This document shows, in pieces, positions 1 to 64,000 of a DNA stretch of 64,000 bases. This DNA is from Alphaproteobacteria bacterium. GTDB taxonomy: Bacteria; Pseudomonadota; Alphaproteobacteria; Micavibrionales; Micavibrionaceae. The notes under the pieces are model-generated. The model was given only the letters and a program-made list of their open reading frames with translations. It ran no database searches and was not told where the DNA came from. The DNA lies in NCBI GenBank assembly GCA_003245575.1, contig QKCR01000081.1, positions 283 to 64,282 on the forward strand. Reading direction: 5' to 3'. The stretch's first letter is position 1, and the number at the start of each line of letters is the position of its first letter. A program made the position numbers and the translations under genes.

Positions 1-986
1 ACGAAAATACCAGAAATTAATTTTTTATATTGGGAAATTAAATTTTCTCGAATTTCTTTTAATACTGAATTCCGTTCCGCATTAGAAATATAATCAATTA
101 AATCGGTTTCAGTGGCTTGAATGGATTTAACCCAGATTATATCCATAGGCCAGCGCGTCATATTTTTATCATTTGGATTTGGAACGGTATATTTGAATTC
201 TTTTAATGTTGTCGAAATTACATCTCCCACCATTTTTTCAAAATCGGCAAATGTCCTCAAATTCCATTTATTTAATTCCTTTTTTCCAGCTCGAATTTCA
301 ACACGCCAAATTTGCCCTTCAAATTCAGATTTTTTAATTCCCCATAATTTCCACCAATAAGATTTCTTAGTGGAAATAATTTCACGAGTTTTGTCGTAAA
401 GAACAACCTGACGATTTGGCATCTTACCAATTCGGACATATTCAACTGCTTGCCCTGTACTTTCTGTTTGTACGGACAATTCGCCAATAAATCCTTTTTT
501 TGTTCGACCCGCGCAGACGAAATTCAAATATGATGGCTGAAAATTCTCTTCAAAATGAAAATCTAGACAATAGTCAATTCGGCTAATGCGTTCTTGAGGA
601 ATTTTATCATTCTCCTCAGGACCTTTTGCCAGAAGACTTTCCAAAAGGACGGATAAAATCTTCTCTTTTGTCTTCTCATACCCGTACAAAGCAAGGCAAA
701 GGCTTCTTACCCTTACACGAACATTCCATTGGTCTCTAGACTCTCGGTCACCTACTAACCAGATTTCGCCATCAGGGCCAGTGCTAAATTGATATGTATA
801 GCCACCTCTTGCGCCTGTCTCATGTACCATGACGGGAAGATGGTTTGGCCCTAGTTCGACATAGGCAGGGGAGCGGCAACTCTGTGCTTCTTTCTTAGCC
901 TGTTCTAGAGTTTTTAGAATGGCAATAGGTACAGCACATTGAAAACTTATCTCAAGGCCATCAAAATTTTGGTAAATCAGTTTCAT
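1..986 (-). CDS. Replication initiation factor-like protein (Rep_trans / rolling-circle type), 3' end outside window
   Basis: Missing from the ORF track because it runs off the window. ATG at 986 on the minus strand, reading MKLIYQNFDGLEISFQCAVP... with no stop down to position 1. Motifs RIDYCLDF, VVLYDKTREI and WRVEIRAGKKEL resemble the R.D..D / YDK / RvE.r signature of replication-initiation-factor domain proteins. Confidence 0.5.
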   Translation of the reverse strand, partial: MKLIYQNFDGLEISFQCAVPIAILKTLEQAKKEAQSCRSPAYVELGPNHLPVMVHETGARGGYTYQFSTGPDGEIWLVGDRESRDQWNVRVRVRSLCLALYGYEKTKEKILSVLLESLLAKGPEENDKIPQERISRIDYCLDFHFEENFQPSYLNFVCAGRTKKGFIGELSVQTESTGQAVEYVRIGKMPNRQVVLYDKTREIISTKKSYWWKLWGIKKSEFEGQIWRVEIRAGKKELNKWNLRTFADFEKMVGDVISTTLKEFKYTVPNPNDKNMTRWPMDIIWVKSIQATETDLIDYISNAERNSVLKEIRENLISQYKKLISGIF

Positions 987-1012
987 TTCTAAATCCTTTC
1001 TAAATGTAAAAC

Positions 1013-1043
1013 TGTGGCCCCATGTTATAAGGATGGGGCCACA
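1013..1043 (-). terminator. Perfect 11-bp stem hairpin between the DUF736 gene and rep (terminator-like or regulatory)
   Basis: TGTGGCCCCAT (1013-1023) and ATGGGGCCACA (1033-1043) with a 9-nt loop. On the minus strand it starts 8 nt after the DUF736 stop and is followed by GTTTTACATTT. Confidence 0.4.
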
Positions 1044-1050
1044 AGGTTGA

Positions 1051-1425
1051 TTAAGCTGCCGCTGATTGATTGGCTTGACGGCGGCGAAAGGTAATATCCC
1101 AATCGCCTGAGTCGTTCTTAAAAGCTGCTACATTGAGGGCGTTGGGAAGGCTTGGGTCATCAATTGTGATGCTCAGAAATTCGAAATTGGCATCACCAAT
1201 TTGCGTTTTCTCCTTCTTCCATGCCGCACCGACTTGAATATCCTGCCCAGAATATCCAATTGCGCACACGATATAATCAGGCGCACCATCGGAATTCCGT
1301 AGGTTATTTGGAACCAGCTTGATTTTAAGCTGAATTTGGAGAGTTATGATCTCCCCGTGCAGCTCTTCACGGTTGCCTTGATACGCAGATTTTAAATATC
1401 CAATACGACTCATTTTTTTCTCCAT
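1051..1425 (-). CDS. DUF736 family protein (typical of alphaproteobacterial ICE/IME backbones)
   Basis: The 124-aa translation shows the DUF736 pattern: IGYLK..., GEIITLQIQLKIKLVPN, APDYIV, VGAAWKK, LSITIDDPSLP, and a C-terminal W.ITFRR. Confidence 0.65.
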   Translation of the reverse strand: MEKKMSRIGYLKSAYQGNREELHGEIITLQIQLKIKLVPNNLRNSDGAPDYIVCAIGYSGQDIQVGAAWKKEKTQIGDANFEFLSITIDDPSLPNALNVAAFKNDSGDWDITFRRRQANQSAAA

Positions 1426-1484
1426 TGAGTTCGATTGTTAAATTTACGAAGCGCACCGCGCGCTTCGCGCAGAGGAAGCATTGG

Positions 1485-1559
1485 TTTTGGGAGCAATGAG
1501 GCAGAGCTCCCCCTATGACAGTAAATGGAAATAAACTGTCATAGGGTTTGCTCCCAAAA
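1485..1559. repeat. Compound inverted repeat (two-tier hairpin) in the DUF736/HTH intergenic region; candidate origin or nick-site structure
   Basis: Outer arms are TTTTGGGAGCAA (1485-1496) and TTGCTCCCAAAA (1548-1559). Inner arms are a perfect 12 bp, CCCTATGACAGT (1511-1522) and ACTGTCATAGGG (1535-1546), with a 12-nt loop. A further GAAGCGC/GCGCTTC palindrome lies at 1448-1466. Confidence 0.6.
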
Positions 1560-1603
1560 TCCTCTAGGGCGCTTCCGGCTCCCCAGAGAGAAAACTTGAT
1601 TGT

Positions 1604-1876
1604 TTATGAGGTGTTGAGGCCAAGATCAGATGTAGAATTCCTGATTTGGCTCTGGATGTACTCGTCAATGTCGGATTGGCGATAGGCAACCTTGCGACCT
1701 ATCTTGACGAATTTAGGACCTTTGCCTTCCCACCGCCATTTTCTGAGTGTGGCAGCGGAAACGCATAGCATTTCTGAAACAATATCTGGTTTAAATAATA
1801 GGTTTTGCATTCCCGCGCCCCATCTAGCTTGTGTCAACCTTGATTGGCTTCCAACACAATTAGATTGCGCTTTCAT
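1604..1876 (-). CDS. Excisionase/AlpA-like helix-turn-helix DNA-binding protein
   Basis: SEMLCVSAATLRKWRWEGKGPKFVKIGRKVAYRQSDIDEYI is a typical MerR-superfamily excisionase-type HTH. An alternative ATG at 1810 (MQNLLF...) would give 68 aa. Confidence 0.65.
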   Translation of the reverse strand: MKAQSNCVGSQSRLTQARWGAGMQNLLFKPDIVSEMLCVSAATLRKWRWEGKGPKFVKIGRKVAYRQSDIDEYIQSQIRNSTSDLGLNTS

Positions 1877-1935
1877 GCAGAAAATATAAATTTACCTAAA
1901 AGGAAAATGGGTTACCTAAAAAGGTTTTAGGTAGG

Positions 1936-2928
1936 TTAATTTTTCGGTAAAAGAAAATTTGAATAGAGAGTGTCTCCGAAGAAGCTGGCAAATAGAATTC
2001 CGAGTACAAATTCATCATCAATTTCTATTGGAGCCTGTTTTTTATAGGTCAATATTTTCTCCATGAAATCCATATTCATCGAACTCTCAAATAAGGTTCT
2101 TTGATTTAAAATAGATGTTTGGGCTTGCTGAATGTACTTGTTGACTAGGCTTACTCTTATTTCCTGCAAATGTTGTAATGCTTTGTTCCGGTCAGAAATT
2201 GATCTTTCATGTTTCGCCCGTGGTTTTATGGATTTCCAGTCAATTCTCATAGAGAAAATCGTATAAAATATAGCTAAATATAAGGAGAGGGGAATTGGAT
2301 ATTTTTTCCCAAAATATTTCTTAATTTTATAGAGCTCTTCGAAAACGGATTGATCTGCTTTATAATTGAATACTTGTTTTGATATGTGTATTGCCAGACG
2401 TTCAGAGCATTTGGGTTCCTCTATAAGAAGATATGCGAAGACACCTGATAGTGTTTTCTGGAATGTTGTTTCAAATGATCTGTCTCTTTCCAGTTTCGGC
2501 AAAACGTATAAATCAATTAGATATAGATTTTCTTGGATTTTGTCTGGATTATCAAAATGATTTATAAAGGCGTCTACGGATAATAGTATATTGTGTTTAT
2601 ATGCTTCGTGAAAGAACCCGCATTCAAAGAAAATATCAAGCTCGGATTTAAGGAGGTTTGCTGCATTTGATAAGGCATTAGCTTTTTCTGTATTATTATG
2701 CTCAATGATACCCCTTAACATTTCAAAAAGTGTGTTTCTCCAGTTTTTATAGAGTTCGAATCCCTTAAGCCCTTCTAATGGAGATAAGGTATCACGAGTT
2801 TCCTCAATAACCGAAATATGGTCATACTCCAAGGACTGTTCCTTAAGGGACTTCTTACTTTTGCCTATAGGCTGTTTGGCTTTTTTCTTTAAGGACTGTT
2901 CCTTAAGGGATTTTGTTTGCTTAGGCAT
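1936..2928 (-). CDS. Hypothetical protein (island cargo, no recognisable domain)
   Basis: 330-aa ORF, very AT-rich, with a Lys-rich N-terminus containing a duplicated KSLKEQSL peptide. It lies 3 nt downstream of the integrase gene stop on the same strand. Confidence 0.5.
   Translation of the reverse strand: MPKQTKSLKEQSLKKKAKQPIGKSKKSLKEQSLEYDHISVIEETRDTLSPLEGLKGFELYKNWRNTLFEMLRGIIEHNNTEKANALSNAANLLKSELDIFFECGFFHEAYKHNILLSVDAFINHFDNPDKIQENLYLIDLYVLPKLERDRSFETTFQKTLSGVFAYLLIEEPKCSERLAIHISKQVFNYKADQSVFEELYKIKKYFGKKYPIPLSLYLAIFYTIFSMRIDWKSIKPRAKHERSISDRNKALQHLQEIRVSLVNKYIQQAQTSILNQRTLFESSMNMDFMEKILTYKKQAPIEIDDEFVLGILFASFFGDTLYSNFLLPKN
2831..2910. repeat. Perfect 20-bp direct repeat spaced exactly 60 bp, inside the 5' end of the cargo ORF
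   Basis: AAGGACTGTTCCTTAAGGGA occurs at 2831-2850 and 2891-2910. It contains the palindrome CCTTAAGG and encodes the duplicated KSLKEQSL. Confidence 0.8.
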
Positions 2929-2931
2929 TTC

Positions 2932-4095
2932 CTATAGAGCCTTTCGTGAATTGGTTATCAGGTTCCCTATAGAGGAAGCTGCATCCTGAACAGAATTCTT
3001 GGTTAAGTGCGCATATCTCTCGGACATTCTAGTGTCACCATGCCCCAAGAGCTTTGCTACCATCTGAAGGGAAAAGCCTTGTCCTATAAGGAGCGAGGCA
3101 AAAGTATGCCTTAAGTCATGGATGCGAACATCTTCTAATCCAGCTTCTTTGCGTATGCGATACCAAGGCTTTGTTGCATTGTTTAGAGGGGCGCTATCTT
3201 TGGCGCCTGCAATTATATAGGGGTTGCCTTCAATCTTGGGCGTCTTAACCAAAATGTCTAAGGCGCTCGGAGAGAGGTAAATAGTTCTTTTCCCTGTCTT
3301 GCTATCTGGCAAATTCAGAATACCGTTTGAGAAATCAACCCAAGCCCATTTGGCTGTCTGTATTTCAGAGAGCCTAGCGCCTGTTAGCATTAAGAGACGA
3401 ATGAGATTTAGAAAGTAGAGTGATTCCCTGCCTTCATGTTCTGCTTTGTCGAGTACGTCATTAAGCCTCTTGATTTCTTCTTGAGTTAGGAAGCGCTCGC
3501 GACTCTCTTCTTTATATTTTTGAATTCCTTTAACAGGATTAGTGTGCTGAGGTCGGATTTTCCAAGTCTCTGCCAGAGAAAACATTTTTGAGAGTGTTTG
3601 TAAAATACGGTTAGCTTGGGAAGGGGTATCCCTTAGAGCAGAGTGGAACTTGGCAATATCAAGTTTGGTAACAGACGCCGTTTTAAGACTGCCGAGCATG
3701 GGCTTTATAAACTTCTTGATATAAAACTTCTCTAATTTAAGAGTATTTTCTTTCTTATGAAGCTTGGAATGTTCTTCCATATATCGTTCGCATAGTTCTG
3801 ATACGGTAGGAGCCTTACGGGATACGGAGCGTTCCATAGAGGGGTCTTTCCCTTTGGCAATATCTGCAAGCCAGTCCTGCGCGACATCTCGGGCATTCTC
3901 GCAGGTAATTTGCCCATGAATACCTATAACGGGTTTTCTTTGCCGTCCTTCTTTATTTCGGTACTTTAAAAGATAGACTTTTCGTCCAAGGGGAGTGACC
4001 TTCACGCCAAAGCCTGAAATTTTGTCATCCCAAAAGATGCAATCAGCCTCTTGAGGCTCAAGTTTTTCTACATAAATTTTGGTCAGTTTTGGCAT
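2932..4095 (-). CDS. int: Tyrosine-type site-specific integrase (P4-like, N-terminal DUF4102 arm-binding domain)
   Basis: N-terminus FWDDKISGFGVKVTPLGRKVYLLKYR. C-terminal catalytic region LTGARLSEI ... HDLRHTFASLL ... LGHGDTRMSERYAH carries the R..HxxR..Y signature. Confidence 0.9.
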   Translation of the reverse strand: MPKLTKIYVEKLEPQEADCIFWDDKISGFGVKVTPLGRKVYLLKYRNKEGRQRKPVIGIHGQITCENARDVAQDWLADIAKGKDPSMERSVSRKAPTVSELCERYMEEHSKLHKKENTLKLEKFYIKKFIKPMLGSLKTASVTKLDIAKFHSALRDTPSQANRILQTLSKMFSLAETWKIRPQHTNPVKGIQKYKEESRERFLTQEEIKRLNDVLDKAEHEGRESLYFLNLIRLLMLTGARLSEIQTAKWAWVDFSNGILNLPDSKTGKRTIYLSPSALDILVKTPKIEGNPYIIAGAKDSAPLNNATKPWYRIRKEAGLEDVRIHDLRHTFASLLIGQGFSLQMVAKLLGHGDTRMSERYAHLTKNSVQDAASSIGNLITNSRKAL

Positions 4096-4255
4096 GGTCT
4101 AAAATTCCTAGGTACCACATAGGTACCAACAGAGAGAATTTAAGGGAGTTTTTTAGAGCCGTCAAGAAATCTCAAAAGTCTCATAAGTAATTGATATATA
4201 ATCATAAATATACAGAGGGAAATCTGGGGTGATTTTCAGTAACGCTATCGAAAAC

Positions 4256-4303
4256 ACCTTGCCAAGGTAAATGTCGAGGGTTCGAATCCCTTCACCCGCT
4301 CCA
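4256..4303 (+). pseudogene. 3'-half fragment of tRNA-Gly(GCC); putative att repeat of the island, not a functional tRNA
   Basis: CCTTGCCAAGG (anticodon loop UUGCCAA), the T-arm GAGGG-TTCGAAT-CCCTT and the 3' end CACCCGC-T-CCA match the bacterial tRNA-Gly(GCC) pattern. The upstream sequence has no GCGGGTG acceptor partner and no conserved D-loop. Confidence 0.7.
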
Positions 4304-4367
4304 GTCTAAAAATCTCCGAAAATCGTCAAATTTCCCAAGGTAAAAATAATCTGCCAAGATACATCCT

Positions 4368-5039
4368 ATGGCAGAGCAAAGACACATCATACTGGTACGT
4401 CATGTCCCTGTATCAAACCCTGATGGGATTTGGTACGGGCGCGATGTTGACTTGGCGCCGACCACTCCGCAACTGGAAAACTTGTTTAATCGGCTAGCCG
4501 ATGAATTGCCGACAGCTCCCGATAAAACAATTTGGATATCCTCTCCCTATCAAAGGGCCTTACACACGGCGCAATCCGTAGCAGATAAAATTCCCGCGCG
4601 CGATAAACCCGAAATAGAAATAAATAGGGGCTTTGTCGAACAACAATATGGCGTGATGGAGGGGCTACCGCATCAAGAAGCACTTTTGCTTCCGTCTGTT
4701 GCTCCATATTTACAAGACAGCTGGAATAACGGCATGGAAGGTGGAGAATCCATGTCTGTATTCCAGAGTCGCGTGGCAAATACATTAGAGAGTTTGAAGG
4801 AAAGAGCCTCTATTGAGAATAAAGATGCCGTAGTCTTCACTCATGGGGGCGTCATAATGGCGGCCTATGCCCACGTCACAGGCCAAAGAATGAGTGACAT
4901 ATTTAAGCAGCGTAAAGAAAAACTCGCGCCAAGCATTTCTTTTGTATCGCGCCTTGATCTGACATTCGAACGGAAGCAGGCCGCATGGAACACACCACCT
5001 GCCTACGAAACGGGAATACCTAAGCTAAAAGCTGAATAG
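4368..5039 (+). CDS. Histidine phosphatase family protein (phosphoglycerate mutase-like)
   Basis: N-terminal IILVRH (RH catalytic motif), GGESM...QSR, and the C-terminal FTHGGVI motif. Confidence 0.7.
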   Translation: MAEQRHIILVRHVPVSNPDGIWYGRDVDLAPTTPQLENLFNRLADELPTAPDKTIWISSPYQRALHTAQSVADKIPARDKPEIEINRGFVEQQYGVMEGLPHQEALLLPSVAPYLQDSWNNGMEGGESMSVFQSRVANTLESLKERASIENKDAVVFTHGGVIMAAYAHVTGQRMSDIFKQRKEKLAPSISFVSRLDLTFERKQAAWNTPPAYETGIPKLKAE

Positions 5040-5044
5040 AGAAC

Positions 5045-5824
5045 TTAAAGAGAAAATCCTTCACCGAGATAAACGCGGCGGACATCTTCGTTGACAACGA
5101 TTTCATCCGGCAGGCCTTCGGTCATCACCATACCGTCATGAAGTACATAAGCACGGTCCACAATCCCTAACGTATCGCGGACATTGTGGTCAGTAATCAA
5201 AACACCGATATTCCGGGTTTTGAGTTGCCCGATCAGGGCGCGAATATCGCCGACCGCAATCGGATCAATCCCCGCCAGCGGTTCATCAAGCAAGACAAAA
5301 TGCGGGCGAGAAGCAAGGGCTCGCGCAATCTCGACGCGGCGACGCTCCCCACCTGACAGTGCGATTGCAGGTGTACGGCGCAAGTGTGAGACTGAGAACT
5401 CAACGAGCAAATCTTCAAGCAATGCTTCCTTGTCATCATTATTCAGATCATTTTGCGTCTGGATAATAGACTTCAAATTATCTTCAACCGAAAGCCCGCG
5501 AAAGATTGAGGCTTCCTGCGGCAAATACCCGATACCGAGCCGCGCTCGGCGATACATAGGAAGGGTCGTAATCTCTTGCCCGTCCAGGAGAATATCGCCG
5601 CCGTCAGGCGGCAACAAACCCGTAATAATATAAAAACATGTTGTCTTTCCTGCGCCGTTAGGACCAAGAATAGCAACAGCTTCTCCACGTTGAACGCTTA
5701 AGGAAACATCACGTAGGACAGGACGTTTTTTGTATGATTTGGATAAATGTTGTGCAGCAAGACCCTTGACCGGCGGCCGTGTCGAACCTTTGCTTTGGGA
5801 GAAATGGAGAGGTGTAACGCTCAT
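5045..5824 (-). CDS. lptB: LPS export ABC transporter ATP-binding protein LptB
   Basis: Walker A GPNGAGKTT, signature LSGGERRRVEIARAL, Walker B FVLLDEP. It lies immediately downstream of lptA and lptC. Confidence 0.9.
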   Translation of the reverse strand: MSVTPLHFSQSKGSTRPPVKGLAAQHLSKSYKKRPVLRDVSLSVQRGEAVAILGPNGAGKTTCFYIITGLLPPDGGDILLDGQEITTLPMYRRARLGIGYLPQEASIFRGLSVEDNLKSIIQTQNDLNNDDKEALLEDLLVEFSVSHLRRTPAIALSGGERRRVEIARALASRPHFVLLDEPLAGIDPIAVGDIRALIGQLKTRNIGVLITDHNVRDTLGIVDRAYVLHDGMVMTEGLPDEIVVNEDVRRVYLGEGFSL

Positions 5825-5842
5825 GATTATTCTATCGACCTT

Positions 5843-6568
5843 CTATTTCTTTTTACCCGAAGACGGATAGAAAATACCTTTGACCCGAGGGCGATTTTTC
5901 TGGCCTGTGATGGTGCTGACTTTTGTGGTCAGGTTCATCTTGGCGTAATCCCCTTCAATCCAGTTATAACCTTGCATGATTTTTACAGTGCCGATTAATT
6001 CGGCAATGTTTGTGGCCTTGGTATAAATGGCCTTGTCACCGCTGGCTTTTTGCTCACCACCTGTGCTGATCTGGACAGATCCCATCGCCTCGGCGCGTTC
6101 CATTTCCTGACCATTCATAAAGACTTTGATCTCATCAGCAACCAGAATATCCTTGCCACGCGTGACTTGAGGACGGCTTGAACGGCTTGAAGAGTCTCCG
6201 GTCAAGGTAATCACACTGCCTGTAATGTCATAGACAGCTTTTGCACCTTCGGCGCGATCTGTCTTTCCGGCCTGTCCTGAAAGAATAACGACATGACCTT
6301 CAGCAGTGACTTTGTTCAAATCGCTGGTGCTGTTATTTTTCCCTTCATAGGCTGCCGTCAATGTATCTCCCGAAACAGAAAAATCACCTTGTTGGGCTTT
6401 GGCATTTCCGCGCGCTGTGTAGGTCCTGGCTGTCTGGTTCCATTCCAGAGCCTGATCGGCTGTGATCTCGAGTGGCACGTCTTCTGCAATAGCAGGCGCA
6501 CAAAACCCGATCCCGCCCAAAAACAAGGCGGCGGTCAGCAGGAAAGTAGAAGTCCGAACTTGAGACAT
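5843..6568 (-). CDS. lptA: LPS transport periplasmic protein LptA (OstA-like)
   Basis: Signal peptide followed by repetitive OstA-type beta-strand sequence (ITADQALEWNQ..., GNAKAQQGD..., GHVVI...). Positioned between lptC and lptB. Confidence 0.75.
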   Translation of the reverse strand: MSQVRTSTFLLTAALFLGGIGFCAPAIAEDVPLEITADQALEWNQTARTYTARGNAKAQQGDFSVSGDTLTAAYEGKNNSTSDLNKVTAEGHVVILSGQAGKTDRAEGAKAVYDITGSVITLTGDSSSRSSRPQVTRGKDILVADEIKVFMNGQEMERAEAMGSVQISTGGEQKASGDKAIYTKATNIAELIGTVKIMQGYNWIEGDYAKMNLTTKVSTITGQKNRPRVKGIFYPSSGKKK

Positions 6569-7287
6569 TATAATTGTGGCTCCTTATCAGAAGATGGCTC
6601 GGAAGACGAGCCGGGCGGGGGCGACTGGCGCAGGATCAGCTTGGCAGGTCCTTTAAAGATGACTTTATCTGTTTTTCCGTCAGCTTCCAAGCCTTGCGCG
6701 GAAATTTCTCCTGCAGGCCCGTGTCCGCTAACGCTGTCCTCAGAGGACATGGTCTGGTTGTCGATGTTGATATTCATGGTCTGTGAATGCAATTCATATC
6801 CCGTATCATGATTAATCAGGACATCGCCATTGAGCTGCAAAACACCGGATTTCTGGTCATAGTCACCCTGCACAGCCTTCAAAGCCATCCAATTCCCGCT
6901 TTTAAGATTGATGTCGGCAACTGGCTTATCCAAATGGATCATATCCATGTTCTCGGTATTCTGGGTCGCCTTGTCCGCAGTGATAGTATAAGGCTGGCTG
7001 TCATTATCTTCCGATTGGAATTTCGGATTAACCAACTCGTTGCGGCTCGCTGTCTGGGGAGAAATTTCATCACGCGGAATAGCTTTGAGTGGCGCAGAGT
7101 CTCGGTCAGACCATACCATCAGGACAACAACGATAGCTAATGCGGCAACCGGCAACATTAATCTCAGGCTGCGGACATAACGAGAGTAGAGATGGGTACG
7201 GGATGCGCGTGTTGCAATTTCCTCCTCGCTACGGACCAGACGGTCTGCGGAAGAGAGTGTTTGGGATATGTCCTGCTGCTCTGTCAT
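6568..7287 (-). CDS. lptC: LPS export system protein LptC
   Basis: A single N-terminal TM anchor (LMLPVAALAIVVVLMVW) plus a periplasmic beta-rich domain. Conserved kdsD-lptC-lptA-lptB order, with a 1-nt overlap with lptA. Confidence 0.65.
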   Translation of the reverse strand: MTEQQDISQTLSSADRLVRSEEEIATRASRTHLYSRYVRSLRLMLPVAALAIVVVLMVWSDRDSAPLKAIPRDEISPQTASRNELVNPKFQSEDNDSQPYTITADKATQNTENMDMIHLDKPVADINLKSGNWMALKAVQGDYDQKSGVLQLNGDVLINHDTGYELHSQTMNINIDNQTMSSEDSVSGHGPAGEISAQGLEADGKTDKVIFKGPAKLILRQSPPPGSSSEPSSDKEPQL

Positions 7288-7306
7288 AATATCCCCGACC
7301 CGAAGC

Positions 7307-8323
7307 CTAGACGAGGCCAGCTTTAAGAAGTTCCTGAATGCGGATCAAGCCGACAACATGTCCCGCGTCATCTGCAACAATCAGGGACGTAATCGGCGAA
7401 GACCCCTCATGACCAACCATGATTTCCAACGCTTTCACAGCAAGAATGTCTGCGCGAATGCTGCGAGGATTTTTGGTCATGATCTCTGACACTTTTCTTG
7501 TCAGAAGATCAGGTGCCATATGTCGTTTCAAATCTCCGTCTGTCACGATACCGATCAGGCTTTTCGCCTCATCAACGACGACAACAGATCCGAGGTTTTT
7601 GGCAGATAGAGTAATCAATGCGTCAGACATCAACGTATCTGCGCTAACGAAAGGCAAATCATCTCCCTTGACCATCAGGTCGGAAACTTTGCGCAACTTT
7701 TGTCCGAGTTTACCGCCAGGATGCCAGACGCGGAACTGCTCGGCTGTAAGGCCCATACGTTCGAGGAGCGCCACGGCAATTGCATCACCCAACGCCATCA
7801 TTTGTGTTGTTGACGTTGTCGGGGCAAGCCCGTTCGGGCAAGCTTCCGGAATTTTCGGCAGGATAAGCGCAATATCTGAATGCTGTGCCAGTGGACTATC
7901 GGGGTTTCCTGTCATGGCGATCAATGGAATATTAAACCGCTTCGCATATCCGATCATATCGGTCAGTTCGGCGTTGGTTCCCGAATAGGATAAAAGAATA
8001 ATCACATCATCCTCGGTAATCATTCCCAAGTCCCCATGGGATGCTTCACCGGGATGAATATAATAAGATGGTGTTGCCGTTGATGCGAGTGTTGCAGAGA
8101 TTTTACGTGCCACATGTCCGCTCTTGCCGATCCCGGCCACAATCAAACGACCGCGACCCTTATCTTTCATGGCTTGAATAGTCTCGATTGCGCGGACAAA
8201 CTCTCCATTGAGGGACTCGGAGAGAGCTTGAAGACCTGAGACTTCCGTTGCAAGGGTCCGTTTAGCAGAAGCTACATCGTCGAAATGTGTATCAGGGATT
8301 TGCTGCGTCATTGTTTGTGCCAT
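7307..8323 (-). CDS. kdsD: Arabinose-5-phosphate isomerase KdsD/KpsF (SIS + tandem CBS)
   Basis: SIS motif GIGKSGHVARKISATLASTATPS..HPGEASHGDLGMI and a C-terminal CBS pair. Confidence 0.9.
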   Translation of the reverse strand: MAQTMTQQIPDTHFDDVASAKRTLATEVSGLQALSESLNGEFVRAIETIQAMKDKGRGRLIVAGIGKSGHVARKISATLASTATPSYYIHPGEASHGDLGMITEDDVIILLSYSGTNAELTDMIGYAKRFNIPLIAMTGNPDSPLAQHSDIALILPKIPEACPNGLAPTTSTTQMMALGDAIAVALLERMGLTAEQFRVWHPGGKLGQKLRKVSDLMVKGDDLPFVSADTLMSDALITLSAKNLGSVVVVDEAKSLIGIVTDGDLKRHMAPDLLTRKVSEIMTKNPRSIRADILAVKALEIMVGHEGSSPITSLIVADDAGHVVGLIRIQELLKAGLV

Positions 8324-8339
8324 TCTTTAATCCTGAAAA

Positions 8340-8960
8340 CTATGAATTATGCGCGAAAATATCAATCTCCGGCCAGCCGACCAGATCAAGTTCGGCACGA
8401 GCAGGAAGAAAATCAAAACAGGCTTGCGCCAATTCTTTGCGACCCTCACGCACCAGCATCGGATCAATCGCATCCTTGATTTTGTGCAAATACAAAACAT
8501 CATTTGCAGCATAAACTTTTTGGTCCTCGCTTAAAGTCGCATTGCCCCAATCAGAAGATTGTTGTTGCTTGCTAAGCTCGACACCTAAAAGTTCACGGCA
8601 TAATTCTTTTAAAGAATGACGATCAGTAAATGTTCGTACCAAGCGGGATGCAATTTTGGTGCAATAAACAGGAGTACAATCGACGCCCATATAGGCCTTG
8701 ATCGAGGCAATATCAAAACGTCCGAAGTGAAAGATCTTAAGAATCTTTGGATCGGATAAAAGGCGGCGTAGATTTGGGGCAGCGTAATCAGATCCGACTG
8801 GAAACTGGACCAGATGCGCATCTCCGTCACCGAAGGACAGCTGAACCAGACACAAACGGTCACGAACTAAATTCAACCCCATGGTTTCTGTATCCACAGC
8901 AACCGAGGTCCCAAACGCCAGATCATCCGGCAAATCATTCTGATGTAAGTAAATTGTCAT
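8340..8960 (-). CDS. rnd: Ribonuclease D-like 3'-5' exonuclease (short form)
   Basis: DEDD exonuclease motifs VAVDTETMGL, FHFGRFDIA and YAANDVLYL. Confidence 0.8.
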   Translation of the reverse strand: MTIYLHQNDLPDDLAFGTSVAVDTETMGLNLVRDRLCLVQLSFGDGDAHLVQFPVGSDYAAPNLRRLLSDPKILKIFHFGRFDIASIKAYMGVDCTPVYCTKIASRLVRTFTDRHSLKELCRELLGVELSKQQQSSDWGNATLSEDQKVYAANDVLYLHKIKDAIDPMLVREGRKELAQACFDFLPARAELDLVGWPEIDIFAHNS

Positions 8961-9023
8961 TCACTCGGAGTACAGATTTTTGAGTGATTTTTCAAGTATT
9001 TTGCTGCGTTTACCCGTAAATCT

Positions 9024-10010
9024 CTAAACTCTGCTGCTTCGTTTGTCATGGGAAAGCAAGGCCTTCTCAATGGCAATAACTTCGGTTAACGCCGCTTCAA
9101 AATAGTCTTTTGAATCGGGAGAGAATGGTAAAAATCCGTCTCTAACGGCAAAAAGTGCTTTTTCTAAGGCCTCAAAGAAGGGGTTTTGAAGAGAAATGCA
9201 GACATATTCATTCTCTCCTGATTGGTTCTCCCCATACATCACAATATGATATTGTTCAGGCCCGCTCCGGTCTTTCCACACATTGAGGTAAGGTGAATAG
9301 ATTTTATAGGCGACGGCGTTGATGATCCCGCTCTTTTCAAGATGGTCTTTGACGTATTCGGTATAAGGAAGTTGATCTTTATAAAAGACATTATGAGCAT
9401 AAAGCTGCTCGGCAAAACTATGAAGACCGGAAATATGGTAAGGAATCCAGAGCGTAACCTTTTTGCCGTTTTCCGTCTTACCCTTGACGCCGAGCATCTG
9501 GAGAGAAGGATAATCATTAACATAATCAATTTTTTCCCACGGGCAGAGGCGTTCGCCCGAGAAAACGCCCCGTACGAGTACACCCTTTTCACTCACTTTC
9601 AGGCGAAACAAAAACGGGTCCAGCAAACATAAAATAGACGCAGGTCCAAAAATGAGAAGTAAAAGGGAAACACCTAAAAGATCTTCATCATGACGATAGC
9701 CGCGTGTACCGGGCAGAACAGGAGTAGGCCCATAATATTTTGTCCAAACGATATATAAAGGGATTGTAGCAAAAGCGAGACTTACCAGCCCGAGGGAAAC
9801 AATAACCTTTTTCGTGTGATTACTGTACCCATACGTCTTAACACGACCTTCTGCCCCACCATATGCGCTACTTTTAGTATGGGCTTTGATGCCGCCATAA
9901 AGGAGTTTGTAGAAAAAGTACGACACCCCGCCACCGATAATGATTTTAAGGATGATCTTAATAACGCTGGAATGGTCGGATTGCAGGATGGATTGAAAAA
10001 ATTCAGACAT
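9024..10010 (-). CDS. Hypothetical membrane protein
   Basis: Start moved to the ATG at 10010 (MSEFFQSIL...) because the longer track ORF overlaps tRNA-Leu. It has several N-terminal TM segments and a soluble C-terminal domain with no recognised family. Confidence 0.5.
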   Translation of the reverse strand: MSEFFQSILQSDHSSVIKIILKIIIGGGVSYFFYKLLYGGIKAHTKSSAYGGAEGRVKTYGYSNHTKKVIVSLGLVSLAFATIPLYIVWTKYYGPTPVLPGTRGYRHDEDLLGVSLLLLIFGPASILCLLDPFLFRLKVSEKGVLVRGVFSGERLCPWEKIDYVNDYPSLQMLGVKGKTENGKKVTLWIPYHISGLHSFAEQLYAHNVFYKDQLPYTEYVKDHLEKSGIINAVAYKIYSPYLNVWKDRSGPEQYHIVMYGENQSGENEYVCISLQNPFFEALEKALFAVRDGFLPFSPDSKDYFEAALTEVIAIEKALLSHDKRSSRV

Positions 10011-10093
10011 AGAACGACCCCGACAAATGAACTCAGAGGATAGTGTGCGCGTAAAATCTATAAAAAAGGTAAAATCAGTATGGAAAGGAAGAA

Positions 10094-10180
10094 TGGTGCC
10101 CTGAAGAAGACTCGAACTTCCACGTCCCGGAGGACACAAGTACCTGAAACTTGCGCGTCTACCAATTCCGCCACCAGGGC
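10094..10180 (-). tRNA. tRNA-Leu (anticodon CAG), 87 nt with encoded CCA
   Basis: The reverse complement is GCCCTGGTGGCGGAATTGGTAGACGCGCAAGTTTCAGGTACTTGTGTCCTCCGGGACGTGGAAGTTCGAGTCTTCTTCAGGGCACCA. It folds with a 7-bp acceptor stem, anticodon stem CAAGT/ACTTG with loop TTCAGGT, a long variable arm and the T-loop TTCGAGT. Confidence 0.93.
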
Positions 10181-10377
10181 ACTGGTGTAAAAGCCTTTAC
10201 GGTAGGGCGATACATCTATCCGAGCGTGTCAGAAATGTCAATTCAAATATAATTTTGCAGGCGAGGCAGAAATTGACGTTTTTTTAGCTTTTTTTTTACT
10301 AGAATTTTGAGATCATAGAGAGACCGAAATCCAGTTCGGGATTCTATGCCTTTTCGTGCTAAACCATAGGAAAAATT

Positions 10378-11199
10378 ATGAAAATACTCATTGTCGATCG
10401 GGACGAAATGACGGCTAACCTGATTAAATCACGGGTCGAGCCTCTGGGTCACACAGTTCTGATACATCCTGAAAAAGGCGAGAGTCTCGATAAAATCGTT
10501 CGTGAAGGATGGGATATAATTTTCATTGACCCGTCCCCTCTGACGAGCGTCAAACCGATGACGATGCAAATTCGTAGAAACGTTCGCCAGAATGTCCATT
10601 TGGTCCTTCTGTCCGATCACATGACGGAAGAAGAAGCGACAGTGGGCGGATTTAACGAATTGCTCGCGAAACCGATTAATCCGACAAAGATAGAAGAAAT
10701 TCTGGATCACTCGGAATATATGAACAGCTTGACCAAACATTTGGCAAACGATCAGATTGATTTCCCGAGTGCGGGCGGCGTGATTGCAAAGTCAGCCTAT
10801 AATCAGCTTTTCTTGTCTTGTATCGACCGCGCAGGTCGTTATGGCGAAACAGCCCATACGATTTTTATCACTTTTAAGAACTACAATGATATTTCTGCAA
10901 AAGACGGGTCTTACGAGTCAGAGATGATTAGCGCAAAGCTGGCTCAACATCTCGTACGTATTCGCCGTCAATCAGATATTATCGCGCAAATTCGTGCGAA
11001 TGAATATGCTCTTCTCTTGCTGCGTCCTTTGAACGAGTCAGAACCGATCGAGGCAGCGAACCGTTTCGCGGAATCTATATCAAAATGCACCGATTTACCA
11101 TCCACGCCCTATATGGATGTCGAAATTGGCGTCACGCTTTTGAGCCTTCCGGAAGGCAAAAAAATCGTGGAGCATCAGCTCGTCATTCGCCAGGAATAG
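10378..11199 (+). CDS. Response regulator: REC domain + degenerate GGDEF domain (A-site RANEY, I-site RQSD retained)
   Basis: The N-terminus MKILIVDRDE...WDIIFIDPSP is receiver-like. The C-terminal domain aligns to GGDEF, with RxxD (RQSD) exactly 5 residues upstream of RANEY in place of GG[DE]EF. Confidence 0.7.
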   Translation: MKILIVDRDEMTANLIKSRVEPLGHTVLIHPEKGESLDKIVREGWDIIFIDPSPLTSVKPMTMQIRRNVRQNVHLVLLSDHMTEEEATVGGFNELLAKPINPTKIEEILDHSEYMNSLTKHLANDQIDFPSAGGVIAKSAYNQLFLSCIDRAGRYGETAHTIFITFKNYNDISAKDGSYESEMISAKLAQHLVRIRRQSDIIAQIRANEYALLLLRPLNESEPIEAANRFAESISKCTDLPSTPYMDVEIGVTLLSLPEGKKIVEHQLVIRQE

Positions 11200-11258
11200 A
11201 CACCTCATCCGGAAACAATCCGGTCTCAGCGTTTCATCGAAACGCTGGGGTATGGCTC

Positions 11259-11615
11259 ATGGTTGTTTTGTCCGCATTCACCCTCTCCGCTTGTGCCACA
11301 ACTGAAAAAGAGCAACCGCAAAGTGCTTCGGTTCGGGCGGCTAAAGCCTGCATGAAATCTCTTCGTCAGTTTGTTCCCGCAGAACCTGAATATTATATCG
11401 GGGCCTGCACAAATACAGGAGTCTGGGTTGTCGAACATCGCAATAAAGATACAGGCGAAAAGATTGCCGAATATGATTTTGTGAACAAGCTCTACGGCGG
11501 AATGGAAACCGGCGGCGGTCTTGTCTCTGTCGAGTCATTGGGAGGTGAAGTTGAACAAGGTTTTTCCCTCACACAAAAAAACCTGAACGCAGCGCTCCTC
11601 AAACCCTCCAAATAA
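11259..11615 (+). CDS. Small putative lipoprotein
   Basis: ATG at 11259 gives MVVLSAFTLSAC with the lipobox LSAC. The longer track ORF start overlaps the preceding gene. Confidence 0.5.
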   Translation: MVVLSAFTLSACATTEKEQPQSASVRAAKACMKSLRQFVPAEPEYYIGACTNTGVWVVEHRNKDTGEKIAEYDFVNKLYGGMETGGGLVSVESLGGEVEQGFSLTQKNLNAALLKPSK

Positions 11616-11684
11616 TTAGTCTCTAAGAAAAGAAAAAGGACTGCACCATGCAGCCCTTTTCCGAGTGGGGACTTGTTATGATCC

Positions 11685-12413
11685 TTACGGATTATATTTT
11701 GTTTTAACCTGATAGGTTTTTCCGTTTGGTGTCGTATAGACTTTAACGGCTTCACCATTCGGCAGAATTTGTGTGGTGACACTACCGCCACGTACAGTTT
11801 GCGTTGTGGCTGTTTTATTTTCTTTATCATAGGAAGTTGTTGCGGACCCTTCATAACCATTCACACCATTATAGGTGGTGGTCTTCTGTCCGTCAGAATA
11901 AGATCCTGTTACGGTTGAGCCATTTTGATAGGCTTTGGTAACGGTTTGGCTATCTTTATCATAGTTGGACGTTTTCCCACCTGTTTGACCATTAGGTCCG
12001 TAATAGGTCGAAGATTTCTGTCCGTCTGAATAGGTTGTCGTTTTTGATGCACCCGCTGTGCTTTGGGTCGTAACAGTTTTATTGTCCTTATCATAGTTTG
12101 TAGAGGAAGAGCGCTCATTGCCGTTATAACCTGTTACTTCACGATCATAGCTTTTGGTTTCTTTGTTGAAAGACCCGCTACCCGATTTCGAAAAGCTGCC
12201 TTTAGGTGTGGTGGCTTCTTTACCCCAGCTGTGGCCTGACGGTTTGCTTGTTCCGCCTCCTAAAGAAAACTCGCGTGCTGACGCTTCGGTTGTATGCCCT
12301 GCAATTCCAAATGCGAGAGCCAGAATGGCAACAGCTGTCCAGATGGAAAATCTTGTGTCTGCCGACATAGTGGTCGGCACTTGTACGGTATAAACTTGGT
12401 TTTGTGTACGCAT
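11685..12413 (-). CDS. Secreted Ser/Thr/Gly/Tyr-rich repeat protein
   Basis: Signal peptide FSIWTAVAILALAFGIAGHTTEASA. Repeated modules are [ST]NYDK[DE]..T.T and YSDGQK..TY.G.NG. The start is assigned to the ATG at 12413, 6 nt after GAGGAG; GTG at 12431 and ATG at 12419 are alternatives. Confidence 0.6.
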   Translation of the reverse strand: MRTQNQVYTVQVPTTMSADTRFSIWTAVAILALAFGIAGHTTEASAREFSLGGGTSKPSGHSWGKEATTPKGSFSKSGSGSFNKETKSYDREVTGYNGNERSSSTNYDKDNKTVTTQSTAGASKTTTYSDGQKSSTYYGPNGQTGGKTSNYDKDSQTVTKAYQNGSTVTGSYSDGQKTTTYNGVNGYEGSATTSYDKENKTATTQTVRGGSVTTQILPNGEAVKVYTTPNGKTYQVKTKYNP

Positions 12414-12572
12414 CTTCATCTCCTCACACACTGCCCCTCATTTCGGGGGTTACCAAACATCAACGCATCTAGAATAACATTCCCCCCACAGCTTTGACAC
12501 GACTCTTGATATTTTTTTCCTGAAAAGCATATATTTTTGTAACAAATAGGGGGATATGGGCGAATATCACAT

Positions 12573-13154
12573 ATGAAAATAAAAAAGATTCATTTAAAAT
12601 CAGATGGTTATGAATTTAACCCCCTAAGACGTCGCTTATTACTTTTTATAGGGGGCGGAATGCTTCTATGGACAGCCGATAGAGCAGGATTGCTGGGTAG
12701 ATCAGCTCGGGCCGCAACAGGCGAGACCAATCGGAAATGGGAAGATCAGGAAGGAAAAGTCATCAAAATGACCAAGTCAGATCAGGAATGGAAAAAAGAG
12801 CTCGGTGATAAAGAGTATAATGTTTTGCGGGAAGAAGGAACGGAACGCCCTTTCACCTCGTCTTTGCTGGATGAACATCGGGATGGAGTTTATGTCTGCG
12901 CAGCATGTGGACTACCGTTGTTCAAATCAGGTTCGAAATATAATTCAGGCACAGGTTGGCCAAGCTTCTATCAGGCAATCGAAGGACATGTCGAAACCAA
13001 AACAGATTACAAACTGGTTCTACCAAGAACAGAATATCATTGCGCAAGATGTGGAGGTCATCAGGGACATGTGTTTGAAGACGGCCCCGACCCGACCGGC
13101 CTTAGATACTGTAATAACGGCGTAGCATTACGCTTCCAGGAACAGAAAGAATAG
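12573..13154 (+). CDS. msrB: Peptide-methionine (R)-S-oxide reductase MsrB, with Tat-like signal
   Basis: CAACGLPLF...GWPSF and CARCGGHQGHVFEDGP...RYC motifs. The N-terminus has RRRLLLFIGGG. Confidence 0.9.
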   Translation: MKIKKIHLKSDGYEFNPLRRRLLLFIGGGMLLWTADRAGLLGRSARAATGETNRKWEDQEGKVIKMTKSDQEWKKELGDKEYNVLREEGTERPFTSSLLDEHRDGVYVCAACGLPLFKSGSKYNSGTGWPSFYQAIEGHVETKTDYKLVLPRTEYHCARCGGHQGHVFEDGPDPTGLRYCNNGVALRFQEQKE

Positions 13155-13161
13155 GGTTAAC

Positions 13162-13821
13162 ATGAAGAAAGGCCTGCTTCTAACAGGAATAATGGTGAGT
13201 TTGATGTGGGGATGCTCTTTGGGAAATGCAGCGTCTGTTGCAATTCCGGTACCGACCAAGGACGACAGTCTGGCCGCAGAACCGTCAGAAAAGAACCTGA
13301 TTGTTGCGGGAGGATGCTTCTGGGGCATAGAGGCTGTGTTTTTGCATGTCAAAGGTGTAAAAAATGCTGTCAGCGGGTATGCGGGCGGTACGGCAGATAC
13401 AGCCACGTATGATCAGGTCAGCACAGGAAAAACAGGCCATGCCGAGGCAGTGAAGATTGTCTATGATCCGTCACAAGTGACCGTTGGAGAATTGCTGCGC
13501 GTGTATTTCGGAGTAGCCCATGATCCGACCCAGCTTAACTATCAAGGCCCGGACCACGGCACACAATATCGCTCCGCAGTGTTTTATAATGATGAGACGC
13601 AAAAGGATATAACCGAAGCTTATATCCGTCAGCTAGACGCGGAAAAAATCTTCGGCAGCAAGATTGTCACGACCCTTGAACCGCTTGAGACATTCTACCC
13701 CGCCGAGACATACCACCAGAACTATGTCGCGTTTCATCCTGATAGTCTTTATGTCATGGTCCATGACGCGCCCAAACTGACAGCTTTGGAAGACACCTTT
13801 CCGGATCTATATGTGAAATAG
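13162..13821 (+). CDS. msrA: Peptide-methionine (S)-S-oxide reductase MsrA, exported
   Basis: GGCFWGIEAVF, GYAGG and TGHAEAVKIVYDP motifs, with an N-terminal signal peptide. Confidence 0.9.
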   Translation: MKKGLLLTGIMVSLMWGCSLGNAASVAIPVPTKDDSLAAEPSEKNLIVAGGCFWGIEAVFLHVKGVKNAVSGYAGGTADTATYDQVSTGKTGHAEAVKIVYDPSQVTVGELLRVYFGVAHDPTQLNYQGPDHGTQYRSAVFYNDETQKDITEAYIRQLDAEKIFGSKIVTTLEPLETFYPAETYHQNYVAFHPDSLYVMVHDAPKLTALEDTFPDLYVK

Positions 13822-13947
13822 AGCCTTAGGGTTCTAGAGATCAAGCAACAAAAAAACAGTGTAGAAACAGGTGTTTTTACCTGTTTTTCATGTTACTGTG
13901 CTATCCGTTGATATGCATATCATTATAGCTAATAACAGGTTTTCTTT

Positions 13948-16131
13948 ATGACGTCTTCGGCCGCTGATCTGGTCTCCCAAATCCATTCCTACTATCCTGA
14001 TGCGGACCCAAAGCCGATCGAGGATGCGGTAGAGTTCGCCAAGGTTAAGCACGAAGGCCAGACAAGAAAGTCCGGAGAGCCGTATTACACCCACCCGTTG
14101 GAAGTCGCAGGCATTCTTGCCGACATGAAAATGGACCCTGCAACAATTATCACAGCCATCCTGCACGACACTCTGGAAGACACTGACGCGACCTACGAAG
14201 AGATTGAAAAGAAATTTTCTCCCGAAGTTGCGTCTCTTGTAAATGGTGTCAGTAAGCTAACAAAAATCGAGAGCCAGACTGTAGAAGGGAAGCAAGCTGA
14301 AAACTTCCGAAAACTATTGCTGGCAATGTCTGAAGATATTCGGGTGCTGCTCGTCAAGCTTGCCGACCGTTTGCACAATATGCAGACATTGCATCACCAT
14401 TCAAAACCGGAAAAAAGGTTTCGTATCGCACGTGAGACGATTGATATTTATGCGCCTCTCGCCGAACGTGTAGGTCTCCATAAAATCAAAGAAGATCTCG
14501 AAGATCTTGCCTTCTCGTATCTCAACGGTGAAGCGCGCGATAGTATTACAAACCGTTTGTCATTTTTGCGTCAGGAAGGGTCTGACCTTGTTAATGTCAT
14601 TATCACGGAATTAACACGCATCATTCAGGATGCAGGCATAAAAGGTCAGGTCACGGGCCGCGAGAAAACCCGCTATTCCATCTGGAAGAAGATGCAGCGG
14701 AAAAATGTTTCCTTTGAACAACTCTCCGACATCATGGCATTCCGCATTGTGGTGGAAACCGTTGCCGAATGTTATCACGCGCTAGGTGTCGTTCACTCGC
14801 AATACTCTGTTGTTCCGGGACGTTTCAAGGATTATATTTCGACACCAAAACCGAACGGCTATCGCTCGATCCATACGACCATTATCGGCCCGGAAAACCA
14901 GCGCATTGAAATTCAGATCAGAACACAGGAAATGCATGCGGAAGCCGATCTGGGGGTTGCAGCACACTGGGCGTACAAACAAACAGATGTAAAATCAGCA
15001 ATTAACGAAGCCAAAAAATATCGCTGGATGCGTGAACTGCTCGATATTCTCGAACAAGATCAGCGTCCCGAAGATTTTTGGGAAAACACCAAGCTCGAGC
15101 TGTTTCAGGAGCAGGTTTTTGCCTTTACCCCTAAAGGAGATTTGTTCGAACTCCCTCAAGGATCAACACCGATTGACTTTGCATACGCCATCCACTCTGA
15201 CGTCGGGAACAGATGTATCGGTGCCAAGATCAACGGACGTATTGCCCCGCTTAACACCAAATTACAAAACGGCGATCAGGTTGAAATCGTAACGGCCAAA
15301 ACCCAGAACCCGTCTCCGACATGGGAACGTTTTGTTGTAACGGGAAAAGCGCGTTCGCATATTCGTCGGTTTATTCGCCAGCAGCAACGCTCGGAATATA
15401 TGACGCTCGGCAAAGCCATGCTGCAAAAAGTTTTCAAAACCGAAGGGTATGAATTCACGGATAAAGCCGTTGCAGGAATAGTTGACCAGTTCCGTGAATG
15501 TGAAAATGTCGATGATGTCTATGCAGGTATCGGATCAGGAAATATCGTTGCGCGCGATGTCTTCCGTTCTATTTTCCCTGCGCATAAATCAGAGCAGGAA
15601 GCATCCAGAATTAACCTGCCGGAAGATATTCCGACGGTACGTGCCAACCTGAATCAGCCGCGCTCCGGTAAACAACAACCAATGCCGATCAAGGGGCTTA
15701 TTCCCGGCATGGCTGTACATTTCGCAAGATGTTGCCACCCATTGCCGGGAGACAGGATTGTCGGGATTGTAACCACCGGAAAAGGTGTGACGGTCCACAC
15801 AATTGATTGTGAAACACTGGAGCAATTTGCAGATACACCGGAACGCTGGATTGATGTGTCTTGGGGCGAAGGACAAGATAGTCCTGAAAACCGCATCGGC
15901 CGCCTTATGGTTACAATTTCGAACACGCCGGGTGCGCTGGGGACATTATCAACCGTCATCGGCAAAAGCGGCGGGAACATTACGAACCTCAAAATTACTT
16001 CGCGTTCCGTGGATTTCTGGGATATGTATCTCGACGTTTCCGTACTCGACACCAAACACCTGAACAATATTGTTGCCGCTCTCAGGGCAACGCCGCAGGT
16101 TGTCAGTGTCGAGCGCGCCAGAGGACGATAA
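13948..16131 (+). CDS. spoT: Bifunctional (p)ppGpp synthetase/hydrolase (Rsh, SpoT/RelA homologue)
   Basis: HD hydrolase (HPLEVAGILA, HDTLEDT), synthetase domain (YRSIHTT, IEIQIRT), TGS and a C-terminal ACT domain. Confidence 0.95.
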   Translation: MTSSAADLVSQIHSYYPDADPKPIEDAVEFAKVKHEGQTRKSGEPYYTHPLEVAGILADMKMDPATIITAILHDTLEDTDATYEEIEKKFSPEVASLVNGVSKLTKIESQTVEGKQAENFRKLLLAMSEDIRVLLVKLADRLHNMQTLHHHSKPEKRFRIARETIDIYAPLAERVGLHKIKEDLEDLAFSYLNGEARDSITNRLSFLRQEGSDLVNVIITELTRIIQDAGIKGQVTGREKTRYSIWKKMQRKNVSFEQLSDIMAFRIVVETVAECYHALGVVHSQYSVVPGRFKDYISTPKPNGYRSIHTTIIGPENQRIEIQIRTQEMHAEADLGVAAHWAYKQTDVKSAINEAKKYRWMRELLDILEQDQRPEDFWENTKLELFQEQVFAFTPKGDLFELPQGSTPIDFAYAIHSDVGNRCIGAKINGRIAPLNTKLQNGDQVEIVTAKTQNPSPTWERFVVTGKARSHIRRFIRQQQRSEYMTLGKAMLQKVFKTEGYEFTDKAVAGIVDQFRECENVDDVYAGIGSGNIVARDVFRSIFPAHKSEQEASRINLPEDIPTVRANLNQPRSGKQQPMPIKGLIPGMAVHFARCCHPLPGDRIVGIVTTGKGVTVHTIDCETLEQFADTPERWIDVSWGEGQDSPENRIGRLMVTISNTPGALGTLSTVIGKSGGNITNLKITSRSVDFWDMYLDVSVLDTKHLNNIVAALRATPQVVSVERARGR

Positions 16132-16179
16132 GAAGGCGATTCAAGGAAAATAAAAAGCAGATAAAGAAAAGTTACCAGT

Positions 16180-16764
16180 ATGTTTGGTCGCAAAATAAAA
16201 AGAACATTAGCCCAAAATATCCGCGAAGCTCTATGGCCATCTATGGGGTGGAAGCGCACTTTCCGGTATGTGCAACATCGATTGGTCCGCATCAAGGATA
16301 CAACTAGCGCGATTGCGCGTGGTATGGCCTTTGGGGCGGCAGTCTCTTTTGCACCTGTACCGGGAACGCATATTTTTACAGCAGCAATCCTGTCATGGGC
16401 GACACGTAGCTCTGTACTGGCAAGTGTCGTTGGCACACTTGTCGGGAACCCTTGGACCTTTCCGATCATGTGGTGGAGTGCCTATAAATTGGGGGATTGG
16501 GTATTTTATGCGCTTGGGTTACCGGTTCGCGAAATGCCTGAAAAATTTGAATTCGGGGAATTGATGCATGAAATCAAAACAGACCCGCTGGGGCTGTTTG
16601 TCCCGTGGGTATCGGGTGGATTTATCCTGGCCTTCCTGTCATGGCCGATTTTCTATCTGATTTTCTATCGTATTGTTCGCCAAGCCAGATTGCGCCAGAA
16701 ACAATGGAAAATGCACCGCTTGCATAAAGTGGGTCGTAAATTGACGGAGCCGCCGAAAGCATGA
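16180..16764 (+). CDS. DUF2062 family membrane protein
   Basis: N-terminus RKIKRTL...[42 protein letters not shown], then TM segments. It overlaps the acpS start. Confidence 0.7.
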
Positions 16765-17165
16765 TTATCGGAACAGGCAGCGATTTGATTGATATACGGC
16801 GTATCGAGAAAAGCCTCGAGCGTTTCGGTGATCGGTTTATTAATCGCTGTTTCTCTCCTGAAGAAATTGCCAAAGCAGAGCGTCGTCGCGCGGCCGGAAC
16901 ACATATCGCAACCTATGCCAAACGCTTCGCTGCCAAAGAGGCGTGTTCCAAAGCCTTGGGAACAGGATTTAATCATGGTGTCTATATGAAAGATATAGCG
17001 GTCATCAATGATGCCAACGGCAAACCGACCCTGCGCCTGACAAACGGTGCAAAGGACAGGCTTGATGCCCTGATGCCCGAAGGCACAAAAGCCAACATCC
17101 ATCTGACCATCACAGACGAACCTCCCATGGCACAGGCGATGGTTATCATCGAGGCAATCGAATGA
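16761..17165 (+). CDS. acpS: Holo-[acyl-carrier-protein] synthase
   Basis: [16 protein letters not shown] and [14 protein letters not shown] motifs; 134 aa. Confidence 0.9.
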
Positions 17166-18022
17166 GTGTAAAGCCATTCAGTTATATAATAGGGTTATGG
17201 ATAGTTTTTTTAATTTCATTCATATCTCCATCGGCGCTGGCGCATGCGCCTTATCTGGAAAAATTAGCAATCTTGGAGGATGATCAAGGAAATAGATATA
17301 TTCTTGAGAAGTTATACGGGGATGGAGTTGTTCTGGCCGACCCGTATAGATTCCAGATCAGAAATTTGAATGGAGCTATTCTTGCCCATGGTCCGGCAAA
17401 TGGAGCCAGCTACGTAGATTGTCCATCATTAGAAAAATGCAGAATTTATTCTGGCTCGATACTAACCTTAAAGGCTAGGAAATATTCTTTAGACATATCA
17501 ATTTTAGACCCCGTGTCGCACTTTCCTCAATCAGAGGAAAGAGAACGATCGGAGGCTTATAAAAAATACTGGGAACATCAAGCGAGAGATTTCAGAAGGT
17601 ATCTCGAAGACGAGAAGCAAAAATCATACCATGGGTATTTGTATAACGAATACCCCGAGCTCTCAGAACTAGAAATTTTGGGCTTTAATGAAGAAATTTC
17701 AATCTCTTCATATTTGGGTCTTGCTTACACAGTATTGGCGCAAAATATCCTAATAATACTGGGGTTTATAGTATTGGGCTATTGTTCGCGGTTCTACATG
17801 GGACTCAACGGGAGGCTTAAAACATTACAAAAGTGCGTCCTCAGAAAAGCGTTATATCTGCTATGGGGAATAGGGTACTTGGCTGTCTTTTCAATGGTTC
17901 TGATAATAAATGCAGCCATGATGTTAGGAGGCTCATTACACTTCCTGATATATCCGATATTGTGTTTGCTTGGGGCGTATATCAGAAAAAGACACGAAAA
18001 GAGAAAATTTATACAAATTTAA
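17162..18022 (+). CDS. Hypothetical exported/membrane protein inserted between acpS and lepB
   Basis: Signal peptide ...SPSALAHAP and 3-4 C-terminal TM segments. It is AT-richer than its neighbours, overlaps the acpS stop by 4 nt (ATGA), and has no recognised family. Confidence 0.5.
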
Positions 18023-18070
18023 GACCTGGAAACACTGGATTTAAGCGAAGGAAACGGTTAAGAACGGACT

Positions 18071-18892
18071 ATGGCAGACGAAATCGAAAAATTAACAGAT
18101 ATTGATGTGAATGATGTCGTGGACGCGGCGCAAGGTCAAAAAAAAGACGAGCATCATGAAACTTTGGGTGAAACAGCCAAGACAGTTGTGATTGCCGTGC
18201 TTTTGGCACTTTTGGTCAGAACATTCCTTTATGAGCCGTTCAATATCCCATCAACATCCATGGTTCCTAATCTGCTGGTAGGAGATTATTTATTCATCTC
18301 GAAATATTCCTACGGCTATTCGCGTTATTCTATGCCAATGGGGATCGGCGGATTTGACGGTCGTATCATGGGCAAAGAGCCAGAGCGCGGAGATATTATT
18401 GTCTTTAAATTGCCGAGCGACACACGCGTTGACTATATCAAGCGCGTCATCGGTATGCCCGGTGATACCATCCAGATGATTAACGGGCGTCTCTATATCA
18501 ATGATGAAATTGTCCCGCGTAAAATGGTCGGTATGAAGGAATACAAAAAAGAAATTGCAGGCACGGCCAAGGTTATGGAGTATATCGAAACACTCCCCGG
18601 TGGTGTCACCCACTCGATCTACGAAGAATCTGATTCAGGCCCTCTGGACAACACAATTAAATATACTGTCCCGAAAGGACATTATTTCATGATGGGCGAT
18701 AACCGTGATAACTCACAAGATAGCCGTGTTCAGGATATGGTCGGATATGTTCCGTTCGATAATCTCGAAGGACGCGCCGAATTGATTTTCTTCTCGACCA
18801 ATGGCAGTGCAGGTCTGTTCGAGTTTTGGAAGTGGCCCGGCACAATCCGCTATAATCGGTTGATGAATACGCTCGAGACGAAGAAAGACTAA
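18071..18892 (+). CDS. lepB: Signal peptidase I
   Basis: Catalytic Ser box PSTSMVPNLLVGDYL, the Lys box region, and GDNRDNSQDSR. Confidence 0.95.
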   Translation: MADEIEKLTDIDVNDVVDAAQGQKKDEHHETLGETAKTVVIAVLLALLVRTFLYEPFNIPSTSMVPNLLVGDYLFISKYSYGYSRYSMPMGIGGFDGRIMGKEPERGDIIVFKLPSDTRVDYIKRVIGMPGDTIQMINGRLYINDEIVPRKMVGMKEYKKEIAGTAKVMEYIETLPGGVTHSIYEESDSGPLDNTIKYTVPKGHYFMMGDNRDNSQDSRVQDMVGYVPFDNLEGRAELIFFSTNGSAGLFEFWKWPGTIRYNRLMNTLETKKD

Positions 18893-18897
18893 ACAAA

Positions 18898-19605
18898 ATG
18901 ACGGTAGAAATAGATAAAGATGAAGAGGCGGAGCTGAAACTGAGAGTGTTTCAGGACCGTCTCGGTTATCATTTCAGAGACCGTGATTTATTGATCAATG
19001 CCCTGACCCATGCGAGTACAGGCGAAGACAAGAACTACGAACGGATGGAATTTCTGGGTGATCGTGTTCTGGGGCTTGTAATTGCAGAAATTCTCTATCG
19101 CTGCTTCCCGTATGAAAATGAAGGCGCCTTGGCACGTCGTCATTCGGCTTTGGCATGTACACAAACTTTGGCCAAGATTGCGCTTGATCTTGAAGTCCAT
19201 GAAATCCTGCGCGCAACGGTCTCAGATAAATCTACAGGAAACAACAAGCAGGAAAATATTCTGGCTGATTGCATGGAAGCAATTATCGGCGCTATTTTCC
19301 TCGATTTCGGATATGTCCCGTGCCAGGAAGTGATTACCTCGCTCTGGGGAGATAAAATTTACACGTTGATGCAGCCTCCTATCGACTCCAAAACTGCATT
19401 GCAGGAATGGGCGCAAGCGAGAAAACTCCCGATTCCGAATTATGAGGTTGTATCTCGTGAAGGGCCGGACCACGCCCCGGTCTTTACTGTACGTGTCAGC
19501 GTGAATGGATATGATCCTGAAATGGCAATTGGAAACTCAAAACGCAACGCAGAAAAAGTAGCAGCGCAGGCTCTCTATGACAAACTGCAAAAACTTGCAG
19601 GCTAG
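18898..19605 (+). CDS. rnc: Ribonuclease III
   Basis: Signature ERMEFLGDRVLGLVIAE plus a C-terminal dsRBD. Confidence 0.95.
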   Translation: MTVEIDKDEEAELKLRVFQDRLGYHFRDRDLLINALTHASTGEDKNYERMEFLGDRVLGLVIAEILYRCFPYENEGALARRHSALACTQTLAKIALDLEVHEILRATVSDKSTGNNKQENILADCMEAIIGAIFLDFGYVPCQEVITSLWGDKIYTLMQPPIDSKTALQEWAQARKLPIPNYEVVSREGPDHAPVFTVRVSVNGYDPEMAIGNSKRNAEKVAAQALYDKLQKLAG

Positions 19606-19608
19606 GCT

Positions 19609-20523
19609 ATGACTGAACAAAACACACAGAAATGCGGATATGTAGCCGTTATCGGTGCGCCGAATGCGGGAAAATCCACCCTCGTCAATCAACTCGTCGG
19701 ACAAAAAGTCTCGATCGTATCTCCGAAAGTCCAAACAACACGTAACCGTATCATGGGAATCGTGATCGAAGGGGACTCTCAAGTTATTCTGATAGATACG
19801 CCCGGTCTGTTTAATGCGTCCAGTCGTCTGGAGCGGGCGATGGTATCCGCAGCATGGACCGGCGCAGAAGATGGCGACATGATTGCGTATATTTTTGATG
19901 CCAAAAAAGACAAGCCGAATAAAGGGGATTTGCAAACTATCGAGCGTCTGGCCGACGTTGCAAAATCCAGAACAGTTTTCCTTTTGCTGAATAAAGTTGA
20001 TGCAATTGCAAAACCGAAACTTTTAAAACTTGCAGCGATGATGAATGATCTGTGTCCGTTTGCGGCAACCTTTATGATCTCCGCACAAAAAGGAGATGGT
20101 GTCAAAGACGTTCTCAAAGAATGCATAAAACATATTCCTGAGGGGCCATGGATTTTCGAAGAAGATCAAATCTCTGATATGCCGATGCGATTACTGGCTG
20201 CCGAACTCACACGTGAACAAGTGTTCCTGCAACTGCATGAGGAAGTGCCTTATGAAATCACAGTTGAGAATGAAGTCTGGGAACAATTTGATAACGGTAG
20301 TATCAAGCTTCAACAAACGATTCATGTAACGCGCGACAACCTCAAAGCCATTATTCTCGGGAAAGGCGGTCAGCGTCTTCGTGAGATTGGTATGCGTGCC
20401 CGTAAGGAACTTGAGGAAATGTTAGGTACAACAGTGCATTTAAAGCTGTTTGTGCGTGTAACAGAAAAATGGAAAGACGATCCGCTCTATTATTCGGAGT
20501 GGGGTCTGGATTCCGGTGCATAA
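19609..20523 (+). CDS. era: GTPase Era
   Basis: G1 GAPNAGKST, G3 DTPG, G4 NKVD and a C-terminal KH domain (GKGGQRLREIG). Confidence 0.95.
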   Translation: MTEQNTQKCGYVAVIGAPNAGKSTLVNQLVGQKVSIVSPKVQTTRNRIMGIVIEGDSQVILIDTPGLFNASSRLERAMVSAAWTGAEDGDMIAYIFDAKKDKPNKGDLQTIERLADVAKSRTVFLLLNKVDAIAKPKLLKLAAMMNDLCPFAATFMISAQKGDGVKDVLKECIKHIPEGPWIFEEDQISDMPMRLLAAELTREQVFLQLHEEVPYEITVENEVWEQFDNGSIKLQQTIHVTRDNLKAIILGKGGQRLREIGMRARKELEEMLGTTVHLKLFVRVTEKWKDDPLYYSEWGLDSGA

Positions 20524-20544
20524 CTCCAAAAAAACATTCTAGAA

Positions 20545-20611
20545 AGAATCTGATTCGTTTCGCTGTGGATAAAACACAGAAAACGAATCAGGGATTCTTG
20601 AGCAAGGAATC
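20545..20611. promoter_or_regulatory. Palindromic element with five GANTC sites flanking a perfect DnaA box, upstream of gcrA
   Basis: GANTC sites at 20546, 20552, 20585, 20593 and 20607. The arms AGAATCTGATTCGTTT and AAACGAATCAGGGATTCT form an imperfect inverted repeat. The loop contains TGTGGATAA (20564-20572), which is the reverse complement of TTATCCACA. Confidence 0.5.
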
Positions 20612-20720
20612 ATCCCTTTGATAAGGTACTTCCAGTTCCACGAAATATAGCGACAAAAACCTTTCTTGAATTACACCGAAATCGGAATATTCAAGGGAGC
20701 CATCTGGAGGAGAAAAAGGG

Positions 20721-21248
20721 ATGAGCTGGACAGACGAACGCGTTGCACTTCTCAAAAGACTATGGGGAGAAGGGAAGACAGCAGCGGAAATCGCGAAACT
20801 GATCGGCGGCGTGACACGCAATGCTGTGATCGGTAAAGCCCACCGCCTGAAACTCTCCGGACGTGTATCCCCGATACAGGAAAATTCTGAAGCTGGATCT
20901 GTGGCACGTGCTCCAAGAAAAACTTCAGAGCAACGCACACCACGTGCGCCGAAAGTTTCTAGCCGCGACATTATTGCGCCAATCGTTATGCCGAAAATCG
21001 AAGAAGATTTCTTTGTTGGTGAAGGCGTACAACTGGTTGAATTGAAAGAAGGTATGTGCCGTTGGCCTGTCGGTGATCCAAAGGAAGACGGATTCAAATT
21101 CTGCGGCGGCAAAGCATCCGAAGGCATGACCTACTGCGACCACCATTGCCGTATCGCGTATCAAGTGAATACCAAGTCCAAATTGCGCATCGAGGAATTG
21201 TCCAAAATTGATGCGGATGTGATCCGTAAGAAGGCAAATGCTTCTTAA
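20721..21248 (+). CDS. gcrA: Cell-cycle transcriptional regulator GcrA
   Basis: Canonical N-terminus MSWTDERVALLKRLWGEGKTAAEIAKLIGGVTRNAVIGKAHRL and C-terminal CRWP.GDP...FCG......YC..H. Confidence 0.95.
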   Translation: MSWTDERVALLKRLWGEGKTAAEIAKLIGGVTRNAVIGKAHRLKLSGRVSPIQENSEAGSVARAPRKTSEQRTPRAPKVSSRDIIAPIVMPKIEEDFFVGEGVQLVELKEGMCRWPVGDPKEDGFKFCGGKASEGMTYCDHHCRIAYQVNTKSKLRIEELSKIDADVIRKKANAS

Positions 21249-21274
21249 GTCAGGCTTCTTAAGTTATTGATTTC

Positions 21275-21304
21275 AAAGCCCGCCAGTCAGTGGCGGGTTT
21301 TTTC
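21275..21304 (+). terminator. Rho-independent terminator after gcrA
   Basis: CCCGCCA-gtcag-TGGCGGG followed by TTTTTT. Confidence 0.8.
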
Positions 21305-21360
21305 TTGCCATAAAGCGTATTAGAAATTATGGTAACAAATCTTCCTGAAAGAGGTTTGAA

Positions 21361-21855
21361 ATGGGCAAGAGTAATGATCTGGGTGGTTTTAGAGATATAT
21401 TCGCTAAAAATGCGGCACCAGGCGTGATGACAGCGGCATGCATCCTGACTATGGGTGCGGACGTTGGAAAATATGTCGCCCTTGGATTTATGTTCGGTAA
21501 GGCAGTGAGGTTACTCAAAGAAAAGGATGTTTCATCAATTCCGAACTGTGTTGGTTGGATACAGGCCGTAAATTTTGTAACGCTTGATCAGAACATGATG
21601 GAAATCAGCTCCTTGGCGATGACAGCCAATGTCGTTGCGGCCACTGCGGTTCCTAAAAAAGTTTTTGGGAGGGCAATTGCTGCTTCAATGGCAGCCTTTG
21701 TGGTCAATACCACTGTTATAGGTTATGCCCAAGTCGAGGACTTGAAAGATGTTCAGAAAAAATGCGCGCAAGGGGAGCAAATTGAACGCTACGGAATTAT
21801 GTGCCCCAAAGTAAATTTGGAACCGCCAAAGCAAAAAGCCCCACAATCACCATAA
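21361..21855 (+). CDS. Hypothetical protein (hydrophobic segments)
   Basis: 164-aa ORF with coding-like composition and no recognised motifs. Confidence 0.4.
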   Translation: MGKSNDLGGFRDIFAKNAAPGVMTAACILTMGADVGKYVALGFMFGKAVRLLKEKDVSSIPNCVGWIQAVNFVTLDQNMMEISSLAMTANVVAATAVPKKVFGRAIAASMAAFVVNTTVIGYAQVEDLKDVQKKCAQGEQIERYGIMCPKVNLEPPKQKAPQSP

Positions 21856-21863
21856 AAGACAGA

Positions 21864-22334
21864 TTAACTTCTACGTTTACGTTGGAAGAAGTCTTTAAGG
21901 ATAAGTCCACAAGCCTCCTCCAAAATGCCGCCTACAATATGCGGCTTATGATGGATTTGTGGTTTTGAATAGAGATCGACATCAGATGTAATCCCACCGC
22001 TTTTCGGGTCGCGTGCCCCGAAATAAACAGTCCCGATCCGCGCAAAACTAATAGCTGCGGCACACATTGGACAAGGTTCCAACGTGACATAAAGATCATA
22101 ATCGGGAATACGCTGTGCGCCCTCTCGTAAACAAATCTCGCGGATAACTTCCATTTCGGCATGTGCGCTTGGGTCATGCTTTTCAATCGTTCTGTTTCCG
22201 GCGCGGGCAACAATCTCGCCACTATCGCGGCGAACCAGAATAGCCCCGATTGGGACTTCATCGCGCGCGGCCGCTGCCTGTGCTTCTTCCAAAGCAACAG
22301 TCATCAGGGATTGGTGAAGCTCACTCTTGTGCAT
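21864..22334 (-). CDS. tadA: tRNA adenosine(34) deaminase TadA
   Basis: HAEMEVI and PCPMCAAAI zinc-binding CDA motifs. Confidence 0.93.
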   Translation of the reverse strand: MHKSELHQSLMTVALEEAQAAAARDEVPIGAILVRRDSGEIVARAGNRTIEKHDPSAHAEMEVIREICLREGAQRIPDYDLYVTLEPCPMCAAAISFARIGTVYFGARDPKSGGITSDVDLYSKPQIHHKPHIVGGILEEACGLILKDFFQRKRRS

Positions 22335-22387
22335 ACAGGCTTTGTAATGATAATTTCAAAAAAAAGCAAAGTAGAACGCGAGAGACA

Positions 22388-22930
22388 ATGAGAATTATCG
22401 GCGGGTCATGTCGGGGCCGCCCACTAAAAACCCCGAAAAATCAGGATATTCGCCCGACGACCGATAAAGTTCGTCAGGCAATTTTTAATGCCCTCTATTC
22501 TCGGGGCTCAGTAGTTGATCTGAATATACTGGATGCTTTTTGCGGAACGGGAGCATTGGGGCTGGAAGCTCTCTCTCACGGGGCTGGGCATGTAACCTTT
22601 GCTGACATTTCGCGTACATCTTTGAACCTTGCAAAAGAAAATGCACGTGATCTGGGATTGGAAGATAGGGCGGAATTTATTTCGGGCGATAGTTCGAAAC
22701 TAGGGGTTCGCCAAGATAAAAATCGTACTTTTGATCTGGTGTTTCTGGACCCTCCGTACCGCAAAGGATTGGTCGCAGCAACATTTCAGGCCTTGGAAGC
22801 TGGCAATTGGCTAAGCCAAGATGCATGGCTTGTTATCGAGGCAGAAAAAGAGGCTGACCTTTCAGTATTGGGCCAGCCTGACTTTGATAAGACCTATGGT
22901 GATACGAGGATCGTCTTCGTTCAGAAATAA
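22388..22930 (+). CDS. rsmD: 16S rRNA (guanine966-N2)-methyltransferase RsmD
   Basis: ATG at 22388 gives MRIIGGSCRGRPLKTP...IRPTTDKVRQAIFN, plus the FLDPPY motif. The longer track ORF start overlaps tadA. Confidence 0.88.
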   Translation: MRIIGGSCRGRPLKTPKNQDIRPTTDKVRQAIFNALYSRGSVVDLNILDAFCGTGALGLEALSHGAGHVTFADISRTSLNLAKENARDLGLEDRAEFISGDSSKLGVRQDKNRTFDLVFLDPPYRKGLVAATFQALEAGNWLSQDAWLVIEAEKEADLSVLGQPDFDKTYGDTRIVFVQK

Positions 22931-23745
22931 AGAACCCAAACCAGAATACCACCAAGAATAAGGCGATATATCACATAAGGCATAAACGAGAATTTCGTCA
23001 GTCCTTTCATCATCAGCCAGATCATAGCAATGGCTGTTAGGAAGGAGAGGAAGGCCGCAATGGCGGCATCTGTTGTCAACGTAACATTCTCCATCTTGAA
23101 TAGATCAAGAATGCCTGCAAAGCCGACGGCACTGGTAATCACCATGGCAAGCAACAAAGAAAAGCGTGCAGCCTCAACGCGGTTCATGCCGAGAAAACGT
23201 CCGGAAGTCATTGTAATGCCCGAGCGGGATGTTCCTGGGATCAGCGATAAGCATTGGGCCAAACCGATAATAAGAGTGTCTTTGATCGTGAGGTCGCTGA
23301 CAACACGGTTCGTTTTTCCGACGTAGTCGGCGAGACCAAGCAGCACACCGAAAATAAGGGTCGTCCACATAATAATGTGCGGGTCATACATGACTTCCGG
23401 ATCAACAAATTCGTAGACCACAAATCCGACCGCAATAGCAGGGATGGACCCAAGAACAACAAGTGTCATCAGGCGGGAATCGGCGGTTGACATCAGGGAT
23501 TTGGTTTTGACGACATCCATCAAACCACGCAACATGGCAAAGACTTCATGATAGAAGAAAATCAGGACAGCAAGTAATGTACCGATATGAACGGCAATAT
23601 CCATGAGCCTGTCTTGCTCGGCATTTTGCAGTGACCCGTCTTCAAAAATATTATGAAGCAGCACAAGATGCGCAGATGAGGAAATGGGCAAAAACTCGGT
23701 AATGCCCTGAACAACAGCCAGAATGATGATATGGAAGAGCGTCAT
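22921..23745 (-). CDS. uppP: Undecaprenyl-diphosphate phosphatase (UppP/BacA)
   Basis: MTLFHIIILAVVQGITEFLPISSSAHL and PGTSRSG motifs. The track start at 23763 is a TTG; the ATG at 23745 is preferred. Confidence 0.92.
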   Translation of the reverse strand: MTLFHIIILAVVQGITEFLPISSSAHLVLLHNIFEDGSLQNAEQDRLMDIAVHIGTLLAVLIFFYHEVFAMLRGLMDVVKTKSLMSTADSRLMTLVVLGSIPAIAVGFVVYEFVDPEVMYDPHIIMWTTLIFGVLLGLADYVGKTNRVVSDLTIKDTLIIGLAQCLSLIPGTSRSGITMTSGRFLGMNRVEAARFSLLLAMVITSAVGFAGILDLFKMENVTLTTDAAIAAFLSFLTAIAMIWLMMKGLTKFSFMPYVIYRLILGGILVWVLYF

Positions 23746-23813
23746 GGCGAGAAACTGCACCAATCCATGCGCGAATTCAAGGGGAAAGACAGAAAATATT
23801 TGTTGCGAATGAT

Positions 23814-24368
23814 TTACGGTTTGGTCTGGGCCGTTAGGTGGATTTCAACCCGGATTTCATCGCTGAGACTGGCACTATCCGATGATTTCATGCCTAACCC
23901 GAAAGAGGATCGGTTAAAGCTGAATAAGCCTGAAACTTCAGCAGTTTGACCGTTTGAAGAGAATGTAAACGGGATTTTGATGGGATGGGTTTGACCCAGT
24001 AATGTAAAGTCTCCGGTTATCAGATAGCCGTCCTTAATTTTTTCGAATGACGTAGATTGAAATCCTGCCAGAGGGAAATTTTTAACATCAAGCCATTCTG
24101 CACTGGGTAAAGGGCTATCATATAATGTATCCCCGGTAAGGACACTCGACATATCAAATGTCACAAGCGCACTGGATGCCGTCAAATTTTCCGGATCAAA
24201 GGTAATTTCAGAGTCAAATTTCCCGACATGACCGGTAATCGGGTCTTTTTCGTAAAAGCTATGGAACGTAATTTCGCTTTTGCCTTTGTTAATTTCCCAG
24301 TTCGCTGCATGGGCAGGAAAGGCTGACAAAAACAGGAGTGTGCTCAAGGCAAAAGCTGAACGGATCAT
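23814..24368 (-). CDS. YceI family periplasmic protein
   Basis: Signal peptide, then WEINKGKSEITF....G.F......ITFDP, the pattern typical of YceI-like domains. It is co-oriented with and overlaps the cytochrome b561 gene. Confidence 0.75.
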   Translation of the reverse strand: MIRSAFALSTLLFLSAFPAHAANWEINKGKSEITFHSFYEKDPITGHVGKFDSEITFDPENLTASSALVTFDMSSVLTGDTLYDSPLPSAEWLDVKNFPLAGFQSTSFEKIKDGYLITGDFTLLGQTHPIKIPFTFSSNGQTAEVSGLFSFNRSSFGLGMKSSDSASLSDEIRVEIHLTAQTKP

Positions 24369-24955
24369 GAAGCAACGGTCTCTTTGGCTGATGGAGATTT
24401 TAGAAAAGGTAACATACGGGTCAAAACTGTATCACGGTCGATAATATGGTGTTTCAGGGCCGCACCGACATGCATGGCAATCAGGACAATCGCGATCCAT
24501 GCCAGTGTTTCATGAGCTTCTCCTATAGAATGGGAAATCTCTTTCTTGCTTTCAATGTCGGCAATATTTGCAAGAAACGGAATATGTGGCCATTCAAAAA
24601 GACCGAAGAAGACTGTCGGGTATCCCCGTGCAGAACTTGAAACCATAGCCCATCCGGAAAGCGGCAGAGCCAGCATCAGGAAATATAACCCGAAATGGAC
24701 GGCGTGCGCCGCAAATTTTTCCCACGATTTCATCGTCTCTGGCATGGCAGGCGCCTTATGTGTCAAGCGCCAGAAAATGCGGATTAAGGTAAGTATCAGC
24801 ACAGTCAGGCCTAAGGATTTGTGGATCATATAGGCAGTAAACATCATGCTTTTTGGAAAGTCTTCCATAGTTAATCCCAAAGCCAATAACGCGATAATGG
24901 ATAAGGCGATAAGCCAATGAAGAAGAATAGCAACGCGCGTATAACGATCGGACAT
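24365..24955 (-). CDS. cybB: Cytochrome b561 family protein
   Basis: YTRVAILLHWLIAL and four TM helices with conserved His residues. ATG at 24955 (the track start at 24979 is a TTG). Confidence 0.78.
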   Translation of the reverse strand: MSDRYTRVAILLHWLIALSIIALLALGLTMEDFPKSMMFTAYMIHKSLGLTVLILTLIRIFWRLTHKAPAMPETMKSWEKFAAHAVHFGLYFLMLALPLSGWAMVSSSARGYPTVFFGLFEWPHIPFLANIADIESKKEISHSIGEAHETLAWIAIVLIAMHVGAALKHHIIDRDTVLTRMLPFLKSPSAKETVAS

Positions 24956-25054
24956 AACGGAAGGACCCTGACAAATCAAAAAATCATAAAGAAAACAGAG
25001 AGAAGAAAAACTTCTCTAGCTGTTAACATATATTTGAGGTACTCTAAAATCAAG

Positions 25055-25723
25055 ATGCGCACTCTCTTTCACCTCTGGTTACAACCATTTTCAAGAAAAG
25101 TCCGGATCCTTCTCACAGAGAAAGGGTTGGACTATGATTTGAAGCTCGAAAAAATATGGGAACGGCGCACAGACTTTCTGGCTCTCAACCCTGCCGGGGA
25201 TGTTCCGGTTTTGATAGAAGATGACGGAACGACATTATCGGGAAGTTGGGTCATTTGCGAATATCTCGAAGAAGTCTACCCCCAAAATAACCTTCTGGGT
25301 GCGGATGCTATGCAACGCGCGGAAACGCGCCGTCTTGTGTCATGGTTTGATATAAAATTCTCGCGTGAGGTCACGGACAATCTGGTCGGTGAAAAAATGA
25401 TGAAGCGCATGTTGCATATGGGGGAACCGAACGGTCCGGCCATCCGTGCAGGCCACGCAAATATTCATTACCATCTCGATTACATCAGTTTTTTATGCGA
25501 AAAGCGCAATTGGTTGGCTGGAGATCATTTCTCTCAGGCTGATATTGCGGCGGCTGCGCATTTATCGACGGTTGATTACATCGGAGATGTTCCTTGGGAT
25601 CAACATCCCGGTGCGCGTGAATGGTATGCACGCGTAAAATCACGCCCCAGCTTCCAGGGTATTCTGAGCGATAGAATGCCGGGTCACGCCCCTGCGAAAC
25701 ATTACGGCAACGTGGATTTTTAA
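25055..25723 (+). CDS. Glutathione S-transferase family protein
   Basis: ATG at 25055. The N-terminal thioredoxin-like GST domain is FSRKVRILLTEKGLDYD...LNPAGDVPVLIEDDG..LSGSWVICEYLEE. Confidence 0.8.
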   Translation: MRTLFHLWLQPFSRKVRILLTEKGLDYDLKLEKIWERRTDFLALNPAGDVPVLIEDDGTTLSGSWVICEYLEEVYPQNNLLGADAMQRAETRRLVSWFDIKFSREVTDNLVGEKMMKRMLHMGEPNGPAIRAGHANIHYHLDYISFLCEKRNWLAGDHFSQADIAAAAHLSTVDYIGDVPWDQHPGAREWYARVKSRPSFQGILSDRMPGHAPAKHYGNVDF

Positions 25724-25836
25724 TTTTTTCATATGGATATCCGAAATAGCACTTGTCTTTTTCGCAAGCGCAGCATTAGAATGTCGATCCCCTGAGAGCC
25801 TGCTTTAGGAGCAGGAAAAAGAAGAAAATAAGTAGA

Positions 25837-26820
25837 ATGGGATCTAAAAAGAAATTTTTTTGTTTCGGCTATGGATATACGGCCCACCATATTGGTGAGG
25901 TCCTGAAGAACCTTACTAAAGAAACAACGCAGGAATGGAGCTTGGGCGGAACAACGCGCACCAAGGAAAAACGGACAGCCCTGCGCAACATGGATGTCGA
26001 AGCCTACACATTTGATAGCGATAAGCCTCTGGGTGACTCGTATTCCATGATGGCGGGAACCACACATTTGTTAATATCAACGCCTCCGGACCACGAGGGA
26101 GATATTGTTTTCGAACATCACGCGGAAGACATACTCCATATGATGCCTGATCTGGAATGGGTCGGCTACTTCTCGACAACAGGTGTTTACGGCGATAGAG
26201 ACGGGGCATGGGTTGATGAAACAACTTCGATCCGCCCGTCAACAATTCGCGGGACACGCCGCGCTCGTGCTGAAAGCCAATGGCTGTCCTTATTTGAATC
26301 AGACAGACTCCCGGTTCATATTTTCCGTTTGGCAGGGATATACGGCCCAGGCCGCTGTGCTCTTGACTCGATGCGTAGCGGAATAGCTCGACGAATTATG
26401 AAGCCCGGACATGCGTTTTGTAGGGTTCACGTTGAAGACATTGTCCAGACAGTGATTAACTCCATGCTCAAACCGCATCCGGGCAGTATATATAATGTAG
26501 CCGATGATGAGCCTGCGCCAAGCCATGAGGTCATTGCCTATGCCGCCCGCTTGATGGGAATGGACCCGCCGCCGCTGGTGCGCTTTGAAGACGCGAATTT
26601 GGCTCCGATCACCATCAGTTTCTATTCGGAAAACAAATCTGTCCGGAATGATAAGATCAAAAAAGAACTGGGTGTGTCTTTGAAATACCCCAATTACCGC
26701 AAAGGTCTTGAGGCGTGCCTCAAGCAGGAAAAAGCCTATATAAGCGGTGAAAAACAGGCGCCTTGGGGGAGTGGAGTTGGCCCCGAATATGCCGGACAAC
26801 TGGGAAATAAATCAGCTTAA
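25837..26820 (+). CDS. NAD(P)-binding SDR/epimerase family protein
   Basis: N-terminal Rossmann-type FCFGYGYTA, then ...STTGVYGD..G.WVDE and ...RLAGIYGPGR, typical of atypical SDR epimerase-like proteins. Confidence 0.6.
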   Translation: MGSKKKFFCFGYGYTAHHIGEVLKNLTKETTQEWSLGGTTRTKEKRTALRNMDVEAYTFDSDKPLGDSYSMMAGTTHLLISTPPDHEGDIVFEHHAEDILHMMPDLEWVGYFSTTGVYGDRDGAWVDETTSIRPSTIRGTRRARAESQWLSLFESDRLPVHIFRLAGIYGPGRCALDSMRSGIARRIMKPGHAFCRVHVEDIVQTVINSMLKPHPGSIYNVADDEPAPSHEVIAYAARLMGMDPPPLVRFEDANLAPITISFYSENKSVRNDKIKKELGVSLKYPNYRKGLEACLKQEKAYISGEKQAPWGSGVGPEYAGQLGNKSA

Positions 26821-27037
26821 GTTGCAAAAAGCACGATTATGTTAATTAAGCGTGTTTTTTTTACAACACTTTTTGCCCATATCCGAACCTCTCCCTCCCA
26901 ATATCTTGAAAAAAGGATCGATAAGAGGAATATAGCACTCGTGTCTGTCTGGATTCCTGAAAATCAGCGACACAACGTGTGGACTGGTTCTCTGGAACTT
27001 AGACTACGGAATTCAACACTTATTGGAGGAATATTCC

Positions 27038-28051
27038 ATGAATAAACTTATGCTCGGCGCTGCTGCTGTTGCTTTGTTCGTTGCTGCTACCCCAGCAATG
27101 GCACAAGACGACTCTGGCGTTAAACTGTCCCTCGGTGGTCACTTCAAAGGCTACGTAAACTACTCTAACGAAGACAACGTTCGTGATCTCGACATCCTTC
27201 GTCAAACTGAAGTTCACTTCGGTGGCGAAACCACTTTGGACAACGGCCTGACCGTTGGTGCTCACATCGAGACCGATGCTGACGCTGGCGAAGGTTTTGA
27301 AATCGACGAATCCTATGTGTACTTCTCTGGTACATGGGGTCGTGTAAACTTCGGTGCTGAAGACGGTGCTGCTTACTTGCTGCAAGTTGCTGCTCCTTCT
27401 GCTGACGACAACATCGACGGTATCCGTCAATATATCAGCCCATCTTTGATCGGCGCTGGCGTTGACTACGATAACGATATCAGCACCAAGTCTGATAAAG
27501 TAACCTACTTGTCTCCAGTATTTTCTGGTTTCCAAGCTGGTGTCTCTTTCACTCCTGAAGCTGGTGATGGATCTCGTGCTCTGACAGGTAACTCCCTCGA
27601 AGGTATCCAAGATACTGATGACGTATGGGAATTGGCTGCTCGTTACGAAGGTATGGTTAGCAACGTAGGTGTTATCCTCGGTGCTGGTTATGCTGACGCT
27701 GGCGACGATGCTCAAGAGTGGAACATCGGTGCTGATTTGGATATCGGCGCTTTCGGTTTCGGTGTTGTTTACACAGAAGCTGAATCTGATGCAATCGACA
27801 TGGAATCTGACACATGGGTAGTCGGTGGTGACTACACAGTTGGACCATACAAACTCGGTCTGTCTTACTTGAACAATGATGTAGAACTCGGTTCTACAGA
27901 TGTGTACGATCTTGATCGTTACACCGGTGGTGTTGTTTACACCTATGGTCCAGGTATGACCTTCCGCGGTTCTGTTGCATACTATGACGAGAGCGAATTG
28001 TTCGACGACGATGCAACAACCGTTACAATTGGTACCCAAATCAACTTCTAA
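27038..28051 (+). CDS. Outer-membrane porin (alphaproteobacterial type)
   Basis: GGAGG RBS 8 nt before the ATG at 27038. Signal peptide MNKLMLGAAAVALFVAATPAMAQ, alternating beta-strand pattern rich in G/Y/D/A, and a C-terminal ...GTQINF. Confidence 0.75.
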   Translation: MNKLMLGAAAVALFVAATPAMAQDDSGVKLSLGGHFKGYVNYSNEDNVRDLDILRQTEVHFGGETTLDNGLTVGAHIETDADAGEGFEIDESYVYFSGTWGRVNFGAEDGAAYLLQVAAPSADDNIDGIRQYISPSLIGAGVDYDNDISTKSDKVTYLSPVFSGFQAGVSFTPEAGDGSRALTGNSLEGIQDTDDVWELAARYEGMVSNVGVILGAGYADAGDDAQEWNIGADLDIGAFGFGVVYTEAESDAIDMESDTWVVGGDYTVGPYKLGLSYLNNDVELGSTDVYDLDRYTGGVVYTYGPGMTFRGSVAYYDESELFDDDATTVTIGTQINF

Positions 28052-28075
28052 TCAGAAGTTAAACGGATAAGAATT

Positions 28076-28104
28076 TAAAAGGGCGGTATTTACCGCCCTT
28101 TTTA
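28076..28104 (+). terminator. Rho-independent terminator after the porin gene
   Basis: GGGCGGTA-tt-TACCGCCC followed by TTTTT. Confidence 0.85.
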
Positions 28105-28124
28105 TTGTTTTTGGAATATCCAAA

Positions 28125-28156
28125 TAATAAAAATGCCCGAAGAAACTCCGGGCATG
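28125..28156 (-). terminator. Rho-independent terminator after thrC
   Basis: On the minus strand: ATGCCCG-gagtttctt-CGGGCAT followed by TTTTTATTATTT. Confidence 0.7.
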
Positions 28157-28179
28157 CTTATCATAGAATTTGCTACTCT

Positions 28180-29553
28180 CTATGCGTTTAGCAAGTGATC
28201 TCTCAATTTGACAAAGTCATTCTCCATGACAGTGTATTTCTCGGGTCGATCCATTAAATCTGCAAGTTGAGGGGGTAGGCCAGGTCGAACACCGATGGCT
28301 TTTTCAACGACATCAGGGAATTTTGCAGGATGCGCGCAAGCCAGTGCAACACAGGGGCCTTGATGTTCAACGCCCGATGTATGTAAGGCGTGAACGCCCA
28401 CAGCCGTATGAGGATCAATAATTACACCGCACTCCGAATAAACTCTGCGAATAGTCTCAAGTGTTTGCTCATCACTGCACCGTCGGGCGATAAAATGACG
28501 GCGGGAACTTTCAAGAGCATCAGACCCGACCTCATAAGCACCGGAATTTTTCATGTCGCCCATTTTCTTGAGAAGGCGAGGTGTATCACGACCCAAACAA
28601 TCATACAGAAATCGTTCAAAATTGCTGGATATTTGAATATCCATGCTCGGGCTAAAGCTGGGCTCGACGCCGGAAAGTTTCATTGCACCGCTTTCAAAAT
28701 AACGAGTCAAAACATCATTGCGGTTTGAACCGATAATCAGTGGGCCAATATCTGCACCCATTTGACGGGCAACCCAACCAGCATAAATATTGCCGAAATT
28801 TCCGGTTGGCACGGCGAAGGCGGGTGTAGCTTTTAACTGGCGTGCAGCTTCAATGTAGTAAACAATCTGGGCCATGATGCGCGCCCAGTTGATAGAGTTA
28901 ATAGCGGACAGATTCTTCTGCTCACGAAGTTGCGTATCGGCAAAAGCTTGTTTGACCAGATTTTGACAGTCATCGAATGTACCTTCGACCGCAATGTTAT
29001 GAACGTTATCAGCAATAACGCTTGTCATCTGGCGACGCTGGATATCCGATGTCCGCCCTTGCGGATGCAAGATTGTAATCGAAATATTTTTACGACCCTT
29101 GCAAGCTTCAATCGCGGCAGAACCTGTATCACCGGATGTCGCACCGACAATCGTGATTTTTTGTCCGCTTTTTTCTAGTACATAATCAAACATCCGCCCA
29201 AGAAATTGCAGGGCAACGTCTTTAAAGGCAAGTGTTGGGCCATGAAACAGTTCAAGCAAATACACATCATTCCCAATAGGGCGCAAAGGCGTAATGTCGG
29301 GATCAATAAATGTCTTGGTCGTGTAAGTATCGTTGATAATTTTTCTGAAATCAGCTTCAGGAATATCTTTGCTGGTGAAAGGAAACATGACCTTCATGGC
29401 AACATCCTGATAAGAATGGCAGTCATTCATATCAAATAAGAATGGCCATGAGACAGGGACAAAAAGGCCGCCGTCTTTTGCAAGACCTGCAAGTAAAACA
29501 TCCGTAAAGCTAGAAGTGGACTCATCTGTTGAGCGTGTGGAAACATAGCGCAT
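28180..29553 (-). CDS. thrC: Threonine synthase
   Basis: ATG at 29553 is preceded by AGGAG. MRYVSTRS..., PLP-lysine motif FHGPTLAFKDVALQ, and TSGDTGSAA. Confidence 0.93.
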   Translation of the reverse strand: MRYVSTRSTDESTSSFTDVLLAGLAKDGGLFVPVSWPFLFDMNDCHSYQDVAMKVMFPFTSKDIPEADFRKIINDTYTTKTFIDPDITPLRPIGNDVYLLELFHGPTLAFKDVALQFLGRMFDYVLEKSGQKITIVGATSGDTGSAAIEACKGRKNISITILHPQGRTSDIQRRQMTSVIADNVHNIAVEGTFDDCQNLVKQAFADTQLREQKNLSAINSINWARIMAQIVYYIEAARQLKATPAFAVPTGNFGNIYAGWVARQMGADIGPLIIGSNRNDVLTRYFESGAMKLSGVEPSFSPSMDIQISSNFERFLYDCLGRDTPRLLKKMGDMKNSGAYEVGSDALESSRRHFIARRCSDEQTLETIRRVYSECGVIIDPHTAVGVHALHTSGVEHQGPCVALACAHPAKFPDVVEKAIGVRPGLPPQLADLMDRPEKYTVMENDFVKLRDHLLNA

Positions 29554-29612
29554 AAAGAATATCTCCTGTGATACGCAGAAATATAGCACGAGATTATCGA
29601 GAGAAAAGAAAT

Positions 29613-29652
29613 AAAAAAAGATGCCGCTTGTAACCAAGGGCATCTCTTTTTT
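29613..29652 (-). terminator. Rho-independent terminator after mrcA (A/T runs on both sides)
   Basis: AGATGCC (29619-29625) and GGCATCT (29639-29645), flanked by AAAAAAA and TTTTTT. Confidence 0.7.
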
Positions 29653-29780
29653 ATAAAGGACGGAAAGTCCCGATGAGGTAGAACTTATAAGATGTTCTTG
29701 CAGCGCAACTTATCACAAAAAAATATTTGTACAAACATTTTTTTAGACAGCACCTCGTGCAGATGAAATGACGAACGTTG

Positions 29781-32222
29781 TTAGTAGAGACCGCCTGTCC
29801 CTTGAAGGGGTGAGTCAGGATCGAAACGCGGCTCTAATAATTCACCGGCAGGCAGAGGTTCATCAAGAACTTCGAACTGTGTTCCTTGTTGTCCGTCTTG
29901 ATCAGCATAGGAACGATAGCCTGGAGGCAAGGTATTTGGCTCTGTTCCGGCAAGAAACGGTTCCCAGATCGCATCAGGATCTCCTGCATACGTGCGTTGA
30001 CCGGATTTGGCATTCACCTGCACCATGCGCACGCCTGAAGGAACACGAAACGGTGTCGGTGGGACGTTTTCGAATGCCTGTTCGATAAATTCTTTAAATA
30101 CAGGAAGGGCAACAGAAGAGCCTGTCTCTTTCTTGCCGAGAGATTTAGGGTCATCAAATCCGGTATAAACCCCAATCACCATATCCGGCGTGAAACCAAT
30201 GAACCAAGCATCTTTGGAGTCATTGGTAGTCCCTGTTTTTCCGGCCAAAGGACGGTCTAAAGAGACCAGCTTACGAGCTGTTCCGCGCTGGACGACGCCT
30301 TCCATAATCGACACCATCTGATAGGTGGTTCTTGGATCGGCAATCTGTTCCCGCGTATCGGGAAGGTCAGGAGTTGTTTGATTTTCCCACTTAATCAACG
30401 GACCACAGCCTGCACAAGGGCGCATGTCGGATTTTTCGATTGTTTTGCCGAAACGATCCTGAACACGGTCGATAAAGGTAGGTGTGATTTTCTTACCTCC
30501 GTTCACGATCATGCCATAGGCCGTTGTCAGCTTCATCAGAGTAGTTTCGCTTGCCCCAAGAGTTGCTGACAGGTAGGGCTGCATATCATCGGAGATACCG
30601 AACTTTTTGGCATAATCAACAACCGTATCAATTCCGATCTGTTGGGCCAAACGAATGGTCATCAGGTTACGGGATTTCTCGACACCGACACGCAGCGGCG
30701 TAGGTCCGTAAAACTCACCGGAATAGTTTTCCGGACGCCAGACATTCCCCGCACTATCAGTAAAGACAATCGGAGCATCCATAATGATGGTGGATGGGGT
30801 ATAGCCTTTATCAAGGGCCGCCAGATAAACAAACGGTTTAAAAGCTGATCCGGGCTGTCTTTCGGCTTGCGTTGCGCGGTTAAATTCACTCCCGTCAAAC
30901 TTCCAACCACCTTGAATAGCCAGAATACGACCGGTGTTCGGGTCAAGAGCAACCAAAGCTCCTTGGATCTCGGGAACCTGCCTCAGGATATAATCTGTTT
31001 TGTCCTTTGACGTTTCTGCTTCTGCAAGAACCAAATCTCCTGCCTTGAGGGATTTGTTTTTGCTCCATGTCATGTCTTCGGCGCGGATATGGGATTTTGT
31101 GCCGTCACTAAATCCGATTTGTGCACTCCCGCCCGTGACATCCAGAACCATAGCCAGACGCCAGTTCGCGAGCATACCCACAGGACCGGGCTTGGATTTA
31201 ACAACCTCCTGCCAGTTGTCGGTTGTACCCAAACGTTCTACAGGGCCACGCCATCCGTGACGGCGGTCATAATCCATCAATCCGTCTTGAAGTGTTTTCT
31301 CGGCAATGGCCTGCAAACGGGGATCAAGACTTGTTCTAACCGAGAGGCCGCCCCCATACAAAGCTTCAGAGCCGTAATCCTTAATCAGGGCGCGGCGAAC
31401 TTCCTCGGCAAAATAAGGGGCATTAACAACGTCTTCTTCCTTGGTGGCAACCACCACTAAAGGTGTTTCTTTCGCCAAGGACGCTTGTGTCTCGGTAATG
31501 TATCCTTCAACGACCATACGGTCGATAACCCAGTTACGGCGTGTAACAGCCGCGTCATGCTTATGAACAGGATGGTAGTTATTGGGTGCCTTCGGCAGGG
31601 CCGCCAAAAAAGCAGCTTCTGCAACATTCAGCTCATCAAGCGGCTTGTTGAAGTAATGGAGTGACGCTGCCGCCACACCATAGGCACGTGACCCGAGAAA
31701 GATCTGATTGAGGTATAGCTCCAAAATACGGTCTTTGGACAAGACCTGTTCCATTTTATAAGCAAGAATTGCTTCTTTGATCTTTCTCCCATAGGAGACT
31801 TCGTTATTCAAAAGGAAGTTTTTGGCAACTTGCTGGGTAATGGTGGATGCCCCAACAGGACGTCGACCGCTACCGGCATTTTTAAGGTTAATCAAAACGG
31901 CACGTGCGATAGCACTCAGATCAACACCTTTATGTTTATAAAAATTCTGATCCTCAGCAGAGAGGAAGGCTTCCTTCACGATGTCAGGGATTTCCTGAAT
32001 AGGAACAAAGATCCGCTTTTCTTCGGCAAACTCTGCCAGAAACCGTCCGTCACCTGCGTGAACCCGTGTTACAACAGGGGGTTTGTAATCCTGTAGTTGG
32101 GCAAATTCGGGCAGGGACTGTCCGTATTTATAGAAGATAGCAAAAACCAGAATAACCCCCGCTACGGCTCCGATAAAGCCCAGCGAGATCAGAAATAAAA
32201 AAAAGCGGCCGATCCATTTCAT
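29781..32222 (-). CDS. mrcA: Penicillin-binding protein 1A (bifunctional transglycosylase/transpeptidase)
   Basis: GT51 motifs EDQNFYKHKGVD and RKIKEA. TP motifs SAFKP (SxxK) and KTGTTND. ATG at 32222 (MKWIGRFF...); the track start at 32252 is a GTG. Confidence 0.93.
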   Translation of the reverse strand: MKWIGRFFLFLISLGFIGAVAGVILVFAIFYKYGQSLPEFAQLQDYKPPVVTRVHAGDGRFLAEFAEEKRIFVPIQEIPDIVKEAFLSAEDQNFYKHKGVDLSAIARAVLINLKNAGSGRRPVGASTITQQVAKNFLLNNEVSYGRKIKEAILAYKMEQVLSKDRILELYLNQIFLGSRAYGVAAASLHYFNKPLDELNVAEAAFLAALPKAPNNYHPVHKHDAAVTRRNWVIDRMVVEGYITETQASLAKETPLVVVATKEEDVVNAPYFAEEVRRALIKDYGSEALYGGGLSVRTSLDPRLQAIAEKTLQDGLMDYDRRHGWRGPVERLGTTDNWQEVVKSKPGPVGMLANWRLAMVLDVTGGSAQIGFSDGTKSHIRAEDMTWSKNKSLKAGDLVLAEAETSKDKTDYILRQVPEIQGALVALDPNTGRILAIQGGWKFDGSEFNRATQAERQPGSAFKPFVYLAALDKGYTPSTIIMDAPIVFTDSAGNVWRPENYSGEFYGPTPLRVGVEKSRNLMTIRLAQQIGIDTVVDYAKKFGISDDMQPYLSATLGASETTLMKLTTAYGMIVNGGKKITPTFIDRVQDRFGKTIEKSDMRPCAGCGPLIKWENQTTPDLPDTREQIADPRTTYQMVSIMEGVVQRGTARKLVSLDRPLAGKTGTTNDSKDAWFIGFTPDMVIGVYTGFDDPKSLGKKETGSSVALPVFKEFIEQAFENVPPTPFRVPSGVRMVQVNAKSGQRTYAGDPDAIWEPFLAGTEPNTLPPGYRSYADQDGQQGTQFEVLDEPLPAGELLEPRFDPDSPLQGTGGLY

Positions 32223-32273
32223 GGCCTTGTTTATCGCACAAGACGCGCACACAGAAAAGGGTTATAAGAGCTG

Positions 32274-33041
32274 ATGGAGAATTTAAAATATATTCCGAAC
32301 GCGGACCTGATCCCGTTTGATCTGGCCGCCACATTGCCGACAGTCGGGAATGCCCTGATTTGTGATTGTGTCTATGCGCAAAAAGACCATAAGGAAAATG
32401 TCTTCGGACAAATATACGCTCCCGAAGCGCGTATTTTGGGCCATAAAGACATGGTTTTATTGGTGCTGCTGGCGGCGATGGATTTATACCAAAGCTATGA
32501 ATGGACGTTGATTGTAAAAGATTGCTTGCGGCCTGTAGAAGCGCAGCAAAAAATGATCGACACGGACATTGTCCGCAACAACCCGCAATGGCTTGAAGAG
32601 CCAAGATTTTTATCCTCTCCGGGGCAAGGTGGACACCCAAGAGGTTTGGCTGTAGACCTCTCCGCGCGTGATAAATATGGGGCAGACATAGATTTCGGTA
32701 CAGCCTTTGATCTTTTTTCCCATAGTTCTGATGCGGTGCATAACCCTGCCCACAGGCAACATCCACATTTGGCGTCATCTGTCAGAGAGAACAGGGGTAA
32801 GTTGGATGGGGCCATGGAGCGCGCGGCAAAGTCCCTCGAAATGGAATTGGTCCTGCTATCAACGGAATGGTGGGATTTCAGAACACCTGCCGCTTACAGC
32901 AACATGTTTTCCCCCATTCGGGATGCCGATCTTGAACCATGGCAGAAAATGACAACGCCGCCATCGGAAATTCCCCAGGCTCAAAAGGACAAAATAACCC
33001 TAAGCTTGGCGAACAGCTTGAAGAAATTCGGAAATTTTTGA
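32274..33041 (+). CDS. D-Ala-D-Ala dipeptidase-like M15 (VanX/DdpX family) peptidase
   Basis: GGHPRGLAVDLS matches the HxxGxAxD zinc motif. STEWWDF sits where VanX/DdpX have EWWH. Confidence 0.55.
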   Translation: MENLKYIPNADLIPFDLAATLPTVGNALICDCVYAQKDHKENVFGQIYAPEARILGHKDMVLLVLLAAMDLYQSYEWTLIVKDCLRPVEAQQKMIDTDIVRNNPQWLEEPRFLSSPGQGGHPRGLAVDLSARDKYGADIDFGTAFDLFSHSSDAVHNPAHRQHPHLASSVRENRGKLDGAMERAAKSLEMELVLLSTEWWDFRTPAAYSNMFSPIRDADLEPWQKMTTPPSEIPQAQKDKITLSLANSLKKFGNF

Positions 33042-33626
33042 GCAATCCTTAATTCCGGGGGCAGATTCAACGCCGCTAGAGACGTCAACAGCGTCTGGAG
33101 ACAGGGTGGATAGGGCTTCCTTGACATTCCCTGCATGTAACCCGCCGGAAAGCATCCATGGCCGCGAGAATTTGCGATTCTGCAGGATTTTCCAATCAAA
33201 GCTTTGCCCACTACCACCGAATTGGGGAGTTTTTGCGTCGAAGAGCAACCAATCGCTTACCTGCTCATAGTCAGCTATCCCATCCAGATCAGACTGCTGT
33301 GCGACGGGAATGGCTTTGATAACAGGGATGTGGAACACGGATTTAATTTCAGCAACACGTACAGGGTCTTCATGGCCATGAAGCTGGATCATATCAATTG
33401 GAACCGCAGAAACAGTGCGGTCCAGAGTGGCGTTGTCCGGATTGACAAATAGCCCGACTGTACGTACGCCTGTCGGGGCTGTGCGTGCCAGAATGCGGGC
33501 TTGCTCGGGGTCAATATAGCGGGATGATGGCGGGTAAAAGACCAGACCGATAAATCTGGCGCCCCCTTTGGCGGCGCAATCCAGATGTGAGGGGTCAGAA
33601 ATTCCGCAAATCTTAACGTCAGTCAT
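33000..33626 (-). CDS. trpF: Phosphoribosylanthranilate isomerase
   Basis: VKICGI, IGLVFYPPSSR, IQLHG and FDWKIL...LSGGL motifs. Confidence 0.9.
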   Translation of the reverse strand: MTDVKICGISDPSHLDCAAKGGARFIGLVFYPPSSRYIDPEQARILARTAPTGVRTVGLFVNPDNATLDRTVSAVPIDMIQLHGHEDPVRVAEIKSVFHIPVIKAIPVAQQSDLDGIADYEQVSDWLLFDAKTPQFGGSGQSFDWKILQNRKFSRPWMLSGGLHAGNVKEALSTLSPDAVDVSSGVESAPGIKDCSKISEFLQAVRQA

Positions 33627-33758
33627 GATATTCTTTCCGAAATGGAAAAGCTTTCTCTGCGATTCATTTGTGCTTTGAGAGATTTTTCAGTATAATAATC
33701 GAGAAAGCAAGTAAAATTATAGAACTCTATATAAGGATCGCCGAAAGGGAAGATAAGC

Positions 33759-34166
33759 ATGGCACTTGATCTGGATGACGATGACGATATCCTCGCCGCC
33801 AAAGCCAAGAAGAGCGCGGGGGAGGAAACCAAATATATCATCCCCGAAAACGCACCCGTGCTGCCGAGTATAATCAGCGGCGACCGCGATGCGGAGCTGG
33901 TTGTAAATGTCGACTCTCAGGCAGCGATTCTTTATAACAAACCGCTGCCCGAAGAAATAGAGTGGGTTGAATATGACATAGACCTCTCCATGTTAACTTT
34001 CGTAACGGCGAAAGGAAAAGTTCAGGGATTGGGAATGAAGGTGCACAAGCCCTTCAGAAAATATTTGTCCAAAGCGGACGAGATTATGCTGATCTATATG
34101 CAGGATTCGAAAATTCCGGTGTCTTTCGTTCCTGTAAAAATGGTGGTGCGATACACAGGTTTATAA
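33759..34166 (+). CDS. Hypothetical protein (acidic N-terminus)
   Basis: 135-aa ORF, MALDLDDDDDIL..., with no recognised family. It is co-oriented with the following 581-aa ORF. Confidence 0.45.
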   Translation: MALDLDDDDDILAAKAKKSAGEETKYIIPENAPVLPSIISGDRDAELVVNVDSQAAILYNKPLPEEIEWVEYDIDLSMLTFVTAKGKVQGLGMKVHKPFRKYLSKADEIMLIYMQDSKIPVSFVPVKMVVRYTGL

Positions 34167-34218
34167 GTCAAAAAAACAAAACGGTATTTGGTAAAGTATA
34201 AGGCGTAGAGGAGATAAC

Positions 34219-35964
34219 ATGAACAGCGCACAAGCACTTAAGCAGCTCGGGGAAGCATTTTATAATGACCGATATGTGCAGATTAATCCTTCAGGAATGT
34301 TGGATAAAGCTTCTGCAGTAGCCAGTTCGGTTAAATATTCACAAGAGCAAATAACTGCTCTGACAAAACAAATTGATGCAGCACCAAACGTTTCAAAAGT
34401 TATTAATTCAATCACAGAGCAATCGACGGATGTTGAGGCATTTTCCGCAGCGTTGGTAAAAAAGCTCAAACAAGACCCACAACTGATTGAAAAGTTGGAA
34501 AAAGAGCTGGAAAAAAATCCGGAACTTGGGAAACAACTCTCCGATAGAATTGTAAAGAATCAGGCTGCTGCTTCTCAAGATTTGATGCGCTATAACGGAA
34601 GCAATTTACAGGCAATAGTAAGTCCGGCACAACCAACTCCGGCACCTGCGCCGACAACCGCGGCGCCTGTGGCAGCTCCGGCGGATCCTGCTGCCGCGCC
34701 TGCTAAGCAACCTAATGCTGCACCACAGGGAACAAAGCCAACTCAACCAACTAAGCCTGCTGCCGCGCCGACAACCGCAGCACCTGCGCCTGTGGCAACA
34801 CCGGTAGATCCTGCTGTTACACCGAACAAACCTGCAGTAGATATTCCGAAGCCTCCAGAGGACGCTTTCACGGTTCAGACAATGGGTAAACAGATTTATA
34901 ATGATATTCTCACAAAGTCTGATGCGGATGTCTCGAAGATGATTGATCCATCTTTTGTAAAAGGTATGGCTGCGGGAATGGCAACCATGGCCGTTGATAA
35001 GTTCGGCGTCGATGAAGCCAAGGCGCACGGTTTTGCAGAGCGTGTGAATGGAGATCCCAAGCTGCAAGAAGCCATTGCTAATAATTTGAAAGAGCACCCT
35101 GATTTTGTGCGTAATTTGGCAAAAATGGCAAACGACGATAGTCAGGTTCCTGAGCATATGCGCCAGACAGCTAAAAAAGAGCTGGAAAAAATTATGGAGA
35201 AACCGGAGCTTTTGGCTAGTGAAGATTACGTCAACGGCCTGAATGGAAAGCTACAAATGGCCAATGGACTCAACAAATTTGCGAACATGTTTGGAAACAT
35301 GTTCGGCGTTGATATGAACGGCATGATGGGTAACATTGGTGAATTCTTCCAAGGGTTCATTCAAAAAATCATGGATTTTATCGGAAACCTGACAGGTAAT
35401 CCGAACATGATAAGTGGCAGCAATATGGGGCTCGGAATGACCCAGAACCTCCACCACTCTATGTATGAGACACAATCCATGCGCGTTCTTCCTGACGAAA
35501 ACGGAAAGTTATTCCATGAAGTGAAAAAGGGAAGCTCTTCCTATCAGGAGCAGAACCAAATTGAAGTTCAAGGGTCGGATGGGAAGCCAATCAAGGTTGT
35601 ACCGACCGATGGTGCAATCAAGATTTCAGAAAATGCAAATGGCGATGTCCGTTTGCGTGTAGCCGCCTCTTATGACGAAGCCGGGAATGTTCGCTATACG
35701 CGTGATGTATCCCTATCGAAAGAAGGGTTTGAGCAATATAAGGCTCAAGTCGCAATTCGTGGTGCTGCAGAACCTGTAAAAGACGTCCCGAATCGTGAGC
35801 CAATGCAAACCGTTTATCTTGATCCGAAAAGCGGTATGGAGGTTCCTGATCCGACAGTTAAACCGCAACAAGGCCCAAGCGTCACCGATCTGGATATGAC
35901 CAAGAAAATGATGCAAAACCCTGACGGACCAATGCAGGGTATGGGTATGGGATTATCGACCTAG
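34219..35964 (+). CDS. Hypothetical protein with central Pro/Ala/Thr-rich low-complexity region and Met/Gly/Asn-rich segment
   Basis: 581 aa with no signal peptide. The linker PTPAPAPTTAAPVAAPADPAAAPAK...PAAAPTTAAPAPVATPVDPAVTP is encoded at about 34620-34860. An MFGNMFGVDMNGMMGN region follows. Confidence 0.55.
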   Translation: MNSAQALKQLGEAFYNDRYVQINPSGMLDKASAVASSVKYSQEQITALTKQIDAAPNVSKVINSITEQSTDVEAFSAALVKKLKQDPQLIEKLEKELEKNPELGKQLSDRIVKNQAAASQDLMRYNGSNLQAIVSPAQPTPAPAPTTAAPVAAPADPAAAPAKQPNAAPQGTKPTQPTKPAAAPTTAAPAPVATPVDPAVTPNKPAVDIPKPPEDAFTVQTMGKQIYNDILTKSDADVSKMIDPSFVKGMAAGMATMAVDKFGVDEAKAHGFAERVNGDPKLQEAIANNLKEHPDFVRNLAKMANDDSQVPEHMRQTAKKELEKIMEKPELLASEDYVNGLNGKLQMANGLNKFANMFGNMFGVDMNGMMGNIGEFFQGFIQKIMDFIGNLTGNPNMISGSNMGLGMTQNLHHSMYETQSMRVLPDENGKLFHEVKKGSSSYQEQNQIEVQGSDGKPIKVVPTDGAIKISENANGDVRLRVAASYDEAGNVRYTRDVSLSKEGFEQYKAQVAIRGAAEPVKDVPNREPMQTVYLDPKSGMEVPDPTVKPQQGPSVTDLDMTKKMMQNPDGPMQGMGMGLST

Positions 35965-37925
35965 CTCGCCAATTCTTGAAGGTTTTTATAAAGATCAAGA
36001 GCGTCGGGGTTCGCAAGAGCTTCGACGTTTTTCACAGGACGCCCGTGAATAACCTCCTTAACAGCCAACTCAACAATCTTGTTGCTCTTCGTGCGCGGAA
36101 TGTCTGTTATTTGAATAATCTTCGCGGGGACGTGTCGAGGGGAGGCTCCGGTTCTGATGCGCGTCTTAATCCGCGACATCAGGTCATCATTTAATGACAC
36201 GCCTTCTTTAAGACGAACGAAAAGAATGACGCGCTCGTCATTATCCCACAATTGTCCGACAGCGATGCTTTCCATCACTTCCGGAATTTGCTCTACCTGA
36301 CGGTAAATCTCGGCAGTACCGATCCGAACGCCACCCGGATTAAGGGTTGCATCAGAACGTCCGAGAATAATAAAGCCGCCATGTTCTGTGCGCTCGATCC
36401 AGTCGCCATGACACCAGATATTTTCAAATCTGTCGAAATAGGCGCTATGATAACGTTTTCTTCCTTCGTCATTCCAGAAAAAGACAGGCATGGACGGGAA
36501 AGGTTTTGTGCAAACCAGCTCCCCGCTACCTGCACCGGCCGGCATTGCTTTGCCTTCACCGTCAAAAACCTCGATAGCATAACCGAGGCCTGCCCCTTGA
36601 ATTTCACCACGCCAAACAGGAGAAAGAACATTCCCGATCACAAAACACGAAATAATATCTGTACCACCGGAAATGGATGCCAAATGAACATCTTCTTTGA
36701 TGGTGTTGTACACATAATCAAAACTCTCATGAACCAATGGTGAACCGGTTGAGGTAATCGTCTTGAGTGTTGAAAGATCAAACTTATCTTTAACAACACA
36801 TCCTTCGGCTTTCAGTGCATCAATGTATTTCGCACCTGTTCCGAACAAAGTACAATCATGTGCCGTCGTATAGTCCCACAATGCATAGGGGTTCGGATAA
36901 AATGGAGATCCGTCATACAGCATCAAACAAGCGCCGCTGGCAAGGGCAGTAATCTGCCAGTTCCACATCATCCATCCGCATGTTGTGAAATAAAAGACTT
37001 TATCATCGCGCTTAATATCACATTGCAACAAATGTTCTTTCATATGCTGCAACAATGTTCCTCCATGTCCGTGCACAATACATTTTGGAACGCCTGTTGT
37101 CCCGCTCGAGAACATAATGAACAGCGGATGATTAAAAGGAAGACGCTCGAATGTCGGGGATTGTTCGGAAAAACGACCTATAAACTCATCCATATGAACC
37201 GCTAAAGGCAAAGAAGACAAATCAGCTAACTGGCCGGATCCTTGAGAGACAAAAGGAACAATAACTATCTTCTCGATAGATGGAATGCTCGGAAGGGCGT
37301 CTTTGATCTTGGATAAAACATCTACGGTCTTGCCGTTATAAAAATATCCGTCAACTGAGATCAAAATCTTGGGTTCAATTTGACCGAACCGATCAATCAC
37401 ACCTTGTACACCGAAATCAGGAGAGGCCGACGACCAAATCGCTCCGATGGATGCAGCAGCAAGTGCTCCGATCAAGGTTTCAGGTAAGTTCGGCATATAT
37501 CCGGCGACACGGTCACCTTTTTGTACACCTGCAGCAATCAGGGCTTGCTGCCATTTCGATACCAGTCCGCGTAATTCCGCAAAACTGATTTCGCGCTCAC
37601 GGGCCAACTCATCACGAAAAATAATGGCTGGAGAATTGTCGTGACGTTTTAGAAGGTTTTCTGCCCAGTTGATTTCGGCTTCAGGAAAAAATTGGGCCTT
37701 CTCCATTTGATCGCCGTCTTGAAGCGCAACGGAACCTTTAACCCCTAACACGCCTGCGAAATCCCAAAAAGACGACCAGAAAGCGCCAACATCCGATAAG
37801 GACCAATTGTGAAGGGTCGCATAATCCACATCTTTCGCAAAACCGTTTCGTTGGGCAAAAGCCATCAAATGAGAATTTTCAATCAGAGAAGGAGAAGGAG
37901 TCCAAAGCGGGGCAGAAGTGGTCAT
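35961..37925 (-). CDS. Acetoacetyl-CoA synthetase (acetoacetate-CoA ligase)
   Basis: 654 aa in the AMP-forming acyl-CoA ligase family: FSSGTTGVPKCIVH and GRSDATLNPGGVRIGTAEIY. The N-terminus PLWTPS...L..F is typical of acetoacetyl-CoA synthetases. Confidence 0.8.
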   Translation of the reverse strand: MTTSAPLWTPSPSLIENSHLMAFAQRNGFAKDVDYATLHNWSLSDVGAFWSSFWDFAGVLGVKGSVALQDGDQMEKAQFFPEAEINWAENLLKRHDNSPAIIFRDELAREREISFAELRGLVSKWQQALIAAGVQKGDRVAGYMPNLPETLIGALAAASIGAIWSSASPDFGVQGVIDRFGQIEPKILISVDGYFYNGKTVDVLSKIKDALPSIPSIEKIVIVPFVSQGSGQLADLSSLPLAVHMDEFIGRFSEQSPTFERLPFNHPLFIMFSSGTTGVPKCIVHGHGGTLLQHMKEHLLQCDIKRDDKVFYFTTCGWMMWNWQITALASGACLMLYDGSPFYPNPYALWDYTTAHDCTLFGTGAKYIDALKAEGCVVKDKFDLSTLKTITSTGSPLVHESFDYVYNTIKEDVHLASISGGTDIISCFVIGNVLSPVWRGEIQGAGLGYAIEVFDGEGKAMPAGAGSGELVCTKPFPSMPVFFWNDEGRKRYHSAYFDRFENIWCHGDWIERTEHGGFIILGRSDATLNPGGVRIGTAEIYRQVEQIPEVMESIAVGQLWDNDERVILFVRLKEGVSLNDDLMSRIKTRIRTGASPRHVPAKIIQITDIPRTKSNKIVELAVKEVIHGRPVKNVEALANPDALDLYKNLQELAS

Positions 37926-38199
37926 AACAAAACCTTGCGGGGTTAAAATAACTGGAATTCAGCGCAACAGAGTGTAGGTAAGTTCGGATAGACTTGCAAT
38001 ATCCAATGGAAAATCGCTCTCTAAAATCAGCATATGTTAAAAGGAGCGGAAAAAAATATGGGAAGTGAATTATTTTATGTAACAAATTAGCCTGTCCACC
38101 CGAAGACCGCTAAAGCACTGATGCGACTCGGAATTTACAAATTCGGTTCTTCGCGTATGCTGTACCGAAATAGGACCAAATCAATAAAGGACAGACTGA

Positions 38200-40404
38200 A
38201 TGCCGTTTTTATCCAGAATTACCCCAATTCTTAATCTGATGATTATGTTGGCGGGTGTGGCAGGCTTCTCGGGCAGCGTACATGCAGAAAAAATAGCCGA
38301 AACAGCCAAAGACGGCGTTCCCCGCTATGTGAAGGTCAATATTATTCCGGAACAGGACGCTGTGACCCCCGGCGAAGACCTCGGAATTGCAATCCAGCAA
38401 ATTCATGCGCCGGAATGGCATACCTACTGGAAAAACCCCGGAGATTCGGGTGAATCGACAAGCATTGAATGGACGTTGCCGGAAGGATTTAAAGCAGGTG
38501 ACATCGAATACCCCGCACCGCATCGCTTGGCGTATGGTCCGCTCATGAATTATGGATTCGGAGATGAGGTTGTTCTTTTGACCTCTCTTCATGTGCCTGA
38601 AAAAATTACGACAGATGAAGTAACTCTCTCAGCAAACATATCGTGGTTGGTCTGCAAAGATATTTGCGTTCCCGAATATACATCTGTCACATTAGTTCTT
38701 CCTGTTGCAACAGCAGACAATCCAGCTAGCCCAAGCAATCCGGAGTTTTTCGAGCAAGCACGCACAAAAATCCCGCAACAGAAAATCTGGCAGGGAATGA
38801 TCGAAGAACAAGACCAAACATTGAAAATCTCGTTTGATCCGGATGCACAAAATGTAGAAGAACTCCAAGGCGGTAGTGATTTCTTTTTCTTCCCCGAAGA
38901 ATGGGGAATTCTTGTGAACTCTGCTCCGCAAGATGTTTCGGTAAATTCCGGACGTTTGATTATCTCTGTGCAGCGGGATACCAGACCTTTATCTAAGATC
39001 AATAATCTAGCTGGCGTTTTGACATACAAAACAAAAGACGGTGAAGATAAGGCGATTGCGCTGGATGTAGCCGTCTCGGGAAAACAGACAGAAGCAGCAG
39101 TGGCTCCGCTTCTATCAGGACCAACTGAAGAGGGTGCTATAACAGAAGAGCCGGTTACAGTTGTACAGGCAATCTTTCTCGCCTTGCTTGGCGGTATCAT
39201 TCTGAATTTAATGCCATGCGTATTTCCTGTCCTTTCTATGAAGGCTCTCTCTCTCGTCAAAATGTCAGAAAAAGAACAAAAACATTCTGTGATGCATGGT
39301 CTGGTTTATACAACAGGTGTTATGGTCTGTTTTGCAATTATTGCGGCGTCCCTGATCGGGTTAAAATCGGCTGGAGAAGAAATCGGCTGGGGGTTCCAGC
39401 TCCAGAATCCTGTCGTGGTTTTATTGCTGGCATATTTATTATTTGTCATGGCCCTCAATTTATCAGGTTTCTTTGAATTCAAAGGTCACCTTTTCAGCAA
39501 TATTGGGCATAAGTTGGCAGCCAAGCACGGATATACCGGAACATTCTTTACAGGGATGTTGGCAACCATCGTTGCAACGCCGTGTACAGCACCTTTTATG
39601 GGACCTGCCATGGGATTTGCACTAACTCAAAGTGCAATCATTGCGATGATCGTTTTTCTGGCTCTGGGGTTTGGCTTGGCTTTGCCGTATCTGGCTTTAT
39701 GCATCTTCCCTCCACTCAGGAAAGCCCTCCCTAAACCAGGGGCGTGGATGGAAACATTCCGCCAATTTATGGCGTTTCCGCTATATGCTTCTGTGGCTTG
39801 GCTGGTCTGGGTTTACGGACAACAGGTTTCAGGAAGCTATGGTGTAATGCTTGCTCTCTTCGGCCTGATCTTGATCGCATTTTCCGTCTGGATCGCCCGC
39901 CACACGCCTCACCGCCAACCAATGAGATCTGCCGTTCATGGGCTGACATACTCCGCAGTTGCACTTTCAATTCTGATTGTAGCGTTAAGCGCGATGAAAC
40001 CTGAATTTATGCAACAAGACACACAAACCGAAGCAGTCGAGCACTATTCCGAAGCCTACACCACCCAACGTTATGAAGACGCACTGGCCGGTGATCGCCC
40101 AATCTTCGTAAATATGACGGCAGCTTGGTGCATTACATGCAAATGGAATGAACGCGTAGCCCTCGCAACGGAGGCAACACATGATCTTTTCGAAAGAAAT
40201 AACGTCGTTGTTTTGCAGGGAGACTGGACAAATCAAAATGCGGAAATTACAAAATTCCTCTCCGGTCATGGACGCAGCGGTGTTCCGCTCTATGTGTTTA
40301 TCGGCGCACGTGATCCGAAAACAGGTGAACGTCCCGAAGGACGTGTACTGCCTCAAATTCTGACACCCGGACTTGTTGCAGAATATGTAGAAGTAAAGTC
40401 GTAA
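38200..40404 (+). CDS. Protein-disulfide reductase, DsbD/ScsB family
   Basis: Signal peptide and an N-terminal periplasmic domain with WLVCKDICVPE. The central TM domain has CVFPVLS and TPCTAPF cysteines. The C-terminal thioredoxin domain has WCITC. Confidence 0.78.
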   Translation: MPFLSRITPILNLMIMLAGVAGFSGSVHAEKIAETAKDGVPRYVKVNIIPEQDAVTPGEDLGIAIQQIHAPEWHTYWKNPGDSGESTSIEWTLPEGFKAGDIEYPAPHRLAYGPLMNYGFGDEVVLLTSLHVPEKITTDEVTLSANISWLVCKDICVPEYTSVTLVLPVATADNPASPSNPEFFEQARTKIPQQKIWQGMIEEQDQTLKISFDPDAQNVEELQGGSDFFFFPEEWGILVNSAPQDVSVNSGRLIISVQRDTRPLSKINNLAGVLTYKTKDGEDKAIALDVAVSGKQTEAAVAPLLSGPTEEGAITEEPVTVVQAIFLALLGGIILNLMPCVFPVLSMKALSLVKMSEKEQKHSVMHGLVYTTGVMVCFAIIAASLIGLKSAGEEIGWGFQLQNPVVVLLLAYLLFVMALNLSGFFEFKGHLFSNIGHKLAAKHGYTGTFFTGMLATIVATPCTAPFMGPAMGFALTQSAIIAMIVFLALGFGLALPYLALCIFPPLRKALPKPGAWMETFRQFMAFPLYASVAWLVWVYGQQVSGSYGVMLALFGLILIAFSVWIARHTPHRQPMRSAVHGLTYSAVALSILIVALSAMKPEFMQQDTQTEAVEHYSEAYTTQRYEDALAGDRPIFVNMTAAWCITCKWNERVALATEATHDLFERNNVVVLQGDWTNQNAEITKFLSGHGRSGVPLYVFIGARDPKTGERPEGRVLPQILTPGLVAEYVEVKS

Positions 40405-40442
40405 AAAATTAACCACGAACCAAACGGAAAGAAAGGATCACA

Positions 40443-41111
40443 ATGAAAACTTTGCTTATGGCGGCTCTGGCTGTCGTCTTTATGGGAGGGCCAGCGTTAG
40501 CAGACCATCATGAAGAAATGAATCACGAGATGATGGAACATGAAATGCCTGCTATGGCGTCAGGTGAATCCATGGCTGTTGTCGGTAAGGCAGCTCCGGA
40601 ATTCATGTTAAATGACATTAATGGTGATCATGTGATGCTGTCTGCCCTGAAAGGCAAGACTGTTGTTTTGGAATGGACAAACAGCCAATGTCCGTATGTC
40701 CGGAAACATTATGATTCACACAACATGCAAAATCTTCAAAAAGAAGCAACCGATGACGGTGTTGTCTGGATTTCTATTAACTCAGGAGCAGAAGGCAAAG
40801 AAGGATTTGTAACTCCGGAAGAAGAAAAAACGCTTCTTGAAAAAGAAGGTGCGCATCCTTCCTACGTACTTCTTGATACAAAAGGGACGATCGGTAAGCT
40901 CTACGGTGCAAAAACCACACCGCATATGTTTGTCATCAATGGCGAAGGCACACTGGTTTATGCAGGCGCAATTGATTCCGATAAAAGCTTTAAGCCTGAA
41001 GCGATTGAATCATCGACCAACTATGTCCGTGAAGCTCTGAAATCCCTAAAAGCCGGAACAGCAATCGAAGTTTCTGAAACCGCACCATATGGTTGCGGGG
41101 TGAAATACTAG
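40443..41111 (+). CDS. Periplasmic thioredoxin-fold (redoxin/TlpA-like) protein with His/Met-rich N-terminal stretch
   Basis: Signal peptide MKTLLMAALAVVFMGGPALA, then DHHEEMNHEMMEHEMPAM. Redox motif WTNSQCPYV. It lies immediately downstream of the DsbD-family gene. Confidence 0.65.
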   Translation: MKTLLMAALAVVFMGGPALADHHEEMNHEMMEHEMPAMASGESMAVVGKAAPEFMLNDINGDHVMLSALKGKTVVLEWTNSQCPYVRKHYDSHNMQNLQKEATDDGVVWISINSGAEGKEGFVTPEEEKTLLEKEGAHPSYVLLDTKGTIGKLYGAKTTPHMFVINGEGTLVYAGAIDSDKSFKPEAIESSTNYVREALKSLKAGTAIEVSETAPYGCGVKY

Positions 41112-41137
41112 CTAAAGACTTGAATTCATTCAGGAGA

Positions 41138-41166
41138 AAGCCCGGACTCATTGCCGGGCTTTTTTC
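41138..41166 (+). terminator. Rho-independent terminator after the thioredoxin-like gene
   Basis: AGCCCGG-actcattg-CCGGGCT followed by TTTTTT. Confidence 0.85.
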
Positions 41167-41244
41167 AATAAATACTATCGAACAGGGTAAAAATTATGCC
41201 ATACTGAACTGATCTTGATTCGTAACGTATCGGATAGTCCAGAG

Positions 41245-43413
41245 ATGCCCGCCAAATCGACCCTAAAAAAAGACAAAAAAACTGAAGCCGTGAAAGAACC
41301 GGCTAAAAAAGCGAAGAAGCCTTCTGCAAGCAAAACTGCCAAAAAGCAGTCTACAGGCACTCGTAAATCTACTGTGGCCCGCAAGAAAGCGGCTAACAGT
41401 AAGGCAACGCAGGCAGGTTCCAAGTCAAAATCAAAAGATACATCCTTGAGATTGGTTGTTTCCGATGAAGGAAAAATCATTTTCTCGACGCCTGAAATGC
41501 AAAAGAAAATAGGTGTGTCCGACAATCAGCATACGGTTCTCTCTCTAAGAGATATTCTTGAATTCGAAAGCCCGGAAGACGCGCTTCATGATCGTCCGTG
41601 CATCGGTATGTTTGCCATGGATTCTGAAGATGAGACCGGAGATGTTTGGACAGCATCAATTGTTCCGGGAGAACATCAGGTTGCCCTGTCTCATAACGGA
41701 AAAAAATTCGAAGCTAATTTGCGATTTGATCGCGTCGAAATGCCGGGCAAAAAGTCCTATCTGGTAATTTCCGGCGAAGAAGAAAAAGAGCCACAGGTCA
41801 ATGATATTCTGGCCAGCCTCGAAAAGCAGAAAAAAGAAATCGTAAAAAAAGAGAGTGCAAACTCCCATTCTGGGGTTCAGGCATCACAGCCGACGACGTG
41901 GGAACAAAATATTCACGTCTTCCAATCTATAGGCCACGATTTCCTGATATTATTGTCTCCGCGCGGGAAGATCATCGAAAGTAACGAAATCTTCCAATTG
42001 GCGATGGGGTACGAATTGGGAGAACTAAACGGCAAGCCGTTTCTTGATTTCATTCACACCGAAGACCGTCCGTACGTGCAGCCAATATTCAAGACAATGA
42101 TCTTGAGCAATAATGAAGACGGATCAGCACCACTGGTGGCAACAGAATGTCGTGTTATCACTGCTGATGGGTCTGTTCGCTGGTTGGATTGTCGCCTTAA
42201 AGTCAATAACGGTCATCTTTATATGGTGGCCCGCGATCTGACAGAATCTAAAACCCACGAAGCTGAATTATTGCGTCGGGAACAACAGCTCTCCGAAGCG
42301 CAGGAAATCGGGCGCATGGGGCATTGGACATGGAGAATAGGGGATGAGAGACTAGAATTCTCTACCGAAATTTTCCGCATCTTCGGTCAAACCGCAGACT
42401 CGTTCACACCAACCATAGACACGGTCAATGACCTGTTGCATCGACGCGACCGCGGGCGCATGGCACAAGCCTTCCAGCGCGCTATGATCGAACAGAGAAA
42501 TTACGAAATGGAATTTCGGATCATTCGCCCAAGCGGCGAAGTGCGTTTCATTCTGCTTCAGGGAAGATGCGAACTCGATGATGAAGGTGATGTTATCGCC
42601 TTGTTCGGGATCATGCAGGATATTACAGAGCGCACGCAACACGAGCGCGAACTCTGTGAAGCTAAAGAAGCTGCGGAGCGTGCTTACGCTGCGAAGTCCC
42701 AATTCCTCGCGAATATGAGCCACGAACTCAGAACGCCACTCAATGCGATTATCGGGTTCTCCGAAATGATCGAACGACAAATGTTGGGACCGATCGGAAC
42801 AGAGAAATATCTCGATTATATCGGTGGTATTCGTCAAAGCGGTGAGCACCTTCTTGATTTGATTAGCGACATTCTTGATATGTCGAAGATCGAAGCGGGG
42901 AAATACACATTGGATGTCGAGGAGTTTAATCTCTTTAAAGTCATGCGTCTCGCAATTCATATGATTGAAGGTCGTGCGCTTGATGGAGGCGTGAAAGTCG
43001 TGTCCTCTATCCCTGAAGAAGGGGACTTACAAATCACCGGAGATCGCCGCGCCATTATGCAGATGATCCTGAACATTCTCTCAAACGCCGTAAAATTTAC
43101 AGATGAAGGCGGAGAAGTCAGAGTAACCTGTCATACAGAAGACGACCGCATAGAGATGTGCGTAGAAGACACAGGGATCGGCATTCCGGCGAATAAACTG
43201 CGCTACGTTACTAGGCCGTTTGAACAGGCTGCCAATCAATTCACCAGAAATCATGAGGGATCTGGTCTGGGCCTTGCCATTACCAAGGAACTGGCGGAGC
43301 TTCATGGAGGCATCCTTGTCATCAAATCAACAGTCGGGGTGGGGACATCCGTACGAATCACCCTCCCGCGTCAGGCAGTTCTAACCGCATCCCGTGGCGA
43401 CCACGTCGAATAA
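41245..43413 (+). CDS. Soluble PAS-domain sensor histidine kinase with N-terminal Lys/Ala-rich basic tail
   Basis: HisKA H-box SHELRTPLNAI and HATPase N/G boxes (NAVKFT, DTGIGI, GSGLGL). Two PAS/PAC modules and no TM segment. The first 65 residues are KKxAKK-type. The track start at 41215 is a TTG; the first ATG is at 41245. Confidence 0.85.
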   Translation: MPAKSTLKKDKKTEAVKEPAKKAKKPSASKTAKKQSTGTRKSTVARKKAANSKATQAGSKSKSKDTSLRLVVSDEGKIIFSTPEMQKKIGVSDNQHTVLSLRDILEFESPEDALHDRPCIGMFAMDSEDETGDVWTASIVPGEHQVALSHNGKKFEANLRFDRVEMPGKKSYLVISGEEEKEPQVNDILASLEKQKKEIVKKESANSHSGVQASQPTTWEQNIHVFQSIGHDFLILLSPRGKIIESNEIFQLAMGYELGELNGKPFLDFIHTEDRPYVQPIFKTMILSNNEDGSAPLVATECRVITADGSVRWLDCRLKVNNGHLYMVARDLTESKTHEAELLRREQQLSEAQEIGRMGHWTWRIGDERLEFSTEIFRIFGQTADSFTPTIDTVNDLLHRRDRGRMAQAFQRAMIEQRNYEMEFRIIRPSGEVRFILLQGRCELDDEGDVIALFGIMQDITERTQHERELCEAKEAAERAYAAKSQFLANMSHELRTPLNAIIGFSEMIERQMLGPIGTEKYLDYIGGIRQSGEHLLDLISDILDMSKIEAGKYTLDVEEFNLFKVMRLAIHMIEGRALDGGVKVVSSIPEEGDLQITGDRRAIMQMILNILSNAVKFTDEGGEVRVTCHTEDDRIEMCVEDTGIGIPANKLRYVTRPFEQAANQFTRNHEGSGLGLAITKELAELHGGILVIKSTVGVGTSVRITLPRQAVLTASRGDHVE

Positions 43414-43598
43414 AAAAAGATCAAAAATTTCGATACGGAGCGATAAGTAATATATTTTCAAAGTTAAACTTAAAAAAAATACAAGTAAGTAAAATCGAGT
43501 AACGCTGCGTTAACCTTTTTCGGGCATAACTATTCAACCGGCAGATCTGCCGCGACACATATTGAATTTAAAGACATAGCTGGAATAGAATTAAGAAT

Positions 43599-44648
43599 AT
43601 GCCCTTCCTGAACGACATATACCCTGACGAGTTTTTACTGGAGAAAGGCGACGATTTTTCTACCGACCTCTTTGAGGAAGGGGAAGCCGTCTCTCTGGAA
43701 GATTTGTTGCATCTGGTTCAGGAATCGTCCGAAGACGGATCGTTGGATATTCGCAATGCCCATTTCGAATGCGATGAAGATGCACTGGTTTGGGGGTTAT
43801 CCGTTTTGTGCGAAACCCGCTTGGGTCGCGATCTGGCATTTGATGCCCGTTTTGAAGATTGGTCAATCGAGGTTGATGACATCGAGGACGGAGCACATAT
43901 TATCAACTCACAGCTTCGAATTCTCATTCTGCCGAGATGTGCACCATCCCCGCAAACACTTTCTCGTTCTCAATCCGAACGAAGTGCGTTCTTAATGGAG
44001 CTGGCGCGTGGACTGCGCGGCATATGGCATGATATGACAGAGGCACGTATCACTACAGATGTAACAATTGACGACCAGATTCTCTGGGCAAGATTGCGTC
44101 AGGCTGACCTTGATATGTGCGCTTTACGCATGGCATGGGAAATTCGTCAAACAGGCATGGGCGGACTATGGCGTCAAATCATTGCCTCTCCTCTGGGGGA
44201 TATGGCGGTTGTTGCCGGAGAAATCTGGGGAGCGGAAGAACAGGAAGACTCTCGTGACACAGTAGACTTGCCGCTTTACGGGTTCTCGCATTTGGTGTTG
44301 GAATGGCTAAAAGATGCCAATTTGGTCAACGCGGTTGATGCTCACACGCTGGACGCTTTGGACGTAAGATTACAACGTTCTATCAATGATGTTTGTGGAC
44401 CAGTTCAATTGGCGGCACGCGATATACTCAATCTTTCAACAATTCCGGGTGAAGGGGCTTATATCGCTTCTTTGGCGCGCACAATTTTGTTTGCCCCGTC
44501 TTTCCGCGAGATTCCTGATCCGGTAAATGAAGCATACTTGCGTCAGATACTGGAAGAATGCGAACTGACGCGCTCCAGCCCACTCGTCTTCACGGATAGT
44601 GAATTGGAAAAGAAATTCTTTCCGCACAAGCTGGATACGCTAGCTTAG
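43599..44648 (+). CDS. Hypothetical acidic protein
   Basis: 349-aa ORF, Asp/Glu-rich at the N-terminus, no signal peptide and no recognised motifs. Confidence 0.5.
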   Translation: MPFLNDIYPDEFLLEKGDDFSTDLFEEGEAVSLEDLLHLVQESSEDGSLDIRNAHFECDEDALVWGLSVLCETRLGRDLAFDARFEDWSIEVDDIEDGAHIINSQLRILILPRCAPSPQTLSRSQSERSAFLMELARGLRGIWHDMTEARITTDVTIDDQILWARLRQADLDMCALRMAWEIRQTGMGGLWRQIIASPLGDMAVVAGEIWGAEEQEDSRDTVDLPLYGFSHLVLEWLKDANLVNAVDAHTLDALDVRLQRSINDVCGPVQLAARDILNLSTIPGEGAYIASLARTILFAPSFREIPDPVNEAYLRQILEECELTRSSPLVFTDSELEKKFFPHKLDTLA

Positions 44649-45031
44649 TGGAGTTGAGGAACTGCACCGATCTTTTCTGCAATCTGCATAAATTTCTGAA
44701 CAGCTTCGTGACTGGTCGACCGCGATGCCATGAAATTGAAGGCATATTGCCAAATCCCGACTGCATATTTTTGGGGTGCAGCCTGAGCAAATTGTTCAGC
44801 CATCATATAAGCTGTCTCGAAAGTCTCTTTTGCAGTTGGACGCACATGATCAAGACCCGCATCCAAAGCCTGAAACCCCTGTTCCACATGATCGCGATGA
44901 AATTTGATCGTTGTGATGCGCTTGATCGAATTTTGCAGCTCTGAGAGTGTCTCTGCGCGTGCCATTTCATTAAATATTGCCAATCCTGAACTAGGATGTT
45001 GAATAACATTTCCCATCATTTTACCTGCCAT
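44645..45031 (-). CDS. Hypothetical protein
   Basis: ATG at 45031 (MAGKMMGNVIQH...), 128 aa and predicted helical. It converges on and overlaps the previous gene by 4 nt. The track ORF extends to 45175 and would overlap mlaE. Confidence 0.4.
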   Translation of the reverse strand: MAGKMMGNVIQHPSSGLAIFNEMARAETLSELQNSIKRITTIKFHRDHVEQGFQALDAGLDHVRPTAKETFETAYMMAEQFAQAAPQKYAVGIWQYAFNFMASRSTSHEAVQKFMQIAEKIGAVPQLH

Positions 45032-45139
45032 TTTATGTTCCGAATTTGGAAGATTTTTATGGTAAACATATAAAATGAGATTTTTCAATGGGAAAATCAC
45101 CTTAAATCTTGGAGAAAATAACTTTTCAATGTAAAAACT

Positions 45140-45961
45140 ATGACCATGAGTTCGGCAATTAAGATATTGGAACAAAAAGTTCCACTCCTAAAAAACATGT
45201 GTCAGGCCATAGGCCACTCCATTCTGAATGTCGTTCAGGCGCTCGGAGGCATTACTCTGTTTGCACTTGATACAATCAGACACTGTCTGACACCTCCGAT
45301 ATTCTTGCGCCATATTTTGCGTCAATTCATTGATATAGGCTATTACTCCCTGCCGGTGGTCGGAATGACCGCATTGTTCACAGGGATGGTACTGGCTCTT
45401 CAAAGCTACACGGGGTTCTCAAGGTTTAACGCGGAAAGCGCGATTGCATCTGTTGTTGTCCTCTCGATCACCCGTGAACTCTCACCTGTTTTGGCAGGCC
45501 TCATGGTCGCAGGTCGCGTCGGAGCATCAATTGCCGCTGAAATCGGTACAATGCGTGTGACTGAACAAATTGATGCGCTCAAAACGCTCTCAGTCAATCC
45601 AATGAAATATCTGGTGGTTCCGCGCGTTGTAGCCGGAGCAATCATGCTTCCTATTCTGGTGTTGATCGGCGACATTATCGGTGTTTATGGCGGATATATT
45701 GTCTCCACCCATGTGCTGGGATTTAGCTCAGGCAGCTATCTGTACCAAACATGGCAAGTCATCGAGGAAATGGACGTTGTCTCCGGTCTCGTAAAAGCAG
45801 GAGTCTTCGGCTTCCTCGTCACATTGATGGGGTGCTACCACGGATATAATTCAGGCCGTGGTGCACAAGGTGTCGGAACGGCGACTACCAATGCGGTTGT
45901 AACAGCCTCCATCCTAATCCTTATTTTCAACTATCTGCTGACACAGGTTTTCTTCTCATGA
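45140..45961 (+). CDS. mlaE: MlaE-family ABC transporter permease
   Basis: Multi-pass permease with the RELSPVLAGLMVAGRVGASIAAEIGTMRVTEQIDAL motif characteristic of MlaE/YrbE. Confidence 0.82.
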   Translation: MTMSSAIKILEQKVPLLKNMCQAIGHSILNVVQALGGITLFALDTIRHCLTPPIFLRHILRQFIDIGYYSLPVVGMTALFTGMVLALQSYTGFSRFNAESAIASVVVLSITRELSPVLAGLMVAGRVGASIAAEIGTMRVTEQIDALKTLSVNPMKYLVVPRVVAGAIMLPILVLIGDIIGVYGGYIVSTHVLGFSSGSYLYQTWQVIEEMDVVSGLVKAGVFGFLVTLMGCYHGYNSGRGAQGVGTATTNAVVTASILILIFNYLLTQVFFS

Positions 45962-46746
45962 CCATGCGTCCCAAAATAGAAATGCGGGGGGTTACAAAAT
46001 CCTTCGGAACAAAACATGTTTTGCAAGGTGTTGATCTTGATATTCCTGTTGGAAGTTCGATGGTTATCATCGGCGGATCAGGCACGGGGAAATCCGTAAC
46101 GCTGAAATGCGTTCTGGGATTGCTTCAGGCAGACAGCGGCTCAATCAAAGTAGACGGGGTTGAAGTGGTTGGCGCATCAACACGCACCCGCGAAGAAATG
46201 ATGAAAAAATTCGGCATGTTGTTCCAAGGCGGTGCACTCTTTGACTCGCTTCCTATTTGGTACAACGTCGCATTCGGTTTAATTCACGGCAAAGATGTCA
46301 GCAAAAAAGAAGCGCGCCATCTGGCAATTGAAAAACTGGAGCAGGTCGGCATGGGCGAAACCATCGCAGACCTTTATCCTGCGGAACTTTCAGGTGGGAT
46401 GCAAAAACGTGTTTCTCTTGCGCGCGCCATTGCCACCAACCCTGAAATTATTTTCTTTGATGAACCGACCACAGGTCTCGACCCGATCATGGCGGATGTT
46501 ATTAATGACTTGATCGTTCAGTGTGTGAAGGATTTGGGAGCAACAGCCCTGACCATTACCCATGACATGGCTTCGGCTCGTAAAATTGCCGATCATGTTG
46601 CAATGATCCATCAGGGAAAAATTATTTGGACAGGTCCGGTTGCCGATCTCGATCAATCAGGCAGCCCATATGTTGATCAATTCATCAACGGCCGCGCCTC
46701 TGGCCCGATCACCGACCCACAATCCGAACTTCTGAAATCGGCTTAA
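45958..46746 (+). CDS. mlaF: MlaF-like ABC transporter ATP-binding protein
   Basis: Walker A GGSGTGKS, signature LSGGMQKRVSLARA, Walker B IIFFDEPT. It overlaps the mlaE stop. Confidence 0.82.
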   Translation: MTMRPKIEMRGVTKSFGTKHVLQGVDLDIPVGSSMVIIGGSGTGKSVTLKCVLGLLQADSGSIKVDGVEVVGASTRTREEMMKKFGMLFQGGALFDSLPIWYNVAFGLIHGKDVSKKEARHLAIEKLEQVGMGETIADLYPAELSGGMQKRVSLARAIATNPEIIFFDEPTTGLDPIMADVINDLIVQCVKDLGATALTITHDMASARKIADHVAMIHQGKIIWTGPVADLDQSGSPYVDQFINGRASGPITDPQSELLKSA

Positions 46747-46863
46747 GATAAAGTATTTAAGCCACAGTCAAACCAATTAATTTTGTCGCAAGGAACAAAC
46801 GACGACGCCTAGTAGAGCTAGGATAGGAGTGCAGTGACGATGCGACAGAGTTAAGTGGAAAGA

Positions 46864-48249
46864 CTATACTTTCCACTTAGGGCCTTGGGGAGTATCCTCA
46901 ATGACAATCCCTTTGGCGGCAAGCTCATCGCGAATTTCATCAGAACGTGCGAAGTTCTTGGCCTTACGTGCTTCGGTTCTCTCAACCAGCAATCCCTCAA
47001 CCCACGCAGCGTCAATATCACTTGCATCTTGCCCGGCACTGAACCACACAGCAGGCTCTACACCTAGGAACCCGAGAAGTTGGGCAGCTGCAACAAATGC
47101 TGCTTTGGTTTCAGGTGTCTTTTGATCTTGAGCAGCTTTCGCCAAAGCATTCAGTTCCGCATAGGCTTTCGGCGTATTCAGATCATCACATAAAGCCTCC
47201 ATCACAGATGATGGAACATCAGCAGGAACATCCGCAACATCTGAAAGTTCATCCAGAATACGGTAGAATTTATCGAGCATCTTCTGCCCCAACTCCACGC
47301 CGCTATCAGACCAGTCCAACGGCTGACGGTAATGGGCAGAAAGCAAAACATAACGAATTACTTCGCCCGGAATACCTTGTTCAATCAAATCGTGCGCCAA
47401 AGTGAAATTGCCCAGAGACTTGGACATTTTCTCGCCTTCAACGGTCAGGAAGCCGTTATGCATCCAGTATTTTGAAAACGACGTCAGATCATGCGATCCG
47501 TGCGCGCAGCAACTTTGTGCAATTTCATTTTCATGGTGCGGGAATTTAAGATCAGCCCCACCGCCGTGAATATCAATCGGCAGGCCAAGATGTTTTTCAG
47601 ACATGGCAGAGCATTCAATATGCCATCCTGGTCGACCAAATCCCCAAGGACTATCCCACCCCGGTTGATCGGCATTCGATGGTTTCCACAACACAAAATC
47701 CGCCGGGTCGCGCTTGTAAGGGGCAACCTCGACACGGGCACCCGCAATCTGGTCATCACGAGAGCGCCCTGACAACCCGCCATATTCAGGAAAAGACGGC
47801 ACGTTGAAAAGCACATGGCCTTCGTTGGCATAGGCATGCCCGCGTGCAATCATTTGCTCGATCAGGGAAATCATTTCAGGGATGGTTTCAGTGGCGCGTG
47901 GCTGAACATCAGGGAGCCTTACGCCGAGGGCAGCCATATCCTCGTTGTAGATCCGCTCATATTTACGCGTAATAAACTCGATTGCCTCACCGGTTTCTTG
48001 TGACGCGGCAATAATTTTGTCTTCAATATCCGTGATGTTCGAGGCGTAGGTAACTTTCGGGTAAAGAAGGCGCAAGAGTCTTTGGAGGACGTCAAATACC
48101 ACTGCCATTCTGGCATTGCCAATATGAGCATAACTGTAAACGGTCGGTCCACACGCGTAGATCCTGACATGGTCAGCCTCCAACGGCACGAAATCCTGTT
48201 TTTCCCGTGCCAAAGAGTTATAGAGTTTGAAAACGTACTTCGTCGTCAT
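46864..48249 (-). CDS. cysS: Cysteine-tRNA ligase
   Basis: HIGNAR (HIGH) and KMSKSLGN motifs; 461 aa. Confidence 0.95.
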   Translation of the reverse strand: MTTKYVFKLYNSLAREKQDFVPLEADHVRIYACGPTVYSYAHIGNARMAVVFDVLQRLLRLLYPKVTYASNITDIEDKIIAASQETGEAIEFITRKYERIYNEDMAALGVRLPDVQPRATETIPEMISLIEQMIARGHAYANEGHVLFNVPSFPEYGGLSGRSRDDQIAGARVEVAPYKRDPADFVLWKPSNADQPGWDSPWGFGRPGWHIECSAMSEKHLGLPIDIHGGGADLKFPHHENEIAQSCCAHGSHDLTSFSKYWMHNGFLTVEGEKMSKSLGNFTLAHDLIEQGIPGEVIRYVLLSAHYRQPLDWSDSGVELGQKMLDKFYRILDELSDVADVPADVPSSVMEALCDDLNTPKAYAELNALAKAAQDQKTPETKAAFVAAAQLLGFLGVEPAVWFSAGQDASDIDAAWVEGLLVERTEARKAKNFARSDEIRDELAAKGIVIEDTPQGPKWKV

Positions 48250-48576
48250 AAGCTAAAGGTCTCCGCTTTTATGTGCGGAACTACCCTAGCGTCTCCGACG
48301 ATTTCTCGCAAGCACTCTCACAGCTTGTCTGGACTTGCTTGCGTGCACAAGAACCGCGCCAAAGGCGAGGCTTGCAACAATACCGCTGACCACTACAGTC
48401 ATAACCATCACGAAACGTCCTTTTTTGTTCGAAGGCCGCAAACGGCCCGCAGCCCGAAAGGGCTACATATACCAGAATAACAGGAATTCCCTGAAAATTT
48501 GGTTAAAAGCGCTTTGACAACGCTGTTTAAAAGACTAGTCTTTGGAAGCAGAAAATCAACATGCGAGAGGCTAGAA

Positions 48577-49917
48577 ATGACACAATCCGGTTTTGATATG
48601 ATTTTAAAAGGTGGAACTGTTGTTCTTCCGGGTAAAACCACACAGGCTGATGTCGGTGTTGTAAATGGTAAAATCGAAGCAATCGGTGATCTGTCCTCGG
48701 CTTCGGCCGCTGAAATAATCGACTGTAAAGGTCTGCATGTTTTGCCTGGCTTGATTGATACGCAGGTGCATTTTCGTGAACCCGGCGCGGATCATAAGGA
48801 AGTCCTTGAAACAGGCATGAAGGCAGCCGCCATGGGCGGGATTACAACAATCTTTGAAATGCCCAACACAAACCCGTTGACCACAACACCCGAAGCAATG
48901 GCGGATAAGCTTTCACGTGCTTCTAAGAATCCATGGGTAAACTATGCTTTTTATCTCGGCGGGACAGCCCAAAATGCGGCCAACTTGGGGGAATGGGAAA
49001 ATCTGGACGGTGTCTGCGGGATTAAAATTTTCATGGGCGCAAGCACAGGTGATCTTCTCTCTGCAACCGATGAAGAAGTAGGAGCAGTCCTCGCCAACGG
49101 CAAACGGGTTGTTGCTGTTCACGCCGAAGATGAAATGATGATGAACGAGAATAAGAAAACAATTCTCGGGGACAGTCATGACGTTACACTTCACCCGGTC
49201 TGGAGATCCGCGGAATCCTGCCTCTCAGCGACAACACGTCTGGTACGTCTGGCAAGGCAACATAATCGTCGTGTGCATGTGTTGCATATTACCACTGCAG
49301 AGGAAATGGAATTTCTCGCAAAGAATAAAGACATCGCAAGCGTTGAAGTTTTGGCCAACCACCTGACACTCTATGCACCCGATTGTTACGAGCAACTAGG
49401 ATCAAAGGCGCAGCAAAATCCACCGATCCGTGAGAAGAATCATCAGGATGCACTGTGGAAAGCGATTGCCAACGGAACAGTTGATATTCTGGCCTCCGAC
49501 CACGCGCCGCATACTTTGGAAGAAAAAGCGAAAGAATATCCGGCAAGTCCGAGTGGCACACCGGGTGTTCAGACACTAGTCCCTGTCATGCTCAATCACG
49601 TCAATAATGGGCGCCTGACACTCGAACGCCTTGTTGATTTGATGTGTTATGGCCCGCAAAGAATTCATAAAATTATTTGCAAAGGCCGTATTGCTCGCGG
49701 CTATGATGCCGACTTTTCAATCGTAGATTTAAAGAAAAAGGACACAATTACAAACGCTCAACAACTCTCTCGTGCGGGTTGGTCCCCCTTTGACGGAATG
49801 GAAATTACAGGTTGGCCCGTCATGACAATTATTGATGGCAAAATCGTCGCAGCCTTCGGAGCGTTAAAACAACCCGGAGTTGGAAAGCCTGTCAGGTTCG
49901 AGGAAAACCGCCACTAA
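48577..49917 (+). CDS. pyrC: Dihydroorotase (amidohydrolase, multifunctional-complex type)
   Basis: ATG at 48577 follows GAGAGG. Motifs GLIDTQVHFREPG (HxH), VHAED and ASDHAPH. Confidence 0.82.
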   Translation: MTQSGFDMILKGGTVVLPGKTTQADVGVVNGKIEAIGDLSSASAAEIIDCKGLHVLPGLIDTQVHFREPGADHKEVLETGMKAAAMGGITTIFEMPNTNPLTTTPEAMADKLSRASKNPWVNYAFYLGGTAQNAANLGEWENLDGVCGIKIFMGASTGDLLSATDEEVGAVLANGKRVVAVHAEDEMMMNENKKTILGDSHDVTLHPVWRSAESCLSATTRLVRLARQHNRRVHVLHITTAEEMEFLAKNKDIASVEVLANHLTLYAPDCYEQLGSKAQQNPPIREKNHQDALWKAIANGTVDILASDHAPHTLEEKAKEYPASPSGTPGVQTLVPVMLNHVNNGRLTLERLVDLMCYGPQRIHKIICKGRIARGYDADFSIVDLKKKDTITNAQQLSRAGWSPFDGMEITGWPVMTIIDGKIVAAFGALKQPGVGKPVRFEENRH

Positions 49918-50077
49918 AATATGAAATTTTAAAAGCAACATCCTGAAGAATTAGCAATAATCATAAATTGTCATATCCGAGATATATACGAAGTCTTAAT
50001 CATGCACGGGTATTCTGTAGTTTAGAGGTGTGTAAACTCCTCTGAAACACATTGACTGTGGGCGAGAAAAAAAGAAA

Positions 50078-52267
50078 ATGACAAGTCGTGTAGAAACACA
50101 ATATTCATCCGTGCCAAACACGGAGCAATTGGGGAGAAAATCAGGTTTGTTTTCCTGGGCTCAGACAAATAAAAAATCGACAAGTACCAGCATGTGGCGC
50201 AGCCGCCTGAGCTGGAAAATTGTAATGGCAGTGTTCTTGACCATCATGACGGTTCAGGCAACGCTTATGGCTCTAACATTAAAATCTTATCAGCAGGAAC
50301 AGCTGATGGATTTGAAAGAAGAAGCAAGGCGGACTCTTGTGACGGTCGCAAATGACAAGATGACCGATAGATTATTGCCGCCCTATACTGAAACACAAAT
50401 TAATCGTCTGGTGTCCTTTACCTCTGTTTCCGGTTTGGCAGTCTATAATATTGACTATCAACTGTTGGGAATAGGTGGTGAAAACGTCATTACGACGCTT
50501 TATTCCGAATCCGATCTGCCGAAAACATATCTCAGTGCAGATAGAAAAAATTACGAAGTTGTTCTTCGTCCGAAAGATCTGGATGGGCTGCCTTACTTTA
50601 TAGTAGCACGTCTGGATGCATCAAAAGCTGCGGCAAATGTCGCTTTCTATGTCAGACAAAACATTCTGATTATGTTCCTGATGTCTGCTCTTGTGACTAC
50701 TGTTTTAATGATTGCGCTTGGTAAATGGTTGTTGGAACCAATCCTGTTTATGCGCGACAATGTGTTGATGGCAATTTCCAACCCAGAATCTCCGAACATC
50801 GAACGCTCTCCTTATGACGAGAAGGATGAAGTCGGCGGAACGATCGCTGCTGCACAAGAATTGATTAAACAAAATGCGAAGAACATTCGCCAAGTCAAGA
50901 GTGCGGCTCAAAGCCAGATTCATAAGCTTGCGTTTTATGATACGTTGACGGGGCTTCCAAACAGAACACTCTTTATTCAAAAACTGGCAGAGCACGTTAA
51001 ACACGCTGCCGAGAACCAGACGGAAATGCCACGTCTTGCTATTGTCGCATTCGACCTTGACCATTTTAAAGATATTAATGACTCAATGGGGCATAACGTT
51101 GGGGATGCTATTTTGAGTGCCGTCGGAAAAAGATTGCGAAACGCATTGCCGGAAAGCGCGATTGTAGCGAAATCCGGAGAAGATGAGTACGCAGTGACCT
51201 TCCCGCTGACTTCAGGTATAAGTGCCAAGGATGTCGGTGAAAAAGTGCGGGCTATAATTTCACATGAACCATTCCGCGTCTTTAATGAATCCTTCCAGGT
51301 CCGTGCGTCAATTGGTGTGGCAACATTCCCTGATGATGCGATTGATCCGGATCAGGTATTGAAAAATGCCGATATTGCCCTTAACCGTGCAAAAGAAGAC
51401 GGACGCGATTGTGTTCGTGAATATCTTGAAGACTTTGATAAGGCTGTTCAGGCACGTTTCCAGATGCTGCGCGACTTGAGAAGTGCTCTCGAGAACCAGG
51501 AACTGATGTTGTACTACCAACCACAGCTGGATCTTCGAACCGGCCGTGTTATCGGTGCCGAAGCTCTGATCCGTTGGTTCAAAAAAGACAACAGCAAAGA
51601 AGGCGGAAAGTTTATCTCCCCTGGCGAATTTATCCCGATTGCTGAGCAGTCAGGTTTGATCGTCCCTATCGGTGAGTGGGTTATGATGCACGCCTGTCAG
51701 GAAGCTAAGAGATGGCACGATAAAGGCAATATGATTCGTATCGCAGTCAACGTATCCGGTGAACAATTCCAGCAAAGTGACATTGTGGCCCATACCAAAA
51801 AGGTCATCGAGACAACAGGAATCAATCCGCACCTTCTGGAGCTTGAGGTCACGGAAAGTGCGTTTATGGAAGACATTCAACAGACCGTCAAAACTTTGAA
51901 AGAACTTCACTCTCTTGGTGTTGAACTGGCGATTGACGACTTTGGAACAGGCTATTCATCTCTGTCTTATCTACGCCAATTCCCGATTGACCGCTTGAAA
52001 ATTGACCAATCCTTTATCCGGAATGCTCTGAACAATGCGGATGATGCGGCGATTGCCAAAACCATTATCGGTTTGGGTCGCTCTCTGAACCTGAAAATTA
52101 TCGCGGAAGGTGTGGAAACAAAAGAACATGAAACATTCCTGATTGCAGAAGGATGTGATGAGGTTCAAGGATTCCGTTATTCCCGTCCGATACCGGATTA
52201 CCAGATTCAGGAATTCATCAGTAGCTATACAGGCAATCTGGATTATTTCGACGCCTCCGCTGCCTAA
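50078..52267 (+). CDS. Membrane-anchored GGDEF(degenerate)-EAL protein, probable c-di-GMP phosphodiesterase
   Basis: Two TM segments flank a periplasmic region. The GGDEF-domain A-site reads GEDEY (51176-51190). The EAL domain has EALIRW, DDFGTGYSSL and EGVE. Confidence 0.85.
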   Translation: MTSRVETQYSSVPNTEQLGRKSGLFSWAQTNKKSTSTSMWRSRLSWKIVMAVFLTIMTVQATLMALTLKSYQQEQLMDLKEEARRTLVTVANDKMTDRLLPPYTETQINRLVSFTSVSGLAVYNIDYQLLGIGGENVITTLYSESDLPKTYLSADRKNYEVVLRPKDLDGLPYFIVARLDASKAAANVAFYVRQNILIMFLMSALVTTVLMIALGKWLLEPILFMRDNVLMAISNPESPNIERSPYDEKDEVGGTIAAAQELIKQNAKNIRQVKSAAQSQIHKLAFYDTLTGLPNRTLFIQKLAEHVKHAAENQTEMPRLAIVAFDLDHFKDINDSMGHNVGDAILSAVGKRLRNALPESAIVAKSGEDEYAVTFPLTSGISAKDVGEKVRAIISHEPFRVFNESFQVRASIGVATFPDDAIDPDQVLKNADIALNRAKEDGRDCVREYLEDFDKAVQARFQMLRDLRSALENQELMLYYQPQLDLRTGRVIGAEALIRWFKKDNSKEGGKFISPGEFIPIAEQSGLIVPIGEWVMMHACQEAKRWHDKGNMIRIAVNVSGEQFQQSDIVAHTKKVIETTGINPHLLELEVTESAFMEDIQQTVKTLKELHSLGVELAIDDFGTGYSSLSYLRQFPIDRLKIDQSFIRNALNNADDAAIAKTIIGLGRSLNLKIIAEGVETKEHETFLIAEGCDEVQGFRYSRPIPDYQIQEFISSYTGNLDYFDASAA

Positions 52268-52398
52268 GCGGAGTCGTGATTTCTCAAGAGAATTTCATGA
52301 AAACATCTGTTTCCGAGACGGTCAACATCGGTTATGATACGCCCGCGTCCGGCATTGCTGGCGCATCGGCAGGTCAATTACTTTCAAGGACAGATAAC

Positions 52399-53328
52399 AT
52401 GGTATCCCGAACAACTCGCAAATCTTTTCTTATGCTGTCTTGCGCAGCATTGGTCGTTTTGGGGCAGATTGCAGGTGCGCTCGCCGCATCTGACACACAA
52501 CCGGCAATTCCGGCGCCTTTGCAGACAATGGTGGAAAAGGGAGCACAAATCAGATATTTGGGCCGCGAATTGGGTCTGGATGGCTGGGTAACTATTCAAG
52601 CCGGTGATGAGCAATATTTTTACTCGACACCCGATGGGCAAGGTCTCTTGATGGGAATTTTGTTCAATAATAAGGGCGACGCTGTGACGTTACACCAGAT
52701 CAACGCATTAAGAGATAAAGAGGGTCCTGCTATCGACCGTTTGGCAGGCTACGCGCCGACAGAAGAGCCTGCCCCAACAAGCGGTGCAGCCAGTTCATCA
52801 CCGACAGCGGCTTCATCTGCGCCAGATATGAGCAATCCGCAAGAAGTATTGCGCTCTGCTGCTAAATCCAAGGCTGAACAACTCTATGATTCAGTCCAGT
52901 CTGCAAACTGGATTCAACTAGGGGATAAATCTGCACCGGCCATATATACGTTTATTGATCCGGAATGCCCGCATTGCCACGATTTGATTGATGATTTCAG
53001 AAACTCAAGCTATCTCGACCGCGGATTAGTCCAGTTGCGCCTAATTCCTGTAGGAGTGCTGAGCGAGAAAAGTCTAGCGGAGGCAGCATATCTGATTGCA
53101 TCTCCAAATCCGCAAAAAGACCTGTTTAATCACCTGGACGGTAAAGAAAATGCGCTTTTGGTCGATAAAAACGCCAATACGCAGTCAGTTCAGCGAAATA
53201 TGCAGATCATGCAGGATTGGAAGCTGGACGTCACGCCATTTTCCGTATATAAGGATGTGAGCGGCAAAGTAAAAGTTTTACAGGGAAGACCTGATGACCT
53301 TAAGAAACTAATAGCAGAGTTGCGATAA
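52399..53328 (+). CDS. Periplasmic thioredoxin-fold thiol:disulfide isomerase (DsbC/DsbG/TrbB-like)
   Basis: The ATG at 52399 follows AAGGA and gives the signal peptide MVSRTTRKSFLMLSCAALVVLGQIAGALA. The N-terminal domain resembles the DsbC dimerisation domain. A Pro/Ser linker follows. The thioredoxin domain has CPHC (FIDPECPHCHDL). Confidence 0.7.
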   Translation: MVSRTTRKSFLMLSCAALVVLGQIAGALAASDTQPAIPAPLQTMVEKGAQIRYLGRELGLDGWVTIQAGDEQYFYSTPDGQGLLMGILFNNKGDAVTLHQINALRDKEGPAIDRLAGYAPTEEPAPTSGAASSSPTAASSAPDMSNPQEVLRSAAKSKAEQLYDSVQSANWIQLGDKSAPAIYTFIDPECPHCHDLIDDFRNSSYLDRGLVQLRLIPVGVLSEKSLAEAAYLIASPNPQKDLFNHLDGKENALLVDKNANTQSVQRNMQIMQDWKLDVTPFSVYKDVSGKVKVLQGRPDDLKKLIAELR

Positions 53329-53350
53329 AATAAAAATTGGGATAGAAGGC

Positions 53351-54370
53351 GTGTCCATGGAGCAACGTTCGGCATTCTTGTTACAAGTATTGGAAAAACT
53401 CGCAGCCCCTTTGGTGGCTGCGATCAGCGAAGTATCGGTTAGACAGCAAATGTCCCCCGATCCGGCGCAGCATGGCAGTCTCAAGCCTGAAGCCGAACAA
53501 GTGGCCGGTCTTTTGACCAAATCCACGCAAATGAGTATTTCCCTGACCGATTTTGTGGATATGAAACTCCCTGAAAACGAGGCAGATTCTCTTCGTTTGG
53601 CCCTGACATCTCTGGCATCTCCTATGATTGCCAACATCTATCGTTTGGCTGGGCGCGCACCGACAGATGCGGAAGTAGATCGCGTGACCTCGGCTTTAAA
53701 TGCCGTAATTAGCTATGCTGATGGCTTTACACCGGCTGCAGACGCCACAAGCCGCATGTCAAATCTGGAAAATGATTTTGCGCCAAGTGACCCGTCTCAA
53801 GTCAGTATCTTGTATATCAGTGCCTTGTTGCCTGCGATTAACTCGGTCATGTCTTATTCCTTTGGCGTGCCTGAGAAACGTCTCATTCAGGATGTGGGAG
53901 AGCGTCTGGTACGTGAAGCCAAAGTCCTGAGAACCCGCATGTTTCCAACGATGACAGACGAAATGATGTGCGCCAAGGCTGATCTGGCTTTGCTGCGGAT
54001 TGTCTCCTCCATCTATAGCCAATGCCACTTTGCTGAAATGGCCAAATTGATGGCAACCGAAGAACAAGTGCGCCAAGGTATGGCCCCTGCCATGACAAGC
54101 CTATGGCAGGCTTTTATTCTGCGTGTTCAAATGATCGAAGTTTTAGGAGATGTCCTGATTCCGGGTGAACGTGGAGAAGCAAGAAAAACCAATACATCAT
54201 CCGCTGGTGGTTCCGGTGCTGTAAAACCGAAAACCCCGTCTAAACCGTCTCCGATCTCCCAAATCGTTGAAAAATCAAAGACAAATACGGATACCACGAC
54301 AGAAAGTGACGATGGCTCTGGACAAAAGTCCGGTCCAATGTCATTTTTTGTTAAGAAAAATACGGCATAA
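53351..54370 (+). CDS. Hypothetical protein in the T4BSS neighbourhood
   Basis: GTG start, 339 aa and mostly helical. The tail is Ser/Thr/Lys-rich (KTNTSSAGGSGAVKPKTPSKPSP...). No signal peptide and no recognised family. Confidence 0.5.
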   Translation: MSMEQRSAFLLQVLEKLAAPLVAAISEVSVRQQMSPDPAQHGSLKPEAEQVAGLLTKSTQMSISLTDFVDMKLPENEADSLRLALTSLASPMIANIYRLAGRAPTDAEVDRVTSALNAVISYADGFTPAADATSRMSNLENDFAPSDPSQVSILYISALLPAINSVMSYSFGVPEKRLIQDVGERLVREAKVLRTRMFPTMTDEMMCAKADLALLRIVSSIYSQCHFAEMAKLMATEEQVRQGMAPAMTSLWQAFILRVQMIEVLGDVLIPGERGEARKTNTSSAGGSGAVKPKTPSKPSPISQIVEKSKTNTDTTTESDDGSGQKSGPMSFFVKKNTA

Positions 54371-54415
54371 AGGAATCTCCTAACCCGAAACGGGAAAGGA
54401 GAAAGGGTAGTCAAA

Positions 54416-54829
54416 ATGAGTAAAGTTCTGGCAGCGTGCCTGATGTTGGCCGCACAGACATATTCCGTACCTCCTGCGGTGATGGTTGGCATTCTTCAAG
54501 TTGAAGGTGGCAATATAGGCCAGCAGGTTCGGAACACGAATGGCTCATACGATCTCGGCCCGATGCAAATCAATACAGTTTGGGTTCCGCAGTTGGCTGA
54601 TTATTGGGGCGTTGACAATATCACTGCCGCGCGCTGGGTTCGGGATGATGCCTGTACCAATATGGGGGTTGCCGCATGGATATTGCGCTCCCACATGGAT
54701 GAAACGGGCTCCTTATCTCAGGCAATCGCCCATTACCACTCCCGAACACCAAGTAAAGGCTACGCATATCGGGCCAAAGTAATTGAGGCGATGCGTAAGA
54801 ATGGCCTTATCAAAAGTGCCTCCCGATAG
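54416..54829 (+). CDS. Lytic transglycosylase (SLT domain, VirB1/IagB-like specialised muramidase)
   Basis: 137 aa with a signal peptide. GILQVEGGN (catalytic Glu), DLGPMQIN and AIAHYHS motifs. Confidence 0.75.
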   Translation: MSKVLAACLMLAAQTYSVPPAVMVGILQVEGGNIGQQVRNTNGSYDLGPMQINTVWVPQLADYWGVDNITAARWVRDDACTNMGVAAWILRSHMDETGSLSQAIAHYHSRTPSKGYAYRAKVIEAMRKNGLIKSASR

Positions 54830-55000
54830 AAAAACGGGCAAATTCCGATTAATCATCTGGTTTTGATGAAAAATTCATTTATCATGTCGATTCTGACACG
54901 AAGACGCTTGTCTCGAGTCGGCTAAACCGCTAATGTGTTATGACTTTAGATCGCCGTAGGCGGTCATGCAGGATTTTTTGAAAAAGGGTGTATAGACACA

Positions 55001-55525
55001 ATGTTCCGTTCCGTTTTCTTTGCTTTTTCAATTTGTGTTGTTTCTTTGTCTTTATCGGCATGTGAAACAGCCTCACCGGTCAAAGTAAAAGACCCCCAAC
55101 TTGTTGCGCAACCTGATAAAGTGTCCATGATGCTGGCGCAGGCTGCGGATCGTGCATCCAATGCCCTTGAAACATTGGCGGCTGTTGAACAAAAAAGAAC
55201 CCCTGAAGCGAGTGTTGCAGCAATCGGAAATGTACCGACGGAATTGCGCCGCGCTGTTACAGTCAACTGGGTCGGTCCTGTTGATCCGATTACAAAAATG
55301 TTGGCTGATCGTGCAGGATATAGATTTGTTGAACTCGGCGCGAAGCCTGCAACTCCGGTTGTTGTTGATATTGCTGTAACCAACAAGCCAGTTATCGAAA
55401 TTTTGAGGTCAATCGGTTTGCAATTGGGACCTCGTGCAAACATCCATGTCAACTCGGCAGACAAAATTGTTGAGCTGAGCTATTCTCCGGTAACGGGATT
55501 GGGTGATGTAGCGCAAGGCTACTAG
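55001..55525 (+). CDS. dotD: DotD/TraH-like T4BSS outer-membrane lipoprotein
   Basis: Lipobox LSLSAC. The C-terminal domain VNWVGPVDPITKMLADRAGYRFVELGAKPATPVVVDIAVTNKPVIEILRSIGLQLG...VELSY fits the DotD/TraH pattern. It lies directly upstream of the dotC-like and dotB-like genes. Confidence 0.75.
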   Translation: MFRSVFFAFSICVVSLSLSACETASPVKVKDPQLVAQPDKVSMMLAQAADRASNALETLAAVEQKRTPEASVAAIGNVPTELRRAVTVNWVGPVDPITKMLADRAGYRFVELGAKPATPVVVDIAVTNKPVIEILRSIGLQLGPRANIHVNSADKIVELSYSPVTGLGDVAQGY

Positions 55526-55560
55526 AAATTTGAGACTGGGATAGAGTTGGGATCAAACAA

Positions 55561-56466
55561 ATGGCTTCGAATAACCTGAAAAAACATCAGAGCGAAAAGT
55601 CCACAAAATGGATGCTTGTTGCCCTCTCTTGCATCGGAGTTGCTTGCGCTGGCGCTCAAGCTCAAGCTGCGGCAACAGAACAATCCGCTGAACAATCTCA
55701 GGAACGTGATTACAATGCCGAGGCAACGGTTCCGAAGTCCATGGAACAATTGCAGGAAATCCCGGGATATGTAGAGCATGCAGGTCAAGAAGGCTTGCCG
55801 ATGGACATCAGAAAAGAAGCATTGGAAGAAGCAGCCCTCTCATACGGCGCGCGAGGCGGCTTGGCTGCGCGCAGCTATGAAATCCGTAAAGAGCTTGATG
55901 TGCGTGCTAACTACCTCGACAAGGTCTATAATTTCCGTCAATTGCTGATCGCGGCACCGTCTGGATTCATGATGGAGCCTCCGATCATTTCCGAATCTTT
56001 GAATGCGTTGTTGATTGAAGGCGATGGTCAATCCGCTGCCGTAACCGATGCAATCTACCGTATCCATGAAAATGTAAAAATCGTTTCCGCTCCAAGAAAC
56101 TGGAGAACCTATCTCGAAAGAGGTTGGGGTGAAGTCGAGGAACCACCTGAAATCTTGCGCCCGAAAAATGATGAAGAGCGTATGGAATGGCGTAAGAACG
56201 TCAAAAAAGGGTGGGCAGAAGGATACTCTCAAGCCAGTGAAGTTTTTGAAGAAGATTTGAACAGACTGGCCTCTGATTTTGACGGAATGGTCCGCTATAG
56301 AAAGCTTTTAGCTCAGGGAATGGTTTCGCCGCCGTTTGCTCAGCAAATTGATCGTGGTGTAACAGGTGAATCTGAAACAATGCGCGTGGGAGATCGTGCG
56401 GTTGTTATCACCGGAACACCTCAGCTCATCTCAGGATCTCAAGAATGGCAACCCGCAAGCCGGTAA
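55561..56466 (+). CDS. dotC: DotC/TraI-like T4BSS lipoprotein
   Basis: 301 aa with signal/lipobox LSCIGVAC. Conserved-looking blocks are GARGGLAARSYEI, YNFRQLLI, PPIISE, APRNWRTYL, GW.EGY.QA and DGMVRYRKLLAQGMVSPP. Size and position match DotC. Confidence 0.72.
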   Translation: MASNNLKKHQSEKSTKWMLVALSCIGVACAGAQAQAAATEQSAEQSQERDYNAEATVPKSMEQLQEIPGYVEHAGQEGLPMDIRKEALEEAALSYGARGGLAARSYEIRKELDVRANYLDKVYNFRQLLIAAPSGFMMEPPIISESLNALLIEGDGQSAAVTDAIYRIHENVKIVSAPRNWRTYLERGWGEVEEPPEILRPKNDEERMEWRKNVKKGWAEGYSQASEVFEEDLNRLASDFDGMVRYRKLLAQGMVSPPFAQQIDRGVTGESETMRVGDRAVVITGTPQLISGSQEWQPASR

Positions 56467-57605
56467 GTCTGGTCAAGGGGGATCAATCCCTCGTCGAAAC
56501 ATGGCCCGATGAACCTCACCGTTTTACTGAAGAACACGTTGATTCTTTTTTGCTCTATTGCGTCAAAAAAGGAGCATCGGATATTTCAATCCAGACAGAC
56601 CGCCCTGTTTATACAGAGGTGCACGGGGTCTTGTACCCGTCAACATATCGTCCGCTCGATGCGGCGGATATGAACGCTTTTCTGGTTAAGATTTATGGAC
56701 CTGATGCGTTGGCACGTCTGGCATCCGGAAAGGATTTGGACGTTTCATACGAAATTCGCCCTGATCGCTATTCCCGTTCCCGTTTTCGTGTGAACATCAC
56801 GGCTATTCTGGCACGTGGACGTGACGCGGCACAGATCACAATGCGTGTCATGCCTGCCGAGCCGCCTCGCATGGAAGATTTGAATATCGAGCGGCAAATC
56901 ATAGATAACTGGGCGCCGCGTCAGGGAATGGTTGTAATTACGGGGCCTACAGGTTCGGGTAAAACAACTTTGCTTGCTGCAGGAAATCGTATGTTGTTGG
57001 AGCGTCCGCACGGCTGCGGAAAAATGCTGACATACGAATCTCCGATCGAATTTGCGTATGACACAATCCATTCTCCGCGTTCGCTGGTGTCACAGACAGA
57101 AATCCCGCGTCACCTACCTGATTTTGCCGCAGGGGTCAGAAACGCTTTGCGTCGTAAACCTCAGATTATTCTGGTGGGTGAAGCGCGTGACCGTGAAACA
57201 ATTTCCGCAGCAATCGAGGCCGCACAAACTGGTCACGCCGTGTATACCACGACCCACACGACAGGTGTTGCATCGACAGTTCGTCGTATGATTTCTGCCT
57301 TTGAAAAACAGGAACGGACAGAACGTGCTTATGCGCTGATGGAAACGATGCGGATGATTGTAACGCAAGCACTTGTCCCCAAAGTCAATGGGGGGCGCGT
57401 CGGTGTCCGCGAATGGATGATTTTCCCGGACGAAGTGCGCGAAAAATTGCTGGATATGGATCCGGAACAATGGAGTGTGGAAATTCAAAGGATGATTCCG
57501 TTCTACGGTCAAACAATGAATAAATCCGCAACAATCATCTTCGAAAAAGGCATTATCGAGAAACGCTTCTACCTGCTCTTGACCGCAGGTGGTGGTGCTG
57601 GCTAA
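56445..57605 (+). CDS. dotB: DotB/TraJ-like T4BSS ATPase (PilT superfamily)
   Basis: Walker A GPTGSGKTT, Asp/His boxes LVGEARDRET and TGHAVYTTTHT, and an RFRVN block. 386 aa. It overlaps the dotC-like stop by 22 nt. Confidence 0.82.
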   Translation: MATRKPVSLVKGDQSLVETWPDEPHRFTEEHVDSFLLYCVKKGASDISIQTDRPVYTEVHGVLYPSTYRPLDAADMNAFLVKIYGPDALARLASGKDLDVSYEIRPDRYSRSRFRVNITAILARGRDAAQITMRVMPAEPPRMEDLNIERQIIDNWAPRQGMVVITGPTGSGKTTLLAAGNRMLLERPHGCGKMLTYESPIEFAYDTIHSPRSLVSQTEIPRHLPDFAAGVRNALRRKPQIILVGEARDRETISAAIEAAQTGHAVYTTTHTTGVASTVRRMISAFEKQERTERAYALMETMRMIVTQALVPKVNGGRVGVREWMIFPDEVREKLLDMDPEQWSVEIQRMIPFYGQTMNKSATIIFEKGIIEKRFYLLLTAGGGAG

Positions 57606-57669
57606 CCTTCAAGGGACTAAAAGTCTGTATATTAACCTTTCACATAGGATTTCGGGATAAACTCCTTTA

Positions 57670-57972
57670 ATGGCTAATCAGATTGCAGATATTCAGGAAC
57701 AGGTAAATTGGCATTGGAGAAACTCCATGCGCCCTGTCCGTTTCTTTGGATTTGACGTCCGCGCGATTATCCCATTTTGCGTCCTATTGTTCTATGCACG
57801 CCTCTCGACATTAATTATCTGTCTGATCGTAACGGTGTTTTTCTGGTTGTTGGAGAAAAAAGGTCTGACTTTCCCTGCAGCGTTACGCTCATCCCGACTA
57901 TTCTTTTTTGGAAATTATCGCCCCGGCCTAACCAAATTCCGCCACAGGAAGCTGAAAGACTACGGTCGTTAA
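57670..57972 (+). CDS. icmT: IcmT/TraK-like small inner-membrane T4BSS protein
   Basis: 100 aa. WHWRNSMRPVRFFGFDVRAIIPF followed by two hydrophobic helices matches the IcmT/TraK pattern (HWR.S.r..rFf..D.Ra..P). Confidence 0.75.
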   Translation: MANQIADIQEQVNWHWRNSMRPVRFFGFDVRAIIPFCVLLFYARLSTLIICLIVTVFFWLLEKKGLTFPAALRSSRLFFFGNYRPGLTKFRHRKLKDYGR

Positions 57973-58121
57973 CGGAAAATTCGGGGGGAACCCGTCCCGT
58001 TAGAGCGAAAAGCCTGTGGGAGAGGGGATTTTCATGACATTGTTTCTTGAGTTTTCCTCAGACCAACCTTATGGTGGGAGCTACGGAAATTTAGGGTTTT
58101 ATACATGGTAAGCTGGAGTGA

Positions 58122-64000: not shown

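Follow-up and report, generated by a model that had tools for sequence, protein, structure and literature searches.

Evidence for a small non-conjugative element integrated in a tRNA-Gly(GCC) gene of a Micavibrio-like alphaproteobacterium

We analyzed a 64,000-nt stretch of DNA (the window) from a MAG of a Micavibrio-like alphaproteobacterium, and we conclude that positions 1-4303 are very probably the right-hand (attR) part of an integrated, non-conjugative element of ~9 kb in tRNA-Gly(GCC), which would work by the mechanism proposed below. An earlier note on this DNA had likened the element to some ICE/IME families. That comparison is too generous, because we found no conjugation genes: there is no VirB4 in the assembly, which is 89.7% complete, and there are no conjugation genes in a complete sister element in another genome, G010.

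A displaced part of tRNA-Gly(GCC) forms the right boundary of the island

The boundary is marked by 48 nt on the plus strand (4256-4303; ACCTTGCCAAGGTAAATGTCGAGGGTTCGAATCCCTTCACCCGCTCCA) that begin on the 5' side of the anticodon stem and end with CCA. In two congeners, G006 and G009, the intact tRNA-Gly(GCC) of 75 nt ends in the identical sequence (48/48 nt), and so does the tRNA of G010. The preceding 27 nt of the G006 and G009 tRNA do not match, and identity stops abruptly at position 28. A 48-nt repeat beginning at the anticodon stem is one that we take to fit the anticodon-loop sublocation class, reportedly defined by Williams in 2002. On the element side, the 160 nt between the integrase start (4095) and the fragment, a distance that the earlier note had given correctly, form the arm of attR (P arm; 4096-4255), including the integrase leader and promoter region, and align with the attR arm of G010.

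Could 4225-4303 instead be a full-length tRNA gene of degenerate or unusual form, or could the junction be an assembly chimera? The Rfam tRNA model does give a weak full-length alignment at 4227-4298, but it scores 17.9 bits (E = 8.3) against a gathering score of 29, and ARAGORN reports no tRNA at 4225-4303. Identity to the congeneric tRNA breaks off as described, and the same junction occurs in the independent assembly G010 with shared element-side sequence (...CTATCGAAAACAC). These results effectively refute both possibilities.

Beyond the fragment lies native chromosome, as judged from the spacer and from comparison of orthologues: a 64-nt spacer and a His_Phos_1 gene (4304-5039, plus strand). 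The spacer is near-identical to the one behind the tRNA repeat in G004. Comparison with genomes lacking the island, a check that the earlier note had suggested, showed that G006 and G009 hold an intact tRNA-Gly(GCC) at exactly this position, directly upstream of the His_Phos orthologue, in the order trx-ybaK-(MCP)-tRNA-Gly(GCC)-His_Phos. Another contig of our own assembly, C84, begins with this left flank (trx, ybaK, MCP). Judged from these sequence comparisons, 4256-4303 is confirmed as the core of attR, at which the island ends on its right. The displaced att repeat that had been proposed is thus supported by the empty site in G006 and G009 and by a sister element with an intact tRNA in G010.

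A complete sister element occupies the same site in G010

G010 (Micavibrio sp. UBA6212) carries at this site a sister element (L039) of 9.1 kb in all, to which our contig is 83.3% identical over 4630 nt, from the very first base of the contig. The order in G010 is intact tRNA-Gly(GCC), arm repeats, KAP-NTPase cargo, Rep, DUF736, HTH, protein X, integrase, arm repeats and 48-nt fragment, which is the layout foreseen in the earlier note, with the intact tRNA at the left and the fragment at the integrase end. The tRNA (6088-6162; 72 bits in Rfam) is the left bound of the element. A direct repeat of 52 nt with one mismatch lies at 6115-6166 and 15219-15270, the right copy adjoining the integrase, and arm repeats lie at 6207-6236 and 15070-15099. 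The single mismatch is ACC in the tRNA and ACA in the fragment, which locates the crossover to the 3' side of the third position in the repeat. Decayed att remnants also accumulate at this locus in G010.

In our own genome the window starts only 282 nt from the contig end, so that the leftward extension proposed in the earlier note has no room in this assembly, and tRNA-Gly(GCC) was not found among the 160 contigs. For these reasons the left junction and the intact tRNA are not seen here; we infer them, strongly, from the arrangement in G010. The break at the contig start looks like an assembly break, because homology to the complete G010 element reaches the very first contig base; within its first 79 nt the contig codes for a stretch 100% identical to the C-terminal 26 aa of c235, a cargo-side gene of G010. 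Neither a second arm motif nor a contig overlap was found in the whole assembly, and an exact-match scan of metagenome contigs, directed at the circular form, attP or an empty site, gave no match.

The missing tRNA and the missing second arm motif could also mean that the left part of the island and the rebuilt tRNA were deleted or rearranged, leaving the fragment as a dead scar beside decaying genes; the locus does collect decayed att remnants, as G010 attests. We consider such a stranded remnant very improbable. Each of the five ORFs is intact and shows purifying selection, the G010 homology extends to the first contig base, and the MAG is incomplete, with 33 tRNAs and no contig shorter than 2.5 kb. 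Moreover, tRNA-Gly(GCC) is normally indispensable.

The integrase adjoins the fragment and an arm repeat

The island (1-4255) has a GC content of 39.8%, compared with 47.1% in the remaining window and 46.1% in the genome, and only 0.12% of 4.3-kb genome windows have a GC content as low. Its five intact ORFs all lie on the minus strand. Both the AT-richness and the common strand (5/5) had been noted earlier and hold.

The gene next to the fragment (2932-4095, minus strand) encodes a tyrosine integrase with an N-terminal arm-binding domain of P4/DUF4102 type, in agreement with the earlier P4-like call: we found Arm-DNA-bind_3, the SAM-like domain Phage_int_SAM_3 and Phage_integrase, along with a match to phrog_1 (8.5e-74). 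The stretches GARLSE, HDLRH and ERYAH can be read as bearing the catalytic Arg, His-x-x-Arg and Tyr. The protein is 91% identical to its counterpart in G010 (dN/dS 0.053), 72% to that in G123 and 52% to that in L018.

Immediately upstream of the integrase gene lies an arm-type repeat (4110-4128, plus strand; 11-nt period), AGGTACCA-cat-AGGTACCA, identified by motif comparison; it is the sole occurrence of the motif in our assembly. The AGGTACCA motif is present at both ends of the G010 element and 48 nt after tRNA-Gly(CCC) in G123, and a variant, GGTGCCTA, is present at both ends of L018. Both of these loci belong to the same integrase group; L018 lies at tRNA-Pro(CGG) with a 67-nt repeat, and its integrase adjoins the fragment. 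In this group, an integrase at the fragment end is the rule. The commoner arrangement in tRNA islands, seen in G004, L020, L041, L043 and L046, has the integrase beside the intact tRNA.

Protein X belongs to the backbone

The ORF at 1936-2928 (minus strand), termed protein X here, had been taken for cargo. We found instead that it keeps its place between the integrase and HTH genes in G010, L018 and L049, with a dN/dS of 0.21 against the G010 copy, and we therefore assign it to the backbone; the true cargo is beyond Rep, off the contig. Protein X is rare, with only 19 relatives among 1.84 billion representatives, and has no Pfam, PHROG or PADLOC match. Its AF2 model (pLDDT 70.7) is helical throughout and has no fold match.

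The earlier call of an excisionase-like HTH protein proved sound. The gene at 1604-1876 (minus strand) encodes an HTH_17 (AlpA/excisionase-type) DNA-binding protein (PF12728, E = 3.5e-10) that matches phrog_66, 'excisionase and transcriptional regulator', at 1.5e-8. Its start is probably the Met at 1810, giving 68 aa; relatives are genes of 66-69 aa.

A Rep_trans-fold protein follows DUF736 and a conserved hairpin

The DUF736 gene (1051-1425, minus strand; PF05284, E = 2e-19), correctly named in the earlier note, is single-copy in the genome (dN/dS 0.12 against G010) and in all related loci compared lies directly upstream of Rep. Between it and the HTH gene is a nested-hairpin element (1440-1575, minus strand) that folds as DNA at -43.5 kcal/mol (z = -6.5). 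Over 14 elements, the share of paired cells is 94.5% and compensatory changes occur in 19/34 pairs, compared with 38-45% of cells and 4-9 pairs in slid controls. By its sequence the hairpin would be a single-strand origin or nick region or, alternatively, the leader RNA of DUF736-Rep; its G-U wobbles favor the gene-sense strand, and an RNA leader with no origin function is possible.

The last gene encodes a predicted Rep_trans-fold nicking or initiator protein of 381 aa (contig C106:123-1268, minus strand), of which the window holds codons 1-328 (1-986); the gene ends 160 nt left of the window. The protein itself has no Pfam match, although 20/51 homologues match PF02486 at E <= 0.01. The best PDB sequence for the family profile is 4CIJ, and with the AF2 model (pLDDT 90.1) Foldseek finds 4CIJ at E = 1e-10 and 4CWE at 1.3e-7. 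Invariant in the family are D9, R136, D138, D142, Y197, K199 and E230, and likewise the motifs R-x-D-x3-D, Y-x-K-x-x-E and W-R-V-E-x-R. The published Rep_trans active site comprises a catalytic Tyr, a Lys at +2, a Glu at +5 and three metal carboxylates (PMC4797284), to which the motifs of Rep correspond. Homologues, profile, structure model and active-site motifs thus agree on the Rep_trans-like assignment made earlier. An extra C-terminal three-helix domain covers ~80 aa, and the gene is under purifying selection (dN/dS 0.075 against G010).

Mobility of the element and role of Rep

Element genes compared with G010 have dN/dS of 0.05-0.21 and pS of 0.32-0.63, and five flanking host genes have pS of 0.74-0.81, which is saturated. 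The two element copies are therefore far younger than their hosts, indicating horizontal movement of the element. Its replication after excision, or its mobilization, we only infer.

In the preferred reading, the circular element would bear an attP with a copy of the last ~48 nt of tRNA-Gly(GCC), pointing away from the integrase gene. The integrase would bind the AGGTACCA repeats on both arms and exchange strands within the anticodon loop or 3' of it. This would restore the tRNA at the cargo end (attL) and move its former 3' part to the integrase end (attR). Excision would have the HTH_17 protein as its directionality factor, and the Rep_trans-fold protein would nick the excised circle, leading to rolling-circle replication, to transfer of one strand into helper machinery, or to both. 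The missing left part would lie in the assembly gap between the starts of contigs C84 and C106, and with it the intact tRNA, the second arm repeat, a c235-like gene and cargo that is probably of KAP-NTPase type.

A somewhat unlikely alternative, compatible with the preferred reading, is that Rep acts chiefly as a MOBT-type conjugative relaxase, like NicK of ICEBs1 and Orf20 of Tn916, and that the element is mobilizable, borrowing a helper type IV secretion system, with replication secondary. Relaxases of the Rep_trans type are indeed known from ICEs and IMEs (Carr et al. 2016, PMC4797284). Rep is the only relaxase candidate in the element, which lacks transfer genes, and pS places the movement of the element between species. 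Yet the assembly has no VirB4-type ATPase and the element no coupling protein. To our knowledge, reports of MOBT relaxases are confined to Firmicutes. In addition, a capsid-bearing prophage-like element of Thalassospira contains a related DUF736 and Rep module, which points to a role in replication.

That same locus, pCSC3H3 of Thalassospira marina, in which DUF736 and Rep (34% identical) precede genes for a DUF87 ATPase, a protein annotated as 'major capsid protein P2' and a cell-wall hydrolase, raises a further possibility: the element could derive from, or be a satellite of, a tailless PM2-like (corticovirus-type) rolling-circle phage whose DUF736 and Rep replicon it would have kept, with defense cargo in place of the virion genes and packaging by a helper phage. 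The small size of the islands in this family (9-11 kb), their AlpA-type gene and their defense cargo would suit such an origin, but we think it improbable: capsid and ATPase homologues were found in no Micavibrionales locus nor in our genome (tblastn, E <= 1e-3 to 1e-4), Rep has no match in 50,697 phage records, and there is no recognizable packaging signal or capsid-redirecting gene.

Comparison with known systems

Like Islander-type tRNA islands (Hudson, Lau and Williams 2015, PMC4383910), in which a tyrosine integrase splits a tRNA gene that the island restores, the element has a co-oriented 3' fragment at its far end. It differs in that only one end is assembled and in that the integrase lies at the displaced-fragment end.

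Rep shares fold and active-site motifs with the Rep_trans (PF02486) proteins RepC/RepD of pT181, RepSTK1 (4CIJ), RstA of filamentous phage, NicK and Orf20. It differs from them in lacking its own Pfam match, in its C-terminal domain, and in residing in alphaproteobacterial integrative islands, always preceded by DUF736 and the putative structured leader.

Helper-dependent 'hitcher' elements, integrative mobilizable elements among them, were reportedly treated by Guedon and colleagues in 2017 (PMC5704250) and in PMC11389934. Like these, the island is small, encodes an integrase and an excisionase-type protein of its own, has only one DNA-processing protein and carries accessory cargo but no transfer apparatus; unlike them, it has no recognized oriT or helper, and its DNA-processing protein may be purely replicative.

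In the same bacterial group, Micavibrio aeruginosavorus ARL-13 has islands of 11-27 kb, described as ICE-like, with integrases and several adjoining tRNA genes; the Rep_trans and DUF736 backbone and the att anatomy are not described there (Wang et al. 2011, PMC3189940). The PM2-like element of pCSC3H3 shares the DUF736 and Rep module, but where it has capsid P2, the DUF87 ATPase and a lysis gene, Micavibrionales elements have defense or other cargo. Taken together, the element is of an ordinary kind, and it belongs to a barely described family of small islands that have their own rolling-circle replication gene and usually carry anti-phage cargo.

A truncated tRNA gene marks the right end of an integrated island

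The earlier note read window positions 4256-4303 as a tRNA-Gly(GCC) cut down to its part from the anticodon stem to the CCA end, with no valid full-length tRNA at 4225-4303. We found that this stretch (ACCTTGCCAAGGTAAATGTCGAGGGTTCGAATCCCTTCACCCGCTCCA) matches the final 48 nt of the 75-nt tRNA-Gly(GCC) of two congeners, G006 and G009, at 48 of 48 positions, and that the 27 nt preceding it are unrelated to that gene. Therefore, the fragment extends from the 5' side of the anticodon stem to the CCA. ARAGORN called no tRNA at 4225-4303, and the Rfam tRNA model scored 17.9 bits in this region (E = 8.3) against a gathering score of 29, so both parts of the reading held.

The genes on the island side of the fragment had been described as all lying on the minus strand and as AT-richer than the adjacent core genes. 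Indeed, all five share that strand, and the GC content of 1-4255 was 39.8%, compared with 47.1% elsewhere in the window and 46.1% in the genome. GC as low as the island's occurred in just 0.12% of 4.3-kb genome windows. Reading away from the fragment, the genes encode an integrase (2932-4095), a protein without a family match, which we refer to as protein X (1936-2928), an HTH_17 protein (1604-1876; PF12728 at 3.5e-10), a DUF736 protein (1051-1425; PF05284 at 2e-19), and a protein with a Rep_trans fold and motifs, Rep. The Rep gene occupies window positions 1-986 and is complete on the contig (C106:123-1268; 381 aa), which extends 282 nt to the left of the window and no further.

The integrase was proposed to be P4-like, and it has the features of arm-binding (P4/DUF4102-type) enzymes: an Arm-DNA-bind_3 domain (PF13356), a SAM-like core-binding domain (PF14659), and a catalytic domain (PF00589) with the conserved Arg, His-x-x-Arg, and Tyr. 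The stretches GARLSE, HDLRH, and ERYAH, which we read as carrying these residues, are all present, and the protein matched phrog_1 at 8.5e-74. The HTH_17 protein is small, carries a PF12728 winged helix, and is encoded beside the integrase module. Its match to phrog_66 ("excisionase and transcriptional regulator") agrees with the Pfam match and with its description as excisionase-like, and a role in directionality is predicted.

The tRNA-Gly(GCC) locus is an integration hot spot

The His_Phos_1 gene at window 4368-5039 has orthologues in five congeners. Immediately upstream of His_Phos, G006 and G009 have an intact tRNA-Gly(GCC) and no island; comparison with genomes lacking the island thus revealed the same site empty. 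Farther upstream of the tRNA, both empty sites carry trx and ybaK, with a chemotaxis-receptor (MCP) gene added in G009. The closest relative, G004 (75% amino acid identity), has a different occupant. Its contig opens with an intact tRNA-Gly(GCC), which is adjoined by an unrelated integrase that is 24% identical to the window's. This island of 10.7 kb (L012, G004:C3:1-13000, positions 51-10831) encodes AlpA, a second recombinase, Abi_2, and a type III restriction-modification pair, and it is bounded on the right by a 20-nt repeat of the tRNA 3' end, after which come the spacer and His_Phos gene that the window also has. Because the locus is occupied by different islands, we conclude that tRNA-Gly(GCC) is an integration hot spot in the genus, where two unrelated integrases use different sublocations (the 48-nt and the 20-nt repeat).

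A complete sister element is present in Micavibrio sp. UBA6212

In Micavibrio sp. UBA6212 (G010), a Rep that shares 94% identity with the window's is encoded about 7 kb upstream of the His_Phos orthologue, and this region (L039) contains a complete element. It begins with an intact tRNA-Gly(GCC) (L039 6088-6162; 72 bits, Rfam) and an arm repeat, TCCAGGTACCACATAGGTACCAGC, a putative integrase-binding site (6207-6236). Genes for a KAP-family NTPase of 1187 aa (6474-10037) and a 235-aa protein, c235 (10065-10772), follow. Rep, DUF736, HTH, and X lie between c235 and the integrase (13895-15067), after which come a second arm repeat (15070-15099) and the second copy of a 52-nt repeat with one mismatch (15219-15270). 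The 3' tDNA fragment is downstream of its cognate tDNA and co-oriented with it, which is the arrangement of the Islander criterion. Our contig (region L003) aligned at positions 1-4607 to L039 10691-15288 with 83.3% identity, from the first base of the contig to 20 nt past the fragment, and the first 79 nt of the contig encode the final 26 residues of c235 with 100% identity to G010. The mismatch between the G010 repeat copies is ACC in the tRNA and ACA in the fragment. Therefore, the fragment copy owes its 5' edge to the element and the crossover lies farther 3', a position that fits exchange in the anticodon loop.

Beyond the sister element, L039 (G010:C8:204000-223900) contains at 15338-16300 three more decayed copies of the tRNA-Gly 3' end (AATCCCTTCACCCGCTCCAG; at 15385, 16077, and 16215), and a decayed arm motif, CCTAGGTACCATTTTGATACCA, is found at about 16279 beside an attL-like flank. 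The decayed copies, downstream of the sister attR, look like tandem scars of earlier integrations.

The left end of the island is predicted to fall between two contigs

The genome studied here is a metagenome-assembled genome of 2.30 Mb in 160 contigs (89.7% complete). On the left of the tRNA, G010 has a ybaK-like gene, a trx-like gene, and two others, all of which map to the beginning of another contig of this assembly, C84. Here, 178 nt separate an MCP gene from the contig end; in G009, an MCP homologue has the same position beside the tRNA. C84 and C106, the contigs flanking the island, both break at the island. The gap from position 1 of C84 to position 1 of C106 should contain the tRNA, the cargo, and the second arm repeat, which we would expect in the form AGGTACCA-n3-AGGTACCA.

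We searched the assembly for these missing parts. Whole-genome ARAGORN over the 160 contigs yielded 33 tRNA genes and no intact tRNA-Gly(GCC), the sole glycine tRNA being tRNA-Gly(TCC) on C87. The T-arm of that gene was also the only match in the assembly to the 301-nt att region. No second copy of the arm motif was found in the assembly with up to 4 mismatches, no k-mer overlaps were detected for the end of C106, and tblastn with the G010 KAP NTPase gave no match in it. The smallest contig is 2.5 kb, and therefore pieces that were short or differed in coverage have probably been lost from the assembly. An exact-pattern scan for attR or attP returned nothing from metagenome contigs and G010 itself alone from genome contigs. 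None of the small Logan contigs tested as circles had terminal overlaps, and one, L019, ends inside both repeat copies. We conclude that the truncated tRNA beside the island is confirmed and that comparison supports its origin by integration; the left junction of this genome is what we infer.

Integrase position is shared among related elements

The integrase of G010 is 91% identical to that of the window, in the same layout at tRNA-Gly(GCC). The next relative, in G123, is 72% identical over the assembled part and belongs to an element at tRNA-Gly(CCC), with AGGTACCACATAGGTACCA 48 nt past the tRNA. A metagenomic element, L018, encodes a 52% identical integrase and is located at tRNA-Pro(CGG); its repeat is 67 nt long, and both ends carry GGTGCCTA arm repeats. 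In G010 as well as in L018, matching arm-type repeats are thus present at the two ends of the element. The order in G010, G123, and L018 is tRNA, arm, cargo, Rep, DUF736, HTH, X, integrase, arm, fragment. Location of the integrase at the fragment end is a feature of the integrase group and no peculiarity of the window copy. ARAGORN also called a "tRNA-Gly(GCC)" just past Rep at L018 11400-11472; we rejected it as an att partner, as it has the wrong orientation and is below the Rfam gathering score. Its acceptor stem is poor, and a false call or a tRNA-like relic is the probable explanation.

Other elements with DUF736 and Rep carry unrelated arm-binding integrases that adjoin an intact tRNA (Ala, Phe, Gln, or Val), and one further locus is at tRNA-Tyr, where the integrase gene was not identified. 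Relative to the integrase, both groups have the same gene order, and the orientation of the tRNA-like core of attP is the sole difference. One element, L048 (G270:C7:3000-22900), contains the DUF736 and Rep module in two tandem copies at 6389-9319, with Rep at 6795-7892 and 8147-9319; tRNA-Thr and tRNA-Gln adjoin.

The element copies are younger than their genomes

We compared window 1-4095 with L039 10813-15067, together with five flanking host genes. For Rep and DUF736, pS was 0.32-0.34 and dS 0.41-0.45 (dN/dS 0.075 and 0.12, respectively). For the integrase and X, pS was 0.57-0.63 and dS 1.05-1.39 (dN/dS 0.053 and 0.21, respectively). The five host genes had a pS of 0.74-0.81 and saturated dS. 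We conclude that the element genes are under purifying selection and that the two copies are much younger than their two genomes. Therefore, the copies either entered the same tRNA gene independently or were exchanged. The element was mobile in the recent past, and the dS mosaic suggests modular exchange, with different histories for the integration and replication modules.

Rep is predicted to be a Rep_trans-fold protein

The initiator had been called Rep_trans-like, and we asked what this name is based on. The window Rep had no match of its own to Pfam, PHROG, or PDB sequences, and nothing to the PF02486 model even at E <= 10. Homologues at E <= 0.001 numbered 145; among 51 that were aligned, 20 matched PF02486 (Rep_trans) at E <= 0.01, the best at 5e-9, and 5 matched Phage_CRI. 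With the family profile, the best PDB sequence was 4CIJ, a Rep_trans structure, at a weak E = 0.16, in an alignment that lines up the RxDxxxD and RWP..W motifs. An AF2 model of Rep (pLDDT 90.1, pTM 0.85) retrieved 4CIJ (E = 1e-10) and 4CWE (1.3e-7) in Foldseek, followed by TBP folds, a likeness of the Rep_trans structure that was likewise noted in the structure paper (PMC4797284). The model has the crescent-shaped beta-sheet predicted to correspond to the catalytic fold of RepSTK1/RepDE.

Across the 51 sequences, D9, R136, D138, D142, Y197, K199, E202, R228, E230, and R232 are invariant or near-invariant. The published Rep_trans active site consists of a catalytic Tyr, a Lys at +2, a Glu at +5, and three metal-holding carboxylates (PMC4797284). 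Y197/K199/E202 and D9/D138/E230 fit this site, a correspondence made by pattern and not by superposition. In addition, Rep matched genes annotated as "replication initiation factor" on Bacillus plasmids by tblastn (E = 3e-7). From the fold and motif evidence, the name Rep_trans-like is therefore correct although the Pfam model fails on the window protein. On its structural model, we take Rep to be a Rep_trans-fold protein with predicted nicking activity.

A covarying hairpin precedes DUF736

The 178 nt that separate the HTH gene from DUF736 fold into a nested hairpin (window 1440-1575, minus strand; -43.5 kcal/mol, z = -6.5), which is conserved in the equivalent spacer of 13 related loci. Across the 14 elements, the structure was 94.5% paired and 19 of 34 pairs had compensatory changes, compared with 38-45% paired and 4-9 compensatory pairs in slid controls; none of 500 shuffles reached the observed values. 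The gene-sense strand is rich in G-U pairs, which argues for a single-stranded role and against a replication or nick origin in the form of a double-strand cruciform. The hairpin would then act as an RNA leader or as single-stranded DNA. It is not among the families of Rfam 15, and we dismissed Rfam "mir-46" matches at 1494-1571 as chance matches to the hairpin. A 2026 preprint describes a covarying motif immediately upstream of DUF736 genes, which may be the same motif (bioRxiv 10.64898/2026.10.21.760802).

Protein X is a rare protein: 1.84 billion representatives yielded 19 relatives, and word-based homology searches retrieved at most 5 proteins. It had no Pfam, PHROG, or defence-model match and no fold match, and its model is all-helical (pLDDT 70.7). 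The N-terminal 40 residues (window 2820-2928) are lysine-rich and predicted to be disordered (pLDDT about 30), and KSLKEQSL occurs twice in the N-terminus, 25 residues apart.

Cargo, transfer, and relationship to known elements

Past Rep, the relatives encode an OLD-type ATPase with TOPRIM, SMC-like ATPases, GmrSD with a methylase, MmeI, a ResIII helicase, HerA, TCAD9, and a KAP NTPase, some of which may fall outside the element, as the far boundary is unmapped at several loci. Where it can be named, the cargo is mostly of predicted anti-phage function (KAP NTPase, OLD-type ATPase, GmrSD with methylase, and MmeI). At one locus, L045 (G207:C2:692500-712400), a 1056-aa Cas9-like protein (HNH_4, RuvC_III, and Cas9 lobes) is encoded at 10491-13661, some 2 kb downstream of Rep, in or near the island.

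An integrative conjugative element would require a type IV secretion system of its own, with a VirB4-type ATPase and a coupling protein. A VirB4-type ATPase (PF03135) had no match in the genome studied here, and the complete G010 element consists of the KAP NTPase, c235, Rep, DUF736, HTH, X, and the integrase, with no conjugation genes and nothing else; we therefore rejected ICE status. The Rep_trans-fold protein beside the integrase could be a candidate IME relaxase.

We also considered a phage origin. In a PHROG search of the assembled part of the island, which lacks the cargo end, the integrase and HTH were the sole matches, and Rep matched none of 50,697 phage records. A link to a virus-like element came from the Thalassospira marina megaplasmid pCSC3H3 (L052, NZ_CP024200.1 638904-658016, positions 7841-15982), where DUF736 and a 34% identical Rep homologue are followed by a DUF87 ATPase, a gene annotated as "major capsid protein P2", and a cell-wall hydrolase. 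We regard this as a PM2-like prophage-like element that has the replicon in common with the islands. Homologues of its capsid and ATPase genes were found neither in the Micavibrionales loci nor in our genome. With the hallmark genes absent and Rep lacking a phage match, we rejected a filamentous or PM2-like prophage, or a known satellite (P4-like or PICI), for the assembled copies. Since the DUF736 and Rep replicon is common to at least one virus-like element, the satellite reading is left open, and we assign it a low probability for the Micavibrionales islands. As a speculation that we consider improbable, DUF736, leader, and Rep_trans would be the replicon of a lineage of tailless, rolling-circle, PM2-like alphaproteobacterial phages, with the islands as defence satellites spread in helper capsids among predatory bacteria, or alternatively the islands would be the first mobilisable islands of MOBT type outside Firmicutes.

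Taken together, one end of a mobile island is mapped to the nucleotide, and comparison shows the form expected of the missing end. These results define a recurrent backbone of integrase, X, HTH_17, structured element, DUF736, and Rep_trans-fold protein, which recurs in Micavibrionales and other Alphaproteobacteria with swapped integrases and tRNA targets. They also give a fold-based name to a family of "hypothetical proteins" (Rep) and place DUF736 and a covarying non-coding element in a context of replication or transfer. As far as we found, the element family has no description in the literature, Micavibrio islands having been published in general terms alone (PMC3189940). Current understanding is not overturned by these findings: the element is a tRNA-integrated island of an ordinary kind, helper-dependent or self-replicating. 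DUF736 is a universal gene of ICEMlSymR7A-type elements too (PMC8627217).
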